Made by a program: the position numbers and the translations under genes
Origin: Dudresnaya verticillata
Taxonomy: Eukaryota
Length of the DNA: 64,000 bases
Reading direction: 5' to 3'
Assembly (NCBI GenBank): GCA_977862235.1
Contig: OZ374564.1
Location: 496,001 to 560,000 of the forward strand
Notes under the pieces: generated by a model
Database searches by the model: none
Seen by the model: only the letters and a program-made list of their open reading frames with translations
What the model was told of the DNA's origin: nothing
Shown: positions 1 to 64,000 of the stretch, one piece after another
Position numbering within the stretch: position 1 is the stretch's first letter
How the letters are laid out: each line of letters starts with the position of its first letter

Positions 1-322
1 TGCACCCGCAACGCCCTCCAGCTATCATACTGTGCCGTCGCGCTCGATGGACACTGCGCCCAACGCGCGCGCGCCCGTCCAAGTCACCGCCCATCATGTC
101 AACGCGCGATGCCAGAGTCTGTGCAACAGCGCTCACGCTTCGTTCTGCCCGGCCACAGCGCAGCGCCGCGCGGCAGCCGTGCAGCTCGAGGCCGACAAAG
201 GGAGGGTAGCGAGCAGCGCATGCAGCGCCTGCGTCGCCCCTTCTTCGAGGGCTAGATACCTTGCAGGCTTTTGCGGCCGCAGGGGTACACACACTCGCTA
301 GTGCTTCCAGCTGTGCACTGTG

Positions 323-326
323 CACG

Positions 327-375
<49 letters not shown>

Positions 376-381
376 ACGCAC
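323..381. repeat. (CA)n microsatellite with degenerate CACG flanks
   Basis: Pure CA run 331-365, flanked by cacg/cacacg units. Confidence 0.95.
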
Positions 382-489
382 GCGCCCGCGCGCCGTGCAC
401 GGCGCGCCACCACTCGCTTTCTCACCGCGCTACAAAATTGTACACAGCCACACCAAAGCCGCGCGAGCAACTCCGCCGCGCAGACACGG

Positions 490-760
490 CCGGGCGCGGC
501 GCGGCGCGGCGCGGCGCGCAATAACAGCACGCGGCGCGGCGCGCAATAACAGCACGCGACGCGGCGATATCGCGCGCGCGCGCCAAAAAAGGCCGGCGCA
601 AGGCGCGCGCCGCGCTACAACGCGCGCCGCGCAAGCCACCGCGCGCGCGCGTGCGCAAACCGCGCAAAAAAGCGCCCCGGTAAACACGGCCCGACTCGCG
701 ACACGCATATACGCCATATACGCCGCGGCGCGCCGTCCGAGACCGCGCCCGGTATAAACC
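490..760 (+). promoter_or_regulatory. GC-rich putative promoter of the zinc-finger gene, with TATA box
   Basis: (GCGCG)n runs and two tandem copies of gcggcgcgcaataacagcacgcg; TATAAA at 753-758, about 95 nt before the ATG at 852, which lies in a GCCGCCATGG context. Confidence 0.5.
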
Positions 761-851
761 CGCCCCGCCGCCGCATCCGCGCCTCCTGCCGCCAGCCCCC
801 GCCCGGCCCGCCGCAACCCCCGCCGCCGCAGCCGCTGCCGCCGCCGCCGCC

Positions 852-2063
852 ATGGACTTCTTCCGCCCCACCGCCGCCGCCGCGCACGCCGCGCACGCCG
901 CGCACGCCGCCACCTCCGCCACCTCCGCCGCCGCCGCCGCGCCCGCCGCGGCAGACACCATCACCTCGCTCATGCACATGGCGGACAACATGGAGGCCCT
1001 GCTCCCGCCCGACTGCGACATCACATCGCACCTGCACCTGCACCTGCCGCCGCCGCCGCCGCCGCCATCGTCGTCATGCGCAGATGTGCGGCCCTGCTCG
1101 CCGCCGCAGTCGCCCGCGTCATCGCCCCCACCTCCGCCTCCACCTCCGCCTCCGCCACCACCACCACCACCACCGCCGCCGCCGCGCGTGGACGACGACG
1201 CCGCGCTGGACGCGCTGTCGTGCGTCACGGGCGCCACCGTATCGGACGCCCCGCTCAAGCCGCAGCCCGAGCCGGACCCGCTCGACCTGTCGCTGGCCCC
1301 GCCGCCGCACCTAGGCCCGCACCTGCACCACCCCGCCTTCCGCGCACCGCCCCCGCAACTGCACAACTACCCGCACTCTCTCGAGCTCCACCTGGGCGCC
1401 TGCTCCGCCCCGGTCGCCCCGCCCGCCGCCTGCCCGCCCGCCTCCACCACCTCCCCGTGCGCCGTGCGCGACCTGGACCTGTCCGTCCCGCCGCCGCCGC
1501 CTGCACCCGCCGCCATCGCCGCCTTGTCCCCATCCCCGCCACAGCAACACCACGCCCACGCCCACTCTCACCAACCGACCGTACGCCCGCTCAAGCCGCG
1601 CAAGACCGCGCGCAAGCCCAAGACATACTCCAAGCCGGTGGCGTCGCGCTTCTGCCACATCTGCTCGCGCATGCCGCGCCGCGGCCAGGGCTCGGCCACG
1701 TGCCGCCGCATGGCCGAGGGCTTCTGCCGCAAGATCGTGTGCGAGCAGTGCCTGCGCGAGCACGGCTGGGACTATGACCGCATCGCCGCCGCGCCCGAGT
1801 CGTGGCTATGTCCGCACTGCGCAGAGATCTGCCCGCCGCGCAGCCAGTGCCACATCTATAACCGTATCAACGCCCGGCGGAAGAGAAACAGCCCAAAGGC
1901 TGCCTCGCAGGCCGCCAGCGTCGCCGCCGCGCTCGCATCATCCGATGTGCTTCTGGGTCCATATGGACATCTGTTCAACTCGACGCAGGCCGCCGCGCCG
2001 CAGATTTTGCAACCGCCACCCAACTTTAGGCTCAACCTGCCACCGCACTACTCGCAACAGTAG
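852..2063 (+). CDS. Pro/Ala-rich protein with a C-terminal Cys-rich zinc-finger (zf-4CXXC_R1-like); probable chromatin or transcription regulator
   Basis: 403-aa ORF with FCHICSR...TC...FCRKIVCEQC...WLCPHC...CP...QC followed by basic RRKR (NLS-like); low-complexity N-terminus. Confidence 0.8.
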   Translation: MDFFRPTAAAAHAAHAAHAATSATSAAAAAPAAADTITSLMHMADNMEALLPPDCDITSHLHLHLPPPPPPPSSSCADVRPCSPPQSPASSPPPPPPPPPPPPPPPPPPPPRVDDDAALDALSCVTGATVSDAPLKPQPEPDPLDLSLAPPPHLGPHLHHPAFRAPPPQLHNYPHSLELHLGACSAPVAPPAACPPASTTSPCAVRDLDLSVPPPPPAPAAIAALSPSPPQQHHAHAHSHQPTVRPLKPRKTARKPKTYSKPVASRFCHICSRMPRRGQGSATCRRMAEGFCRKIVCEQCLREHGWDYDRIAAAPESWLCPHCAEICPPRSQCHIYNRINARRKRNSPKAASQAASVAAALASSDVLLGPYGHLFNSTQAAAPQILQPPPNFRLNLPPHYSQQ

Positions 2064-2307
2064 CAGTACGCGTGTGCTAAACAAAAAAGGAAAAAAAAGT
2101 GTGTACGCGAAAGGAAAAAGAACGGGTGGGGGCCGTGTTTGACGAGGTTTGTTTGTATAGACTGTTGTTTGTCGTCGTTTCCATGTCTTGTTTTATAAAG
2201 TTTGGTAGACAGACTTTCTGTGTGTCCGTGTTTATACGTACCATTATGTGTATGTGTCTGTGTATACGCGAGTATGTCGCGGATGCTTTTGCCATTATTC
2301 TGATTCT

Positions 2308-2308
<1 letters not shown>

Positions 2309-2354
<46 letters not shown>
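2309..2354. repeat. (CT)n microsatellite
   Basis: Uninterrupted CT run. Confidence 0.95.
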
Positions 2355-2356
<2 letters not shown>

Positions 2357-4230
2357 GAGAGGGAGGGAAGGACGCAGTCGGGAAGAACTGGACTGCAGCG
2401 TGCGTGCGTAATCTCTACTAGGCTATGACGATTGCTTAGGATGGTGGTTCTGGTGTGTGGGGCAAGGTCCAGGTCGCAAGGTTCAGGTCGCAAAAAGTGA
2501 ATTCTGAATGGCCACGGCAAGCGCTTGGCGGAGTGCAGATTCAGTTTCGCAGTGTGTGATTTCTCGTCAATGTCAACGCCCAAACAGGCAGGCAGGCAGG
2601 CAGGGCGTTGGTGCGGCAGAAAAAAAAAAAGATCTCGGCGGGCGACGGCGAGTTGCTGATGAGCAACAGCAGAGATGCCAGCACAACTGTTGTTGCAGAT
2701 CTCGAGGCGGGCGTGTGTGTCCACACGAGTGAGAGGGAGAGTGCAGGAGGGCTTGTGCGGCGGCATTGGGGCAGCGTTCACGTGATGCACCACGCGAGGT
2801 GCGTTTCCGGTCTTGACAGAATGCCGGCGACCACGGGTCGAGGTGCGAGCACCGCGCGCACGCACCGGTGACAGCTACAGGTCGGGTGTCATCGTCGCGG
2901 CACGGGTTACGGGTCAAGGGAGGGGGCTTGACATCACCGGGCGCGACAAAGAGATTGGGGGGTGCGAGCGACTGGTGTTTCGGCGTGGGCGTGAGTGTGG
3001 ACCTGGCGACTTTGCTTTCCAGGCTGGAACGGCGAGGTGTTTTCAGTGTGTGTGCGCGAAAAGCGGACAGGGAGGGTGTAATCTACAGAGGGGGTGGCTG
3101 CTGTTACAGGCGCGGCGCGACGCGGCGGACACGCCAAAGTCGCCAGGACCGGGACCGGTTTCGAATTCGCGGCGCGGCGCGCGGGCGTGTTGGCGCGGCG
3201 CGATTAAAGCTGCTGCGCACCGCGGAGGCGCGTGCATACATAGAGCATAATAACAAACCAACTGCGCGAAAGCCTAAAAACGCCGCGCATCGCGACTCCC
3301 ACGCCTCTTCGCGCCGCGCGCAGCCGCGGGACGAGCCGGGCGGCTGCTGCTGCGGCGGCAGGGCGCGCTGCGTGCGCCGCGCGCGCGCGGCGGTGGGGAG
3401 GCAATTGCGACGGCGCTTGAATAAACGCGCGCGCTGCGGCGGAGCAGGGAGCGGCGCTTTTTACCGCGTGCTTCCATTTTTCCCCTTTCCCGCGACAAGC
3501 GCGGAGACGCCGCTCCGAGCATCTCTCGGCCGCCGACACGACGGCTGCGCTTCGCGGCGCGGATGGGAACAGCCACAGCCGCGCCGCGTGAAGCGCGATG
3601 CGGGGACATGCTGCGAGCGCTGCGCGTCGACGCCATTGCGAATTACGCAGCCTCCGTCGTAATTACCGCGCCGCGCACAATTACGGGGCGCGTGCACCGC
3701 GGGTGCACGTCGCGCACCCCGCCGACCTCCAGCGCGCTCCAGCACGGCCCCGTCGCGCGTGTCCACGTGTGCTACGCGGCGGCGCGCGGTTGGCCGCCGG
3801 TCGGGCCTGCGTTTCTCCGCGGAGCGACCTGTCACAAGCGCTGCCGTGGCCGTTTCGCTCCGCTGACGAGCGCGTTTCTACGCAAATCTCAAAGCACTGA
3901 AGGGCCCGCAGCGTTGTCGGACAATCGTTGCCCTCCTTGTCCTCAGCAACGCCTCGTCAGCGTGCGCATCGGCGTCAGCCGCCCGACGCCCCGAGAAACT
4001 CCCCTTTTCGCTCCCGCCGCGCCGCCGATTCCCGCACAGTCCGCGCGTGCAGAGCCGCCTAGGCGATACATTAACCCTCGCGATCCAGCTCCGCCTGCCT
4101 ACCAGACCGTCCGCCAACCACCTGCACAACGTCACCGCCGTCTCCACCAACGCACCTACCACCACCACCACCACCACCCCCGTCCCCATCCCCATCCCCA
4201 TCTCCGCAGTCCACGCCCTGCACCCACACA

Positions 4231-5697
4231 ATGCCGACACCCACTGCAGACATCGGCCTAATCGGCTTGGCCGTAATGGGTCAGAACCTCGTCCTCAACA
4301 TGAACGACCACGACTTTGTCGTAGCCGTGTTCAACCGCACCGTGTCCAAGGTCGACGCCTTCCTGTCCAATGAAGCCAAGGGCACCAAAATAATCGGCGC
4401 CCACTCCGTCAAGGAGCTGTGCGCACACCTCAAGCGCCCGCGCCGCGTCATGCTTCTCGTCAAGGCCGGCCCGGCTGTCGACGCCTTTATCGAACAGCTC
4501 ATCCCCCATCTGCAACCGGGCGACATCATCATCGACGGCGGCAACTCCCACTACCCGGACACCCAGCGCCGCACCCGCTACGTCGAGGAGAAGGGCCTGC
4601 TATATGTCGGGTCGGGCGTATCTGGCGGTGAGGAAGGCGCGCGTCACGGTCCAAGCCTAATGCCGGGCGGCTCGCCAGCCGCATGGGAAGCCATCAAACC
4701 CATCTTCCAAAGCGTCGCGGCCAAGTCTGACGGTGAACCATGCTGCGACTGGGTCGGCGGAGACGCCTCCGGTCACTACGTCAAAATGGTCCACAACGGC
4801 ATCGAGTATGGCGACATGCAGCTCATCTGCGAGGCCTACGCCCTCATGAAGCACGTCCTGCGCATGACCCCCGACGAGTGTGCCGACGTATTCGCCGAGT
4901 GGAACAAGGGCGAGTTGGACAGTTATCTCATCGAGATCACTGCCAACATCCTCCGCTTTAAGGATGACCGCGCTGATGATGACGCCCCCCTCGTCGACCG
5001 CATCGTCGACCGAGCCATGCAGAAGGGCACGGGCAAGTGGACCGTGCAGTCGTCTTTGGACGTCGCTGTTCCCGTCACCCTGATCTCTGAGGCCGTGTTC
5101 GCGCGCACCCTCTCGTCAATGAAGGAGGAGCGAGTTATCGCTGCAAAGTCGCTGCGCGGGCCGGACGACCTCCCCGCACCGGAAGACCGCGCCACTGTTC
5201 TCGAGGCCATCCGGCAAGCCTTGTATGCGTCGAAGATCGTATCGTACGCGCAAGGGTACATGCTGCTCCGCGCTGCAGCAAAGGAGAACTCTTGGGAGCT
5301 CAACTATGCTGGAATCGCGCTTATGTGGCGTGGCGGGTGCATTATCCGGTCGCGCTTCCTCGGAAACATTCGCGACGCTTACACGAAGAACTCGGACCTG
5401 ACTAATCTGCTGCTGGACGACTTTTTCAAGGACGCTGTGCACAAGGCGCAGGACGGGTGGAGGAAGACGATCTGCCTTGCAGCAACGAATGGCGTGCCTG
5501 TACCAACGTTTATGACGGCGCTCGCGTTTTATGATGGGTACCGTGCGGCGGTGTTGCCCGCCAACTTGCTACAGGCGCAAAGAGACTACTTTGGGGCACA
5601 TACTTACGAACGGACGGATAAGCCGAAGGGAGAATTCTTCCACTCGGACTGGACAGGGGAGGGTGGCAATGTCACTAGCAACGCTTACAACGCGTAA
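4231..5697 (+). CDS. gnd: 6-phosphogluconate dehydrogenase, decarboxylating (no transit peptide, probably cytosolic)
   Basis: IGLIGLAVMGQNL, IIDGGNS, GVSGGEEGARHGPSLMPGG, GHYVKMVHNGIEYGDMQ, LWRGGCIIRS-type motif (MWRGGCIIRS), QAQRDYFGAHTY; intronless, 488 aa. Confidence 0.99.
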   Translation: MPTPTADIGLIGLAVMGQNLVLNMNDHDFVVAVFNRTVSKVDAFLSNEAKGTKIIGAHSVKELCAHLKRPRRVMLLVKAGPAVDAFIEQLIPHLQPGDIIIDGGNSHYPDTQRRTRYVEEKGLLYVGSGVSGGEEGARHGPSLMPGGSPAAWEAIKPIFQSVAAKSDGEPCCDWVGGDASGHYVKMVHNGIEYGDMQLICEAYALMKHVLRMTPDECADVFAEWNKGELDSYLIEITANILRFKDDRADDDAPLVDRIVDRAMQKGTGKWTVQSSLDVAVPVTLISEAVFARTLSSMKEERVIAAKSLRGPDDLPAPEDRATVLEAIRQALYASKIVSYAQGYMLLRAAAKENSWELNYAGIALMWRGGCIIRSRFLGNIRDAYTKNSDLTNLLLDDFFKDAVHKAQDGWRKTICLAATNGVPVPTFMTALAFYDGYRAAVLPANLLQAQRDYFGAHTYERTDKPKGEFFHSDWTGEGGNVTSNAYNA

Positions 5698-8093
5698 CGA
5701 CAGGAGCGTTTTGAGTGTGTAGGTTTCTGAAAGAGCATCGCCCGCGTCTCCGCGAAGACGGGCTATATCTTGCGGTACACGGACAAGAGATATGCGCTTT
5801 CTGATCTTTTCGCTGCTCGCATGAGTAGAGTGTTGAATGGTGCAAAGGTATGCTAGTTCAAAAACGTATTGAGGCCCAGAGGCCTCGTCAGGAATAAAGT
5901 TGGTGAGCATCTCATGAGCAGACCCCAGTGTTCTCTAGGTACAGCATTGTGTTTGCATATTTCGCTCGTACGGCTGCCTAGTCGTCGTCACACGTACAGC
6001 ATCTTTCAAACCCATACAGGGGTGGTGTCATAGCTTGAGAATCATGTCTGTAGCAGAGTCATCAAGCTGTCTCTCAGGAACTCACCGGCCGTCAAGAATA
6101 CCTTCGTTATGGTGGAGCGAATGCAACTGAAGATACTTGCATGCCGCTTCTGCCGCCTATTGGGCAATACTGCCCCAGTTACCCTCTGCATTCCAGCCGC
6201 TGCATTTGACCATGATGGCTGCTCAACACAGTTGGGATCACGATTCCGACCTAGCTGTTCATTGATCGCCTTTGCCCCCTCTAGTACAGACCGTTACGGC
6301 CGCAACAGCCCATGGTAACCTTTCCTAATTGTGGAGAGCACGTAGGAGAAGAGTCCTCGCCACCTGCAGCCCTCTGTAACTCATGGACTATTGAAAGTGT
6401 CTGTACTACCTCTACTGGATTCCGACTGTCAAGTTGGCACGGCCCCCACAGGCACTAATCGTATCTTACCTTGATCGGGGTTCTTGCGCATCTCAGGTGG
6501 ACTGGATCGCATGGTAGATTACGGGTGTAAATACAGTATGTGCATAGGTTTCGCAGCAGCCACAAAATTACGAGGTGTGGCCTTCTTTGACTTGCTGAGC
6601 ATGCGCAAGTAGATCAATGCCATAGACGCCGACTTCCATTTTTACTCGGTCATCTTAGAACGCAGCACTTATAGTATCGTATATAGGCGCTCTGGCTGTC
6701 CTTGCGCTAGTCGCACTTACTAGCTGCCTAGCTTAGGTAGTTCTTCCAAATACTTACCGTCGCATGCTACCCAGCGCTAGGCCCAAAAAAGCATATTAAA
6801 TCAACACACACGTGCATGCGACCCACAGTCCATTACAAAATGCAATACCGCCTCCAAATTGGGAGCACCATCCTGAGTACAGCTCGTCCAGCTCCCGGTT
6901 AGATAGGTCGAGGCTATAGGTACTTTCTGCTTGGAGAAAAGCTGGTACAATCTACAACCTATTCAATCTGTTGTTGCCGTTGATCCTGGTGATACAAGGC
7001 TTTTGTGAGATCCACACACATGCCGGTCTTGGTACAGGATTTGACTTTTTATTTCGTTCTTGCATGACATCTTCTCTGTATGGGGATGCGCTTTAAAACT
7101 CTGTCCCTGAGCACGACCTAAAAGAGCTTCGCCACGCCTACGCACTCTGCTCTCAATTCTAACCACTGCGGAAGGGAAGCAAATTGAGGGATATATGAAA
7201 GGGAAGTGCGCAATAGCTTGGTGAGTCACAGTCTACTACAACGGTGCTCTCCAGAATCCCAATGAAAAGCTCTTTTTCCAAAGCCCCCCAATGAGTCATA
7301 GGTTACGCTAGGGCAGCTGCTCTAGAACATATAATAGAGAATAAGCAAGAGTTGTTCTTAGAATATGGAAGCCCAGAAATAGTTGGCCGGTCTGGAGGGG
7401 TAGAAGTCATAATCGACATGAACAACGATTATCTTTCTTCTAGCAATTTAGCACCCCATTGCTTGGAAAATGATTTCAACCCACCCCGATCCTACATCCC
7501 TTGATCCTGTTGCCACCCAACCAGCTATTTGCAGGACCGAGACCTAGAAATTGTCATTTTGTTATTTCCATTTGTGTTCTGTATCGAACTTAACAATTCT
7601 AGGGCAGCAAACTTCTGCTTAAAGACTCTGAAGTTAAGGTCCATGGGAAAGAGCAGCTATTTCCCGTCTCTTACAAGGTCTGAAGGGATGAATTGTTACT
7701 ATTGAGCTGATACCTGAGTCTAATTTTGTTAACCACAGTTCAGTGGTTTTGTGAAGATTATTACCGAACCTGGGCATAGCTTCGATATAGATTTAAGGTT
7801 GTCTGAGTGATTCTGCAGGTCTTGGCAAAATAATTTCTCGGCAGGAGGCTCGTAAAAAGCTTACCTAACCAAGACCACTCTGAAGTCTATCTTCGAGAGG
7901 TAGGCAGAAGAGGTCGGTACCTCAATCCTCAAATGAAGTTTACTCTCACGGATTATGATGGCACTGCTATTCGCAAGTCCAGAGCAGCAGTAAGAATAGG
8001 TACCGTGGCAGGACACAGCAGTGGACAATAAGAAGTCCTCAATACAGTAGTATGTTGCACTGATGAGGCCTGAGCATTTCGCAATTAACCATT

Positions 8094-8459
8094 CTACTTG
8101 CACCCACAAAGACGACCAGTCGTGCCGTAGACGGAACCCCCGCGCATGCGTAGGACTACGCGAACTCTGTTAATAACACCAGTGTAGAGCGGCGGGACCG
8201 GCCCGCAGATAATGCTGAACCTGTCCTTGATGAGGCCATGGCAACGGCACGAGTAGCGGCAAAGCTCGTTGGAGAAGCATCGAGCGACAACGGACCCACT
8301 CTTGTTACGAATTTGGCATCCACGTCTGAGGAATACAGGCAGCGGAACTTTACTTGACGGTTCTTCAATGGCACCAGAGTTTTCTGCAGTTGCTGCAGCG
8401 AAGGCAGTGACGGTAATTCCGGCAATGAGCATAAACTTGACAAAGATGAGAGAGTTCAT
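8094..8459 (-). CDS. Small secreted Cys-rich, cationic prepropeptide
   Basis: 121-aa ORF: hydrophobic signal peptide ending AFAAATA, short spacer, dibasic RR, then a basic segment with 8 Cys. Confidence 0.65.
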   Translation of the reverse strand: MNSLIFVKFMLIAGITVTAFAAATAENSGAIEEPSSKVPLPVFLRRGCQIRNKSGSVVARCFSNELCRYSCRCHGLIKDRFSIICGPVPPLYTGVINRVRVVLRMRGGSVYGTTGRLCGCK

Positions 8460-11400
8460 TCTGAAGAAAAGAAGAAGTAAAAAAGTGATGCTCTAGAGCC
8501 TGCCTTGAAGTGGATCTTGGGAAGTGAGATGAATACAGGGCAGAAGTTCCGAGCAAAGGGTTGGCTATTTAGACAGTTCTGGAACCCGCACTGGCTGCTG
8601 TTCCGCGTGTGCGGCGTAGCTAGTATGTTCTACGTGGCGAGTCTAAAGACCTGCTAGCACTGACGAAGTACGCTACACCTGGTGGCAAGCTTTTGGCGGC
8701 TTGTTCTCGCAGCAATGGCTTCGCTGCTTCTTCAGAGGCACTTGACTAGCAACTAGGGATAGCTACACAAGACGCTCATTAGAGCTGGGTGCGATTTGAA
8801 CAAGGAAGCTGAATAGAAATGAAGGCCTAAGAGCGGCCCTCCAGAGATGCTGCTGCTGCACGAGATACAAATTCCTCATCAACCGGCTCGAATCAGGGAA
8901 ACGTTGCGCTATTTGGCATGGTTAGGTGAACGTACGCGGTCAGCTTCGTTGACATTCCTTCCTCGAGTTGGCAGCTGTAGCAAAGCAACAAAGCTCGCAT
9001 CTCTCGGCTCTGTGTGTTTTGTCTCCCACGTGTGGCGAAGAAGCATAGTAACATGTTACGTCTCGCACTGTCGACACGCGCTTACGGCCAAAGTCACTTC
9101 CCATGCTGACAACCGCAAGCAATGGGAACAACAACACCGAGGAACTCTTGGTGGGACACAGCACGCCTCCACAATGCCTCGTGTTCAAAATTCTGATTTT
9201 AACAATGCGCAGTGGATGGTCGGCGACAAGACAGCTATCAAAATGCGGCTTTTACTGTACTCAATTCCCAATCCAGCAATGTGTTCATTGCGGACTGGTG
9301 GATCAGCCCAGAACAAGAGTGTCCGTTGCCAAGTCTACCAGTGTCAAAGATTGCTGCTCGAAATCTCGCACGCAGAGACCAAGTACTAACCAAAAGTTAT
9401 CAACAGGCTCAGCAGCCTCTGTACCTTAGAGATGCGGCATTATCTGGAACAACGGCTGTACGCTCACATACCTTTAGTCTCCCAAGCAGTCTTTGGCAGG
9501 AAGTCAAATCGCCCGTAAAAGTACAGTACAGTATCCCTACGACCACAGTCAGGAGCATCTTACAGATATCCAATACAGCTCGTGATATTGGAAAGAGCAT
9601 GTGGTACGAGTATTGGAATTTATTCTACACCAACATATCTCTGCAATCTCAACCTTCTTGTTAGAGCCTTTTAATTGTATAGATGTATAGGGGCTTTAGT
9701 TTCTAGCCCAGGTTCGCCTTAAACTGCACAAATCGAAACAACAGCATAAATCTCTTCACAGACAAAGTCCCAATGCAAGAAATTACATTAAGGGGACCCA
9801 ACGCGCTTCCGGGTCGTTCTATTACTGAACCGTGTTTCTCTCAAAAGTTTCCTTTCTTTCTACTATCTGTGCTTGGAAAACAAAATGATTACAAGTCATT
9901 AATTGCAAACATGGACTGTTAATGTGACCCTATGCATAAAAAGAGTTCTTATACAGTACATAAAGAGATTATCGGCCGTAATTAACTCTGCGTGCCTACT
10001 GTATTAGTGCATATTAAGTCCCCTTAAGGGGCTTACTCTCAAATTTGAGAAGAAAGAGATGTTTGCATACTGTATCTATAACCTTCAGAGTATTATACGG
10101 AAATAGTTTTCACAGTTGGGTACAGTACTTTCAAAAGCCAATGACATACAGTCAGAATCTACGTTTTCATGCGCAGAAGGTTCCGTAGGGAAGAGATGTA
10201 CAGTAATGTGATATGCAGTCATGATCCAGAAGCTTCACCCTGCTTCTGGATCCTCTTTGCTTGGAACCCGTACAACACAGATCCAAGCTTAGAAAAAAAT
10301 TGTGTCGATTACAACGGCTGATTGTTCTGGAATATTCCTGGTAAGCTAACGCTGTAGGGCAACAAATCCATAAAGAAATTCTTCAAGGCAACATATCCAG
10401 GTAGGTAACGTGCCAGTGTTTTAGACAGAAATTCAGAAATGGAAAAGAAGTCTTGAGGTGTTTTCGATAAGGTCTTCCTGTTGACTTGGTGGAAACTTGC
10501 CGGAACAATTCTGATGCCGCGTGATCATTGTTGACAATCATCCGATCATTTAGTCCTCGAGACGAAGCGCCTGCCTTGATCTCTGAGAGGTGGTTGTCTT
10601 ATTCGATACATGAAGGAGACAACAAATTTGTCGACAAACGCACAGAGACAACGGACGATCACTCTTAGCAGGACTAGTGTGGATTCTATACTCTTTGTGA
10701 ATAAACCTTCCAAACTCGTTAAACAGGAGCGCAGGCTGTTGGAAAACAAACGACGTTGTATTTTCACATGTGGAAACAGAATTGGGAAACTGCAATTCTA
10801 GAGTCCACTCTTGACTCTACGAATTCATATCCTGTGCAATTTTGTTCCGATTTATGGAAGTCCAACAGAAATGCAGCCCGCAAAAGTGTCGTTGTAATGT
10901 CTCACGGAGAAATCTTTTTTGTAATGTACTCGACATTTTCGATGGTCCGTCATTGCTCCATGACAAAGGCAGTGACAGCTTTTGAGCGTGATAAGGAAGA
11001 GGACCGTCACTACGTGCCAGATCTCGACAAAAACTCGATTCATGAATATATCTTTGCGGTGTAGACGGTTAGCTTATGGTGTTGAGCCAGTGACTTTAAA
11101 AGCCCTTTGATGTTGTAAAAACCGCTTCAATACTATGCCAGGGAAAGAAAACGCACAGAATTCCACAGCAGAAGAGACGATACTTGAAACAGAATCTAAT
11201 AATCATCACTGCCTAGTTGTCCGCTACCTTCTGAAATAAAAAAACGTTGTCAGATATCTAATCTGAGGTATTCAGGAGCCACGGCTTCCCTCATCATCAC
11301 CACTTCGACAACGGCCCGACCCTCGGAAACGTATCGCTTCTCGTCGTGATACTGTGAATCTGACTTGTAGCTGGCTTTCGTATCGATTGGGCATGTCTCT

Positions 11401-12618
11401 TTAGATCCCTTCAAATGGTGCAACATACTTCTCGTAGTATCCAAACCTGAGCTGTAGCTAGCACGTTCTTTATCCTCAATTATAGTACATCTTGCTGTCG
11501 TGGCTCTACGAAGAAGGACATTATTAATAGAGCTTTGGGCTACAGTTTCGGAGAATCAGAAACTCTGTGAGAGATTCTTTTTTTTTCAAGAATAATGGGG
11601 CACCGATGCAATACCATGCACTGTGAAAGGCTGTGTAGATACCTACTGAAGATAGGGTCTTAAGTAAGGAGCATCACAGCCCTACATCAAGCACCGCCAC
11701 AAGGAAGCAGCAATAGCTTAGTGGTTTCTTTTTGTTTTGTTCGCCATGGAGGTTGTAGGATCTGGTCCCGCGGGCGCGTTCTCATGCAAAGCTGGAGAGT
11801 AGTCTACATCTGAAACCCATTGTGTTGGCAACATGATGTAAGCTAAATCAAGTAACCCTTTAGCGTCTAGAATCTGTATCTAGAACCTAGAAATTCATTT
11901 CTGAGGAGGTTTAGGCACAGTGCGAAGAGCAGAACACTTCATTCTTCAAGAACCCCCAGCGGGTGTAAAGGGAACATGTGGTTCATTGAGGATCATTAGG
12001 CGAGATCTTAGTGCATTACGCAGCATTTCTTTCGCAGCAGTTCAGCAGTGCATCTGTTTTGCAAACGGTTTGCATATATGTATGGCAAACTTTTACTATC
12101 ATAGTACGGCGGACAAATAATGGCTTTCGAGAGTCGGTGCAGCTGCTACACTGCAGCATTTGTAATTATACAGTTTCTGCAGATGTTTCCCACCAGCCGC
12201 AGGGTGCGAAGACGAAGATTCAGGTGGATTGGATCATAATGGGATGTGCATCACAGTGCGACGTCTTCGATTTTTCTGGAGCAGTGTCAAATAACAGCTT
12301 GGGGTAATGCAGCAATTGATGAAAGTGTTCTCAATCGGGAACAAGAATGAAATTCGGTTACAACACATGCGCTGGCGCGGCTTTATGCTCCTGTCGCAAG
12401 GCGGCATCTTCAGGGAAAATAGAGCGTTATTACGACGAATCTTCACCACTGCTGACGCAGTGCTTGGCACACCAATCTTATGAGCATTTGTTCACAACTA
12501 GCAGTCATGAGACAGTGAAGGAAAGGTCGAGTCTGTGCTAGTCATGTAGAACGCGATGCGATTTGGGAAGCGGCACATCCTCCACGATACCGCGACATGT
12601 GTTCTTGAGATCGACTTC

Positions 12619-14475
12619 TCATTGAACGCCTAGAAACGTCACACCATCTTCTGAAACTTTCCGGAGCGCCGAATCCGGATCCGCGATGAAAAAAGATATC
12701 GAAAACATCAGCCCGCAGTTCTCACTATGTCGTTTCACCCATCTCTCGATGCTACAGTGAGCAAATCGCCAAGTTCCCATCACGTACTTTGATCCAACTC
12801 GATATGAGCCTCGAAACTTTGGCCTACAATTGAACCAGCTGGCTTTGTCCTCTTCATCGAGCCCGCACCTGCAACCGTCTTGTACAACATCCAATCGAAG
12901 ATAAACCTCTGAGCTATTCAATGGATTCTCCTTTTGTTTCGGATGAGCCGGTTTTTGCACTGGTTTCACGACGGTGGTAATAAATGCGTGCTCTGTGCAC
13001 CCAGGAGCAATGCGCCCTCGTAGCATTTCTATGGACAAATCAAAGCCGTTCACGTCCTTTATCTCCCAGGTTTCTTGGATTGCTTCCGTTGAGCGCAATG
13101 CTTGGCCAGCTTTAGGGTACTGGCATCTTGCGAACACAGGAGTTCCTACACGTCTCTCGTCCATTACGAAAGTGCATGCCAGCAAACGCCATGCCCTGCG
13201 CGACCATCTGTTCGCGGTCTCGCTCTCAATTGCGGATGAACAGGCTCCTTGCCAATCAAACTCCTTTAGCACTGCGACAACCTCGGCATCAGTCATTTGA
13301 CTTTCCAGCTCTGTCATGATAACGTTAAGGACATCTTGTGAAAAGAATGTGGACCTTCCGTAGACCATATGGCGGACGAAACCTAGCAACATGCGCTTGG
13401 ATCTAAGGATCATCCAAAATGCTCGCCCCTGATATCTCATTATTGCGCTGCTGTGGTCTTCTTCTGGTGTGGTTGAGTTGATAAGATTCGTCACGTGGTG
13501 CTTGTCTGTTGTTTCTCGACATTCTTCCACCAGATTCTCCCCCTTTTGTACTGTTTTGGAAGTGCTACAACGACGCATATCCGTGTTAATGGAAGAGGCT
13601 CTCGGTTGAGTCCTACCCTCTGATTGAATCTTACCAGGTCTTCCCGACAAGTCCCCAGTTCCCCCCTTCGTTCTCTTGCCTCGCTCCGGTGCATCTGGAA
13701 GTGCTATAGAAGCATGCTCACTAGAAACAGGTACCTCTTCCGTGACAGCACGGTTCTGTGCAGAAAATTCCGGTACTATTGTTTCTCTGTCGCTTGCCCC
13801 ATCTCTGTCTTGACCCAAAGCTTCAATGCGCCTTCGCTTTCGTTGAGGCTCTTGCTTATCGAAGTCTTCAAATATGTTTGGAAACAAGAAGCGGGAGACT
13901 TCCTCTTCAGTTGGGTCAAGATCGAGAGCCAGGCGGGAAGAAAAATACCTTTTGAATCTAGCCGGGACGTCCAGCTGTGCGACAATTGGTAAGAAAGTAA
14001 AGAAAAACCGCTTCAAGCTGTCATCATGACTCTCTCTTTGACGAAGGATTGAAGATTCCGCGCACAGGAAACAGGCTTCAAACAAATCCTTGAGGCCCCA
14101 GCGGTCCGCGACGAAGGCGAAACCGGGCGAGACCGTGCGCATGTCGATGGGCTGGCAGTACAGATAGCTGCGAATGATGTCGAATGACTCACGCGTTTCC
14201 TGGAGAACTACTCTTCGTGACGAGGCCTCGCAGAAGGGGCCTACGGCCAGGTTGCGGAGCGGTGCCTCAGCTGTTGCCAGACGAGACAAGTGAATTTTCG
14301 GGGATGGGGAGTCCGCCTTGGTGTCCAGGAGTTGGAGTTCTATCAAGTAATCGGTGCCCTGGAACTCGGCGAAAGCCGAAGCGTTAGCTTCTAGGCGCTG
14401 ACGAGTCGGTCGGAACCAGGGCCCCTCGAGCTCCCATGTGGGAGCGCGTCTGGTGCTCGGAGGAGTAGTGGCCAT
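12619..14475 (-). CDS. BTB/POZ-domain protein
   Basis: 618-aa ORF; TDYLIEL...KIHLSRLA...GPFCEASSRRVVLQE...FDIIRSYLY...FVADRWGLKDLFEAC fits the BTB pattern. Confidence 0.75.
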   Translation of the reverse strand: MATTPPSTRRAPTWELEGPWFRPTRQRLEANASAFAEFQGTDYLIELQLLDTKADSPSPKIHLSRLATAEAPLRNLAVGPFCEASSRRVVLQETRESFDIIRSYLYCQPIDMRTVSPGFAFVADRWGLKDLFEACFLCAESSILRQRESHDDSLKRFFFTFLPIVAQLDVPARFKRYFSSRLALDLDPTEEEVSRFLFPNIFEDFDKQEPQRKRRRIEALGQDRDGASDRETIVPEFSAQNRAVTEEVPVSSEHASIALPDAPERGKRTKGGTGDLSGRPGKIQSEGRTQPRASSINTDMRRCSTSKTVQKGENLVEECRETTDKHHVTNLINSTTPEEDHSSAIMRYQGRAFWMILRSKRMLLGFVRHMVYGRSTFFSQDVLNVIMTELESQMTDAEVVAVLKEFDWQGACSSAIESETANRWSRRAWRLLACTFVMDERRVGTPVFARCQYPKAGQALRSTEAIQETWEIKDVNGFDLSIEMLRGRIAPGCTEHAFITTVVKPVQKPAHPKQKENPLNSSEVYLRLDVVQDGCRCGLDEEDKASWFNCRPKFRGSYRVGSKYVMGTWRFAHCSIERWVKRHSENCGLMFSISFFIADPDSALRKVSEDGVTFLGVQ

Positions 14476-17400
14476 GACTTCACGAATTGTGGGTTCGGGC
14501 AGCGGGAAGGCAGGAAGGCTTCAAAAGCGGAAAGGGGAAAGGGTGGGCCGGTCGCGGTGTTCACCTTCAGTCTGCGACATGACGGTACGGTTTGGCGTTG
14601 TGGGCCGGAGCCCCTGGGGCTTGAGAGCTTATGATCTATGACTGTGATTGGGGAAATTGCAAGGGGTTGACAGAGGCGCAAAATGGTCGCGAGGCTCAAA
14701 CACAGCATTTAAGGCTCCACGACCATGACCATACTATCACCGTGACGGCTGCGGCGGATTACACCACACGGGCTTCGACCTGAATGCTAATAAATATGCG
14801 GGCTGAGGAGGGACCTCATTTGAAACGATTGCGACACAATATCCGTGTAGCCGTGCACATTTCCTCTCGCGAGGATCACAGATCAGCAGAAAGATGTGTC
14901 GCATTGATAGCAAGGATCATGATGCGACTGGACAAGTGTGGTGAAAAGCACAAAGTTTATTTGTGACTAACGTTCCCACACCCGCAACGGCAGGCAGCAG
15001 CGACAGAACCTGAAGTTCGAAGATCTCAACATAGCCGTCAGAATCGCTTCCCGCCGTTCATCAGTGGCATGCAAACTCATCCTCTACACTTTCATTGGCT
15101 GTTCGAGCCCGAATCTCGTGTTGGGCACCGCTCCTTGTCCTTCCCTGCCCCCCTCCCGTCGCACCTTCGCCTTCACAAAACACAATGGGACGCCACCGGC
15201 GTCGCGCGGAACGGGTGCCTTCTTCGGATCATCATCGAACTTCCCAAATTCTGATAGAGATTGCCGAAGGGTATAGTAACATACAGTAGTGCGTGTGCGA
15301 GCGGTTTGCCAAAATCGAACTTCACTACGCTCCCAGTGCTTCCTGCCCGCTTGGCTTGAAAGATTCCCGTGCTGCCGTATCGTAAGATACGATACCGGAG
15401 TATAAACTCCTAGACTAGTACGCTCCGCACGCCGTTGTCGTTTCTGTACGCCAAGTCTTTGGCTCAATTCTCACAAACATACAACCTGATGTCAATCTTT
15501 GCGTAAGATGCAACGCATAGTGTGTTCCGAAGGTCGACTTGGCCCGTCTTGAGCACATGACAAGCATGCAGGCGGCTTTTGTACAGTGTGGACTCCCTCT
15601 TCAACTTTCAGTTTCGCCGAATTGAGACACTACATTTACTGCAGTTGGCAACAATCGTGCAGCAACTGAACATTACGTGTTGATGTGTAGCACAGTCTCA
15701 GTGTAACTCTGAACCCTTTCTACTGTAGCAGGTGTGGCAGTGAGTGTCCAGTGAGCCAGAAGGGGACAAGCGGTTATAAACGAAGCGTTGCCATGCGTCC
15801 TTTGCTGTTCTATCGTGTCTCGAGTCTGCGCCAACTTCGGAAGCTGTGCAGAATCGTTGAGACTGGCACTGTTAGAAGCAAAACGTTGTTAGAATCGATC
15901 GCAACTGTAGGAACCAAGAGGCGTTTTGAAGCCTTCACGTTGTGTACCTGGGCCAAGCATCGATGCATAGACAAGAAGCTTCGTAACTCGAGCCCTACTT
16001 TTCCCGTCCCACAACGTTTGGGTACAGTAGTTCATCGGTACAGGGCCTTACGTCAAGGCGCAAGGTGCAGTTGCAATACAATAATAAGATAGCAGTAGCA
16101 CCTCAAGGGTCATCTTCGCATGAGGTCTCAAATAACTTTACCCTGGACTTGTTCAGACACCGACCTTGTGAATAGCCATTTGTTTACGAACCTGGACTGG
16201 ACTGGCACTTTATAATAATGCATCTGGCAGAAGTTTGCCACGCGGCGAGCAATCACTGATCTCAAGTACTGTAATAAAGAAGGACATGGCTGATCACCAT
16301 ACGCGTTATAGTTTTGCCACCTCTCCCGAACAAACAAACAAAGTAGTTCCACCAGGAAAAAAAACGCATCTCAGCTGCTCATCATGACAATGCCCTAATT
16401 AGACGGCAATAGACACAGGCTGACCAGGTAACTGACCCCAAAACTGATTCTCTGGTACTGTCCGAAACTGTACCAGCAGATTGGATGGATGTTGATCTGT
16501 CCATTTTAGGGCCACAAGCTGCCACCGACACAGACAAGCGGGCTTTCGCACTTCCGCAGAGTTATCGGCTTGCTGTGGACTCTGAAGTGCTGCATCGGCA
16601 TTTGGGGTCGGCCACTCGCTGTCCGCCGCAGTTGGTATAGTAGAATGACTGCGGCCTTCTCCAAAGAGCGGAGCTTCAAACTCAATTGCGCTTCTGTGAA
16701 TCCAAAAACCCTGGCAGTAGTGCGTGCATTGATCTCGCAAGCATCAGCAGAAAGTCTCCGACTGGCGCAGTATGTGTCTCCTCTCTCAGGGCAAGGCACT
16801 TTTCCCAGATCAGTGATTGTTCCGCACACGTCATTCTCATTCAGTTTTCATATCAACCGCTGTCCAGTGGGCTGTTTCTACCTCAGTTCTGAACACCTTT
16901 GTTTGGTGCAAGGTATTGACGCATTGTTAGGGGGTGTTGGCTGTCTATTCAATGCTGGCACCAGCTGCAGCCTCCTAAAGCTTCGACGTGACAGTTGCGG
17001 CGTGCACCACAGAAGTGTCAGCATACTCTTTGAGGAGGTCGGAATCTGCAGGAATCTCGTGCGCGACGATAGACGCGCTTCGCTAGTTACGGTCGAGGAC
17101 AGTGCAAGGGCGCTTGCAAGGCTTGGGTGTACTAGGTTCAAAGGCAAAATGCGATTTTCTCTACAAAGTGGAAGCTCTCACGAAGGGGCCTTGGGCTTTT
17201 CGGCGTCCACAGTATGCAGCCTGCTTTAACACTGTGCCCTAAGGGTACGTATCCTTATTGCTTTCTGGCAAGGGACGTACGGCAGGCCAACAGGTGGTAT
17301 CTTAATGGATCGGGGAACGCATACTGCAAGAGACATTTACTATTTCACTGGTGGACTCCCACTCGCGGACATTGTGCAGATGTGAAAGGTTGTACGGGTT

Positions 17401-20400
17401 GGGTTGCACGTACATACTGTATACATGCCGTGTACATGTGCTTTTCCGTCCAAGCCTTATTAGACTACATAAAGTGGAAAGGTCACGAACACGGAGTTGG
17501 TGCTGCTACGGTACGGGTACTGTGGTACAGGTGACTCTCATCATGAGAGTCTGAGATCAGACTCTCAACTCAAAAGGCTATGCCTTATCGAACAATAACA
17601 ATATTGTGGCCGTATTAGTATCTACGGGCAAGGACATTGCATGTCAGTGCGACGGGGACACGCGAGTGTCTGATAAAGAAGGCGGGAATATGCCGGAGGT
17701 GTACGAGGGCGGGGGCGGTTATCGATCTGTGCTTCATGAGACTTGACCATTGATCGGCGACGCAGGGAATATTCTAACTTTAGAATTGTGTTTCCGCCTC
17801 TCCCCGGGGGTACAGCTACGCGCCCCTGGGGAATCCCCAGGTGAACCAACCTCATACAGTTACTGCTCTCCGTTTCGGCCCGCCCTCTCATCTTGCCCGG
17901 CTTCTGGATCTCCTTGCTCTTTATGCAAACAATCTTGGGAACTACGACTCCTGCTCAAGTCTAGTGAACAGCAGATCTCGTAGATCTACCAACCTCCAGA
18001 ATGGCAGTGTGCCTACGGCAAGCAGTCGTCACGCACAGCACCTATTATTATTATTGTTTTTTCGAAAACCAGACGTCGATTTTCGGGGTGACGCAGCTTG
18101 GCAGCGGGAGGGTGATCATGACGCAACGACCAAAGCAGGTGACGACAAGCTAGAGATTTCTTTTGGCTCCTAGAGAAGTTTCTGATGCCACGAATAGCGA
18201 AGCAGCGCCGGTGGAGAGGTCTGGAACGCAGTATTATCCACTAAAGCCCGTCGCTGTCAACGACATTCGTAAGCCCTGCAATCACTAGAGAAGCATGGAT
18301 TTTTGCATATTGGCTAGCGAGAAGTGCTGTATATTTGTTGGTGAAAGAATGACCTCAATGCATGGGGGGGAACCTCCAAACCTACCTACTGCGCTGTATC
18401 AAGATCTTCTTTTTTACCCGCGCACATTAACGCAGTGGAGAGCTCCCGAAAACAACAATGACCAATAAAGTTACAACACCATTGGCCTTAATGTTACTGT
18501 GGTCGCGACAAGTTCAAGCCTGGAAGTTCCATAGACAGTTCCACACAACGCCCGGGACTGCGTAGCAAATCGGCTTTCTTTGCCGGCACGCACGCGAACC
18601 CCTTCGCGGTGATTGCTGGTTAAGCACAGACAAGCGTCCCAACGGCCAACAGAAGGAATGTGGACATTGCGTCGACTGGACTTGTTGATCTTAACACACA
18701 AGGTTACGAGAGCTGCCCGACGCAGCTCTTTTTCATAGCTTCGACATATGCGCTTCGGTATCAGATCAAGATGTGATCAGCTCGTGTCGTGTCCGTTCGA
18801 ATGAGGCAAATAGTAGTACCTACAGACAAACTTTCTGCCTGCGAAAGTTGCTTTACTTTTCGCACCGGCACTACGATTCTGCGCTGGCAATAACGGAGCT
18901 CGCTTGAGTGTGCGTTACGATCCAAGCTCCGCCGTCATTTGTTCAATGAATTTAAAGAAGTATGTGCTCGAAAAAACTGAAACAATATGTTATTGATTGG
19001 GACGCAAGTTGCGAACTAGACATGTCTTTGTCTACAACGACATCGGCACACGTTGAACTGGAATGTGCTGAATGGACATAAAGGTGATGCACGACGTAGT
19101 AGTATGCCGGGATTTATTCAGCCACCTTTCCAAGGGTTTGTTGCTTCCAGGAGAGCTGCTTTCCAACCTGTCCAAATACGTCCAAGCATTGGTAGTTGAA
19201 GAACGAGTTAGCCTGAGGGGTCACCCCTAACTCAATTTCTATTGTCTGAGTGGCCTCGAAGGCTGGTTGTTCTCTCTCGATTTACGGATTAGGGTCCTCT
19301 TCATTCTGAAGAGCCGGGTGCTGCATTGTTCGAAAGGCGCTGCAGTCAGGTGTACTGTACAGTACAACTTCCCTCGATGTCTGTCTGCTCAGAAGAAGGC
19401 GTCATGTTCTCAGCGCCTGGTCTGTCGGGCCTACGTGTGCAGCGGTCCGCTCGCCGCGCACACACACGAAGCTCTGCCTGCATGCTACAGCGTATAGAGC
19501 AATATATTACTAGCCCTGCTAAAGGCCTAAATTACATCTGCTGTGCCGGCAGTTACCTTGTATGTCTGTCTATACTTAGAATAGAGCACCCTCTAGGTTA
19601 ACGACCTAAACAGCGTCTCTTAGATACACATCTCTTCTTGAACGATCGCTTCATTCTTCATATTTGATTCAGTAAATTCATATCCGGCAGGGCCTCGGCA
19701 ATCCTAAGCCTTTAATGGTGACGGTACTTTTTGGGTACCCAAAGGGCACCCTTAATACACGGCCCGTGGGCAGCTATGAGAACAAACCGTCAGGCCTTGT
19801 TTCACATGGTCTAGTAGAGAGGGCTACATAACGCAGAGTTGTCTATATGATTGATACACCTAATAGGCATTGTTGTACATTCCAAATAAAACGCTCGCAA
19901 TGACATGCCTGCTCTCAACGGGAACGTTGTGGACGTAGACGGCTTCAAATAACATGTCACGGCCCTTTCAAAACATTGGTACAGTAAAAATAACAAGCAC
20001 CGCCCATGCAGACTAGTCCAAGGCCGAAAGTTAATTATGGGTTAAGGGATCCCAACTACACGATAATTACTGTACAGTACTGCCCTGCCCTGAGACAATA
20101 TTGCTGATGTCAGAACCTTCAGAGTGTCTCCTGCACCCTCAGGGGATGATGACCTAAACATATCGGCTTCGTCGTACTCGCGGGGCAAGAGCCCGTACAA
20201 AGCCCAAGGTCTGCAATGCATGCTCCCAACAAAAGGAGAGCCCCTCATTGCAACCCAACGCCCTCGGTCCGTGCAAAAGCCGGAGATTTTCAAAGCCATA
20301 TGATCCCATGTACATCCAACAATGCACGCTGAACGAAGCGCATCCTAAGGTCACCTCGATGAAGCGCTTCAGAAGTTAGGCAAGGCTCGTCCGAAACAAA

Positions 20401-20587
20401 GAACGCAGCTTGGCTAACCGTCTCGTGGTTGCCCCTCAACAGACTGAGTATCGGAGAGTGCCGGCGAGGCTGGACTCGCCGTTCCCGTGAGCACTTCTGC
20501 GATTCCCTTCGAGGCGAAAGATAAGGCTCGTAGAGTACTCCATCTTTCCGTATCTGTGCTTGCTTTCTGCCACAGCCTCTTAAACGT

Positions 20588-22399
20588 TCAGGCGGTCCCA
20601 TTCTGAGCCTCCCCTTCTGCTGGTTCCTCTACTGTGGGGTTTTGTGGTCGTGATGCAGAAGCCTGATCGATAAATCCGGTAGGGAACGAGTTTTCCATCG
20701 TCTCAAGCAGGCTGTGACTTAAATAAGGAGAGGAGTGCGATGACAAGCTTGGCTGCTGCGTGGTAGCAATAACACGATGCCACATCCTGCTTCTCACGTC
20801 AACTGCGCAGAAAAACAAGGTACAGGGTCAAGTTTCCGATGCATCGCATAGTTAGGAGAAGGGTTGAACAAAACGAGGGAGTTAGAACTTAGCGTTGTAT
20901 ACAAATGTTCGATTTGATGAGACGCAAATTGCTCTTGGCATACCTTTCGTTCGCCCTCGCCGACAAATTTCCTCGATGGGGATCAGAACAAAATGAGTGT
21001 TGATAAGACCGACGCAGAAGCCTGAGAAGCCGTGCATCGCGCCATGCACAGCCGATTGCGCAAGGAGACTGCATTGAAGATTGTCGGATGCATTCGCTGG
21101 CACAGAGCGAATCTCGTAGGTGGGGTCGATCAGCTTCAAGTTGATCTCCCTTCGTCGTTTCTTAAAGTCATTGACAATTTTGCTCTTGAGCCACAAGCCG
21201 ACGTCGGGAAGGCGCTTGTTGCCGGAGTCGTCGAAGCCCAAGGATGAGTGATCGTTTTCCAAAAGATCCATAGCCGCACCCTCAGCGATGACGATCACCA
21301 TATGCCCCTTTTCATTAAGCTTGTTCTCAATGTACTGGAAGAGGCCCATCTTTCCGTCAAGGTCAAACCTAACTTCTGGAATTAAACAACAATCGACGTC
21401 ACGAGACGCAAGGGTGGAAAACATAGCGATCTGACCAGAGTGGCGACCCATGAGCTTGACAAGGCCAATGCCATTGATGGCAGACTTGGCCTCAATCTTT
21501 GCACATTTGATGGAGCGCTGGGCTTCCTCGACAGCTGTATCAAATCCGAAACTTTTGTCGATGAGAGCGATATCGTTATCGATGGTCTTGGGGACACCCA
21601 CGACTGCGGCCATGTACTTGCGGGCTTTGAGCTCTTCGAAGATCTTTAGGGCTCCTCGATGGGTTCCATCTCCACCAATGATATATATCTGATTGTAGCC
21701 CATGGCAAGGATGGAATCACAGATACGCTTGTTATCGTGGCCGCCGCGCGATGAACCCAAAATGGACCCGCCTTCATGGTGGATGCTTTGTACCTTATCA
21801 GGCGTCAGCTGCAAGATACTGAGATGAGTTGAATAAAATCCGCGATAGCCAAACGGAATACCCGCAACGCTTGGGACGCGATACAACTGGCAGAGGGTAA
21901 TAACGAGCTCGCGAATGACGGAATTCAAGCCGGGACACAAACCTCCACATGTCACAATACAAGGCTTAACCTGGTTCTGAGGATGAAACGCAAGCTCCTT
22001 CCTAGGACCTGCGCGGAAGAACTCGCGGGACATGGTGGTGTTCTCCGAATCCGAGATGATATCCACAAGAATGGTCTCATGCGGACCCACAAAGGACATG
22101 CCAAGGTTGAGCTGCGTAGGTTTGTTGTACAGCGGGGAGGGGAACGAGCCGACATGAGTCCAGTCGGAGATACGAGCAGGCTCCAGTCGAGCGCTTGGGC
22201 GCGGGAAGATGATCTTTGAAAACTTGGAGAAGCGCGGGGCTGAAATCTTGCTTTCGTCATCGTTGTAGGTGACCTTAGCGTCCTTAATGACCTTCGGCAG
22301 GTCCTGCTTGCTCTGGACGTTGTCGTCTGGGTCCAGACCGACTGACTCGAGCGTGCTTGTGCGGACAATCGGGGCCTGAGCTGTCGGCGGGCGAGACAT
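20588..22399 (-). CDS. PFK: ATP-dependent 6-phosphofructokinase, two exons (22399-20944, 20802-20588)
   Basis: IVTCGGLCPGLN, GGSILGSSRGG, IGGDGT, GVPKTIDNDI, LMGRHSG, IDPTYEIRS. Intron 20803-20943 (GTATGC...CTAAC...CAG) restores RTKVDVRSRMWHRVIATTQQP. Start placed at the MSRPP ATG. Confidence 0.95.
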
Positions 22400-22980
22400 T
22401 GCAGCCGCAGGGGTACGGGAACCAGGCTGCACAGAGTGGGGAGAAGGGTTCGGGTGGGTATCGGTTAGACCGACGCAGAGCTGGAGCGGAAGCACCAAGC
22501 AAGCGCTGCTGCTGCGAGGGCAAAAGGGCGTGATGTCCGTTGGTGAGAACAATAAGGATGCGAGTCTGAAGACGCGGCCCGGGCGAACGAGGTGGCTGCC
22601 CGCCCAGCTGCGCACGAGCGCGCACTGACGCACGCGCGCTGTAGATTGCCTGGCCGGGCCAAGCGCTGAATCTGCTGCAGCCAATGAGGCTCTCGTGCGC
22701 TCCCCTCGCGAAGGACATTCGACGTTCAAATCGCCGCCTTCCGACTTACAGTCCGTTCGCCCTGCTTACAGACGCAACCGGCTCTCAGAGCCAATTCCGC
22801 GAAAAACAATCGGATCAGCTTTCAGTCCACGTCAGCAGGCATTACAGCAAGCGGCTCCACAGCTTTCATGCGCGACCGTCTGTGCAACGTGTGCGTGCGC
22901 CACTTCTTAAACTCCGCCCCCGCCTCCCCGTCGCATGCTCACCGTCGCGACCCACCCCGCCCCCTTCCTGCAACCGGAAA

Positions 22981-24261
22981 ATGTCTTCCCACCCGCCCGC
23001 CCCCGCCCCGGGCCCTCCGCAGACTGCACCGCAACCGCCCGTCCCGTACGTCGGCAGCCGCATCTCGCTCATCTCCAAGTCTGCCATCCGCTACGTCGGT
23101 ACTCTGTACACAATCGACACCAAAGCCTCCACCGTCGCTCTCAAGGACGTCCGCTCATATGGTACTGAGGGTCGCCCGCGCGAGGGCGGCCCGGTGGACC
23201 CGTCCGACCGCGTATACTCCTTCATCGTCTTCCGCGGTCCGGACATCCTGGACCTCCAGTTCCTCAGCAACCAGCCGCCGTCCCCGCCGCACCCGCCGCT
23301 GGATGCCCCTCCCCCGCCGCCTGCCCACCCGCTACCTCCGCAGATCCCCGTCTCTCCCATGCAGCAGCACCCACCGCCGCCACTTCCGGAGAAGCACCCG
23401 GCCCCGCGGCCGCAGCACCCGCCGTCCCGTGCGGCAGATCCAGCTGGTCCCCCTGCTTCCGCCGCCGTCGCCGACACCGCCGCCACCGACAAAAAGCCGC
23501 ACGATCCGTCTCCGCAGCCGCTCCGTCCGCAGTTGCGCGGACCTACCCCGCGCGCATGGGGCCCCCCGCCGGCCGCCCCAAGCCGCGAGGTCCTCGCACC
23601 CCAGCGTGCCCAGCCGAACGGCCCGCCGGTGCCAAACGGCCGCGCGAATGGCCCCATGTTGTACGCCCAAGCCGCTGGCCCCGCCGGAGCTCGACCAGAT
23701 GCTATCTTGAACGCCCCTGCCCAGCCGAACGGCCGGGCAAACCCGTCCGCCCGCCCGCGCGGGCGCAACCGCGGACGCTCCGCTTCACGCCAGCCCGGAG
23801 CCAGCACTGCCGGTTGGCGTCGTGGGCCTGGGATTACGATTCCCGAGGAGGACTTCGACTTTGTGTCTATGCATGAGAAGTTTGACAAGGCCTCGCTCGC
23901 AGAGAGCTTTGCAGCCTCGGAGGGTAGAGTTGGAGCCTCTCAGGCCTCCGGAGGCTTTGTTGGGAATGAAGGTGAGGCAAATGGAGGCTTCCCACAGGTA
24001 GCTGTGCGCTATGACAAGTCAAAGAGCTTCTTCGATGAGCTTGTTCCTGAAAAGGCTTTGCGCGGATCTGAGAGGTCAAACGCCGCGCAAAGGCGTGCGG
24101 CTGACTTTGAGACGTTTGGTGAAACGGTTCCTGGATATCACCATCGCAATGGCTATCGAAACCGCGGTGGAAGGCGCGGGAGGGGTCGCGGACGTGGGAG
24201 GGGAAGTCGTATGAACGCTACTGGAGGAAGAGTTGCGGCGGGCCGACAGGAAGCAAGGTAG
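22981..24261 (+). CDS. LSM14: LSM14/Scd6/DCP5 P-body translational repressor
   Basis: N-terminal [25 protein letters not shown]...VRSYGTEGR...[11 protein letters not shown] (LSM14 domain); [18 protein letters not shown] and a C-terminal RGG box. Confidence 0.95.
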
Positions 24262-24850
24262 AGCGAGTACATTGTACTCGCCCTCAAACTGCTTGTGACT
24301 GCAGTCGTGCCCTGAGGCTGGAGAGTAATGCTGCTCAAAACTACAGAAGGATTCGAAAGGAAACCCGCAACTAGACTGTTTGGGACCGATTCATTCCCGC
24401 GTCGTAGCACATCCTTGTGTGTGGACTTGCTCAGATGTAACTGCGCAATGATAAGTGTCTGAAGCTCAAAAGTCGCGCCGCGGCGGACATAGAGAGGACG
24501 TCCAGATATAGGCAAAGACGGGACAAAAAGAAAATGCCCTTCGATTCTACTTGACGCAGGTAGAACATCGCACGCGGCGTCGAAGACATTGAACACGGGC
24601 GAAGGACAAATATCGACGTGAGAGAATCATACGTTGTTCTTGTCAATTGAAGCGTTCATGCTTCTGATTTTCTCTGGTCTCAAATGCGTTTCGTACCTCG
24701 CTAACTCTGTTGCGTTGAGCTGCTCTCGAAGTAAAGGGCGCCCGCGGCGACAGCAACCGCTATCTTCGCAAGCTGTTTGAAGATATGAAATCGATGCGCT
24801 TTTCTGTTATTTGTACACATATGGTAACCTGAAAAAGCGTTGCGCACGGC

Positions 24851-26140
24851 CTAGTAGCCTTGTAGGAAGTATCGCAATAAGTCGCTCAATGACACAACGC
24901 CTACAACGCCAGCCTCCTCTGTGACGTACAACCGTTGTACGCCGGTGCGTTCAAAGCGCTCAAAAACGGTACCAAGCATCTCGCTTCGTCGACAGGTTGC
25001 ACCAACAAAAGGCACGCCTCCTCGCACACCTCTCAAAACTTCGCCAACAGTGCGCTCCAACATTGTCATGTCACATCTACCTCCCGCCAATATGGCCGCA
25101 TCAGCCCGAGAATATACCTCCACCAGCTGGTTCCTTCCGTCCACAACCGGCAGCGCCGACAGAGCGCGCTGTTGTAGAGTCTGCAGGCAGCTAATAAGTG
25201 GAAGGGACGATGGAATCGTTACCAAATTCGTGTAAGTGCCCAAGCTTAGTTGCGATAGCGTAAGAGAGAACAGCCGAGAGGCATGCTGCGGGTCAGTCGC
25301 CGGCGGGCCGTTCCCGGAAGAGCCCCTTGACGCGAAGTGTCGGTGCAGAAAACGCAAGACACGCCAGTGCTCAAGGGTGTGTAGCAACGTCCGATCACGA
25401 GCAAGTATCGGCAGGTGTAACAGCCTTGCATCTCGCATCAGCCGTACAGCGTCAAACAGAGGAGCCTCTGCGCTTGCGTACGTGAAGGTGTCAACATTTC
25501 GGGCGCCTTCATCGCTTGGAGGCGGTGGTTGTCGCTGTTGCTGCCAAGTGCGGATGGTGTACTCGTTGAGACTTTCTGACAAGTCGCGCGGGTCGTCGGC
25601 TTGACGTGTATAGTAGAGGTGCAGAAGGCTCTCAACAATATCTGAAACGGAAAGCATTCCGCAGAACTGGTGTGCGAACGTGTCTATCACGGGAGCCGCT
25701 CTTACGCCTGTTTCTCAGCGACATAGAAGGTAGCATCAAAATGAGACGTCTAGGTCAGTTCGTCTGCAAACAATCACAACCACTTCAGCGCGTGCAGAGC
25801 TAGACGGGAATGCAACACCAGCAAACGTACCATTCTCTAGTAAAGCGCGGAACGCTAGCCGAAGGCGCACATTTCCGTCCACGATGACAACTCTTGAATT
25901 GGATGGAACAATATCCTCGGCTCTTCGCTCTGTCAAAAAGGAGTGCACAGCTCGGCGCGCAACGCGGATAGATTCGGCTACTTCGGGTGGGACCGACGGA
26001 TGGGCCGTGACATGGTCGGGCGGTGCTGGGACCGGAGGAGGAGGAGACGCAGTAGATGGTGCCGGGAGTTGGTGCTCAACGTCCATCCCATACGGCGTTT
26101 GCGCACTAGACTCGACATCCATGGCGTCATCCGTCGCCAT
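24851..26140 (-). CDS. SNF4: CBS-domain protein, SNF4/AMPK gamma subunit-like, two exons (26140-25831, 25707-24851)
   Basis: Intron 25708-25830 (GTACGT...CAG) joins AFRALLENG|VRAAPVIDT...FCGMLSVSD; later SALPVVD, VYSRAD and GVVSLSDLLRYF are CBS motifs typical of SNF4. Confidence 0.85.
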
Positions 26141-27027
26141 GCTCGTAAAGGAATGGTCGACCTTCGTTCACCCTTGGTAGCTGAAACCGAGCGCAATAGT
26201 TCCAATAGCCCTTGGGAAAGGCTGCGATCCAGATAATGACGTTAAGGAGGTCGGGCGAGTACTCCAATTGCTTCAGCGCAGTTCTCGTCGTCATGGGTTG
26301 TCTGCACGTCCACTCCAAGCAATCGCCAGGTTTTGAGCACAGCCTGCTGCTGTCCTCAAGGCCGCCGCATGCACCACTCGCTCATACACATGTGCACTCA
26401 GAGGGAACCGAAAATTTCTTCTCCAAAAAAAGGAATCTGCAATTGTCGTGCCCATTGTCGTGCAGTTCGCCCTTTCAAACGATTCCGACGTTGGGATCTC
26501 GTTGAGGCGCGAGTCGCAAGTGGGAAGGCAAGAAATCGATACCGTACCCGTCACCACGCACAGATTAATACCCACGTTGAAGGCACCCTTCCGGGGGGAT
26601 CGCTCGGTTGGAGACAAAGATGATGTCAATATTTTGCTCAAGAACCGTGAACCACACAGGAGACGTTTCACATGCTTTGTCGGCTCGGCTCCATCGCGTC
26701 ATCCACGAGTGCCAGGTCAGCCAAGATAGGATACCAGGCGTGAGATCTTCCAAAGGACAGAGAGTGCTTGGTATCGGAAAGAAAAAAACTGTTTCGCGTA
26801 AAGTGCAGCCCATCGTTTTCGTGGGCAGCAGCACAAGTCGGGATTTCTTTATGGGCCTTCGAAATGGCTTTGTCTGATACAGACAATAGCTTAAACTCGG
26901 GCTCCTGAGCCTCGGAGTTGGCCATCTTCCCGGCTCATCCGGCCCGCTGTAATTTTCAAGCATAATACCTGCTGGAGTGTGTTCCCACACTATGCTGGGG
27001 TGGCATAGCTTCCGGTTTACTGCAGCA

Positions 27028-28380
27028 TCACATCCAACCTTTCCGTCGAAAGAAAACTATCTGGCCGGCCAATATCGCAGCAACTACGATCCAGAACACG
27101 ACATAAGACCACTGACCTGTAAGCTCAGGTTGGTTCTTGAAATTCATACCCTCAATCCCGGCCAAGAACGTAAGCGGAACAAACAGAGTTGTGACGACGG
27201 CCAATGTTTGCATGACTTCCTGCATACGGTTGTTCTGTGAAGCGAGGTGCAAGTCCAATAACGCATGGCCAACATCCCGGTAGCACTCGAGCACATCCAG
27301 TACCTGCATTGCTCGGTCAAGACTCTCCCGTACTCGTAATCGTGCATCTGCATTAATCAAACCGTCAGGGGCAACTGCTAGTCGAGTCAAGCATTCTCGC
27401 ATTGGCCAGATCTGTCTTCTAAGCAGACTTAGGTCGTGCTTTGTCCTATGGATATCTCGAAGAACCCGTCGAGAGCCTACAGGTTTCCTTTCCCGAACAC
27501 CACGGTCTCCATCGACACACAATCCATCGTCTCCTTCTCGTAGAACCTGGCTTTCGACAGCGTCCAACGTGGACCCTAACACTTCTAGCGCGGAAAAGTA
27601 CAATTCAAGTATGGCGTCAAGCATTATGCAAACCAGGTGAGAAACCGGTTCGGCACGGGCGCCACCAACGTTTGCTTCAAGTACAGCTAGTACGTTGGTT
27701 CTCCAATCTGTCGACTCAATGAATGAAACAATCAGACGGCGTTTGGGACACAACACCAGCGTGACCTGCGTGGGTAGCACTTCTGGGACATCGGAATGGA
27801 TGTTCACCAGGACTGGGGCATGCGCGACGATGCATACGCAGTTTGAAAAGAACTCAGTTTTCGCCCTAGTGAGTGGTACAGTGGCGTGGTCCAAGGCCCG
27901 GGGTGGAAGGCCCAGCCCTGCAAGAAACGAACGCACTTCAGCATCTGGATCCGGCGGCAACGAAAGCCAGCATGAAGTGGTCTTACTACCGAGAGCTGTT
28001 TGGACAATATCCAGCAAGTCACTTAGAGTTGCAGAGTGTCGCTGACGCAGTTCGGAAGTAGAATAAGTTACAACAGACATAGTACGTGCTGCTTCGGGCG
28101 TAGTTCCGCCATTTGGTGGAAGGTTTGGACTTGCCCGTGTGGTGAGCAGAGAGCGCAGCAAATGTGAGCGAGGTCGGGCTCGGGAGACCGGTGTTAGCGC
28201 TCGGCGCCGTGAAGGCTCGGCAGAGGGTAGCGTCGTGCCGTAGGCTGACTGTACGTTGTCCCCAAGTAATATGTGCTCCTCGTTGTCAACCGGTGAGGAT
28301 GTGTTCTGGTTTGACGTGCATTGAGGGCAAGTACACCGATGCGCACCGACGGGGGTATCCCACAAGATACCCGGCTCCAT
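27028..28380 (-). CDS. corA: CorA-family Mg2+/Co2+ transporter
   Basis: LRRQIWPMRE, NNRMQEVMQTLAVVTTLFVPLTFLAGIEGMNF (GMN motif), second transmembrane helix and basic tail RRKGWM. Confidence 0.95.
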   Translation of the reverse strand: MEPGILWDTPVGAHRCTCPQCTSNQNTSSPVDNEEHILLGDNVQSAYGTTLPSAEPSRRRALTPVSRARPRSHLLRSLLTTRASPNLPPNGGTTPEAARTMSVVTYSTSELRQRHSATLSDLLDIVQTALGSKTTSCWLSLPPDPDAEVRSFLAGLGLPPRALDHATVPLTRAKTEFFSNCVCIVAHAPVLVNIHSDVPEVLPTQVTLVLCPKRRLIVSFIESTDWRTNVLAVLEANVGGARAEPVSHLVCIMLDAILELYFSALEVLGSTLDAVESQVLREGDDGLCVDGDRGVRERKPVGSRRVLRDIHRTKHDLSLLRRQIWPMRECLTRLAVAPDGLINADARLRVRESLDRAMQVLDVLECYRDVGHALLDLHLASQNNRMQEVMQTLAVVTTLFVPLTFLAGIEGMNFKNQPELTGQWSYVVFWIVVAAILAGQIVFFRRKGWM

Positions 28381-29761
28381 AGAGGCAAATCTGTTCCTTC
28401 AGAAAAGGTGCCTTGATTGTTTGGAGCAGCAGTAAAGCATAGTTCGATGAGAAGATCGACGGGGACGCGGGGTGACGCGACATCCCAGCCATCAGCGCAT
28501 CACCACGCACGCTTTCCTGGGAAAGGCACTTCAAGAGATTCTGCCGCACGGCAAGTATTTTTAATAAATTCTGCGCGAAGAAGCAAATTGCTCCGATGCA
28601 AATGTACCGTTGGGTACCACAGTAGGCCTCCTGTAGATTCCGCGTATTCTGCGTTTGCGTTGATGCGTCTTGGAATACATGTACAGTATTCCTCGGTCCT
28701 GCACTTACACTCCTGCCGGAATCTGGTAGAAATGCATGCTCCTATTCCAGAAGTTCTTCGCTGTGCCACTGCAGTGCTTCCTTCCACATTCGTGCCTATG
28801 ACGTAGCCTTCCCCTGGAAAGTCCCAGATTTGAGAAAACGTGAAAGAGTACTGCATTCGACTGCGAAGAAAAGCACCCTGGTAGCAAAGCAAATGAGGCC
28901 TGAGCCAACAAAGCCAGATAACGCTATACTGGGACTATTTATCTGCAAAGAGATGTAAGGTTTCCGTATCTGCCGCTGCCGATGATGAGCTAAATGTGCT
29001 TCCTGCCGTTTGCTGCTCTGTAAACCTTCAATAAACCAATCCCAATTTAGCGCATTGACAGATACATTTCTCCGAAAGACACTACACGTATATCGTATTC
29101 GCATACATACCAAGTGATGTTGTCCCACCATAATCCTAATGGCTATGGGCGTGTGCCACTACTTTAAGGTTGGTGGAATGGTCATTGCCAGTTTATTTCT
29201 TTGTTCAACTATCACATAATCAGCTTCGTGAAACCAAAATAGTGCACATAGTCTGCTTCAAGAAGAGTCTGAACAGAGCCAGTCTCTTGTTATTAGAATA
29301 CGTCTTTGACCTGGACGTCATATGATGGCCCATATCTCATCGTCTACTTACAGTCCTCATGTAGCTGCAATTTGTGTCCATGTCCGAGAAGCTAGTGAAA
29401 GTACTGCGCTTCAGCAAAAGGCAACATCCGTACAGACAGGGGTCCCACCCGCATCCTTGGGAGTACTATGGTTCGAACAGCTGTTTTCGAGTTCTGTGGT
29501 ACCGTGTATACGGACATCAGATTCCATAGACCGCTATCATTCTGTATGAGCTGGGTTGTGACCAGTAAGTAGTTCAAGTATTGAATGCTGAGCTACTATT
29601 CTGACATAGTGATACAGATGCATTCATTTTTTGTGTCTTAACTTTCCGAAGCTGAACGCAATTATTAATCTTGTGCAGATACTCATCTTCAGTTTACTAT
29701 AATCCGGAAATGTGAGTGTGTGAATTGCAAGGGGCCTTTGGTTTTTCTATATAACTATGTT

Positions 29762-30346
29762 CTACGTCAGAATGTTGATGCAAGTGTATGTCTCAAATAC
29801 AGAAGCCAAGGTATCTAGAGAACCGCGAACTGCCCACAAGGGTGTGAATCTTTTCGACCCGGCGATGGGGCATCGACCTTCTACAAATTGTTGCACCAGA
29901 GCCTGCATTCTTCTTACCCATTGTTCAAATCGATTTGGCTGCAGTGAATATCGATAAACCCTATTGTTCACCTTTGCCCAACAGCCAGCCTTATCGATCG
30001 AACCGTCATTGTTTTGAGAGAACGATACCTGCAAGTATGTCGGAACTCTACCCCATCCATCAAAAAATGCATTCTCAGTATATTTTCCTTTTCGTCCGAA
30101 TACTTCGTGAACAATGGAATGCGGATAGACTGAAATCTTGCTGCCAGTTGCTTTCCGACCGCCTGTGCCACATTCAAGAGGGTTAAGCGCTGGCCTTGTC
30201 TTGGTTCGATCTGGGTTGAATGTATCCTCATAGAAGAAGCGTGGGAAAAGTGCTTGTGAACGGCAACCCTCAGGTATGGCGAATGTTGGAACAAGCAACA
30301 GCAATGTGCAATTAAGCACCAGAGTAAGTGAAAAGATGCTCTTCAT
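29762..30346 (-). CDS. Hypothetical secreted protein
   Basis: ATG at 30346 starts MKSIFSLTLVLNCTLLLLVPTFA (signal peptide-like); TATATAA on the minus strand near 30519-30525; several Cys. Confidence 0.6.
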   Translation of the reverse strand: MKSIFSLTLVLNCTLLLLVPTFAIPEGCRSQALFPRFFYEDTFNPDRTKTRPALNPLECGTGGRKATGSKISVYPHSIVHEVFGRKGKYTENAFFDGWGRVPTYLQVSFSQNNDGSIDKAGCWAKVNNRVYRYSLQPNRFEQWVRRMQALVQQFVEGRCPIAGSKRFTPLWAVRGSLDTLASVFETYTCINILT

Positions 30347-32088
30347 TTGGTTGAGATTATCACAAATATTGTTCAGTGGAGAGACGAGAACGATAGTCAA
30401 GATGAGCTTGCCTTTCAGAAATGCTGTTCAGAGGGGAGATGAGGACGGTACTTAAGATGAGCTTGCAATTTGGTGAAGGAGTCTGCAAGTTTTTAAGTTT
30501 CTTCCTTCGCGTTGGTTCTTATATAGCTTGCAAGTGAGAGCCAAAAAGCTTAGGGAAGATTTTTTCTTTGGAATCACTTAGCGCCAGCGTCAGGCATATT
30601 CACAAATTGATCTGACGAAGAGCACAGAGTGGAAGCTGAATGATACATCGACAGGGCAGAGATGAGGATCCATGTGGAGGTCGAAAGGTTGACTATTGTG
30701 TGAAAAGTTCTCCCTGACAGCAAGTCCGCCAATACAACAACACGGCCGCAAAGGATTTCTAAAGCGAGCTTCAGGGTCTTCCACCTCAAGATATTCGGAA
30801 TCACAGCAGTCAGATCGGATAATGAAGTGAATTCCAGGCAGCACTGAACCGTATTTGTGGTTGCAGGGAGCAACGGAGCAACATTATGGTAGTCGTGGAA
30901 ACTCTCAGTTGCTAGAGGAGCGAAGTGGTTCTGGATGCAACCTGTAAACAGCAGGGGATTGTGGTACAACCTATGTTGTTCAGGGAGAGGAGGGCTGCCT
31001 ACTAACAAAAGCGGTTCTGTAATCGTACAGATTAAAGTTCATGGTTAGCCTATCTAGGCCAGGCTTTTGTCGACACAGTCGGACTCAGCACATAACCGTG
31101 TACGAGAGTGGGCACCGATCTTTCTCCTGTCAGTGTGCATCCTGTATCAGAAGCAGTTGTAGGCATCAAGAAGGCCCCGACCAGAGCCAAGAGAGATTAT
31201 ATCTATAAGAAACAGTTGCTCCAGCGGTCGACAAGCCAAAGTCTCATTGGACAGAGAGTCCAAGGATAACAATGGGACATGCATTGCATGAAAAAAGCTA
31301 CGGTGTAGTATGTTATAATGTTCTTCTTGGAGATTGACGGGAAGTGTGAATCGGTTATACGAGAAGATTCCTCTCCGGCGCAGGTATTGTGTATGGATGG
31401 GGTCATAGAACAATGATTGCGCAACTTCAGCGTCAACAGCTCTTTGTCGCCTAGTCAGGTCAAGCACAAGCGAGCACAGAGCCTTGGACCCCTCACTGCG
31501 GCTGCCTGTTTCTGCTGTGCTGTTTTTTCTTGCCATACGTTTGTAGCTATCTGGCGGTGAGAGGGAACTCCTGTACACTCCGCAGACTAAAGCAACGCCA
31601 GCTTCGCTGTTGATCCGCGGAGCTCTGAGCCGGCGGTGCGAGAAATTATGGTACAGTTAAACGATGCATGGCACTGAACTGACCTTCGACCTCCCCAATA
31701 CGGTTCCCCTTCTCTCGCACTGAAGCGCGAGAGAGAATAGGTGTTACGCCTAGCGCTCGCACCTGTTCGGGAGCACTCCCTACAATGGGATCCCCACTCA
31801 CGACCGCAGCCCTGCACGTTAACTCCCTACAATGGGCGCCTGCCGGGGAACTGCTTGCCGACAACCGCAAACCCCAGAGCCGAACATGGTCAGCGCGCAC
31901 GGACCAGGTGAACCTGCACAAGGCAGAACTGCAAGTCTGACGATGCGCATTTGCGACCCTCCGGACAAGCCTCTACATTTTATTTGCTAACACTCACAGC
32001 CCCGTGACATGGTTGCGGTGCAAGGGGTGGGTTCGCACTTTTCCGTTCTGCGAGCATCTCTAAATCGAAATTCGTGTATGTGTGTGCT

Positions 32089-32285
<197 letters not shown>

Positions 32286-32368
32286 CTCTCTGTTGGTTCT
32301 CTTTCTCTTCGCTCTTGGCGCTTTCTTGTCCTCTTTGTCCGAAGTTCTCGGGCGCTTCTGTTTCCGAC

Positions 32369-33577
32369 ATGCCCGATTCCGCCAGAAACCCTCGTGCCCC
32401 CTCCACATCTACGCATCCGGACTCTAAGTCTGCTACATTCACCGCCCTCACACATGCAGCCATTGATTTCCTCAGCTTAAGTGCCCCCTTGTTGGCGACC
32501 GTCGATCTCGCTAACGACACCGCGATAGCTCAGTTCGCTGCTAGCCTGACGCAGTTGCCAGCTGTTCAAGGTTTACTTCCGCTGTTTCGCCGGGGAACCC
32601 AGTTCGGCGGTGTCATTCGCCTCTTATCGATTATCTCCGACCCTTCCGCCCATGTTATCTCTCCCGCCGCTGCTCCCGCCGCCTCTTCCCCAGATTCGCC
32701 TCGACCCTATCTCGCCGCCCTTTCCACTCACCTGCCCAAACGTCCTGTCGGCCAGCTTCCTATGCTTGGACGTCATGGAAATCAAGCTCCCACACATCCG
32801 TCTCAACAGCCTATCTCTCGTCGCCTGGAGAGTAATGTCCGCCGCATTAACCGCACCCTCGTCGGCTCACACGCTAAACGCTTTGTTAAGGTTTCTACTG
32901 CCGCCAACGCTAGTCCTTTCGACTCCCCCGCTCACTTCCGCTCTGCCCTGAAAGTTGGGGGCTTTCCTGGCCCTTGTTCAATCATCACCACGGATAGTGC
33001 ACGAGATTTCTATCTTTGTGCGGGGGCCGCAGACCTTCCTCATGTTGCTCCCGCGTATACTACATTTCGGGACTACGCGAAGGATGCTGATGCTGTTGTT
33101 GTCCCGACCATTTCGGTGTCGCCGGTCCTCGATTTGGCTATCTCCGTGACTGATTTAGACGATATCGCAGCCATTACTACCTCTCTCCGCACCGAAATCA
33201 CCCGACTTGAAGCCCCTGATTGTTCTTGGCGCCCTGCTCCCTTCTTCTCCGAAGCACTGCGCCATGTCGAAAGCTCTCTCTTTGCTAAGCTCGTCACGGC
33301 TGGTCGGGCGCAACAGGATCATGCGTTCCCGCTTCGCGAGATTCCACTCGCCGCCAAGCGACGTCGGTACGGGTTACCCCGATCTCGTCCTTCTGGAGAT
33401 CCTGTCCTCGATTGAGATGGGTTCCAGCTGGTTCGTCGCTCGAATCGTGATTCTGTAGATGCTCCGGCCTTGGTTCCTTGCCGTCCTGCAATCTCGTCCC
33501 GTTCGGCCTCCAATGACTGTCCTGGAGACATCCCCATGGACACAGCACCTGAACCCGTTCTTTCCAGCCACCAATGA
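32369..33577 (+). pseudogene. LINE ORF1 of unknown function, with one internal stop
   Basis: ATG 32369, TGA 33413-33415; the same frame stays open for 53 more codons to TGA 33575-33577. Confidence 0.55.
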
Positions 33578-36461
33578 CCTTTCCCACTGTGGGTGCTTGT
33601 CCTCCTCTGGTTGCTATTTGTGATACCCATATTCCTACTCTGACATACATCCCCAACTCTTTACGATTACCTGTAATCGATCTCTATTACTACCTGTTAC
33701 ATTCATTTAATTCTGCAAACACTTCTCTTCTCCAATACCAGGCATTTGAGCGTCTTCTTGCCACTCCGAAGTTGGTACTCCGCAAAAATGGTCGGTACGA
33801 GCCTCGCAACCGCAACAACCGCTCCTTGCACAACATTATTCGCCACCGAGTCCATCTGGCCATGCGCGGTGAATGGACTGAGTTATATTCTGAAGCTCAA
33901 GTTGCACATCTACGTTCACGCCTGCCAACAGCACACCTTCCTTCCTTTGCGGAGCTTCGCTTGAGACGCTGTCGTAATGCGTTCAGGGATGGCTCCTTAT
34001 CTAAAGCCTGTGCGATTCTCACCGAGGATTCGGTTCCTGCTCAACCCGCAGCACTCAACGCCCGTCTGCTTCAAGATTTACATCCCGCTCCGAAACGCCC
34101 TGTTGTTCCTCTTGATTCCATTCAGCTCCCCCCTGCGCTTCAATTTGAAGAGGCTGAAGTTCGCAAGGGTTTACTATCCATGCCAAGAGCCTCTTGTCCT
34201 GGCCGTGATGGCCTTCGTCCCGCTGTCTTCAAAATCCTAGCTTCTACGCCGGGTGGTTCCGATCCGTCGCGGTCTGTGCTGGCAGAGCTAACGTTGTTTG
34301 TTAACCATGCCGTCAATGGGCACTTGCCAGCAGCTTGTCATTCATTTCTAGCTGGTGGCACTCTCATCGGCCTCCCTAAGGTTAACAACTCTCGGTTGCG
34401 TCCTATAGCCGTTTCAGTGCTTCTTAGGCGTTTTATCAGTCGAAAAATCGCCTTTAAGGTTACTCGTGATCCTGTATTGCAGTCCTAACTCTTCCCTCTT
34501 CAACTTTCTGTAGGTGTTTCAGGGGGTGCAGAAGCGATCATACATGCTTCACGCTATTTAGCGACTCGACTACGTGATTTAGACATGGTACTCGTGAGCG
34601 TGGATGCTGCGAATGCATTTAATGCCATCGAGCGAAGCTTGATACTCTCAGAAGTGGTACTGCATTGCCCGGGTCTGGCAAATTGGATCCATTTTATATA
34701 CGGCCGTGGCTCCGTACTACACTTTGGATCATTCCTTGTACATAGTCGATCTGGCACTCATCAGGGTGATCCACTTAGCCCTCTATTGTTTGCATTGGTC
34801 CTGCAACCTCTCTTGTGTCTCCTTCGTACCCGTTTCTCTATGCCTTTGCAGGTATTCTTCGCCGATGATGGAACTCTCCTCCTGCCTCGCAGTATGCTCG
34901 GTTCAGTTCTTTCTTTCCTCGCAACGGAAGGATCTAAGATTGGGTTCCATCTCAATCTTTCCAAAACCACTGCTTGGTGGTGGCGCCGTCCCTCTGGAAT
35001 CCCTGTCACTACTAACGGGTGCCATGTTACTATATCTCACGATGATGCTCTAACTGTGCTCGGCTCTCCTATCGGACACTCTGCTGGTTGCCAAGCCCAG
35101 TTTCATTCCCGACGGGTCAGGGAAACACGTCTATTGGAAGCGCTTCCAACTCTAAATGACCCACAAATGGCCTATCATCTCTTGCGCTATTGCTCCGGTG
35201 CTTGCAAGCTGATCTATACCTTACGAACTGCCCCGCCGCATCTAACATTTCCTGAGGCCGATCTATTCGACCAAGGGCAGCGAAGGGCATTCGAACGTAT
35301 TCATCACTCGCTTCCTGACGATTCCTGGACTTGTGCGACACTCCCGCTTGAATATGGCGGGCTTGGCCTCACCTCTACTACCACGCTTGTCGAACTTTCC
35401 TATACCAGTTCTGTAATGGGGGTTTGGGATTTGTTCACTACTTTGATCTCGCCTACCCTTTCCATGTTCTCTCGCACCGACTCACGGCCGCGGAGTTTGG
35501 CTCGAACCTGTAATGCCCTGTGTACTCGGTTCGGATTATCTAGCGATTATCACTTTTCAACTCTCCTCTCTCGCACCCAAAAGCGAGGTTACATCCCCCA
35601 CTTGCAAGAAGAACTCTCCGCGAAGGTTCACGCTCGTTTGGTGGATAATTACTGGCCCTCCATCCGTTCGACTCAGAGAGAAGATCGTGTGAAAAGGGCC
35701 CGACTTCTCTCCTGTGGTAGTTTGGAATCTCGAATGGCCTTTACCGCATTCCCCGATCCACGCCGAGGCACCTCTGTGTCACCTGCTATATGGGCTACCA
35801 TGATCGACTTGCGTTTGGGCGCACCTGTATTTGCGCCAGATCTCCCTTGTTCTGCGTGTCTATCCGTTTCTGGTCGCGTGGTTTCCCTTGACCGTTTGGG
35901 GTATCATGCTTCGACATGTCCCTGTGCCCATGGGTCCACTCGTCGTCACAATTCTATTAGGGATCTCCTTTTTCTCGTCTCCGTCACCCGTCTATCGGGC
36001 TTTCTGTCACGAGAGAGCAGTCCTTTCATCTACAGGACGATCTTCGACGATTGGACTTGGTGTTGGATGATCCCGCCTTTTCTGATTCATGCATTGGTTA
36101 TGACCTTACTATTGTGACTCCCTCTACTGCTCGCGCTGTATCCAAGGCATCTGAAATTCCTGCAGGGGCCGCCCAAGTCGCTGAACGGGACAAGCATCGC
36201 AAGTATCGCACTGCTTGTGCAGCACATTGTATTACGTTTCAGCCGCTGGGATTCGACATTCACGGAGGCATTGGCCCCGAATGCCGTAGCGCGCTTCAAA
36301 AGCTCGCTTCTTTCCTGGCCACGCGCCGGGGAACAAATCCTACTACTGAATACCATTCGTTAGTTTCACCACTGGTTTCCCGCATTCTCCAGCTCACCGC
36401 CCTCGCCGTGAATCGTCGACGTCCCGTTAGTCCAGGCCTTCCAGTAGTCATCAGCGGCTAA
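33574..36461 (+). pseudogene. LINE ORF2: reverse transcriptase, zinc knuckle and REL endonuclease
   Basis: PGRDG, LRPIAV, QLSVGVSGGAEAIIH, DAANAFN, HQGDPLSPLLF, FADDG, LGSPIG, GGLGL, CSAC...HASTC, RRHN, LDL...GYD...AERDKHRKY. In-frame TAA at 34486-34488 and a frameshift in the T-run near 35970. Confidence 0.92.
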
Positions 36462-37077
36462 GTCATTAGGGTTTCCGCTGTTCGTCTTGCTTCAATAAAG
36501 TTGTGATGATGATGATGAGCATCTCTAGCGCGCAATGAAAAATCAAAGAGATACAATAATAGAGATAATAATATTATTTATTATTATTATTTTTACGCAA
36601 TAACGAAACTCGATAATTCAATCAAGGTTGGCGAGGGTTCAGAACAGCTGTCCTCGAATAACGAGATTTGCGTCTGGTGCCTTCTGAAATATATGCTATT
36701 CCGCGGATATAACGAATGCAAAATTTTCTAGCATGAGAGGGGGCGTCGAGATCTGCGTCGAGGCAGATGTAGTAGAATGGCCCTCGGCCAAGTAGTCGGC
36801 GATAAAACGGCGCGACAGCTGTCCTGGGGACAAACACTCACGGTGGGCGGTAGCTCAAAGGAAAAGGGAAAAGGGGTGTGGTAGAGACTTGTAATGGGTG
36901 TAATACCCAGGAACAAAGGAAAGGGAAGGCGAACCCTACAGCGTAGAGCAACCGTCGTAAAAGATAGGGCTTGTAGACGCCCAAGGCAAGGGAACAACGG
37001 TGGCAATGTAGGAAGACCAGAAAATCGGTACAGCCCAAAGCACACACGGCTGCCAGTTTAGTGCGGGGCCGCTGCTA

Positions 37078-38163
37078 CTCAGGGGCCCAATAAATACGGC
37101 GAGAAGCCGGAAATGCTACCAACTCTAAGTTAGAGTAATAATAGTGACAGTTACCTAATACTGTACACTAATGGTGGATTACAATCCAATGATATGAATG
37201 AGGGATAGTAACACTACGAGGTACAGGCGCACTGCTGTCTGGCGCGCAATGCCGAACATATGGGCGACCATGATTACTCAACCAATGGGACTCGGCCATC
37301 TCAACCATCGCACTCACGGGCGCCTCAGATCTTACAGGCGTCGTCTGCACCCATGTGTGTTCACAGCGGTCGGGCGCTCAATATTACACACGGCCCCCTT
37401 CTTAAAACTGAGCGACCCCGCTCAGTACAGCAACGCTGCTTCCAACGGTTCCGACCGTTGAGATATGAAATCTCGCCGAAACTATTGGCCCAGCCATGCG
37501 CGATGTTTCCGAAGTTATAGAAGCATCCGCCAACGTTCGCCGGCGCTTGCGCCAGATCAGCCTGGCAAGAGCTGTCGCCGGTGGCCCGCTTTTGGCGCCA
37601 AGACTTGTATCGACAACTCGACACGCCAGACGAGCGTCTATTTAAACCTCGGCGCAGAGCCGACTGTGTTCCTTTCGCGCTCTCGGTCATGCACCGCCTC
37701 GACTCGCAACCCCCACACTCCTGAGAGTCTGTCCTCTTCTGTCATCTCAGTTCCGACTCCCCTTCACCCTGTAATGCAACGGCAAGGGGGCCACTGAATG
37801 GAAGCAACATGTGGAATAATGAGCGCCCGAGCGCTGTAAGCACACACGTGTACAGACGACGCCTGTAAGGCCTGCGGCGCCCGAGGGTGCGATGGTTGAG
37901 ATGGCCGAGTCCCATTGGTTGATTAATCATAGCCACCTATATTCTGGCATTGCGCGCCAGACAGCCAGCGCGCCTGTACCTATTTTTGGCATTGCGCGCC
38001 AGAGAGCAGCGCGCCGGTACCTCGTAGTGGTACTACGACTCATTCCTATCATTGGATTATAATCCACCCTTAGTGTACAGTATTAGATAACTGTCAGTAT
38101 TATAACTCGAACTTAAAGTGGGTAGCATTTCCGGCTTCCCGCCGTATTTATTGGGCCCCTGAG
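37078..38163. mobile_element. Non-autonomous MITE-like DNA transposon with long imperfect TIRs
   Basis: Arms at about 37078-37390 and 37811-38163 are reverse complements; termini CTCAGGGGCCCAATAAATACGGC; TA on both sides (37076-77, 38164-65); no coding capacity. Confidence 0.85.
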
Positions 38164-38172
38164 TAGCAGGGG

Positions 38173-38421
38173 TGTAGTGCACTGGCACTCGCCCCATTCG
38201 CCTGATCCAATTCCGGATCCTTTGCCTTACAGGCGCGCTTTACAGGCGCATCGTTGCCGACTGACTGACAGCACAGTCTACAGTAAGCACGAGCAGGCCC
38301 ATTCAGCTCTCCACTCTAGATCTCCATCGAGCTCTAGCGCTTACAGCCTACAGTAGTGTAGGTGCGTCTGCCGGTGCCGCCGCGCCGGCGGCGATAGTAC
38401 TTAGCCACCTAGGGCTTCACA
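38173..38421 (+). repeat. Candidate 5' LTR followed by a PBS-like sequence
   Basis: Starts TGTAG, ends TTCACA, followed after 2 nt by TGGTAAACAGAGG. The partner LTR is not in the window, so boundaries are unconfirmed. Confidence 0.55.
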
Positions 38422-38901
38422 TCTGGTAAACAGAGGGGCATCAACCCTCGGGCCTAACACTTCGGTGCCAAGCTTGGAGTCGCGCCGAACCCGAGTAGCC
38501 TCACGCCTAGGACATCGGTGCCGACCGAGTCCACGTGAGCCTATCTGCTCGTGGACCTACGTGAACGCAGATCGACACCCGTTTACCAGTTCTACCGCGA
38601 GCTAGGTACGCTAACGCTAACCTATCTCTACTGTCTACCTTTTCCCTTTTCCTTTACCTTTTCCCTTTCCCTTTGGGTCCCTGCACCCTATCCTTTGCAG
38701 GGTGGTCTTCCGCACCGCGCCCGGACTGCGCGGGTGGCCTTACGATCAGGCCTTGCTTGTCCCTCCATCGGGACCTGTTTTGGTGGATTGTGAGTGCTCC
38801 ACACTTATTTGGTCTCCCGACCTAGAACGGGTCGAACCGATCTTTGCTCAGACTGTAAGAGCTTCGCTTTGCGTGGATACACACGCCTTCAAACCCTTGC
38901 C

Positions 38902-40803
38902 ATGTCGGAAAGTGGCTCCCAACGCGAGCTTCGTGCTCCCCCGGGTGTGCCGCCTCCTGTAGCGGCTTGGGTACGCCGTGTCAAGATTGACACCCTCGTA
39001 GCGGCTCGTAACGCCGCAAGCGACCTGCTCGAGACGCGACTAGCTGCACAAGCTGAAGTCGTCTCGAGCCAGAGTCGTGACCAGCTTGATGGTCTTTCCA
39101 AGAAGCTGGAGGCCCAGTTCAGGGCCGAACTTGAGAGCTCAGTACTCTCTTACCTTGGACCAGTCAAGGAGGACAACCGTCGACTCCTTGATGAGGTCAA
39201 GAACCTCAAGACGAGGATTGCTCCAATGGAAGCAGCTTCGCAGGCGAAGCCTGGGGGTGAAAACCCCCCGGCCGCGCCTGTGCCACCTATCGTGGCGCCG
39301 ACTTTGCCGGCAGATGCGCTGTTGTCGCCAGTGACAACTGAAGCGCTACGTCAGGCGGGGATTGACGTCCCGCAGGTGGACACGCTTGCGCGGGACACAC
39401 CACCCGTGGTCGCGGCGACAGTCGCCAAACCACCTGATAAAAGAGACGCAAAGTCTCCACCCCCACCCAGTGCCGACCGCAAGGCCGACGGGGCGGGTGA
39501 TCCGGATGAGGGTCCATCGTCATCTGACGATTCAGATGGCGGGTCCAAACGCCGGAAGGATAGACGCGATAAGCGTCGACGACGGAAGGACCGTCGTAAG
39601 AAGGGTTCACCTTCATCATCTTCGTCGTCGTCCTCCGATGAGAGGAGCGACGACGAAGAGGAGGAGCAATTCCTCGTCCCTGACCCGACCTTGGGTCCTC
39701 GGCAGCATGGTTTGAGTCGGTGGAAGCCGACCGATCATCGCTTCCAAGCGGTTTTCAATTACCGCGTGTACAGGCTGGAGAGACGCAGACAGAAGGTAAC
39801 CAAAACGGTTATCCACGACACTCACAAACGTGTCAAGATCTTGGAGGTTACCATGAAGGTCCACAAGTTCTCGGGTAAGGACCCGATCAAGGTCATCAGC
39901 TTCTTAGCTCGATGCAAGCGGGACTTCGACGTCGCGGACCTCTCGGAGGCAATGGCATTCGTCGCCCTGCCGTACATGTTGCTGAAACAAGCAAAGGAGG
40001 CTTATGAAGCCCAGGCAGGTCACTTCCGCCAAGGATATGGCCTTAGGAACTGGCCCGAAGCAGTTAACTGGTTGCTCAGGACGTATGCAACGAATGCGGC
40101 GATCCAGGAAGCAGTGTGCGAACTGCGGGAGGTCAAGCAGCTCCCTGGTGAGGCGGAGCAGGTGTACGCCACCAGACTGGACAAAGCAGTCACGAATTGT
40201 GGTGATGTTCACTCACCTTACGAGGTCTCCACGATGTATATCGAGGGATTCGTACCGCAAGTCAGGCCGTTGGTTCTCCAGGCCAGGGAGGATAACCCCC
40301 TGTTGAGCTATCATCAGCTCATTGCCCAGGCCCGTTCGCGATGCGAGGCACTTCGAGCCGCCCAAGGCTCCAAACCCATGAAGGGTGTTGCGTTCAAGCA
40401 ACAAATGGCAAGGAAAGTCCTTGCCATTGAGTCGGATAAAGACCCGACGAGCCACTACGGCAGTACTCTGCAAACGCAGACACGTGCCGGCACGGTTGAC
40501 TCCCGTGAGGAGGGATGTTTCCTCTTCGGTGGGTATAGTGAGGCCGATTCATCGGCCAAGCCCCCCACTGATATTCCCTCCGACCGGGAAGACGACCCGC
40601 TCTTCTACCAAGAGCACAGGAGGCAGGGTAGGTACCCACCTCCGCAGCGACGCGAGCTGCATCGGCCGCCGGGGAGACCCGGCAGGCCAGGCGATAGGGC
40701 TGTGTTTGGTGACTATCGCCTGCGTGGACCCCATGTGCAGATCATCTGCCATGGTTGCTACGTGGCGGGCGATCACATCAGCCCAGATTGCAAGTTGCCT
40801 TTG
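38902..40803 (+). pseudogene. gag: Gag polyprotein, cut by the insertion; resumes at 61871
   Basis: HKFSGKDPIKVISFL, WPEAVNWLLRTY, VKQLPGEAEQVYATRL, CHGCYVAGDHISPDC; the frame rejoins as CKLPL|ADIAQVV across the insertion. Confidence 0.85.
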
Positions 40804-41350
40804 AACACGCATTTGAGCGATTTCAGAATACGACTCTCGAAACAGACTGCAGTCGAATAGCTATTTTCTGATATCGTTGGAAAGGGGAGCGTCCCCTGAG
40901 TACGGTGGTGAAATTCGATTGGCTAACGGACCATTCCTTCCAAAGTTATGGCGGTTTGCGTGAATTTACCCAAAATATTTCCAGGTATTCTGAATTTCAA
41001 TTTCCTTGCGTCGATTTGGCCCGCGCGGCCCACTCCGCGGTCCGCACTGGGCCAAATTGGAAATTGCCGGCCCGCAGCATGCCCCTCGCCGCGCGCGCTG
41101 CATGCGCGCCGCATCGCCCATCTGGCCCGCCCCACGCGTGCTCGGCGCCGCCTGCAGACTACCCCGTCACCAGTTTTCGGCTTTCTGATGCAACGGGTGC
41201 ACTGTGCTGTGCGCGTCTGTGCACAAATCCGCACGCGACCGCATACAGACTGCCTCGTCACCCGCCGCCCCGCCCCGCCCCGCGACGCACAACTCCTTGG
41301 GCAAAACCTGCTGTCGCGGTTGCCCACCCTCGTGCACACCGTGGATCCCG
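40804..41350 (+). repeat. Left TIR (547 bp)
   Basis: Reverse complement of 61324-61870; about ten substitutions seen by eye; starts AACACGCATTTGAGCG. Confidence 0.95.
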
Positions 41351-41352
41351 AT

Positions 41353-41448
41353 TCTCAACTAACCCCTTTACTGTTCTTGCTACCTACACATCTGACCCAG
41401 CTGGGTCAGATGTGTAAGTAGCAAGAACAGTAAAGGGGTTGGTTGAGA
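41353..41448. repeat. 96-nt loopless palindrome
   Basis: Centre CCCAG|CTGGG at 41400/41401; two mismatched pairs. Confidence 0.95.
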
Positions 41449-42101
41449 CCCTAGGGTCCTCCACCGTCCACTCCTCCGGCACTTCCCACCCTAAAATAGC
41501 CATCACCGCTACAGCCCCTCGCATCACCCCCTCTCCAACCAGGCCAGCCCTCGCAATCATGTCGCGAGCCCACCCCATCATCTGGATCCGGAGCCAGACA
41601 GTTGTGTCCAGCTCCTCCGCAGCCAGCGCGCGAGCCTCGTCCAGCTCAGCGCGCAAGGCGCGGACCTCTTCAACCAGCGCCAGCGGGGCTGGGTAGGTCG
41701 GTAGTATTCTGGGTGTGTATCGCCGACCTCCGGCCTCGGTCAGCTTCCTTTTGTTCAGACGCATGTCACTCCATGTTGGTAGCGGCCCAGAAAATGATCC
41801 CGATAGATATGTAACTCTCCGGTTTTGTGTTATGAAGTTACGCAATTACCTGCAGGGCTGATATAGTTGATGTAGTGCACGTCAAAGCAACAGTAACCAC
41901 CTAATTCAGGACTGCAAGTCCTACAAGACAGCCTCGCACATTGACTGAGGTCGACATCCACTCGTTCGCGCGTTAGCTTCGACAATGCAGCAGTAATAGG
42001 CGACGCATGACTCTCGCATGACGCTGCTTCGAACGATCGCTGTAACCACTTTCAATCATCAACTGAATCCTTCCTGAACAAGCCGACGATTTGCGGGAAG
42101 C

Positions 42102-42900
42102 ATGACGGGGTTTGTGCATGCGTTGACAGGGTCGGACCCAGAGCAAGTTCGGCTAATGTCAGAGGTGGTCGTCCTCGCTGGTCTACAGGACAGAGTTGTT
42201 GGTAGCGTGTCGAAGAAGGAGTCCCACCTGCAGGTGCACACACACCATGGTTTCAAACAACCTGCCGCTGCATCGTGCGTTCTCGGTGTTTTTGTTCGAT
42301 ACCAAGGGGCGCATGCTTCTCCAATAACGTTATTGCACTTAACGTTATTGCACGTAGATACCAAGGGGCGCATGCTTCTCCAATAACGTTATTGCACTTA
42401 ACGTTATTGCACGTACGTGCAGCGAAGAAAATCACCTTCCTGTCGTTCTGGACGAAAACTGTATGCGCTCATCCGCTCCACACGCCTGCTGAGCTTGTTC
42501 GGCAGGACAGTGGAGATGCGCTTGCAGGGGTCATGCGTGCTGCCATTCGGAAGCTGTCTCATGAGCTAGCTCGGTGTCAAAGAGGGAGAGGTCGGTATGG
42601 ACGACCTGCACTACATGACTCGCATTCATTACCGTGCTGAAAATGACGGAGGGGTGTGGGGTGAGCATGAGATTGATTACCTGTTCATGGGCGTGAAGGG
42701 CGTAGCGCTGTAGCGATATTGCTCCTGAACAAAACGACCTACGAGCAGTACGCTATGTCACTCGAGAAGAATTGAAGGGGCTTTTCAAGGAGGCGCAGAT
42801 TTCCTCGACTCTTCGTCTTACGCCTTGGTTCTACCACATTTTTGAGGGTTTTTCCTGGCCTTGGTGGGACAAGATGCTGAAGGGGGTATAAATGAACTCG
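42102..42900 (+). pseudogene. IDI: Isopentenyl-diphosphate delta-isomerase (type 1) fragment, frameshifted
   Basis: Across frames: DPEQVRLMSE, SKKESHL, LHRAFSVFLFD, KKITF..FWT..CAHPL, AAIRKLSHEL, MTRIHYRA, WGEHEIDY, LTPWF...WWD. Confidence 0.9.
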
Positions 42901-43068
42901 ATACCTTGCAAGCTTCAAGAGCTGTACATCGAATGGGTACATGCGGTAAGCACTACTCAGAATAGCAAACTTCTCGCGGTCAATGCAACGTAATCACAGC
43001 CGCTATAGCAAAAAATGAGGTGGTGCACATATGTTCAGAAAGTCTTGCCCGCACATCAACTACCGAAT

Positions 43069-44199
43069 TTACAACCTTTCGTTCCTGCCAAAACCCGCTA
43101 TAGTGGATGCTGGTCGGGTGTCCCTCAGCTGTGCAAGTAGATCTCCGATATTAGTCTTCCAAATGTTGATGCGCTCAGGCAGCGGCTTCCACTCTTCTCG
43201 CGTAAACATACGCTGCGTTGATTGATAAATCGCGACCGACGAATTCAGCTGCTTAATCATCGCATCCACCAGACCTGAGCTGATCGCGCGGTTAAGCGCG
43301 GTTAACCCAATCCTCGACCTCGCCCTCGGACATTTGCAGAGCAGTCGCAATCATACTTATGCGAGATCCTGACAGTCTATTCCAAGTGAAGCAAATGTGA
43401 GCAGGCCCATCTTTTTTCCGCAATCACCACGTCAATCTTGTAGTTTGCAAGAAGAGCATCATTCTTGCTTCTGAACTCCGTGAAAACAGCAAGATCGTCG
43501 CGGACAAATATGATAATGAGCTCGAACAATAGCTTTGGTCGCCGGCCTGCGCTCCGAATCGCTTAACTAAATCTAGTTCAAGCAAGGTGTCAAATCGATA
43601 CAACTTCGGGAGTAGAACAGCCTGGACAATTACATCTACAGCAGCATTTTCAACTGACCCATACTCTTCATCCGTATCACTACAATACAAACCAAGCTGC
43701 TTAATGTTGAAAGAAAATGCGTCCTTAGCCATGTCTGCCAACTTGAGAGCCTCAGAGCACACCCGATACAGTTTGCGCTTCTCTGGGAAACCAACCTGCA
43801 ACTGGCGTGAGAAAGTATCGATTTTCGGCAGAATGGTGTCGACAGTCTTCGACATTAGCCCAACACTGACTGCCAAGTAAATTGTAGCCGCAAGGAACGA
43901 GCACCGCTTTTGCACGTGCTCTTCGTTGACAGAGTAACTCTGTTGCGAATCAAAGCCATGCAACGCAGTCTGAAATTACCACTGGAGACGCCTGAGCACA
44001 GCCGTTTGCAAATTTTGTCCACAAGATCATTGTCCATACAGCCCTCCTTCTTAACCCAGAGCAGAAGCTCCTGCATACAGCCTTCAAGCGACCCTAGGCC
44101 GTCGGCATCAACCGGCAGATCCGTTGCGACGATGAACGCGTCTGCAAGGGCGTTGGTTGCACCTGGGGAGTCGCTGTTTGCCACGGCGGATTCAAGATT
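43069..44199 (-). pseudogene. EIF3M: eIF3 subunit M (PCI domain) fragment, frameshifted
   Basis: AVLLPKLYRFDTLLELDLVK, KKMGLLTFASL, AISSGLVDAMIKQ...TQRMFTREEW...INIWKTN. Confidence 0.75.
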
Positions 44200-44292
44200 C
44201 TGCGTTAGTCAATCATTGGTGAAGGTGGTGGCGGTGAAGGAGTTCCGGAACGACCACCGTTCCCCCCGAGCAAGTTTGTCTATGCGTACAGT

Positions 44293-46505
44293 TTGAACAT
44301 AACTTTCGCCCTGCCCCCTGCGAGATATCAAAATTTCTCTCACGGAATGACATTGCTCACGGGTATGTTCTTCTTAACGCTCACTATCCTCTATGGAATA
44401 CGGCTGTTGAGACAAGGGCGCAGAAATATTACGCATGAGCAGGTTTGGGTCTTCTTCCTCGATCTCATGGCATTCCTCTCCTTCAACCCTCTTCATGCCA
44501 TCAACCGTCTCATAGAAACAAATGGTGGCGAAAGCACATTGGATTACAGTACCTTCCCGGATTGGTATAACAATTGGGATGTGGCCAATGATGTGCTGCG
44601 TGATGTGGCCTTTGCGGGATTCTCTTACTTCTACCTTTGGCCAAGCCTGCACTCTTACCGCATTCTGGAGGCCACTAAGCGATTGGGATGGGGCTTCTAT
44701 ATCCCAAAGTTGCTCGTGCTTATCCCGTACGTTGTCTCCAAGTTTGTGATTGTGTACGTGTTGGACATGACCCTGTCTGAAGTGTCTATGCTCTCAGCTG
44801 CTTCTTTCTCGTTCTACTTCAGCGCGTATCAGGTGTGGAGCCATTTGAAGGTAGAGCTCCTCCTCTGTATCCCGTTTTCAGTCATTGAATTGCTGTTCAT
44901 CGCAATTATTGGGTATGAGGCATGGAAGACAACCAATGTGTTGGAGAAGGCACCATACATGAAGCATCGGTGCAAACGGATTGGATACAGGTTTTTCCTG
45001 TATACCAAATTTGTTTTCTACCCTTTGTTTATTGGTCTGAACACTAGTCTGCTGTTTAGCAGACCGAAAGGTGAAAGTATCGTTCCTCTGGTTTTTGGCT
45101 TCAACATGGCGAGGGCAGATGTGATATGGATTTATACGCACGGCCCGGGGCTTTTGGTGCCGGGTTAACCCAGCACGTGACTACTTATGTTCATCTGCCC
45201 GATATTTGTACCGGGGGTGTGAACGCGTTTTTCAGAAGCGTAGAACTGGGCGAATCTGGGTCTCGATGGTCATTCAGCAGCTCAGACTCATCATCGAGTC
45301 AGCAAGCTTCGAAGAACGGCCTCAAGTACCCGTTGCCTGAAAAAGACGTCACATGAGCCCATGATGAAGAAACCCCCCGCTCTGTTGTTGACAATGATGA
45401 CGAATTAGAACAAGAAATCGTTGAACCGATTACGTACAGAAAGAGAGAGTCGAAGGACAGTCTTGAGCTGAAAGCAAACTGCTTTACGATGTAGACGCAC
45501 GTCATTATGTTCAACTTTGCATGGTATGTCTATTATTATGGGACTGCAAAGTTGGACGGCTTCATTCCTAGAGAAAAACCATTGCCATTTGAGTATGAGA
45601 TCATTGCTGCTGTGAGCATCGAGGCAACATATACTCAAGCACTTGTTGGTGATTGCAGTGACAGGATCATTGTGACGTTCAAGGGAACAACGTCAATGCG
45701 AAACTTGAAGACGTCATTACGGATGAGCCATGAATATATTCGTAATGTGGTGAAATCAAGTGTCTATGGTGAAGATGAGACGACTCGATTGAAGCGATTA
45801 TTCGGCAGAAGATATCTACACGGTAATATTCACAAGGGATTTGCGATTGCCTATAAGAGCGTTGCAGATGAAGTGATGGAAGTGGTGCGGCAATTAAGAG
45901 CAAGAAGATAAAGACCGGTCTTCTTGACCGGACACAGTCTAGGAGGTGCACTCGCAACAATCTGCAGCCTGGATCTATGTGTGAAGTTGGATGTGAGCCG
46001 ACGTGAAATTTTCGTGTCCACGTTTGGATCACCTCGAGTCGGGAATCACGACTTTGCAGGAGTGTACAAAGAAGTGGTGCCTCTGCACTGGCGCATAGTT
46101 GTGGATGCAGACATGGTTGCCAAGTTACCAAACGTGGGGTACACTCACCTCGGGAAGAAGGTGGTGCTGACTCCGCACGGAGAGATGATTATCGACCCCA
46201 ACGCATTGGAACAGCGGCCATGGACAGGTGAGACGGCCGGTTTTGCATATCACCGCAAGGCGAGCTACATGCTTGCAATGCGGGCATGGAGCGTAAGGAA
46301 TCACGGGATGACATACACACCCGTATTCTGGCCGTTCCCGGTGCGACCCGAGGACAAGCGGCGGTTCGCTGGGGCGTTCCCAGAGGAGGAAGATGCGGCT
46401 GGGCGCAGGGTGGCTTCTAAGATCATTCGCATGGACGCGATGGGGGATGCACCTAGCGCAGGGGACACGGAACTGGCGAATATGAATACAGCAGCACAGA
46501 AATGA
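44293..46505 (+). pseudogene. Multi-pass membrane region (TMEM181-like) fused to a class-3 lipase, with several stops
   Basis: Hydrophobic helices with EQVWV...FNP; then IIVTFKGT, IHKGF, TGHSLGGALAT, TFGSPRVGN, DMVAKLP; broken into at least three ORFs. Confidence 0.85.
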
Positions 46506-47621
46506 AACAGAAACAGCCTCTAGTCCCGCGCTTGAAATAAACGTTAGGCAAGCTGTAGTAGAGGAGTCCTAAATGCATCCCCAGATCACGCAGTCAGCTT
46601 TGCTCGCGATGCGAAGACTTCGAGCCTGTCATGTACAGCATTCTCGTTATGTATTGTGTAGCACTGCAGTGAACGTGAGTGATGCAAGCGCTCGAGGTCT
46701 CCTGGTCTACAAGTCAGAACTCAGGTGCCCCAGGGTATTGTTGGACAATAATAGAGCTCTCCCATTCGCTGCTGATTCTGAGACTCCCACCCGGAAGTGC
46801 GGGTGGTGCAGGGATCCCGAGTCACTCATCACTGTGATTCCAATTCAAGGGTATGGAACCCGGCACTCAGATGATGCTTTCGCTACAGCTATGTATTACA
46901 ATACACCGGTAATACTAGTACAAGGTCCGAATCGTGGTGAACCGTGCACGGTGCACATGGACAGCGCATAATATCACCAGTCGTTCTGATTCCACTTCAC
47001 AAGCAGAATACTTGCCACAAATCGGTGACCGACTGCCTGCAGCCCACACATGTTCCGAAAGCATACCGGGGGACCAGACAATATTGTAATTAGGGGACGA
47101 AGAAACGCCTCCTTTAAGTGGGTCAGACGACTAACGATAGGTAGACCGTTGCTCACTCACTGGTGATTCCGTTTCGCATATGCACACAAAACAGCATAGG
47201 AGGTTATCTGGCGAGGTTTCAGCACGTGACACCACTCCGGCGCCCACTGCGTTCTCTTCCCGATATTCTTGTTCCACCGCGCTGCGCTGACCGCCGCCAA
47301 AGGCCGCTTTTGACCTCCCACCCTTTCTTTTCTCACGATCGTGCGACGCGTACTCAAAAGCGCTATTGACGGCACTGATCCCAGCGAGACGAGGCCCTTA
47401 CTGCTATCGTGGTACAAAATGCCTCGCACAAGAGAACGTCGCACTGCTTTGCGTCAAAGGCCGGTCACTGCCGACCGACATGCCGTCTCCGTGATGGGAG
47501 GGACCAATTCCTCAGCCAAGACTGTATCGGTAAGGCGACGGCGGAGACGGCCGCGGAAGAACCCATTCGCAAACAGGGGGGCGGAAGCGCGTCCGCAGTA
47601 ACCAGCCCTGGCACGCAAATC

Positions 47622-48158
47622 ATGTCAGCGTCGAAGAAAGTAGTGCTGTTGCTGAACGGAGAGGAGGTGGGTATGGCTGATCCAATGACTCCGGCGTCTC
47701 CGGAAGAGGCAGACAGTACAGGTTCATTCAAAGTTAAGATGCATGGAACGTGGTTAAGAGAGGTGCAGCGGAAGAAGGAGACATGGATAGTCATCTATAA
47801 TGTCCGTATTCGGAATGGACATGGGGACAAGAGGTACATGTATAAGTATCCCGGTATAGAGTCTCCCCCCACCACTCTAGCTGGTCTAAATGTGGGTATT
47901 CATGTATGGGACAGGGAGCAAGTCCGCACTGTGAAGCCGCAACCTACAAGCGGTGCTGGAGAAGCCGGCGTGGCGACCGGGGAAGCTTGCCCTCGGATAG
48001 AAATGGAGCAACCGAATGGGAGGCACACTGTTCGTGCCCGGACGTCAACTAGGCGGTCAGGCCGTAGGGAGGGTCGGGGACTTGCTCATAAGCGGACAGT
48101 GACGAAAAAAATCACATGTACCGGTCAGTCTGATACCAGCGCTCAGCCACACCAGTAA
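47622..48158 (+). CDS. Element-encoded ORF in front of the transposase (possibly its first exon); shares a domain with the methyltransferase C-terminus
   Basis: VVLLLNGEEVGMA...MHGTWLRE...YMYKYPGIESPPTTLAGLN...VWD. Confidence 0.55.
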   Translation: MSASKKVVLLLNGEEVGMADPMTPASPEEADSTGSFKVKMHGTWLREVQRKKETWIVIYNVRIRNGHGDKRYMYKYPGIESPPTTLAGLNVGIHVWDREQVRTVKPQPTSGAGEAGVATGEACPRIEMEQPNGRHTVRARTSTRRSGRREGRGLAHKRTVTKKITCTGQSDTSAQPHQ

Positions 48159-48220
48159 GGTAATGACCGCACTACTACACAGCCAGCAACACACGTGTTC
48201 CGTCTACACCCCCGGCTGCA

Positions 48221-50900
48221 ATGGCAGGTGAGCCTTCTACACCCCCTGCTGCTGCAGTTGCTCAGACCGCGTTGGTTTATACCCCGGAGCGTCCCGCCCG
48301 TATGTGCCCGCGGCCGTACCAATTAGAGGGCAAAGAAAACACAGAAGCTGGGTTATCAAAACTGGAAAGTAATGACGCGGCGCCGCGTGGGAGCGCTCCA
48401 AAACCACCCGACGCTGAACGGGAGAAAGTAGAATCCGAGAACGGCGCACAAGAAGACAATGATCCCGTCGACACTACAGCATAAGCATGTGCGGGAGGTC
48501 GTGATCACGCTTCTGAAGAAGAGCATCCTGACGTCGGGACTGCAGACGATGGGGAGGATGCTGATTCCGACACGCTGGAATGCCACCCCTCCGAAGGGGA
48601 GGAGATGGCACTAGAAGGGCGTGGAGGCGGCCGGGCTAGTGCTAGGACGAGCGGGAAGAGGAATTATAGACATGATGCTCGTCCGAAAGGAACACCATCG
48701 GGGCATTTGATGGCTACGAAGTGGAGAAAGGTAGTGGAGGTTATGGAGATGTAGGATATCTCAAACATTTTCTGCTGCCAAACGAAACAATGCTTCGGAA
48801 CCATCGAGTCAGTCTACATCAGGGCTGAGTCACGCAAAATGATGGACAAGAATCCCACGGAAAGGAAGCGATACCTCACGGGACTACTGGAATCCAACTC
48901 CAACATGTACTTCTTCAGCGGGCGGCCGGTTTGTTACTCATCTCTGGACAAGGCTTTCGTTTTCTCTAGAGACCTGCAGTCGGCGGTGAAAGGAACGAAC
49001 AAGAGCCGCGAAAGGAAAGGGAGGGGGCTCATAGTTGGTGGTACTTCTACGGAACAGATGGAGGTGATAACGTCGTTCTTGGAGCGCCTCGCAGAAGTGT
49101 CTGGTGATTCGCAACCAGACAAGGCTGAAATCCACCTCCCCTTCCATGAGAAGCTCGAATTCTATAACACGTTTGTGACTGAGCACCGCACTCTGTACCC
49201 TAACAGAGCAACACCATCACAGAGCTACTTTTATAGTATCTGGCTCCGCAGCTGTCCGCAGATTAAGGTCAGGCGAACTCACCGGTTTGCAAAATGTCCC
49301 GAGTGTGAGGAGATCAAAGCTCTTCTCTCAAAAGCGGCAACGGATCTAGCGGGAACCGAAGAGCTTCGCGAGCGGCGGGCAAGGTACGTGATAATGTTCA
49401 TGCCGGAGCGAACAGAATATCGCAAGAAGTGTGAGATGGCTTCGATGTATCCGAGGAACTATTGCTCACTCATCATCGACGGTGCTGACCAGTCCGCATT
49501 TGGACTGCCACACTTCCACATCAAGGTGAAGGACACACGCGGACACGGAATGAAGGCCAAAGTAATCGGCGTTTTAGAGCATGGCCAAGTCCCACATCTA
49601 AACCTTTTCACGATGACTGCCGAGTTCGAAACAGGCGGAAACCATGTCATCGAAGCTTTGCATCGCGTATTGATGGCACGCAGAGACAGGATGCCACTGA
49701 AGGGTACTTTGTTCCCCCAGGTCCACAACTGTACTAGGGAAAATAAGAACAGGTTTATGTTCGGCTACTTGGAGTATCTCGTTGCTATGGGTGTATTTCC
49801 GGAAGTGCATGCGTCGTTTCTCCCCATCGGTCACACGCATGCCGATATCGATCAAGTTTTCAGCTGCATTTCGAAGAGATTACACGTTCGAGACGCCATT
49901 ATCATGGACGACCTCATGCACGAACTACGGCTATCATACACTCCTCAACCGCGTGTCACGGAGATGTTGCACATTATAAATTTCGAGATGTTGCACATTA
50001 TAAATTTCTCCGGGTTGTGCAAAGAGACCAGATGCCTCGGGTGTACAGAGCCCATTTAAGAATATCGGTACTTTCGGTTCAGTGCGGAAGGAGTCAAGGA
50101 CACAGACACCGGTACGTTCAAGACTCTCTGCGAAGTGAAGAGGGGCTGCAAAGACTCTTGGAAACCGTTACATACGCGAGATGGCCAGGGGGGATTTTTG
50201 TTATTTCCCCCCAACCTGCACCGGACTCCACCGACTCCCTGTCGAGCACCGCCAGATGAACACGAAGTAACGAAGCGTCTACGATCCGCCGAGACCAGAA
50301 TCAACAATCACAGTAAGCTACAGAAGCTGTTGGCACTTCGTGATAGAGTTTACGAGGACCGTGAAGACCCATTCCACTGGGCATTGGCGGATGTGTTTGA
50401 GTTGGAAGGGGCTTACAAACCGGATGGGAGCGGCCCTAGCGCACTCTCGGAATCGGGGTCAGACGCTGAGAATGTAATGGAACAGGACATCACTTACACA
50501 AAGAACAGCTTTGTAGCCGTACTATGCGACGACTGTACCGAAGGATGCCCGTTCTGGCTTGGGCAGGTGATGAATTGGGAGACGGCCGGGGGGGCAAGGT
50601 TACCAATTTGCAAGTAGAGTGGTACGAGAGAAGGAGTACTCGAGGGAATACTTTCACCGGGCGTTATCGGAAGGCGAGAATAACCGATGGAAAAATGGAC
50701 ATGTCAAACCGTGGAGCGATACGGTCCCGAGGAAGTCGGTTTTAGTGGATTTCGCGCGTTTAACCAACTCTGGAATACCCGTCAAAGTGCAGCGAAAGAT
50801 CAGGGAAGCCCTAGAGATGCGAAAGAGAGGACAAAATCCGGAAATTAGTACTTCTGTAGAGGCGGGGGGACCAGGAGAAAATGGCATGCAAAGCAAATAG
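48221..50900 (+). pseudogene. DDD/E-type transposase, Sola-like/DUF7869-type, decayed
   Basis: One frame from 48221 to about 50590 with stops at 48482, 48752 and 50057; CCQTKQC, FAKCPEC, IIDGADQ, QVHNCTRENKN, FLPIGHTHADIDQVFS; frameshifted tail FVAV...PFWLGQV...WYE...PWSDTV. Confidence 0.8.
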
Positions 50901-51610
50901 CTTGGGGTGAGAGGGAGGCGAAGCAGGAATAAAGTGGTGTCGCTAGTGGCAAAATGGGGTCAAGATGCTGGGCGAGAATTGGGAAAGGGTTAGAGTATTT
51001 TTGTACAATCACAGTCGTGTTATAAACAACTTTAATGCCTGCAGCATGCCAAAGAAGTGAGCATAACAGACCCACTGGTCTCTCTTCTGCACTGATACAG
51101 CATGCAGTTTCGGCTTTGTATCAACCACACGGGTCGTGATTAACGCGTCCGACCTGCCAAATCGTACCATGCACACTTTGGGTGCGATCACGCCGCGGCA
51201 CCCGCGGGTGTACCCAAGTGAACGGATCGCTCTACCCAATACCTCCATAACTGGCGGCATGGAGGTTCCCACGGGCTTTGAGAACGGCTCTCCCGCCATG
51301 ATTTTTGTTAGTCTGCAGACGCAGAATCCGGCACCAATGTTCGCAGGAAATGGGGCGGGCCACATGAATTGTGAGCGAGTCCGCGTGATAGTTCAGATGC
51401 TTTCTGATCTCGGGCCCGGTGCTGTACTTTTGTCGGGGGATGAACAAAGGCTTGCAGTCGAAGCAGCCATGGACATGACCGAAACTGTTTTATATGCCAA
51501 TGGGAAGAACTCGCAGGGGCTCGCGAGCCCGACATCCCGAGCTCCGCTTCTCGCTGCGCAAGAAATTCATCTAGCTCAATCAGATCGTTAAGGTAATGTT
51601 CGCGGACCAG

Positions 51611-52770
51611 TCAGTCCGCGAGGGTGAGCTCCTCTTCGTTGCTTTGTTCAACTTCTGCTGAAGTATTCGACAGTTCCAGTCCGATGTCTCCCCAATCAAT
51701 ACCTCCAACTTCAGCTCCTTCTGCACCTGCAGTAACGTCCTCATTCTCGATAGGATCGGGAGGGGCCATTACTTCTTCTGCACCCATACCAGAGGTATCA
51801 ATCTCGATTCCCCAGTCAACTTCTGCGTCCCCAGCCGACTCTTCGCCAGTTCTGCCGTCAAGCAAAACCTCGATAATGCCCCAATTGACGTCTTCAATCT
51901 CGGAATCCGGCTGCGTTTCTTCCCTAACCTGCTTAGCCGCCCTGCTCAATGTGGAATCATCTCCGTCGATTACCCGTCTCGATGTGGTACATAACCCGTC
52001 GCCATTTCTTGCAGTCGCCCCATCGCTGCCTCCAACATACCTTTGCGAACTTTTGATAGTAATCCACAGCTGCGATGAACTTCTCATCTTTCGCTCTGTC
52101 CACGGCCGCCGCAAGTAATTCCGGACCGCGCTTCTCAACAGCCGCGGCAAGGAGGCTATGATAGTCCACGTCGCCCTCTTCTGGTCGGGCAAACTCCTCG
52201 CAAGCAATTCGGAATCGATCTTCTGCGTCAGCAGCAGCGCATACGGCGGGCGCATCACGGTGAGCATACTCGGCGACATCGGCATGCAAGCTGTCAATAG
52301 CGGCCTTGATAGCAGGGGCCTCGACATCTGCATTGCGTGTGAGCACTTGTGCGCAGTCGGCAAGGAACACATGCTTTCTTGGAAGGCGCTAACGGCGTCT
52401 GACAATGCCCGCGCAGTATCACCCTTGTATCGACCGAGGAGGACCTTATCCTGTCAAGCAAGCCACTCCGAAGGTGCATCCGCAGCGGTGACGGCGGCAA
52501 GGATGTCCATGGCCCGGAAGTAAGGTAGCGGCGCGGCGGTCGCCAATGGTAGTTCCAGATTTAGGTGGGTGCCCTGCGCCCCGCTGCTGCGCCGGCGCGT
52601 GCAAATAGCTAGGGCCTAGGCCCTCACGCGATACCGCCGGCTTTCTGGAAAGGGTCCGCCACAAGCGGCTATAGAAAGGTTTCGACGCGATGCGGCGGCG
52701 GTCGGTGTGCGGGGCGCGTCTGGCGAGGAGCTTCCTGGACGGAAATCCGGCAGTGCTGTGTGGGTCAAGT
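51611..52770 (-). pseudogene. CDK5RAP3: CDK5RAP3/C53 N-terminal fragment, frameshifted
   Basis: SRKLL, LPYFRAMDIL, LLGRYKG, LADCAQVLTRNADVEAPAIK, then an acidic region with DVNWG, EVDWG and GIDWG motifs. Confidence 0.8.
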
Positions 52771-53461
52771 CGAGAGGGGAGGATGGACCCGCCAAGTAGT
52801 GCGGGTGAATGCGGTAGCGGACGAGCAATTTTGTCGGCGGGTGTGGTGTAGGCGACAAGTGCGACGCAGGCACATGCGCAGAACGGCGATTGCGCTTGGC
52901 AGCGTGCGGGCGCAACGAAGGATGGCGTGATGGTGTGTGCGGCGGCTTTGGTGCACGTTTGTGAGATTGTGCTAGGTATGCCGTCAAAGCGACCGCTGGG
53001 CTTGACTTTGGTGCAGACCTGTGCCCGCATCCCACGGCACGTTGGGCGAAGCAAGATGAAAATGCATCGCAGTAAGAAGTCGTTTACGTAGAAATAATGA
53101 CAGACACGGCCAGCACGTTCGGCGTGAAGTGGGCGCAGCCAATGCTGCCAATGTGTGCAATAACAACACACCGCAACACAAAGCGCACCGGCACGTCGGC
53201 ACGGGAAGCGGGGGCGTGCATAACTTGCGCGGTGACCGCGTGGAGGGTTGATGTGGTGAGGTTGCGGTGCGTGGAGACATGCTCCGCAGCAGGCGGGTGA
53301 ACAGCAACCGGATAGCTAATTCAGTGAGACTTCCGCCGGAGCTATCGGCGCATATGGATATTTTTTGTAGCTCCCTGTCGCCGACAGATTCGAAAAGCTA
53401 TTTTCTTAGGTTTCCCATCTCGGCGACTATGGGAGCTATGTAGCTAACGGAATGCCGCGAG

Positions 53462-53563
53462 TGTAAATATCTATTTTCTTACGTATTTTGATTTCGGGAA
53501 ACACGGGAGCTATGTAGCTCCCGCAGAGGAGGAAATCAAAAAGCTAAGAAAATAGATATTACA
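53462..53563. repeat. Imperfect palindrome of about 100 nt inside the element
   Basis: aatatctattttctta/taagaaaatagatatt, ttttgatttc/gaaatcaaaa, core cgggagcta-tg-tagctcccg. Confidence 0.85.
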
Positions 53564-54628
53564 TTTCTCCAGCGCCATTAGCTATTGGCTGATATCCATA
53601 TTCGTTTATAGCTTTTCACTTTGTTCCTCCGGCGTTTGCTACTTTTCCCGAGACGCCCAGCCGCACCGCTCCGAGCCCGACATCATCTGAAAACGCACTG
53701 CCACTCAAGAAAACGCATACCACACAACACCAGCGCCCTTGACAAGGGCAGCACACGACTGGAACCCTTTTCACAGCGTAGGTCGAGCCCTCGCCCCCGC
53801 CCCGTCCCCACTGCTTCCTCTCTTCGCATCCGGTGTCGTGCTCGGTTTAGCGCTCGCTGCAGATGATGGCTGCGTGGGCGGCGACTTTGTTCCGCTTGGA
53901 GGGTCCGTCGGCGTCGGTGCTTGTGATGTTTGTCGTGTGTAGCCGCCAGGGATTTTCGGCCGTGCGCGGCCGTGCGCAGCCATAGCCGAAAGAGACGATG
54001 GCAATCTGCATAGGACGCCTGTCAGCTGCATACACTACGAGCTGTGATAGCCCAACGCCTGGATATGAGGGAGGCCCCGCAGCCCTCCGCATGGAACGAG
54101 ACGAGATGGGAGCGCATAAAGTCCATGGCGGGCTGGCCACCGACGATGCGAGTCTGGCCGGCGCCCGGGGGGCGACGTCTAGCAGGAAGACGGGGCAGTC
54201 TGCATAGTTGCGCGCAAACATGAGTTCCTTGCGCGTGCCGCGAAGGGAGAGACAAGCGTTGCTGCTGTGATGGAAACCATGCGCTTGCTGAAGAAAACAA
54301 CTGGCATCGAAAACTTTGAGAAGGCGACCAGTGGGCATGATGCTGAAAGTAGAGGAAAGCGAGAGTTGCTACTGCGACTGGTTGCAGACGATGTTTTACG
54401 CGTTGTTGATGAGCTGAGAGACTTGCAGAAGGTAGCTTCATAGATGATGAGAATCACCCAATGCACACGGAGGGCATGCAGCCGTTTCATGTTTCACGGC
54501 GTTTGGTCGCGACGAGCGTACATGGATGCCATAGTTCCTTCCAGCTGGAAATGTGCAGTGGACCGTCCGCCGCCCTCGACTGGCAGAACGTGCATCCGGT
54601 ATAGCCCAAAAATAGATGGAGCAGACTT

Positions 54629-57559
54629 TTATGGCTCTCTATCACAACCCTCCATCATGTGAAGATCCCATGCGAAGAATGCGTTTAAGTCTCGCAGCAG
54701 TGCTGGCGGTTCCTCCGGACCCTTAAAAGTGTACTTATACGGCCTCTCCGCGAACTCATCGCGAACTTTGAAGGAAAATACAGCCACGAGATGCTCTCCC
54801 TCCTTGCCGAGCTCCCGCAACCCGTGCTGGTGTATTTCTGTCTTCAGTCCGTGGGCGTCGTTACCCGATTGCAGTACTGCCTTCCCAACCTTATCTGGAC
54901 CACACAGCAGCCAAACTGCGTCACCACCTTTGAGTTGCGGTCGATCGCATGATAGCCTTTTCTGCCTAGGTTTTCCTGTACGTTTCCCAGACTGTTGCTT
55001 ACCTGGGGACATCATTAGAGTCTTTGATTCCCTTTCAGACTGATCAGTGCGTACCCTCTTCGTGTCTGGCTGTTTGTCTATCTGTTTTGCCGAACGCTTC
55101 TGTGCTTGGATCCCTGCATCTTGAGACGACCCGTTCTGCTCCTCCTCTGCCATGCGGTGCAGGCGTGCACGAGCCAGTCTGTATGTTTCCGGGTTTCTTT
55201 CGACAAGGTAACACTCTCTGTCTGTCCGAACGCAGGCAATGCCTGTAGTCATTGTCCCCGCATGATAGTCTAGGACCGAGCCGCCTTCAGGGCAGAAGGT
55301 TGTGATGATCTCAGTAAGTGCATCAGGATTTTTCTCCTCTGTCAGAACTGGTGCCCTGCTAGTCCCTGGCTTCATGAGCTTATCTCTGGGTACGGGAACA
55401 GAGGTCATCACAGCAAACTTTCGTCGCTCCTTACACGAGATGAAGTGGTACGGGCTGGAGAGGTCTGGAGAGAAAGCGTTCTTGGATGTACCCTTGCGCC
55501 TTCCGAAGGCTGCTGCCTCAGCCCCATTCTGCAGTCTCTTCTTGCGACTTATCTGGACAGTAGTTGTGTCTTTGCAGAGTAAGAAAGGGTACTGCGGACT
55601 ATCAAAATTGTTGTCGGCAAGTGCCTTTTGAAACAACGGGAATTTCAAGAAGCTGCAGAACAGAAACACCCAACCACCCTCCTTCACAACACGTCCACAA
55701 AACTCGCAAAGGCGCTTCATGTCTTCTTCACTGAAATGGTTTGCGTATGCAGTTCCAGCAATTGACATTCCCTTCGGGGTACCATACGGAGGGTCAGCAA
55801 GCACGAGGTCAAAGAGAGGACTGCATTCATTCCTGATTGATTGGTCATATTCCTCCCACTTCATCTGATATGTTCGTATCCTGCATTTGGAAAGCGGGTC
55901 CTTCTCCTGCACATCAGAACCGGTATCCAGTCTCTCCGACTTGCGTGTTGAAGAAACAGAACGACTACCCGGTCCAATACACTCGTTCGGGATGTCATTA
56001 TTACCAGCTAATGCGCCTGTGTCGTTGTCGTCTGTAGGATCCAGGACCGATTGCGTATTCTGCCTCTGCGTGTCAGTTACAGTCTCCTTAACGGCTTCCG
56101 ACTGCTTTTGGTCACCAACGGCCCCCTTAGAGTCTTTTCCTTTCCCCCCTTGAGGTTTTCTATCAACTTCAGAGCTCGTGTTATCAATATCAGAAGCTGA
56201 AACTATTGGCTTCTCATTTTCTCCTATGTCTGGAGATGTATCTTTCCCAGAATCAGTTTAGGCTTGGAACTGGTGCTTGAATTTCTTTTCCTTACCTGGA
56301 GCTTGTTGCGGGCATTCCCTTCGATAAGCGGCTATCATTGGTTTGAGCACATCGTGGTCATTTCCGAAGTTTGCACGCACCTCGTGGTACAGCTTCGTTG
56401 AGTGAAGGAGGTTCTGGCGAATGACGTTCATACCTTCAGGCCAACTCTGGCTCTCGATAAGGCGTTCCAATTTCCGTGCTTCCTTCATTGCTGCTTTCGC
56501 CCTTCCAAATTGTTCCAGAGTCTGAAAGCTGGTGACTGACCGGAAACTCTGAAGTCGATGTACTTCGCGTAGTCGGTACAAAGTTGAAATCTGTATTTCT
56601 ACGCCATCCTCCAGTTTGTTCCCATTCATGAAGGCGATTGCAGACTTCAGTGATGAAATGTGGATGAACTTTCTGTAGACTCGGCAGTCAATTATTCTCA
56701 TTGCTCCGTCCTTGTCGAGTGTTGTCCCTTCCTTGTCTCCTGTCATCTTTGCAGCTAGATCCGGTCTCTCCTCATTTGCAATTTGTCCAATTGCGTGAAT
56801 TACTCTCGTATCCAACCGCATAACTGTCTGAGCAGTCTGTTTAATGGTGTTGTTCCGATATAACTTCGAACCGTCATACGCCTCCGCAATTTTTGGGGCA
56901 TTTGGTTGTTTCCCAGTCTTGGCCTGCAACCTCTCCGCCTCCTCCCGCAGACCGCGGACCAGGTCAAAAAATGTAGTCTCGATAAAGTATCCCTGGTCGT
57001 GTTTCTCATTCTGATGTCTTGCCAGCTGCCGGAGCTCATGGACGTTGTGCCCACCCTTCAAAATCGTTACAGGCCATGCGAAAGACTGCCAGACTGTTGG
57101 GAACTCCTCCATTAACTCCAAAATAACGCAATGTCTATGCAAGCCGTCAACAATGCCGTACCATTTGGAGCGATTGTTTGCCTTCTCCAAAGCCTTCTCC
57201 TCCGTGCACTCCTTCCCTTCCCCTTTCATATTCTTGAAATACGCAACGACGTGACCCCGCAGAGACCCTGTCATTTCGATGACAATTGCAGAGTCAGACC
57301 CCGCAACGTACCCAATAGTCCCTTCACCGCCTTTCTTCTCTGATGAGTGCAGATGAATGCGAGCTTTGAGGCGTTCCACTCCGGAGCGCACCACGGGTCT
57401 TATTGCTGTTAGCGGGAAGTACGCCCTGGGGTCAATTCTCATATTCACGGAACCCTCCATAACGTCAGAAAACAATGCCCTCCCCATGCTTGCAGAAGAG
57501 CAATTTTGGTCCGCTTCAGATTGCGTAACAGAACCCTTTCCTGAACGTTTCTTGCCCAT
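54629..57559 (-). pseudogene. ParB-like domain fused to a beta-class N6-adenine/N4-cytosine DNA methyltransferase; one in-frame stop
   Basis: ORFs 57616-56258 and 55912-54629 share a frame and the 115 codons between them are open; only TAA 56258-56260 interrupts. ParB-like YGIVDGLHRH; MTase DLVLADPPYG precedes EEKNP...GSVLDYHAGTMTTGIAC...R.CYLVE. Confidence 0.85.
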
Positions 57560-58693
57560 CCAGCCAAAAATGTAATTCAGCACTTTTGAAAAAACGGTCG
57601 CCGTAAGTCTTTCCAACTGGTTGCCGAAGGTGTTTCCAACTGGTTGCGTTAAGCTGATGAGAACGGGATAGGCGTTGCGGTTTCCACGAAGAGCACTTCG
57701 GGTTTACAACAATATGTCCGTAGTCAGGTCAGTGGTCACGGCATTGAAAGACAATATATATCATGCCGGTTTCCAGCTTTAACCTGGAAACGAAGTTTGT
57801 CCGCATGACTAACAGCCTCACGTACGGTTTTAACTTTGCCGGAAAGATAGTTAGAGCACTGTACCACTGGTGGTGCCCTGATACATTCCGCGAGATTACA
57901 TGAAGCTACAAATCACTGCAGGGTTCTATTGGTCGTCGGTAAATATATCGACGTATTGTGCCGTAGGGGTGTTCGCCCTAAGTTCGTACTTTCTCAGAAA
58001 ATATTTGGAAGTCAGTTCTAACCATCCAACCGTACAGTGATTCCGATTCACAGCTGCCCTACTAGGGTATCTAAACGATGCTCAAGGCGGGTAAGAAATG
58101 GGCATACGAAATAGTTCCACAACGTGGAGGGGAAATTGGAAGTTCGTGTGCCTGCGTAGGCACACTCCCTTGGACTGGGGGTGATGTGGACGATTCGCAA
58201 ACGTACAGTCATTCCGATTGTACCAACCTGAAGGTGTTCCTCAGAAACGATAGGAATAGCCTCGGGTTTTCGAATTGGCAAGAGGTTACGGTCCGCCCAC
58301 ACAGAGTCGTTTAACATTGACATTTCCTGAAACCTGCGCCTCCACCCTGCAGATATGGTCATCATAAGACCTCTGCAGCACCGAAACAAACTGATGATCA
58401 CAATCTGCCATCGGATGCCACGACAAACGTAAGTATGCGTGTTACCCAATGATGCAAGTAATATCAAGGTCAGGGAAATGATTAATACCATACGTGAGAC
58501 CATAATACAGCCTGTACCAGTGTGTCCAAGTGATCCCTGTAAATACGTTCCAGAATTGTGCACAGGTCAACATGTCCTCGTTCTAGCAATACAGAAAAGC
58601 CCTATTCTGCGGAGGTTTAGACAGTCTGATCTGCGGTTCCACCTAATATCTGGGCGGTGTATGTGAACTATCCAGCAGCTTGAGGCTGCATTT

Positions 58694-59518
58694 TTGCAGG
58701 GTCCTCATACTGCTGCCGGTATAAGTGCTTCGGTACAGTATGGTCATTCTGATTACCGGAATTTGAACGTGTCCAATCCAAGATATATCCCTATTTGTAT
58801 GCAGAGAATGCCTAAGCCTCGTACACAGCCAAAACCATTAGCTACAAGTGTTACTTTCCGTTTAAAAGCGCGCAATCGTTGCATTTCACAGACCTCCTCG
58901 ACGGTACTGAGGAACAGAAATACGGCTGTACACACAGAGAAGAGGGTTTCTTGCCGAAGTGTAGTCATTCCTATTACTATCGACATGCTCATTGACCTCC
59001 CGGTGTTGCCGGACGACATACAGTCAGGATTCTGCGCATTTCATGACCTCATGCGCTGTGAATTGAGGCCTCGATTGGCAGAGCAGCAGCGCCGCCTTAA
59101 CGGTGACTCTTTGCAATTTTTAGAACGCATAATGCGATCCTTGGAGGTGAAGGATGAAGAAATAGTCATGGAACAGAACCGTGCTCGGGAGTTTGAGGTC
59201 GTTATGGGTCAATACGATCATGACCAGAACATGCTCACAGTGGTATACCGTGGGGGAATGAAGAAGCTTGATTACGTATCGGGGGATGCTTTCTCCGGAT
59301 CCGAAGCTCATGAAATCGATGCCGTCTTGGTCGAGGCTATTCGCCTGGCAAGCGAGCCAGTACGGGAGATGGAGCGAATGTGCCGCCTTCTCCTGACTTG
59401 GCATTTTGCCAAAACTAACGCAGAAGGGACTGTGGAGGTAAAGGAGGCAAGGGTGGCCCGTGCGGAGCATGACGTGCGCGTCATGTATAAGAAAGCTTCG
59501 TCGTGCAAGTATGTTTAA
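58694..59518 (+). CDS. Hypothetical protein inside the element
   Basis: 274-codon ORF whose second half looks globular and helical; no family recognised; start uncertain. Confidence 0.35.
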   Translation: MQGPHTAAGISASVQYGHSDYRNLNVSNPRYIPICMQRMPKPRTQPKPLATSVTFRLKARNRCISQTSSTVLRNRNTAVHTEKRVSCRSVVIPITIDMLIDLPVLPDDIQSGFCAFHDLMRCELRPRLAEQQRRLNGDSLQFLERIMRSLEVKDEEIVMEQNRAREFEVVMGQYDHDQNMLTVVYRGGMKKLDYVSGDAFSGSEAHEIDAVLVEAIRLASEPVREMERMCRLLLTWHFAKTNAEGTVEVKEARVARAEHDVRVMYKKASSCKYV

Positions 59519-61323
59519 TATCGACTAAGGATGAAGTCGACCAATCAATCTGATTGCGTGGCAAGGAGAAGTACTTGGAGACGCGCGTCGGTCTTGACTA
59601 CGTGTGCTTATGGCCGTACCTTTCGTCGTCGGTAATGTTAGAAACAAAAAGACGTCGACGGTTGTATTCTTGACGAGCGACGTAATACTAATTACGCTCC
59701 TGGCGGCTTTTGAATTTGCCATGTCCCCGCGAGAGTACTTCCAGCACAATAGCTGTGTCGGGATTTGACATCAGCTTCTTTTCCTCTCTCTGCTGAATAT
59801 CAACTAGGAAGGCCTTGAAACCTCCAGCTCGTTCCGTTTGTCCGTAGTTCTTTGCATTTGCCTGTCCATGAACGCGTTCCATAAATGTAGGAAAACAGAC
59901 CGGTCGAATACTCTGATCCCCAGTGCCTCAAGGCCGTTGAACCGTTTGCCTTCGGAGATGCAGTTGTCAATTAATGCGAGTAAGTTGGACTCACCAATGC
60001 GGCGGACCATATCTTTTTCAGTTTCCTCTGGTCTGCGCAGGGCATTGAAATCCAGACAGTGGCTCTTCCCAAGCAGTTCATCACTGACTTCTCGTGCAGG
60101 CTCCCTAGGTACGAAGTCAGACATCTTCCCCTTACGTACGAGGATGTGCGTTTGGACTCCCATAGGGGGTAGTACATCAGCGGGGGATTTCTGCATCAGG
60201 ACCTTGGATCGCTATTGTTCCTCTGGGCTATATACCGTGTACTTTTTGTACCTAAATACAAGATTGGATTCATCATGCCTGCCACGTCGAATGTTCAGAC
60301 AGGCGACTTTTAACCCACTATCCTCTCGAAACCGGGACCAGCAAATTTATTCCTTCTTCGCCACGTATTCGGGGCAGTTAATGCTGCACATTTTGATATC
60401 GACGCTTGTTTCCATACATGTGCGAGCCCGAGCCCTGTATTGTGGAAGGGGAGTATGCGCCGGCAAAATAGAGTTATCAATAGTGATATCAGAACGACCT
60501 ATCTGGGTTCTAGTCTTCATTTCAGCAACCTCGGCTGATTGCATCCCTCCCAACTGTACTCAGACCCGTTCAGGCATTACGAAACGAGCTGGGCACAATT
60601 ATGCTTTAAGACCCACACTGAGATGCATGGCACAGGCAGTAAACAACCGAGGTGCATTGGCAATTGCCGCATGTATTATATCCTTTTCATGAAGAGGCTA
60701 TCTACGCCTTGCAGGCAGCACCATACCTGGACCAGGAACCCGCAATGGAAGCTGACGAGTCAATGTGAAGTGGGTCAACAAATGTCGCCAACAGCGGAAA
60801 CATGTCCCTTTCATGAGCACGTCCTGCTCATTTAACACCGTAGATTGTCAGTGCTTCAGTTATTGAGTACACTGAATGTTATTAACCCTGACGCGTCTGG
60901 GGAGCAGGATCGTGGGAGTTTGGACGCTATTCTCAACCGCAATGGTGGCGGACTGGAAGCGATCCCCCTGAAGGTTGAATGAGCTTACCAAACGCCGCAT
61001 TTACTTTCCCCCAATTGAGCTTGCGAAGGTGCCTCAATGGATGGGCCTACGGACATGGTTGGAACGGGGAACCTTTGGGGTGTCGACAACGGAATCGGTC
61101 GCGCGCGTGGTTAACCGGGAAACAGCTGCAGGCTTATACATTTTATTATCATTACCTAACGAACTACGTAGTGTTGGGTGCGTGTCATGGAATGGCCATA
61201 CTTGTGTCTGCGAGTTGTCATGACATCGGCATGTGTCGTCCCATCGTAGAGAAATACGGGCGGGCGGGTCGTGCAGCGCGGTCGGGGAGTGACGAGCAGG
61301 GCGCGCTGACGAGGTGACGGCAG

Positions 61324-61870
61324 CGGGATCCACGGTGTGCACGCGGGTGGGCAACCGCGACAGCAGGTTTTGCCCAAGGAGTTGTGCGTCGCGGGGCGGG
61401 GCAGGGCGGCGGGTGACGAGGCAGTCTGTATGCGGTCGCGTGCGGATTTGTGCACAGACGCGCACAGTACAGTGCACCCGTTGCACCAGAAAGCCGAAAA
61501 CTGGTGACGGGGTAGTCTGCAGGCGGCGCCGAGCACGCGCGGGGCGGGCCAGATGGGCGATGCGGCGCGCATGCAGCGCGCGCGGCGAGGGGCATGCTGC
61601 GGGCCGGCAATTTCCAATTTGGCCCAGTGCGGACCGCGGAGTGGGCCGCGCGGGCCAAATCGACGCAAGGAAATTGAAATTCAGAATACCTGGAAATATT
61701 TTGGGTAAATTCACGCAAACCGCCATAACTTTCGAAGGAATGGTCCGTTAGCCAATCGAATTTCACCACCGTACTCAGGGGACGCTCCCATTTCCAACGA
61801 TATCAGAAAATATCTATTCGACTGCCGTCTGTTTCGAAAGTCGTATTCTGAAATCGCTCAAATGCGTGTT
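61324..61870 (-). repeat. Right TIR (547 bp)
   Basis: Reverse complement of 40804-41350; ends CGCTCAAATGCGTGTT. Confidence 0.95.
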
Positions 61871-62015
61871 TTTGGCAGACATTGCCCAAGTAGTTGTGAA
61901 CTACAACAAGTTGTCTGCTAAGGACAAGACCGTGTCTGCTGACTCATACATGAAGTCACTGGCACTGCTGAACTTCCAGGCCAATTAGTCCCTCAAAGAG
62001 GACGGGAGTGCCCAG

Positions 62016-63461
62016 GTGGGGCAAGCTCCCTCGGGGTTTCAGCACCCCACCCTGCATGCTGCTCAGACCAATGACCAAGTGAAGGCCGACCCAAAAAAAC
62101 TAAGGGTCCCTGGCGGTTTCGAGACCACAACGTTAGATCCTTACGGATCTAAGCGCATATTGACGCACAACGGGGTTGCTGGTGATACAACCGACAACCC
62201 ACCGCATGAAGCGGCTGCCCTTCGCCGACCTTGGCATCGAAGCCGAGATCGACGTGGGTTTGCGGAGACCGATCCGCTTTGTAGCCTCTCAAGGAGTAAC
62301 TACAAGGTCTATGCCGACGTAGGCACCAGACCATCGATGCTCGTGAGGTTGTTGACTATCCTCGACACCGGGGCAGGACCAAACTTTGTCCGCGCCGACG
62401 TCCTGCCAAAGGACCACGAGAAGCTCATTAAGAAGAGCGACAATCTGCCAGGTGTCTCTGACGCGAATGGCAAGCCCTTGAAGCTCCTGGGCCATGTGTC
62501 TCTTTGCGTGAGACTTGGAACACGAACGGTTAACACCACGTTCCTTGTTTGCGAAAGACTCGCAGCGCCCATGATTCTGGGTTGCCATTTCAATGATCGC
62601 TTCGTTGAGGCGATTTTTCCTCGCAAGCGTGTGGTCGAGCTCGACGACGGGACCCAAGTTCCGATTGTCCGGAAGCCGATTGCTCGTTTGCAAGGCGCGC
62701 CCCCGATGCCCGGAGCATCCAAGGATGAGACCGAAGTAAACGGTCGAGCTTCACCGAAGCTCAAGGTGACGAGAACAGTCACGATACCGGCCGGTACACA
62801 GGCCTGGGCCCATTTAACCAATGGACGACTTGGGCTCTCAATACTCGAGCCATCTCCCGCGTTGTACGACAACCATCAGTTGGTCATGTCCAACGACGTG
62901 GTGCACATAAAACCCCTTCGGGAGTTTAAAGTGCTTGTGGCGAACTTCTCTTCACATGAGAAGCGCCTGCAGCGGAACCAAGTAATTGGTTCGGTGCTGC
63001 TACACCCAAGGGCGTTAGTCTCCACCGTGGTGGAACTAGACCGGCTCTTGGCGGTTGAGTTTCAAGACTCACAACCAGTTGCGCCTAGCACGGCGCTTGA
63101 GAAGGGGGAGGTGACAAATCCCCAGGACGGCGAAGGCGATCCAGTTGACGCCGTCCCCCTTGACCATTTGGAACCTGGTCTACAGCGCAGCGTTCGAAAC
63201 ATGCTGCGCCCGTTTGCGTCCATGTGGAACGGCCGCCTCTGAGAGATCCGGGTGACGACGCATCTAATTGAGCTCAAGGAAGTCTCGAGGCCCTGCCGAA
63301 GTCAACCATATCGGGCAGAACCTAAGGCTCGTGAGTTCGAAGAGCAAACGGTGCGCGAAATGGAAGCGCAAGGAGTAATCTCCAAGTCCCAGTCAGAGTG
63401 GGCGTCGCCAGTCGTCTTTGCTCTCAAGCACGACGGCACGTTGCGGTTTTGTGTTGACTAT
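62016..63461 (+). pseudogene. pol: Pol fragment: aspartic protease and start of reverse transcriptase
   Basis: ILDTGAGPNF, MILGCHF; TGA at 63240-63242; HLIEL, QPYR, SEWASPVV, DGTLRFCVDY, after which RT similarity ends abruptly. Confidence 0.9.
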
Positions 63462-63810
63462 CCATCAGACCAGCCATCAGGAACCGGAGACGGTTCGGAC
63501 GGTGGATTTGACAGCCCAGCGAGCACCACCACGCCGCCTGGCCACATGGGAGGAAATCAGATCCTCACCCGCGCAAGCGGCCGCTTTGGCTCATGCCAAC
63601 CAGTCTGAGCTTCAGCGCCCTCGAGAGGTCGTGACCGAACGACTTGAAAGAGCGCGAGACGCTCCCCGACGCAATGCTTCCAAACCCAGCGTCATCCCAG
63701 ACCCAACAGGATCGACCAGCTCCATGGCCTTCGACATGACTCTTTTCGAGTCTCCCATCAAGCTATCAGCACCGATGGAGACGCCTACCAGCGTCACGCC
63801 CGCGGGCCGC

Positions 63811-64000
63811 GACGAGGAATTCGTCATCGAATCCATGCTCTCACATGGTGAGAATAACGATGGAGACCCGATGTTCAGGGTCAAGTTGTATGGCTACCCC
63901 GTCGCAGAGGCGACGTGGGAACCAGCCCACCACATTGACTATAATACTGTCACACGTTACTGTCGGCGGAAGAAACTCCGCATACCGGATCCTGCCCTTT
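63811..64000 (+). pseudogene. Chromodomain at the end of pol (not listed in the ORF track)
   Basis: Manual translation: DEEFVIESMLSH...MFRVKLYGYPVAEATWEPAHHI. Confidence 0.8.

Follow-up and report, generated by a model that had tools for sequence, protein, structure and literature searches.

The window analysed here, a 64,000-nucleotide stretch of Dudresnaya verticillata DNA, contains a decayed 21-kb Sola1-type DNA transposon in which the transposase and a ParB-like DNA methylase, encoded on opposite strands, carry copies of the same domain of about 95 residues. Judged from their sequences, the two copies are homologous, and we estimate a probability of roughly 0.5 that the domain, modelled as a small barrel, serves as a common module that directs the two enzymes to one shared feature of DNA or chromatin. 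A shared domain of about 90 residues had been proposed at these two places in a preliminary description of the sequence, and its homology is borne out here by BLASTP, by shuffling and by profiles built without the window. The features of the element are collected in the table.

Table. Features of the Sola1-type element, in window coordinates
Feature	Position	Strand	Remarks
Left TSD copy, TTTG (putative)	40800..40803	.	letters directly preceding the left arm
Whole element, 21,067 bp	40804..61870		bounded by the 547-bp inverted repeat and the TTTG 4-bp duplication
Left terminal inverted repeat, 547 bp, begins AACACG	40804..41350	+	compared with the reverse complement of 61324-61870
Sola1-type (DUF7869) transposase gene, decayed	47622..50900	+	PF25273 match, colinear relatives
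Shared ~95-aa domain, copy 1, transposase N-terminus	about 47622..47945	+
ParB-like/HTH/N6_N4 methylase/shared-domain protein, one 995-codon gene	54629..57616	-	single frame
Shared ~95-aa domain, copy 2, C-terminus of the methylase protein	about 54632..54940	-
Beta-class DNA methylase core (PF01555)	55172..55810	-	Pfam; motif IV DPPY; AdoMet motif LDYHAGT
In-frame TAA, start of variable linker	56258..56260	-	just after the conserved KE.K[FY] stretch
Predicted ParB/sulfiredoxin-like N-domain, then HTH and helical region	56261..57616	-	motif WYGIVDGLHR, structure model
Right terminal inverted repeat, 547 bp	61324..61870	-
Right TSD copy, TTTG (putative)	61871..61874	.	right after the right arm, as reverse complement

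The element has the terminal inverted repeat (TIR) and 4-bp target site duplication (TSD) by which Sola1 elements are recognised; its left arm is 98.2% identical to the reverse complement of its right arm, and a 4-bp match of the flanks is expected by chance about once in 256. No shorter inverted repeats besides the 547-bp pair were found near the transposase and methylase genes. Both genes of this copy are damaged, and its activity cannot be inferred from the sequence.

The similarity of the two copies was evident at several levels. BLASTP of the open reading frames at 47409-48158 (+) and 54629-55912 (-) gave 44.7 bits (E 8e-10) with 18/62 identities (29%), and local alignment of the two segments of about 100 residues scored 100 against a shuffle mean of 24.6 (sd 4.2; z 17.8), a value matched in none of 5000 shuffles. 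Within the element the copies are 24-29% identical; when three methylase relatives were added, the alignment extended over about 95 residues and retained 13 invariant columns (V, L, L, V, A, H, Y, Y, G, P, L, W and D). Test profiles that excluded the window sequences crossed from one protein to the other: the profile of 25 methylase-linked copies found the window's transposase-side segment with 83.8 bits, and that of 11 transposase-linked copies found the C-terminus of the window's methylase with 60.5 bits. When the window was scanned in six frames (1619 pieces), just these two places matched at E<=1, in agreement with tblastn. By these comparisons the domain extends over about 47634-47930 (+) and 54650-54940 (-).

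The plus-strand copy had been assigned to a separate transposase-proximal reading frame, but six full-length relatives (P0040, P0054, P0064, P0070, P0074 and P0078), which carry the domain N-terminally as in the window, identify that frame as the N-terminal part of the transposase itself. Pfam detects PF25273 (DUF7869), which we take to be the Sola1 transposase core, with E 2e-41 (142 bits; cut-off 26), and the transposase reading frames are colinear with P0064, P0070, P0074 and P0078 over 48536/48758-50608; our literature search returned no mention of 'DUF7869'. From its likely start, the ATG at 47622, the gene has suffered a frame change within the linker, an in-frame TAG at 48752, a 24-bp tandem duplication (49961-50008), an in-frame TAA at 50057 and a further frame change near 50600. 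The motifs DGADQ and GHTHADIDQ are both there, the aspartate that six of seven relatives have in the DNCxRENKN motif is aligned with a histidine, and a Cys-rich region lies upstream of the core.

The methylase reading frame first noticed is the 3' half of a 995-codon gene, which is colinear with P0018 (967 aa, E 8e-157) and P0028 (1042 aa, E 9e-158) and is interrupted by a stop only at codon 453 (the in-frame TAA) before its end. A 66-nt candidate intron (CAG/GTAAGG..CTCCAG) that would remove this TAA was rejected, since the conserved KE.K[FY] residues would be lost with it. The N-terminal part has its five closest relatives in separate reading frames of about 500 aa, which end in the same linker, and thus a subfamily-specific intron or a split is possible. 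PF01555 covers residues 35-247 of the 3' reading frame (E 2.5e-12; 47.6 bits, cut-off 26.7; profile positions 2-219 of 221), with ADPPYG at residues 39-44 ahead of LDYHAGT near residue 210 and with DPPY intact. An aspartate at the start of motif IV goes with adenine methylation, and because the window enzyme has this residue and its nearest solved sequence relatives in the PDB are DpnA (5hek, E 4.9e-14) and CcrM (6pbd, E 1.8e-7), we infer that it is adenine-specific. Of 16 aligned methylase relatives, 8 have a degenerate motif IV, and methylation by the partner may therefore be absent from many lineages. The N-terminal part was modelled with pLDDT 82.2 and pTM 0.79, and the top eight VIA-align rows were all of the ParB/Srx type: PadC (Z 8.8, rmsd 2.8, 97 aligned), pNOB8 ParB-N (Z 8.7, rmsd 4.1, 213 aligned), KorB (7.5), Srx (7.0 and 6.3), SerK (6.7), SbnI (5.7) and Atu1540 (5.6). 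TetR and sigma HTH rows match residues 213-277, and by this model the part is a ParB-like fold followed by an HTH. Its only ParB-like sign in sequence is the DGxHR-like motif IVDGLHR; no ParB family match was obtained from Pfam for the 452-aa part at E<=0.1 or for 16 relatives at E<=1. The ESM Atlas returned AIPR at 0.91 for the same part, which we record as a lead only.

The distribution of the domain beyond the window bears on its history. A profile search of 1.84 billion representatives returned 161 proteins at E<=1e-3, of which the best 150 were listed. Pfam placed PF01555 in 13 of 30 long matches, with the shared domain C-terminal in all 13, and DUF7869 in six of the same 30, with the domain N-terminal in each; 26 further matches contributed six more methylase fragments. 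By BLAST, 26 of 154 accepted matches were methylase-linked, 15 transposase-linked and none both, the remaining 113 being unlabelled and mostly short. In the tree the copies group by protein type, with two label changes compared with 10.3 in shuffles (0/500 as low), and the 11 transposase-linked copies from outside the window form one clade (SH-aLRT 98). The window's transposase-side copy falls outside this clade and scores higher with the methylase profile (the 83.8 bits given above) than with the transposase profile (47.0 bits), indicating a history more complex than one clean duplication. A third protein family, of unknown function, likewise begins with the domain, which was the sole match that hhalign reported for this family against the methylase proteins. 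With about 150 representative clusters, this is an unannotated family lacking a Pfam model: neither window segment matched a Pfam family at E<=0.1, and 53 members had none in common at E<=5.

A methylase homologue adjoins the transposase in three of 60 metagenome loci (L002, L005 and L010). These belong to a sister lineage that has kept the pairing with no trace of the shared domain on either gene, and therefore the domain is not needed for the pairing. A second locus pattern search gave 294 pattern matches, of which none was confirmed as a related locus. The adjacent loci, a published pairing, the occurrence of the domain on many diverged proteins and the grouping of the tree by type together support the earlier suggestion that the methylase is no recent cargo but has long accompanied this transposase family.

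The fold of the domain is less firmly established. The methylase-side copy was modelled as five strands (pLDDT 85.9, pTM 0.77), and the top VIA rows were Tudor, PWWP, BAH, chromo, KOW and CAP-Gly barrels at Z 4.0-4.7, led by the PHF19 Tudor (Z 4.7, rmsd 3.3, 56 aligned), Tbtudor (4.5), MSH6 PWWP (4.4) and Rsc2 BAH (4.3). None of 48161 chains reached Z>=5, and by the tool's own warning values this low may reflect just a common arrangement. Foldseek listed eL27 and NSD2/3 PWWP1 at E 0.18-1 (NSD2 PWWP1 at 0.18), with no row at E<=0.001. We tentatively regard the domain as a small SH3/Tudor/PWWP-type barrel, the matches being weak. The likeness to the C-terminal domain of En/Spm Tnp1 noted earlier was not supported, given the Pfam searches above and the weakly SH3-like model. 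A PDB sequence search with the domain profile gave a best E of 0.48 (a metacaspase), which is not meaningful, and one with P0111 gave no match; CBM_48-type clusters in the ESM Atlas (0.93-0.95, low recognition) were set aside as a lead only. Like the Royal-family and SH3-like barrels (Tudor, PWWP, chromo, BAH and Agenet), the domain appears to be a small five-stranded barrel, and its invariant aromatics (Y, Y and W) adjoin D and H. It differs from them in its length (about 95 aa), in a conserved Y-P-Y..P-G.E.P-P..L-G-D loop and in having no Pfam sequence match, and all structural scores lie below the level that the tool treats as meaningful. A complex prediction for the two window domains, run with the partner's own fold uncertain and our own alignments not used, reached no verdict (score 0.00).

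What might a barrel at the N-terminus of the transposase and at the C-terminus of the methylase do? We propose that it reads a ligand, given a shape like that of SH3/Tudor/PWWP barrels and the invariance of H, Y, Y, W and D. If both proteins recognised one ligand, the transposase would be active wherever the DNA is marked by its partner methylase, be it at the element's own ends or in a preferred kind of chromatin; such co-targeting is a reasonable inference. A more specific version, to which we give little credence, is that the barrel reads the mark of its own methylase (6mA on or near the element). The methylase would then spread or maintain the mark by reading it, and the transposase would recognise 'self' DNA by the same mark, in a write-read-cut circuit amounting to an epigenetic self-tag of a eukaryotic cut-and-paste transposon.

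Other explanations of the shared domain have to be weighed against this targeting. Taken alone, a pairwise identity as low as 29% over 62 aa might suggest chance or recent local copying between two genes of one element, but the shuffles and the window-free profiles speak against this, as does the recurrence of both placements in many diverged clusters, and we consider it negligible. The domain could instead be a protein-protein interaction module, through which transposase and methylase form homo- or hetero-oligomers and act as one complex. This would fit a conserved gene pair whose two partners carry the same module, and also the peptide binding of many small barrels of such shape (the SH3 and CAP-Gly rows of the VIA search); yet the copies within one element have diverged to 24-29% identity, each being closer to copies on proteins of its own kind, and the domain also occurs on a third protein family, which makes the interaction module rather unlikely. 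We hold a sequence-specific DNA-binding module for element-internal repeats, akin to the end-binding domains of transposases, by which the methylase would mark only the element's own ends, to be similarly improbable. KOW, PWWP and Tudor-like barrels are capable of nucleic acid contacts, and the authors describing the Ectocarpus element Sola1-1_Ec32 propose that its accessory protein binds to the transposon encoding it and modifies it (PMC12477816). However, the methylase protein is already equipped for DNA binding by its ParB-like domain and HTH, the transposase possesses a Cys-rich region of its own ahead of the core, and apart from the TIR no motif repeated at both element ends was found; TAACGTTATTGCAC is confined to 42319-42412.

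Algal transposons with DNA-modifying enzymes of their own have been described only recently, and a module conserved on both transposase and methylase offers a first concrete handle on how such an enzyme is linked to transposition. Targeting by a shared domain predicts a common ligand, which could be found with a small, foldable domain of 95 aa; should that ligand prove to be methylated DNA or a mark on chromatin, this would reveal how an element of the cut-and-paste type selects or tags its sites. In addition, the domain family could be used as a probe for finding such elements.

Among known systems, the N4CMT of bdelloid rotifers reportedly carries a C-terminal fusion to a chromatin-reader barrel (chromodomain), though without a partner transposase having the same reader. 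N4C enzymes have an SPPY-type motif, whereas the window methylase has DPPY. N4CMT is a bacterial-type methylase of the PF01555 class at work in a eukaryote, but its gene belongs to the host, serves to silence transposons through N4-methylcytosine and is not transposon-borne (PMC8885841). Also comparable are the Plavaka accessory genes of red algae, in which PAG2 is a PF01555 methylase and PAG3 a ParB-like protein, and which are likewise proposed to bind and modify the element's own DNA; there, however, the transposase belongs to another superfamily (EnSpm/Plavaka), the methylase is fused to SET and the ParB to a 2OG oxygenase in separate genes, and the accessible text reports no module in common with the transposase (bioRxiv 10.1101/2025.02.11.637652). 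The available part of Iyer et al. 2016 on Group-1 methylases (DpnA/M.MboIIA-type) describes no eukaryotic clade in which a Sola transposase or a fusion to ParB occurs, and retrotransposons are the subject of a 2026 preprint on Dam methylases, which mentions neither transposases nor PF01555. A literature search for 'Sola1', 'methyltransferase' and 'ParB' together found only the Ectocarpus paper, and in the sources accessible to us we found no published description of a domain common to a Sola1 transposase and a methylase.

The closest known system is Sola1-1_Ec32 itself, published in 2025, in which a Sola1 transposase is accompanied by an opposite-strand ParB-methylase gene (PMC12477816). Both are giant Sola-1 elements (21,549 bp, compared with 21,067 bp in the window) with a 4-bp TSD, long TIRs and termini starting AAC (PMC12477816 supplement file 1); the Ectocarpus transposase is often pseudogenised, and the opposite-strand protein, of about 1100 aa, likewise combines a ParB-like domain with a DNA methylase (PMC12477816). 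The termini differ, with AACCG and a 282-bp imperfect TIR in Sola1-1_Ec32 and AACACG and a 547-bp TIR in the window, and in this comparison, made by description and not by sequence, the accessible text mentions no domain that occurs in both the transposase and the accessory protein (PMC12477816). The pairing of transposase and methylase is already known from Ectocarpus; what appears to be new here is the domain common to both proteins.

The transposase-side ORF and the C-terminus of the methylase ORF carry the same domain. BLASTP between the two ORFs gave 44.7 bits (E 8e-10), and the two ~100-aa segments, aligned locally, scored 100, a value reached in none of 5000 shuffles of one segment (mean 24.6, sd 4.2; z 17.8). 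In addition, two profiles made from non-window proteins alone recovered both copies, the one from 25 methylase-linked copies scoring 83.8 bits on the window's transposase-side segment and the one from 11 transposase-linked copies scoring 60.5 bits on the methylase C-terminus. A sequence search gave three methylase relatives at 35-41% identity that keep the C-terminal segment, and a five-row alignment covers ~95 residues with 13 invariant columns. Thus, the pairwise similarity claimed in the preliminary description is confirmed with significant shuffling statistics; a six-frame scan of the window in 1619 pieces detected no further copy at E<=1.

Neither a Pfam family nor a solved structure was found to match the shared domain by sequence. 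The model of the methylase-side copy is confident and beta-rich (pLDDT 85.9, pTM 0.77), and its best structural rows among 48,161 chains are small SH3-like barrels, namely PHF19 Tudor (Z 4.7, rmsd 3.3, 56 aligned), Tbtudor (4.5), KOW (4.5), MSH6 PWWP (4.4), Rsc2 BAH (4.3) and CAP-Gly (4.3), with none of the compared chains at Z 5 or above; Foldseek returned no rows at E<=0.001, its top ones being eL27 and NSD2 PWWP1 (E 0.18). The predicted structure supports a 'small barrel' and no finer class. With no Pfam match and SH3-like barrels as top rows, the likeness to En/Spm Tnp1 proposed earlier is not supported.

The domain profile matched 161 proteins at E<=1e-3 (47 at E<=1e-10) among 1.84 billion representatives; among the matches listed, P0086 (bacterial SprB/PKD) and P0147 (LRR) are unrelated repeat proteins. 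Pfam analysis of 30 long matches identified PF01555 in 13, with the shared domain C-terminal in every case, DUF7869 in six, with the domain always at residues ~2-110 and the core at ~510-815, and no relevant family in 11; scanning 26 further matches added six methylase fragments. When labelled by BLAST against the cores of the window, 26 of the 154 accepted matches were methylase-linked, 15 transposase-linked and none both, the 113 unlabelled ones being mostly short fragments. A third protein family (P0057, P0111, P0113 and P0144, of 1200-1377 aa, and also P0043, P0066, P0096, P0098, P0123 and P0127) has the shared domain at its start, followed by >1000 residues without a Pfam family. A D-G-x-H-R motif is invariant in this family (VDGHHR in P0096, where DndB also matches weakly, E 0.0025) and points to another ParB/DndB-like protein.

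The window is colinear with full-length relatives of the transposase, through both their N-terminal domain (44% over 57 residues for P0074) and their core. Therefore, the 'transposase-proximal ORF' of the preliminary description belongs to the transposase gene as its first part. The transposase is broken in this copy: the frame changes within the acidic linker and again near 50600, two in-frame stops interrupt it, the second after a 24-bp tandem duplication, and the D of the DNCxRENKN motif is replaced by H. At the transposase C-terminus lies a second conserved stretch of the type FVAV..KFWIA..L.I.W (columns 1100-1219 in alignment A5 of transposase relatives), reading FVAVLCDD..PFWLGQV..LQVEWY in the window, which may be another small barrel.

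The methylase gene is a single 995-codon frame with one internal stop; P0018, P0028, P0068 and other relatives, 940-1120 aa long, align along it. Over residues 1-452 its structure is predicted with confidence (pLDDT 82.2), and the best eight structural rows are all of the ParB/sulfiredoxin type (including PadC, Z 8.8; pNOB8 ParB-N, Z 8.7 over 213 residues; KorB, 7.5; sulfiredoxin, 7.0), followed by HTH rows at residues 213-277. PF01555 occupies the middle part, where DPPY and the AdoMet motif are both intact; among solved sequences, DpnA (E 4.9e-14) and CcrM (E 1.8e-7), both adenine methylases, come nearest. The in-frame TAA sits directly after a conserved KE.K[FY] stretch, and a candidate 66-nt intron around it was rejected because these residues would be lost. 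The five closest relatives of the N-terminal part are likewise annotated as ~500-aa ORFs of their own whose ends lie in the same linker, so a subfamily-specific intron or split may exist. Among the 16 methylase proteins of alignment A4, motif IV is DPPY in eight and degenerate in eight (DPPC, DPPS, DPAY, DPGC, QAPV, DLPF, EPPS and QVPR), with the AdoMet motif retained; the methylase may be inactive in many lineages.

In a tree built from 38 domain copies with labels, a single clade (SH-aLRT 98) holds 11 of the 12 transposase-linked copies, and the protein-type labels require two changes against 10.3 in shuffles (0/500 as low). The window's transposase-side copy lies outside this clade on a long branch and scores higher with the methylase profile than with the transposase profile, so that strong divergence or one or more further exchanges are likely. 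A methylase homologue stands head-to-head with the transposase in three of 60 metagenome loci retrieved with the transposase (L002, at 338-3319 (-) with 5248-7989 (+) and with a degenerate motif IV; L005; L010), whereas the genes of the window are tail-to-tail. In this sister lineage, which pairs a ParB-like methylase gene with the Sola1 transposase, the shared domain was found on neither gene; thus, the pairing can exist without it.

Because the module is shared, its shape is reader-like and H, Y, Y, W and D are invariant, we infer that both the transposase and its partner methylase would be guided by the barrel to a common DNA or chromatin feature; marking would then happen where cutting or integration does. 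Direct coupling of the two proteins to each other and sequence-specific binding to the element's own DNA are rival readings, each of which we rate as less likely.

The features of the element and its surroundings are collected in the table. The TAACGTTATTGCAC motif was not found elsewhere in the window, with six matches at <=2 mismatches against 0.3 expected. Within the element, the lipase-like gene separates the left repeat from the transposase and may be captured cargo, and the element appears to be inserted adjacent to retroelement sequence. The long ORFs, which encode 6-phosphogluconate dehydrogenase, phosphofructokinase, an LSM14 protein and a CorA transporter besides reverse-transcriptase and gag-like products, make the window look eukaryotic.

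Coordinates of the element, its genes and neighbouring features in the window
Feature	Position	Strand	Remarks
Simple-repeat arrays	2305-2354; 32090-32315		Long; period 2-6 bp, common to both
Reverse-transcriptase ORF	34585-36117		
Gag-like ORF	38794-40860	+	Extends into left repeat
Inverted repeat, outer ends	40804; 61870		98.2% identical; TTTG on both sides
Palindrome	41353-41448		96 bp; two 48-nt arms, 96% complementary, no spacer; immediately inside left repeat
Tandem duplication	42298-42415		Perfect, 59 bp; four copies of TAACGTTATTGCAC and palindrome CAATAACGTTATTG
Class-3 lipase-like gene	44293-46505	+	Three ORF pieces; PF01764 E 4e-19 on last
Transposase-side ORF	47409-48158	+	
Shared domain, copy 1	47622-47945	+	Relatives align to 47622-47930
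Transposase core	48536/48758-50608	+	
Transposase stops	48752 (TAG); 50057 (TAA)	+	
Second frame change	near 50600	+	
Second conserved stretch	50060-50900	+	
Shared domain, copy 2	54632-54940	-	
ORF with methylase C-terminus	54629-55912	-	
Methylase internal stop	56260-56258	-	TAA
Methylase, aligned relatives	57481-54650	-	
ORF beyond right repeat	62016-63999	+	Weak chromodomain match, E 4.8e-5, below Pfam cut-off

The pairing of a transposase with a ParB-methylase gene is already known. Red-alga Plavaka elements have accessory genes bearing PF01555 and ParB (bioRxiv 10.1101/2025.02.11.637652), and Sola1-1_Ec32 of Ectocarpus (PMC12477816) has an opposite-strand gene for a 1104-aa ParB-like and DNA-methylase protein, proposed by its authors to bind and modify the transposon that encodes it. 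In the portions of both texts available to us we found no mention of a domain common to transposase and accessory protein, nor did we find anything closer in the literature, and its presence on both proteins is apparently undescribed so far. The shared domain is real and conserved; it belongs to a kind of element that was described only recently, and the copy in the window is dead. Sola1-1_Ec32 spans 21,549 bp with termini AACCG..CGGTT, a 282-bp imperfect TIR and a 4-bp TSD, whereas the window's element, from the outer ends of its repeat, spans 21,067 bp with a 547-bp TIR.

Follow-up and report, generated by a model that had tools for sequence, protein, structure and literature searches.

A ParB-like/N6_N4 DNA methyltransferase gene, probably a single-protein fusion broken by a TAA codon, in a transposon-like unit of Dudresnaya verticillata

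Described systems and the Dudresnaya locus

Among the described systems closest to the locus analyzed here are the accessory genes PAG2 and PAG3, carried by giant Plavaka (EnSpm/CACTA) and other red-algal DNA transposons in Bostrychia moritziana. As published (10.1101/2025.02.11.637652), PAG2 combines a PF01555 DNA methylase with a SET domain, and PAG3 combines an N-terminal ParB-like domain, assigned by remote homology (best match 7BNR_B, E 0.29), with a 2OG oxygenase. Separate PF01555 and ParB-like cargo of red-algal transposons is already known from that description; what differs in the locus presented here, found in a stretch of 64,000 nucleotides of Dudresnaya verticillata (the window), is the direct fusion of the two. 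Our comparison with PAG2 and PAG3 follows the published description. There, and probably here too, the genes are cargo of cut-and-paste-type elements of 17-21 kb and inverted repeats adjoin the ParB-like gene, and 7bnr_A is also among the Foldseek matches of the N half of the window protein. However, the published modules reside in two proteins together with SET or 2OG, whereas in the window protein they are joined to one another, with neither of these domains present: Pfam returned no SET or 2OG family in the window protein or in the 54 and 48 homologues scanned. The transposase differs as well, being of the DUF7869 type in the window, with no EnSpm Pfam family.

Phages and prophages encode ParB-CTPase-fold proteins fused to an N6_N4 methyltransferase (PNAS 2025, PMC12704722), that is, the same pair of domain families in one protein of a mobile element. 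Yet no sequence kinship was found, and the window protein has in addition a beta domain at its C-terminus and a long disordered linker. In eukaryotes, fusions of ParB-HTH with a "chlorophyte-type Dam" occur in chlorophytes and chytrids, and the clade 6 methyltransferases of haptophytes trace back to ParB-Tls loci of phages (Iyer, Zhang and Aravind 2015, PMC4738411). These resemble the window gene as ParB-linked genes for adenine methylases in eukaryotes, descended from prokaryotes or phages, but the chlorophyte-type Dam belongs to group 2 (M.EcoKI/M.TaqI-like) and not to the unpermuted DpnA-like group, the fusion partner of clade 6 is an FHA-fold domain and not ParB, and neither is presented in that paper as cargo of transposons. 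DAM-carrying LTR and other retrotransposons (10.64898/2026.05.21.726589) share with the present element the idea that prokaryote-type adenine methyltransferases on eukaryotic elements exploit 6mA-linked active chromatin; they are retroelements, however, and the terms PF01555 and ParB are absent from the text of that work. In the literature searched, the family to which the window protein belongs was not found described as a fusion.

The gene, its domains and its surroundings

The window contains families that speak for a eukaryotic host (LSM14/FDF, 6PGD, PFK, CorA, RT, gag and chromo domains), and its host genes are long single ORFs (6PGD 540, PFK 627, CorA 456 and LSM14 538 codons), so that introns appear to be rare in it. 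The window also contains a unit of 21,067 bp bounded by 547-nt inverted repeats that are 98% alike and 19,973 nt apart (Table 1); reading the two repeats as the ends of one transposon is based on one copy. The match of the TTTG tetranucleotides outside the repeats has a chance of 1/256 at one fixed position, and several registers were inspected. The frames flanking the unit did not join across it into one ORF with any duplication length tried, which is uninformative. The DUF7869 ORF contains an exact 24-nt tandem duplication (49961-50008) and one TAA (50057-50059). Its look-alikes in the Protein Atlas are eukaryotic DUF7869 clusters, one of them with PF07592 (DDE_Tnp_ISAZ013) on 11% of its members, and its comparison with PDB sequences gave chance-level NSF matches only. 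The inverted repeats and the DDE-like gene together make this a transposon-like unit of a eukaryote, in line with the eukaryotic transposon setting proposed by the first-pass annotation.

Table 1. Coordinates of the features in the window
Feature	Position	Strand	Basis or remark
TTTG outside left repeat	40800..40803	+	same TTTG at 61871-61874; candidate 4-bp target-site duplication
Left terminal inverted repeat, 547 nt	40804..41350	+	98.2% complementary to 61324-61870
DUF7869 DDE-transposase-like ORF	48755..50617	+	PF25273 E 2.3e-41; 4e-41 read through its stop
Nested palindromic region, GGGAGCTATGTAGCT twice	53340..53613	.	~1 kb past 3' end of gene
Whole gene: ParB/Srx-like module, linker, beta-type DNA methyltransferase, C-terminal beta domain	54629..57559	-	frame and full-length homologues
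Conserved C-terminal all-beta domain, ~105 residues	54632..54946	-	AF2 model residues 323-427
Beta-type N6_N4 DNA methyltransferase domain: DPPY 55784-55795, TEEKN 55328-55342, motif I VLDYHAGT 55253-55276	55127..55912	-	PF01555 and fold
Low-complexity inter-domain linker	55913..56257	-	open 115 codons after TAA; no ATG before conserved Q-M-K-W block
Internal in-frame TAA, codon 434	56258..56260	-	alignment with 18 full-length homologues
N half, 433 codons: predicted ParB/Srx-fold domain (model residues ~47-208), then all-helical region (to ~450)	56261..57559	-	
DGLHRH (DGxHR, phosphate-binding arginine motif of ParB/Srx/DndB group)	57131..57148	-	residue 138
23-nt tandem repeat, 2.3 copies	57596..57647	.	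37-88 nt upstream of ATG
Right terminal inverted repeat, 547 nt	61324..61870	-	

Frame inspection placed the ParB-like/methyltransferase gene on the minus strand, a point not given in the first-pass annotation. We consider it rather probable that this 21-kb inverted-repeat-bounded unit of a eukaryote carries a gene for one protein joining a ParB/Srx module to a beta-type N6_N4 methyltransferase, and that the TAA within this gene arose, most likely, by a recent nonsense mutation. From the ATG at 57559 to the terminal TAA at 54631-54629 the frame has 977 codon positions, made up of 975 sense codons, the internal TAA and the terminal TAA, in agreement with the single broken frame of about 975 codons noted earlier; the other two frames over the same region contain 42 and 60 stops. 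Read mechanically from stop to stop, the gene falls into two ORFs, 56258-57703 and 54629-56257. The internal TAA stands six codons past the conserved block APGKEKKFKHQF, where the variable linker begins in the alignment of 18 full-length homologues. At 0.043-0.061 stops per codon, as counted in the other two frames, the 115 codons from the TAA to the methyltransferase fold would stay free of stops with a chance of about 0.1-0.6%.

The N half has a ParB/Srx fold according to its predicted structure (pLDDT 89.6). ParB, Noc or PadC occupied Foldseek ranks 1 to 11 throughout, and the top of two independent structure searches held ParB/Srx-fold proteins only. The alignments with pNOB8 ParB-N (model residues 47-378) and Spo0J (76-372) reach into the helical region, with rmsd of 4.7-4.9; this is where a canonical partition ParB (ParABS) would carry its HTH domain for DNA binding. 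A Pfam scan of the N half, on the other hand, returned no family at E<=10, neither ParBc nor any other member of its clan, so that of the two checks suggested for a ParB-type domain the structure prediction agreed and the profile search did not. Below threshold, the DGxHR stretch of homologues matched DndB (1/54 and 5/48) and GmrSD_N (2/48), which we take to be families of the ParB clan. Protein Atlas clusters of the AIPR family were retrieved with a score of 0.92 and a recognition value of 2179, below the 2300 mark, a weak lead. The ParB-like DGxHR motif reported near the N-terminus is indeed there; its D and G are nearly invariant among 69 sequences, and 16 of the 47 long homologues have H and R as well.

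Both Pfam and the fold identify the C half as a beta-type N6_N4 DNA methyltransferase. PF01555 (N6_N4_Mtase) matched with E 4.6e-12 and 46.8 bits, above the curated cutoff of 26.7, over profile positions 2-219 of 221. DPPY is located at residue 589 and VLDYHAGT at residue 762; motif IV is therefore N-terminal to motif I, as the first-pass annotation had read it, an order which we take to be that of the beta class. The structure entry 1nw8 (M.RsrI) bears "beta class" in its title. The AF2 model of this half (pLDDT 83, with residues 1-262 at high confidence) gave 191 Foldseek matches at E<=1e-3, led by beta-type N6-adenine methyltransferases; they include CcrM (6pbd_B, E 2.8e-14), M1.HpyAVI (5hfj, TMt 0.72-0.83), M.BceJIV (8urk) and M.RsrI (1nw8), in line with the methyltransferase named in the first-pass annotation. 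A profile search of PDB sequences likewise found M1.HpyAVI/"DpnA" (5hek, E 9.3e-18), M.BceJIV (8urk) and CcrM (6pbd). The window domain shares with these four enzymes the fold, the position of motif IV before motif I and DPPY, but it is only 16-20% identical to HpyAVI, BceJIV and CcrM and 14% identical to M.RsrI, and it forms one part of a 975-residue protein with several domains, encoded by a eukaryotic element. Its DPPY, E-E-K block and motif I are in place. Motif I, however, reads D-x-x-x-G-T-M-T-T (A-G-T-M-T-T) where the solved relatives have G-S-G-T-T: the last glycine is M in the window protein and M or L across the whole family, and this replacement leaves SAM binding by the window protein not assured. 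The C-terminal beta domain was modelled as five strands with pLDDT mostly of 85-95; it has no Pfam match and is conserved in P0002-P0006, P0028, P0035, P0036 and other homologues.

About the rest of the unit, its ORFs showed no ParA-type family when scanned against Pfam, and no array of parS-like palindromes runs through the element, which has only two local clusters, at 42325-42412 and 53340-53613. The second of these, the nested palindromic region, folds as DNA with -62.5 kcal/mol (z -8.8; 0/200 shuffles were as stable), and exact copies of GGGAGCTATGTAGCT occur nowhere else in the window. Speculatively, it is a candidate binding site of the ParB-like module. The TAACGTTATTGCAC repeats and the repeat ends are further candidate targets.

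Homologues and proposed function

In public sequence data the family is a large one: a profile search retrieved 4184, 734 and 209 cluster representatives at E<=1e-3, 1e-10 and 1e-30, respectively. At least 48 homologues reach 750 aa (48 of 150 among the matches listed), and PF01555 follows the N domain in 44 of the 54 homologues scanned. Full-length homologues encoded by a single uninterrupted ORF include P0001 (887 aa), P0002 (944 aa) and P0004 (967 aa), of which P0001 and P0002, the nearest full-length relatives, group with the window protein in a midpoint-rooted tree. That ParB and methyltransferase form one protein, as claimed earlier, is thus borne out by homologues holding both halves without a break.

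The description of the gene as prokaryote- or phage-like stands for the domain families and their architecture, but it did not extend to sequence kinship. In 50,697 phage records, tblastn found no match to the N half; the methyltransferase half matched 43 records, with 21-28% identity in the best 15 of the 43, and the three of these matches that were examined are stand-alone methylases of 254-278 aa. Pattern scans gave 304 matches in viral contigs and 53 in prokaryotic species genomes, none of them confirmed as relatives, and 267 in metagenome contigs, with one confirmed, on a 2,262-bp contig that gives no context. Neither the phage tblastn search nor the viral and prokaryotic scans brought up a close relative from phages or prokaryotes.

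To our knowledge, few transposons have genes whose products act on the chromatin of the transposon itself. In intact copies of the present element, the ParB-like module, with its NTP-binding-type DGxHR domain and helical DNA-binding region, may bind the DNA of the element, perhaps at the palindromic repeats, and the fused DPPY methyltransferase would thereby reach adenines (N6) on it. We infer that intact copies methylate their own DNA in this manner, and the mark could favor the expression of the element or protect it. The direct fusion of a ParB-like module to an adenine-type methyltransferase suggests a simple route of self-marking, from binding to methylation, which would probably be at the disposal of such elements. 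The window copy would not take part: because of the internal TAA it would yield only the 433-residue ParB-like half and not the fusion protein, and would thus be non-functional for methylation. Its value is that of a pointer to the family and not of a working example.

This proposal depends on the methyltransferase-like domain being a DNA adenine methylase in vivo, and not a non-catalytic DNA- or SAM-binding module, a cytosine N4 enzyme or an RNA enzyme, an alternative that we regard as unlikely. Only 14 of the 48 long homologues keep DPP[YF], the remaining 34 having EPPS, ALPS, DPFQ or other sequences, so that catalysis is no requirement for the family at large; motif I lacks its last glycine family-wide, and the 4mC enzymes N4CMT (8s9m) and M.PvuII (1boo) are among the structural matches of the C half. 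Nevertheless, N6-adenine DNA enzymes head the list of structural matches, and the window protein and its closest relatives P0001, P0002 and P0004 retain D-P-P-Y, the adenine-type motif; a serine at this position is what has been tied to N4-cytosine (Iyer et al. 2015, PMC4738411). Moreover, the canonical-motif members cluster together in the midpoint-rooted tree, apart from the clades with degenerate motifs. The canonical-motif members offer direct material to test whether mobile elements write 6mA on themselves, and the motif-degenerate members provide a natural series for the role of the module without catalysis.

The internal TAA codon

The amount of divergence in the unit fits a recent nonsense mutation. 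The 547-nt repeats diverge by 1.8% and the probability that a substitution in the ParB-methyltransferase ORF creates a stop is 0.034-0.043, so about one stop is expected since insertion; the DUF7869 and lipase genes of the same unit have one break each.

A natural two-gene layout, in which a ParB-like protein truly ends at the TAA and the downstream frame gives the methyltransferase on its own or gives none, appears improbable. N-half-only ORF calls (P0011, P0155, P0156 and P0157, 501-540 aa), which stop inside the linker, come closest to the N half of the window protein, with 46-52% identity, and the C-half-only calls P0028, P0035 and P0036 begin in the linker. But these N-only calls come from short contigs, where gene calling is blind to introns and sequencing breaks, and they end 30-100 residues beyond the position of the TAA, while the nearest full-length relatives, P0001 and P0002, are uninterrupted. 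In the window itself the 115 linker codons remain open in the same frame, and the first ATG after the TAA is the M of Q-M-K-W, which would leave a separate protein without conserved N-terminal residues.

The TAA could also lie inside a spliceosomal intron of 66 nt (56295-56230, phase 1), the splicing of which would restore the fusion protein. Its donor (CAG/GTAAGG) and acceptor (CTCCAG/A) are consensus-like and its length, a multiple of three, keeps the frame. Yet GT/AG pairs with such spacing easily arise by chance, and introns appear to be rare among the host genes. The putative intron encodes GKEKKFKHQFQA, immediately 5' of the TAA, and in 18 full-length homologues without interruption the conserved K-E-x-K-[FY]-[KR] block is aligned to these residues; the stretch is coding in the family, and the intron is disfavored because it would excise conserved residues. 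We judge it distinctly improbable.

Concerning recoding, the TAA might be read through in mobile-element genes of this organism and work as a regulatory switch that selects a ParB-only or a ParB-methyltransferase product. The window contains four long TE-related ORFs, and all four are broken by exactly one stop each, in every case TAA (RT 34486, lipase 45909, DUF7869 50057 and ParB-methyltransferase 56258); two of these codons fall within Pfam domains whose matches extend over the break. The joint chance of this pattern is 0.005-0.009 under simple models applied post hoc, which hints at something systematic. However, the pattern was itself spotted post hoc, one stop per gene matches neutral decay at about 1%, and the host 6PGD and PFK genes terminate in TAA where homology ends. 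The context of the internal stop, TAA-A, is no read-through motif that we know of, and neither tRNA genes, a suppressor among them, nor other RNA genes were found in the 64-kb window. Read-through is in our opinion very improbable. Equally doubtful as a whole is the joint reading of a large unnamed eukaryotic mobile-element family in which a ParB-type NTP-gated clamp would load at element-specific palindromes and carry the fused adenine methyltransferase along the element as a spreading, self-targeted 6mA writer that keeps chromatin permissive, with the enzyme half later non-catalytic in many lineages and the single TAA seen in each mobile-element gene of the window deciding, by read-through, between a ParB-only and a ParB-methyltransferase product.

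An alternative code with TAA as a sense codon is ruled out by the same 6PGD and PFK termini and by the uninterrupted host ORFs. Decay of the RIP-like or CpG-deamination type was also rejected, as the indices computed for the element and for the host genes gave TpA/ApT of 0.5-0.7, (CpA+TpG)/(ApC+GpT) of 1.1-1.4 and a CpG observed/expected ratio of about 1. The mismatches between the two inverted repeats are half transitions and half transversions.

Reading frame, domains and homologues

Translation of the minus strand from 57700 to 54629 gave a single frame with one internal stop only. From its first ATG (57559), which aligns with the start of the homologue P0001, the gene comprises 975 sense codons plus an internal and a terminal TAA, versus 42 and 60 stops when this stretch is read in the two remaining frames. 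The first-pass annotation had described one frame with a single TAA, a DGxHR motif and a catalytic DPPY ahead of a SAM-binding VLDYHAGT; all the motifs were found at the positions it gave, with motif IV before motif I. As a whole, its observation was confirmed and its interpretation partly supported.

Coordinates of the gene's features, the in-frame TAA of mobile-element ORFs and the lipase gene
Feature	Position	Strand	Remark
DGLHRH	57148-57131	minus	
DPPY	55795-55784	minus	
VLDYHAGT	55276-55253	minus	
Internal TAA, ParB-methyltransferase ORF	56260-56258	minus	codon 434
Terminal TAA of the gene	54631-54629	minus	
23-nt tandem repeat			just upstream of the gene's ATG
TAA, reverse transcriptase ORF	34486-34488		RVT_1 scores across break
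TAA, class-3 lipase ORF	45909-45911		Lipase_3 covers 1-138 of 140 across break, E 6.8e-28
TAA, DUF7869 transposase-like ORF	50057-50059		
Class-3 lipase gene	45495-46505	plus	inside the transposon-like unit; GHSLGG just past break

The C half matched Pfam PF01555 (N6_N4_Mtase) over nearly the full profile length (E 4.6e-12; 46.8 bits, above the curated cutoff of 26.7). Among PDB sequences the family profiles matched M1.HpyAVI (5hek, deposited as 'DpnA'; E 9.3e-18), M.BceJIV (8urk), CcrM (6pbd), TTHA0409, M.RsrI, M.MboIIA and M.PvuII. In an AlphaFold2 model from 55912 to the gene end (mean pLDDT 83.0), the methyltransferase domain (residues 1-262) and a C-terminal all-beta domain of about 105 residues are both confident, with a disordered segment (263-322) between them. 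Foldseek returned 191 PDB matches to this model at E<=1e-3, headed by CcrM (2.8e-14), with M.BceJIV, a rotifer N4-cytosine enzyme, M.MboIIA and 'beta class' M.RsrI also near the top and M1.HpyAVI reaching a TM-score on target of up to 0.83. Profile and predicted structure both upheld the methyltransferase proposed earlier. The D-P-P-Y form and the order of motifs IV and I would fit an adenine-N6 enzyme, with the caveat that motif I is A-G-T-M-T-T across the family and G-S-G-T-T in solved relatives.

For the N half, the 433 codons before the internal TAA, no Pfam family was found even at E<=10. Its AlphaFold2 model, built on 69 sequences, had a pLDDT of 89.6 and a pTM of 0.86. Foldseek gave nothing at E<=1e-3 for this model; ranks 1-11 were all ParB, Noc or PadC, followed by KorB, pNOB8 ParB and sulfiredoxin, and two structure searches agreed on the fold. 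The DGxHR stretch of homologues repeatedly gave sub-threshold Pfam matches to DndB (P0016 at E 5e-4 and, separately, five of 48 proteins) and to GmrSD_N (two of 48), which we take to be members of the ParB clan. Based on the structure-search agreement and these sub-threshold matches, we accept the N half as a predicted ParB/Srx-fold module, with modest scores, whose sequence resembles the DGQHR/DUF262 kind more than it does partition ParB. The ParB-like N-terminus claimed earlier stands on fold and not on a Pfam profile match.

With X in place of the stop, a word-based search of the read-through frame revealed three relatives, two of which span both halves stop-free (887 and 944 residues). A HMMER profile scan matched 4184, 734 and 209 cluster representatives at E<=1e-3, 1e-10 and 1e-30, respectively, and 48 of the 150 matches listed were 750 aa or longer. 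PF01555 lay behind the N domain in 44 of 54 homologues scanned, so that the ParB-like/methyltransferase fusion is the usual domain arrangement in this large family. ORF calls with only the N or only the C half also exist, on short contigs with prokaryote-style calling, where introns, breaks and splits look alike. When the window protein was aligned with 48 long homologues, DPP[YF] was kept in 14 of the 48, DGxHR in 16 of the 47 that include an N region, and both in nine. In a midpoint-rooted FastTree phylogeny of these 49 sequences, built after removal of columns gapped at 40% or more, the window protein clustered alongside P0001 and P0002, and all members of that clade carry both canonical motifs. 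Motif IV reads EPPS, ALPS or DPFQ in other clades, further variants occur among the long homologues, and the H-R of DGxHR is also lost in many long homologues. Judging from motif retention by clade, the window's lineage looks catalytically competent, but a large share of the family probably lacks such competence, a pattern that suggests repeated conversion to non-catalytic modules.

Among 50,697 phage records, tblastn found no match to the N half and 43 to the methyltransferase half, with 21-28% identity among the 15 of these listed; three that were inspected were stand-alone methylases. Pattern scans confirmed as relatives none of 304 candidates in viral contigs, none of 53 in one genome per prokaryotic species, and one short metagenome contig. 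The earlier term phage-like therefore holds as an architectural resemblance and not as demonstrated descent.

The internal TAA

The 12 residues ahead of the TAA (GKEKKFKHQFQA) align with a K-E-x-K-[FY]-[KR] block conserved in 18 uninterrupted homologues, and a variable, low-complexity linker begins directly at the TAA. From the 1.8% divergence of the inverted repeats that bound the surrounding unit, and a probability of 0.034-0.043 that a substitution in this ORF yields a stop, the ORF would be expected to have gained about one nonsense mutation after the unit inserted. Most likely, the window copy is dead, recently inactivated, with the 433-residue ParB-like half as its only potential product.

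Splicing of a 66-nt GT..AG interval (56295-56230), which has consensus-like ends, would remove the TAA in frame; we consider such an intron quite unlikely, as it would delete residues of the conserved block and the window's host genes each consist of one long ORF. Read-through or recoding of TAA draws on a wider pattern: each of the window's four long mobile-element ORFs contains exactly one in-frame stop, a TAA in every case. Simple substitution models applied to the codons of these ORFs give a newly arisen stop a probability of 0.24-0.31 per ORF of being TAA, jointly 0.005-0.009 for a pattern spotted post hoc. The host genes lack internal stops and end in TAA, TAA, TGA, TAG and TAG, so the genetic code in the window is standard. 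Searches of the window found no Rfam families and no tRNA genes; the latter result counts against recoding, which we, like the intron, regard as quite unlikely. An old two-gene arrangement separated by the TAA is argued against because the first ATG beyond it falls no earlier than the conserved Q-M-K-W block and 115 linker codons follow it without a stop.

The window showed neither a RIP-like signature nor one of CpG decay; host genes and mobile elements both have a CpG observed/expected ratio of about 1.0, which gives no sign of methylation-driven CpG loss.

The probable transposon and related cargo genes

The window is eukaryotic DNA, as its LSM14/FDF, 6PGD, PFK and CorA genes and its reverse transcriptase, gag and chromo domains show. 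The gene lies in a unit of 21,067 bp (40804-61870) bounded by 547-nt inverted repeats, 98% alike, with TTTG directly outside both. The unit also encodes a DUF7869 protein (E 2.3e-41), and several ORFs without a Pfam match. Atlas look-alikes of the DUF7869 protein belong to eukaryotic clusters, in one of which 11% of the members carry a bacterial-type DDE transposase family. The repeats, the TTTG flanks and the DUF7869 gene agree with the eukaryotic transposon setting proposed earlier, and from this one copy the unit is probably, with good support, a transposon. The class-3 lipase gene may have been captured from the host or be further cargo.

Giant Plavaka and other red-algal transposons are described as carrying the cargo genes PAG1, without known function, PAG2 (PF01555 plus SET) and PAG3 (ParB-like, HHpred best 7BNR_B, E 0.29, plus 2OG oxygenase), with inverted-repeat arrays adjoining PAG3 (10.1101/2025.02.11.637652). 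Compared by published descriptions, the window protein joins the N-terminal modules of PAG2 and PAG3 in one chain and lacks the SET of the former and the 2OG of the latter, and the transposase type of its unit differs. The gene is therefore a variant of an already described kind of transposon cargo, and the fusion is its new part. N6_N4 methyltransferase fusions are reported as enriched in phages in a 2025 ParB-CTPase-fold survey (PMC12704722). From chlorophytes and chytrids, Iyer et al. (2015, PMC4738411) describe ParB-HTH fused to methylases of another group, alongside a haptophyte methylase clade derived from phage ParB-Tls loci. DAM-type methylases in retrotransposons are the subject of a 2026 preprint (10.64898/2026.05.21.726589), in whose text a term search found neither PF01555 nor ParB. 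Full-text literature searches turned up no account of the fused family; preprint supplements might contain one. The interest lies in this large, apparently undescribed family and in the TAA pattern, rather than in the window locus itself. From domain content only, we infer that the ParB-like module would guide the fused methyltransferase to the element's own DNA, giving self-directed adenine methylation.

Several repeats were observed in and around the unit. A palindrome array of the type that might accompany a ParB-like gene was looked for, and just two local clusters (42325-42412 and 53340-53613) turned up. The latter, a nested palindromic region some 270 bp long that starts roughly 1 kb beyond the gene's 3' end, holds GGGAGCTATGTAGCT twice and has a single-strand DNA fold of -62.5 kcal/mol (z -8.8). 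A 96-nt near-perfect palindrome (41353-41448), whose two 48-nt arms are 96% complementary and meet without a spacer, abuts the inner side of the left terminal repeat, without a counterpart at the right end. At 42298-42415 an exact 59-nt tandem duplication yields four copies of TAACGTTATTGCAC, which includes the palindrome TAACGTTA, and an exact 24-nt tandem duplication in the DUF7869 ORF (49961-50008) repeats residues EMLHIINF in frame. Outside the unit, a hairpin-like region of about 1.1 kb (37069-38172), made up of one inverted repeat nested in another (192 nt at 90% and 133 nt at 86%), lies between the reverse-transcriptase element and a gag-like ORF. The retroelement (31991-36461) shows strong strand asymmetry (GC skew -0.29, AT skew -0.33 over 32-34 kb), and positions 1-2000 are 72% G+C, with GCC/CCG-rich imperfect repeats and several overlapping open frames.
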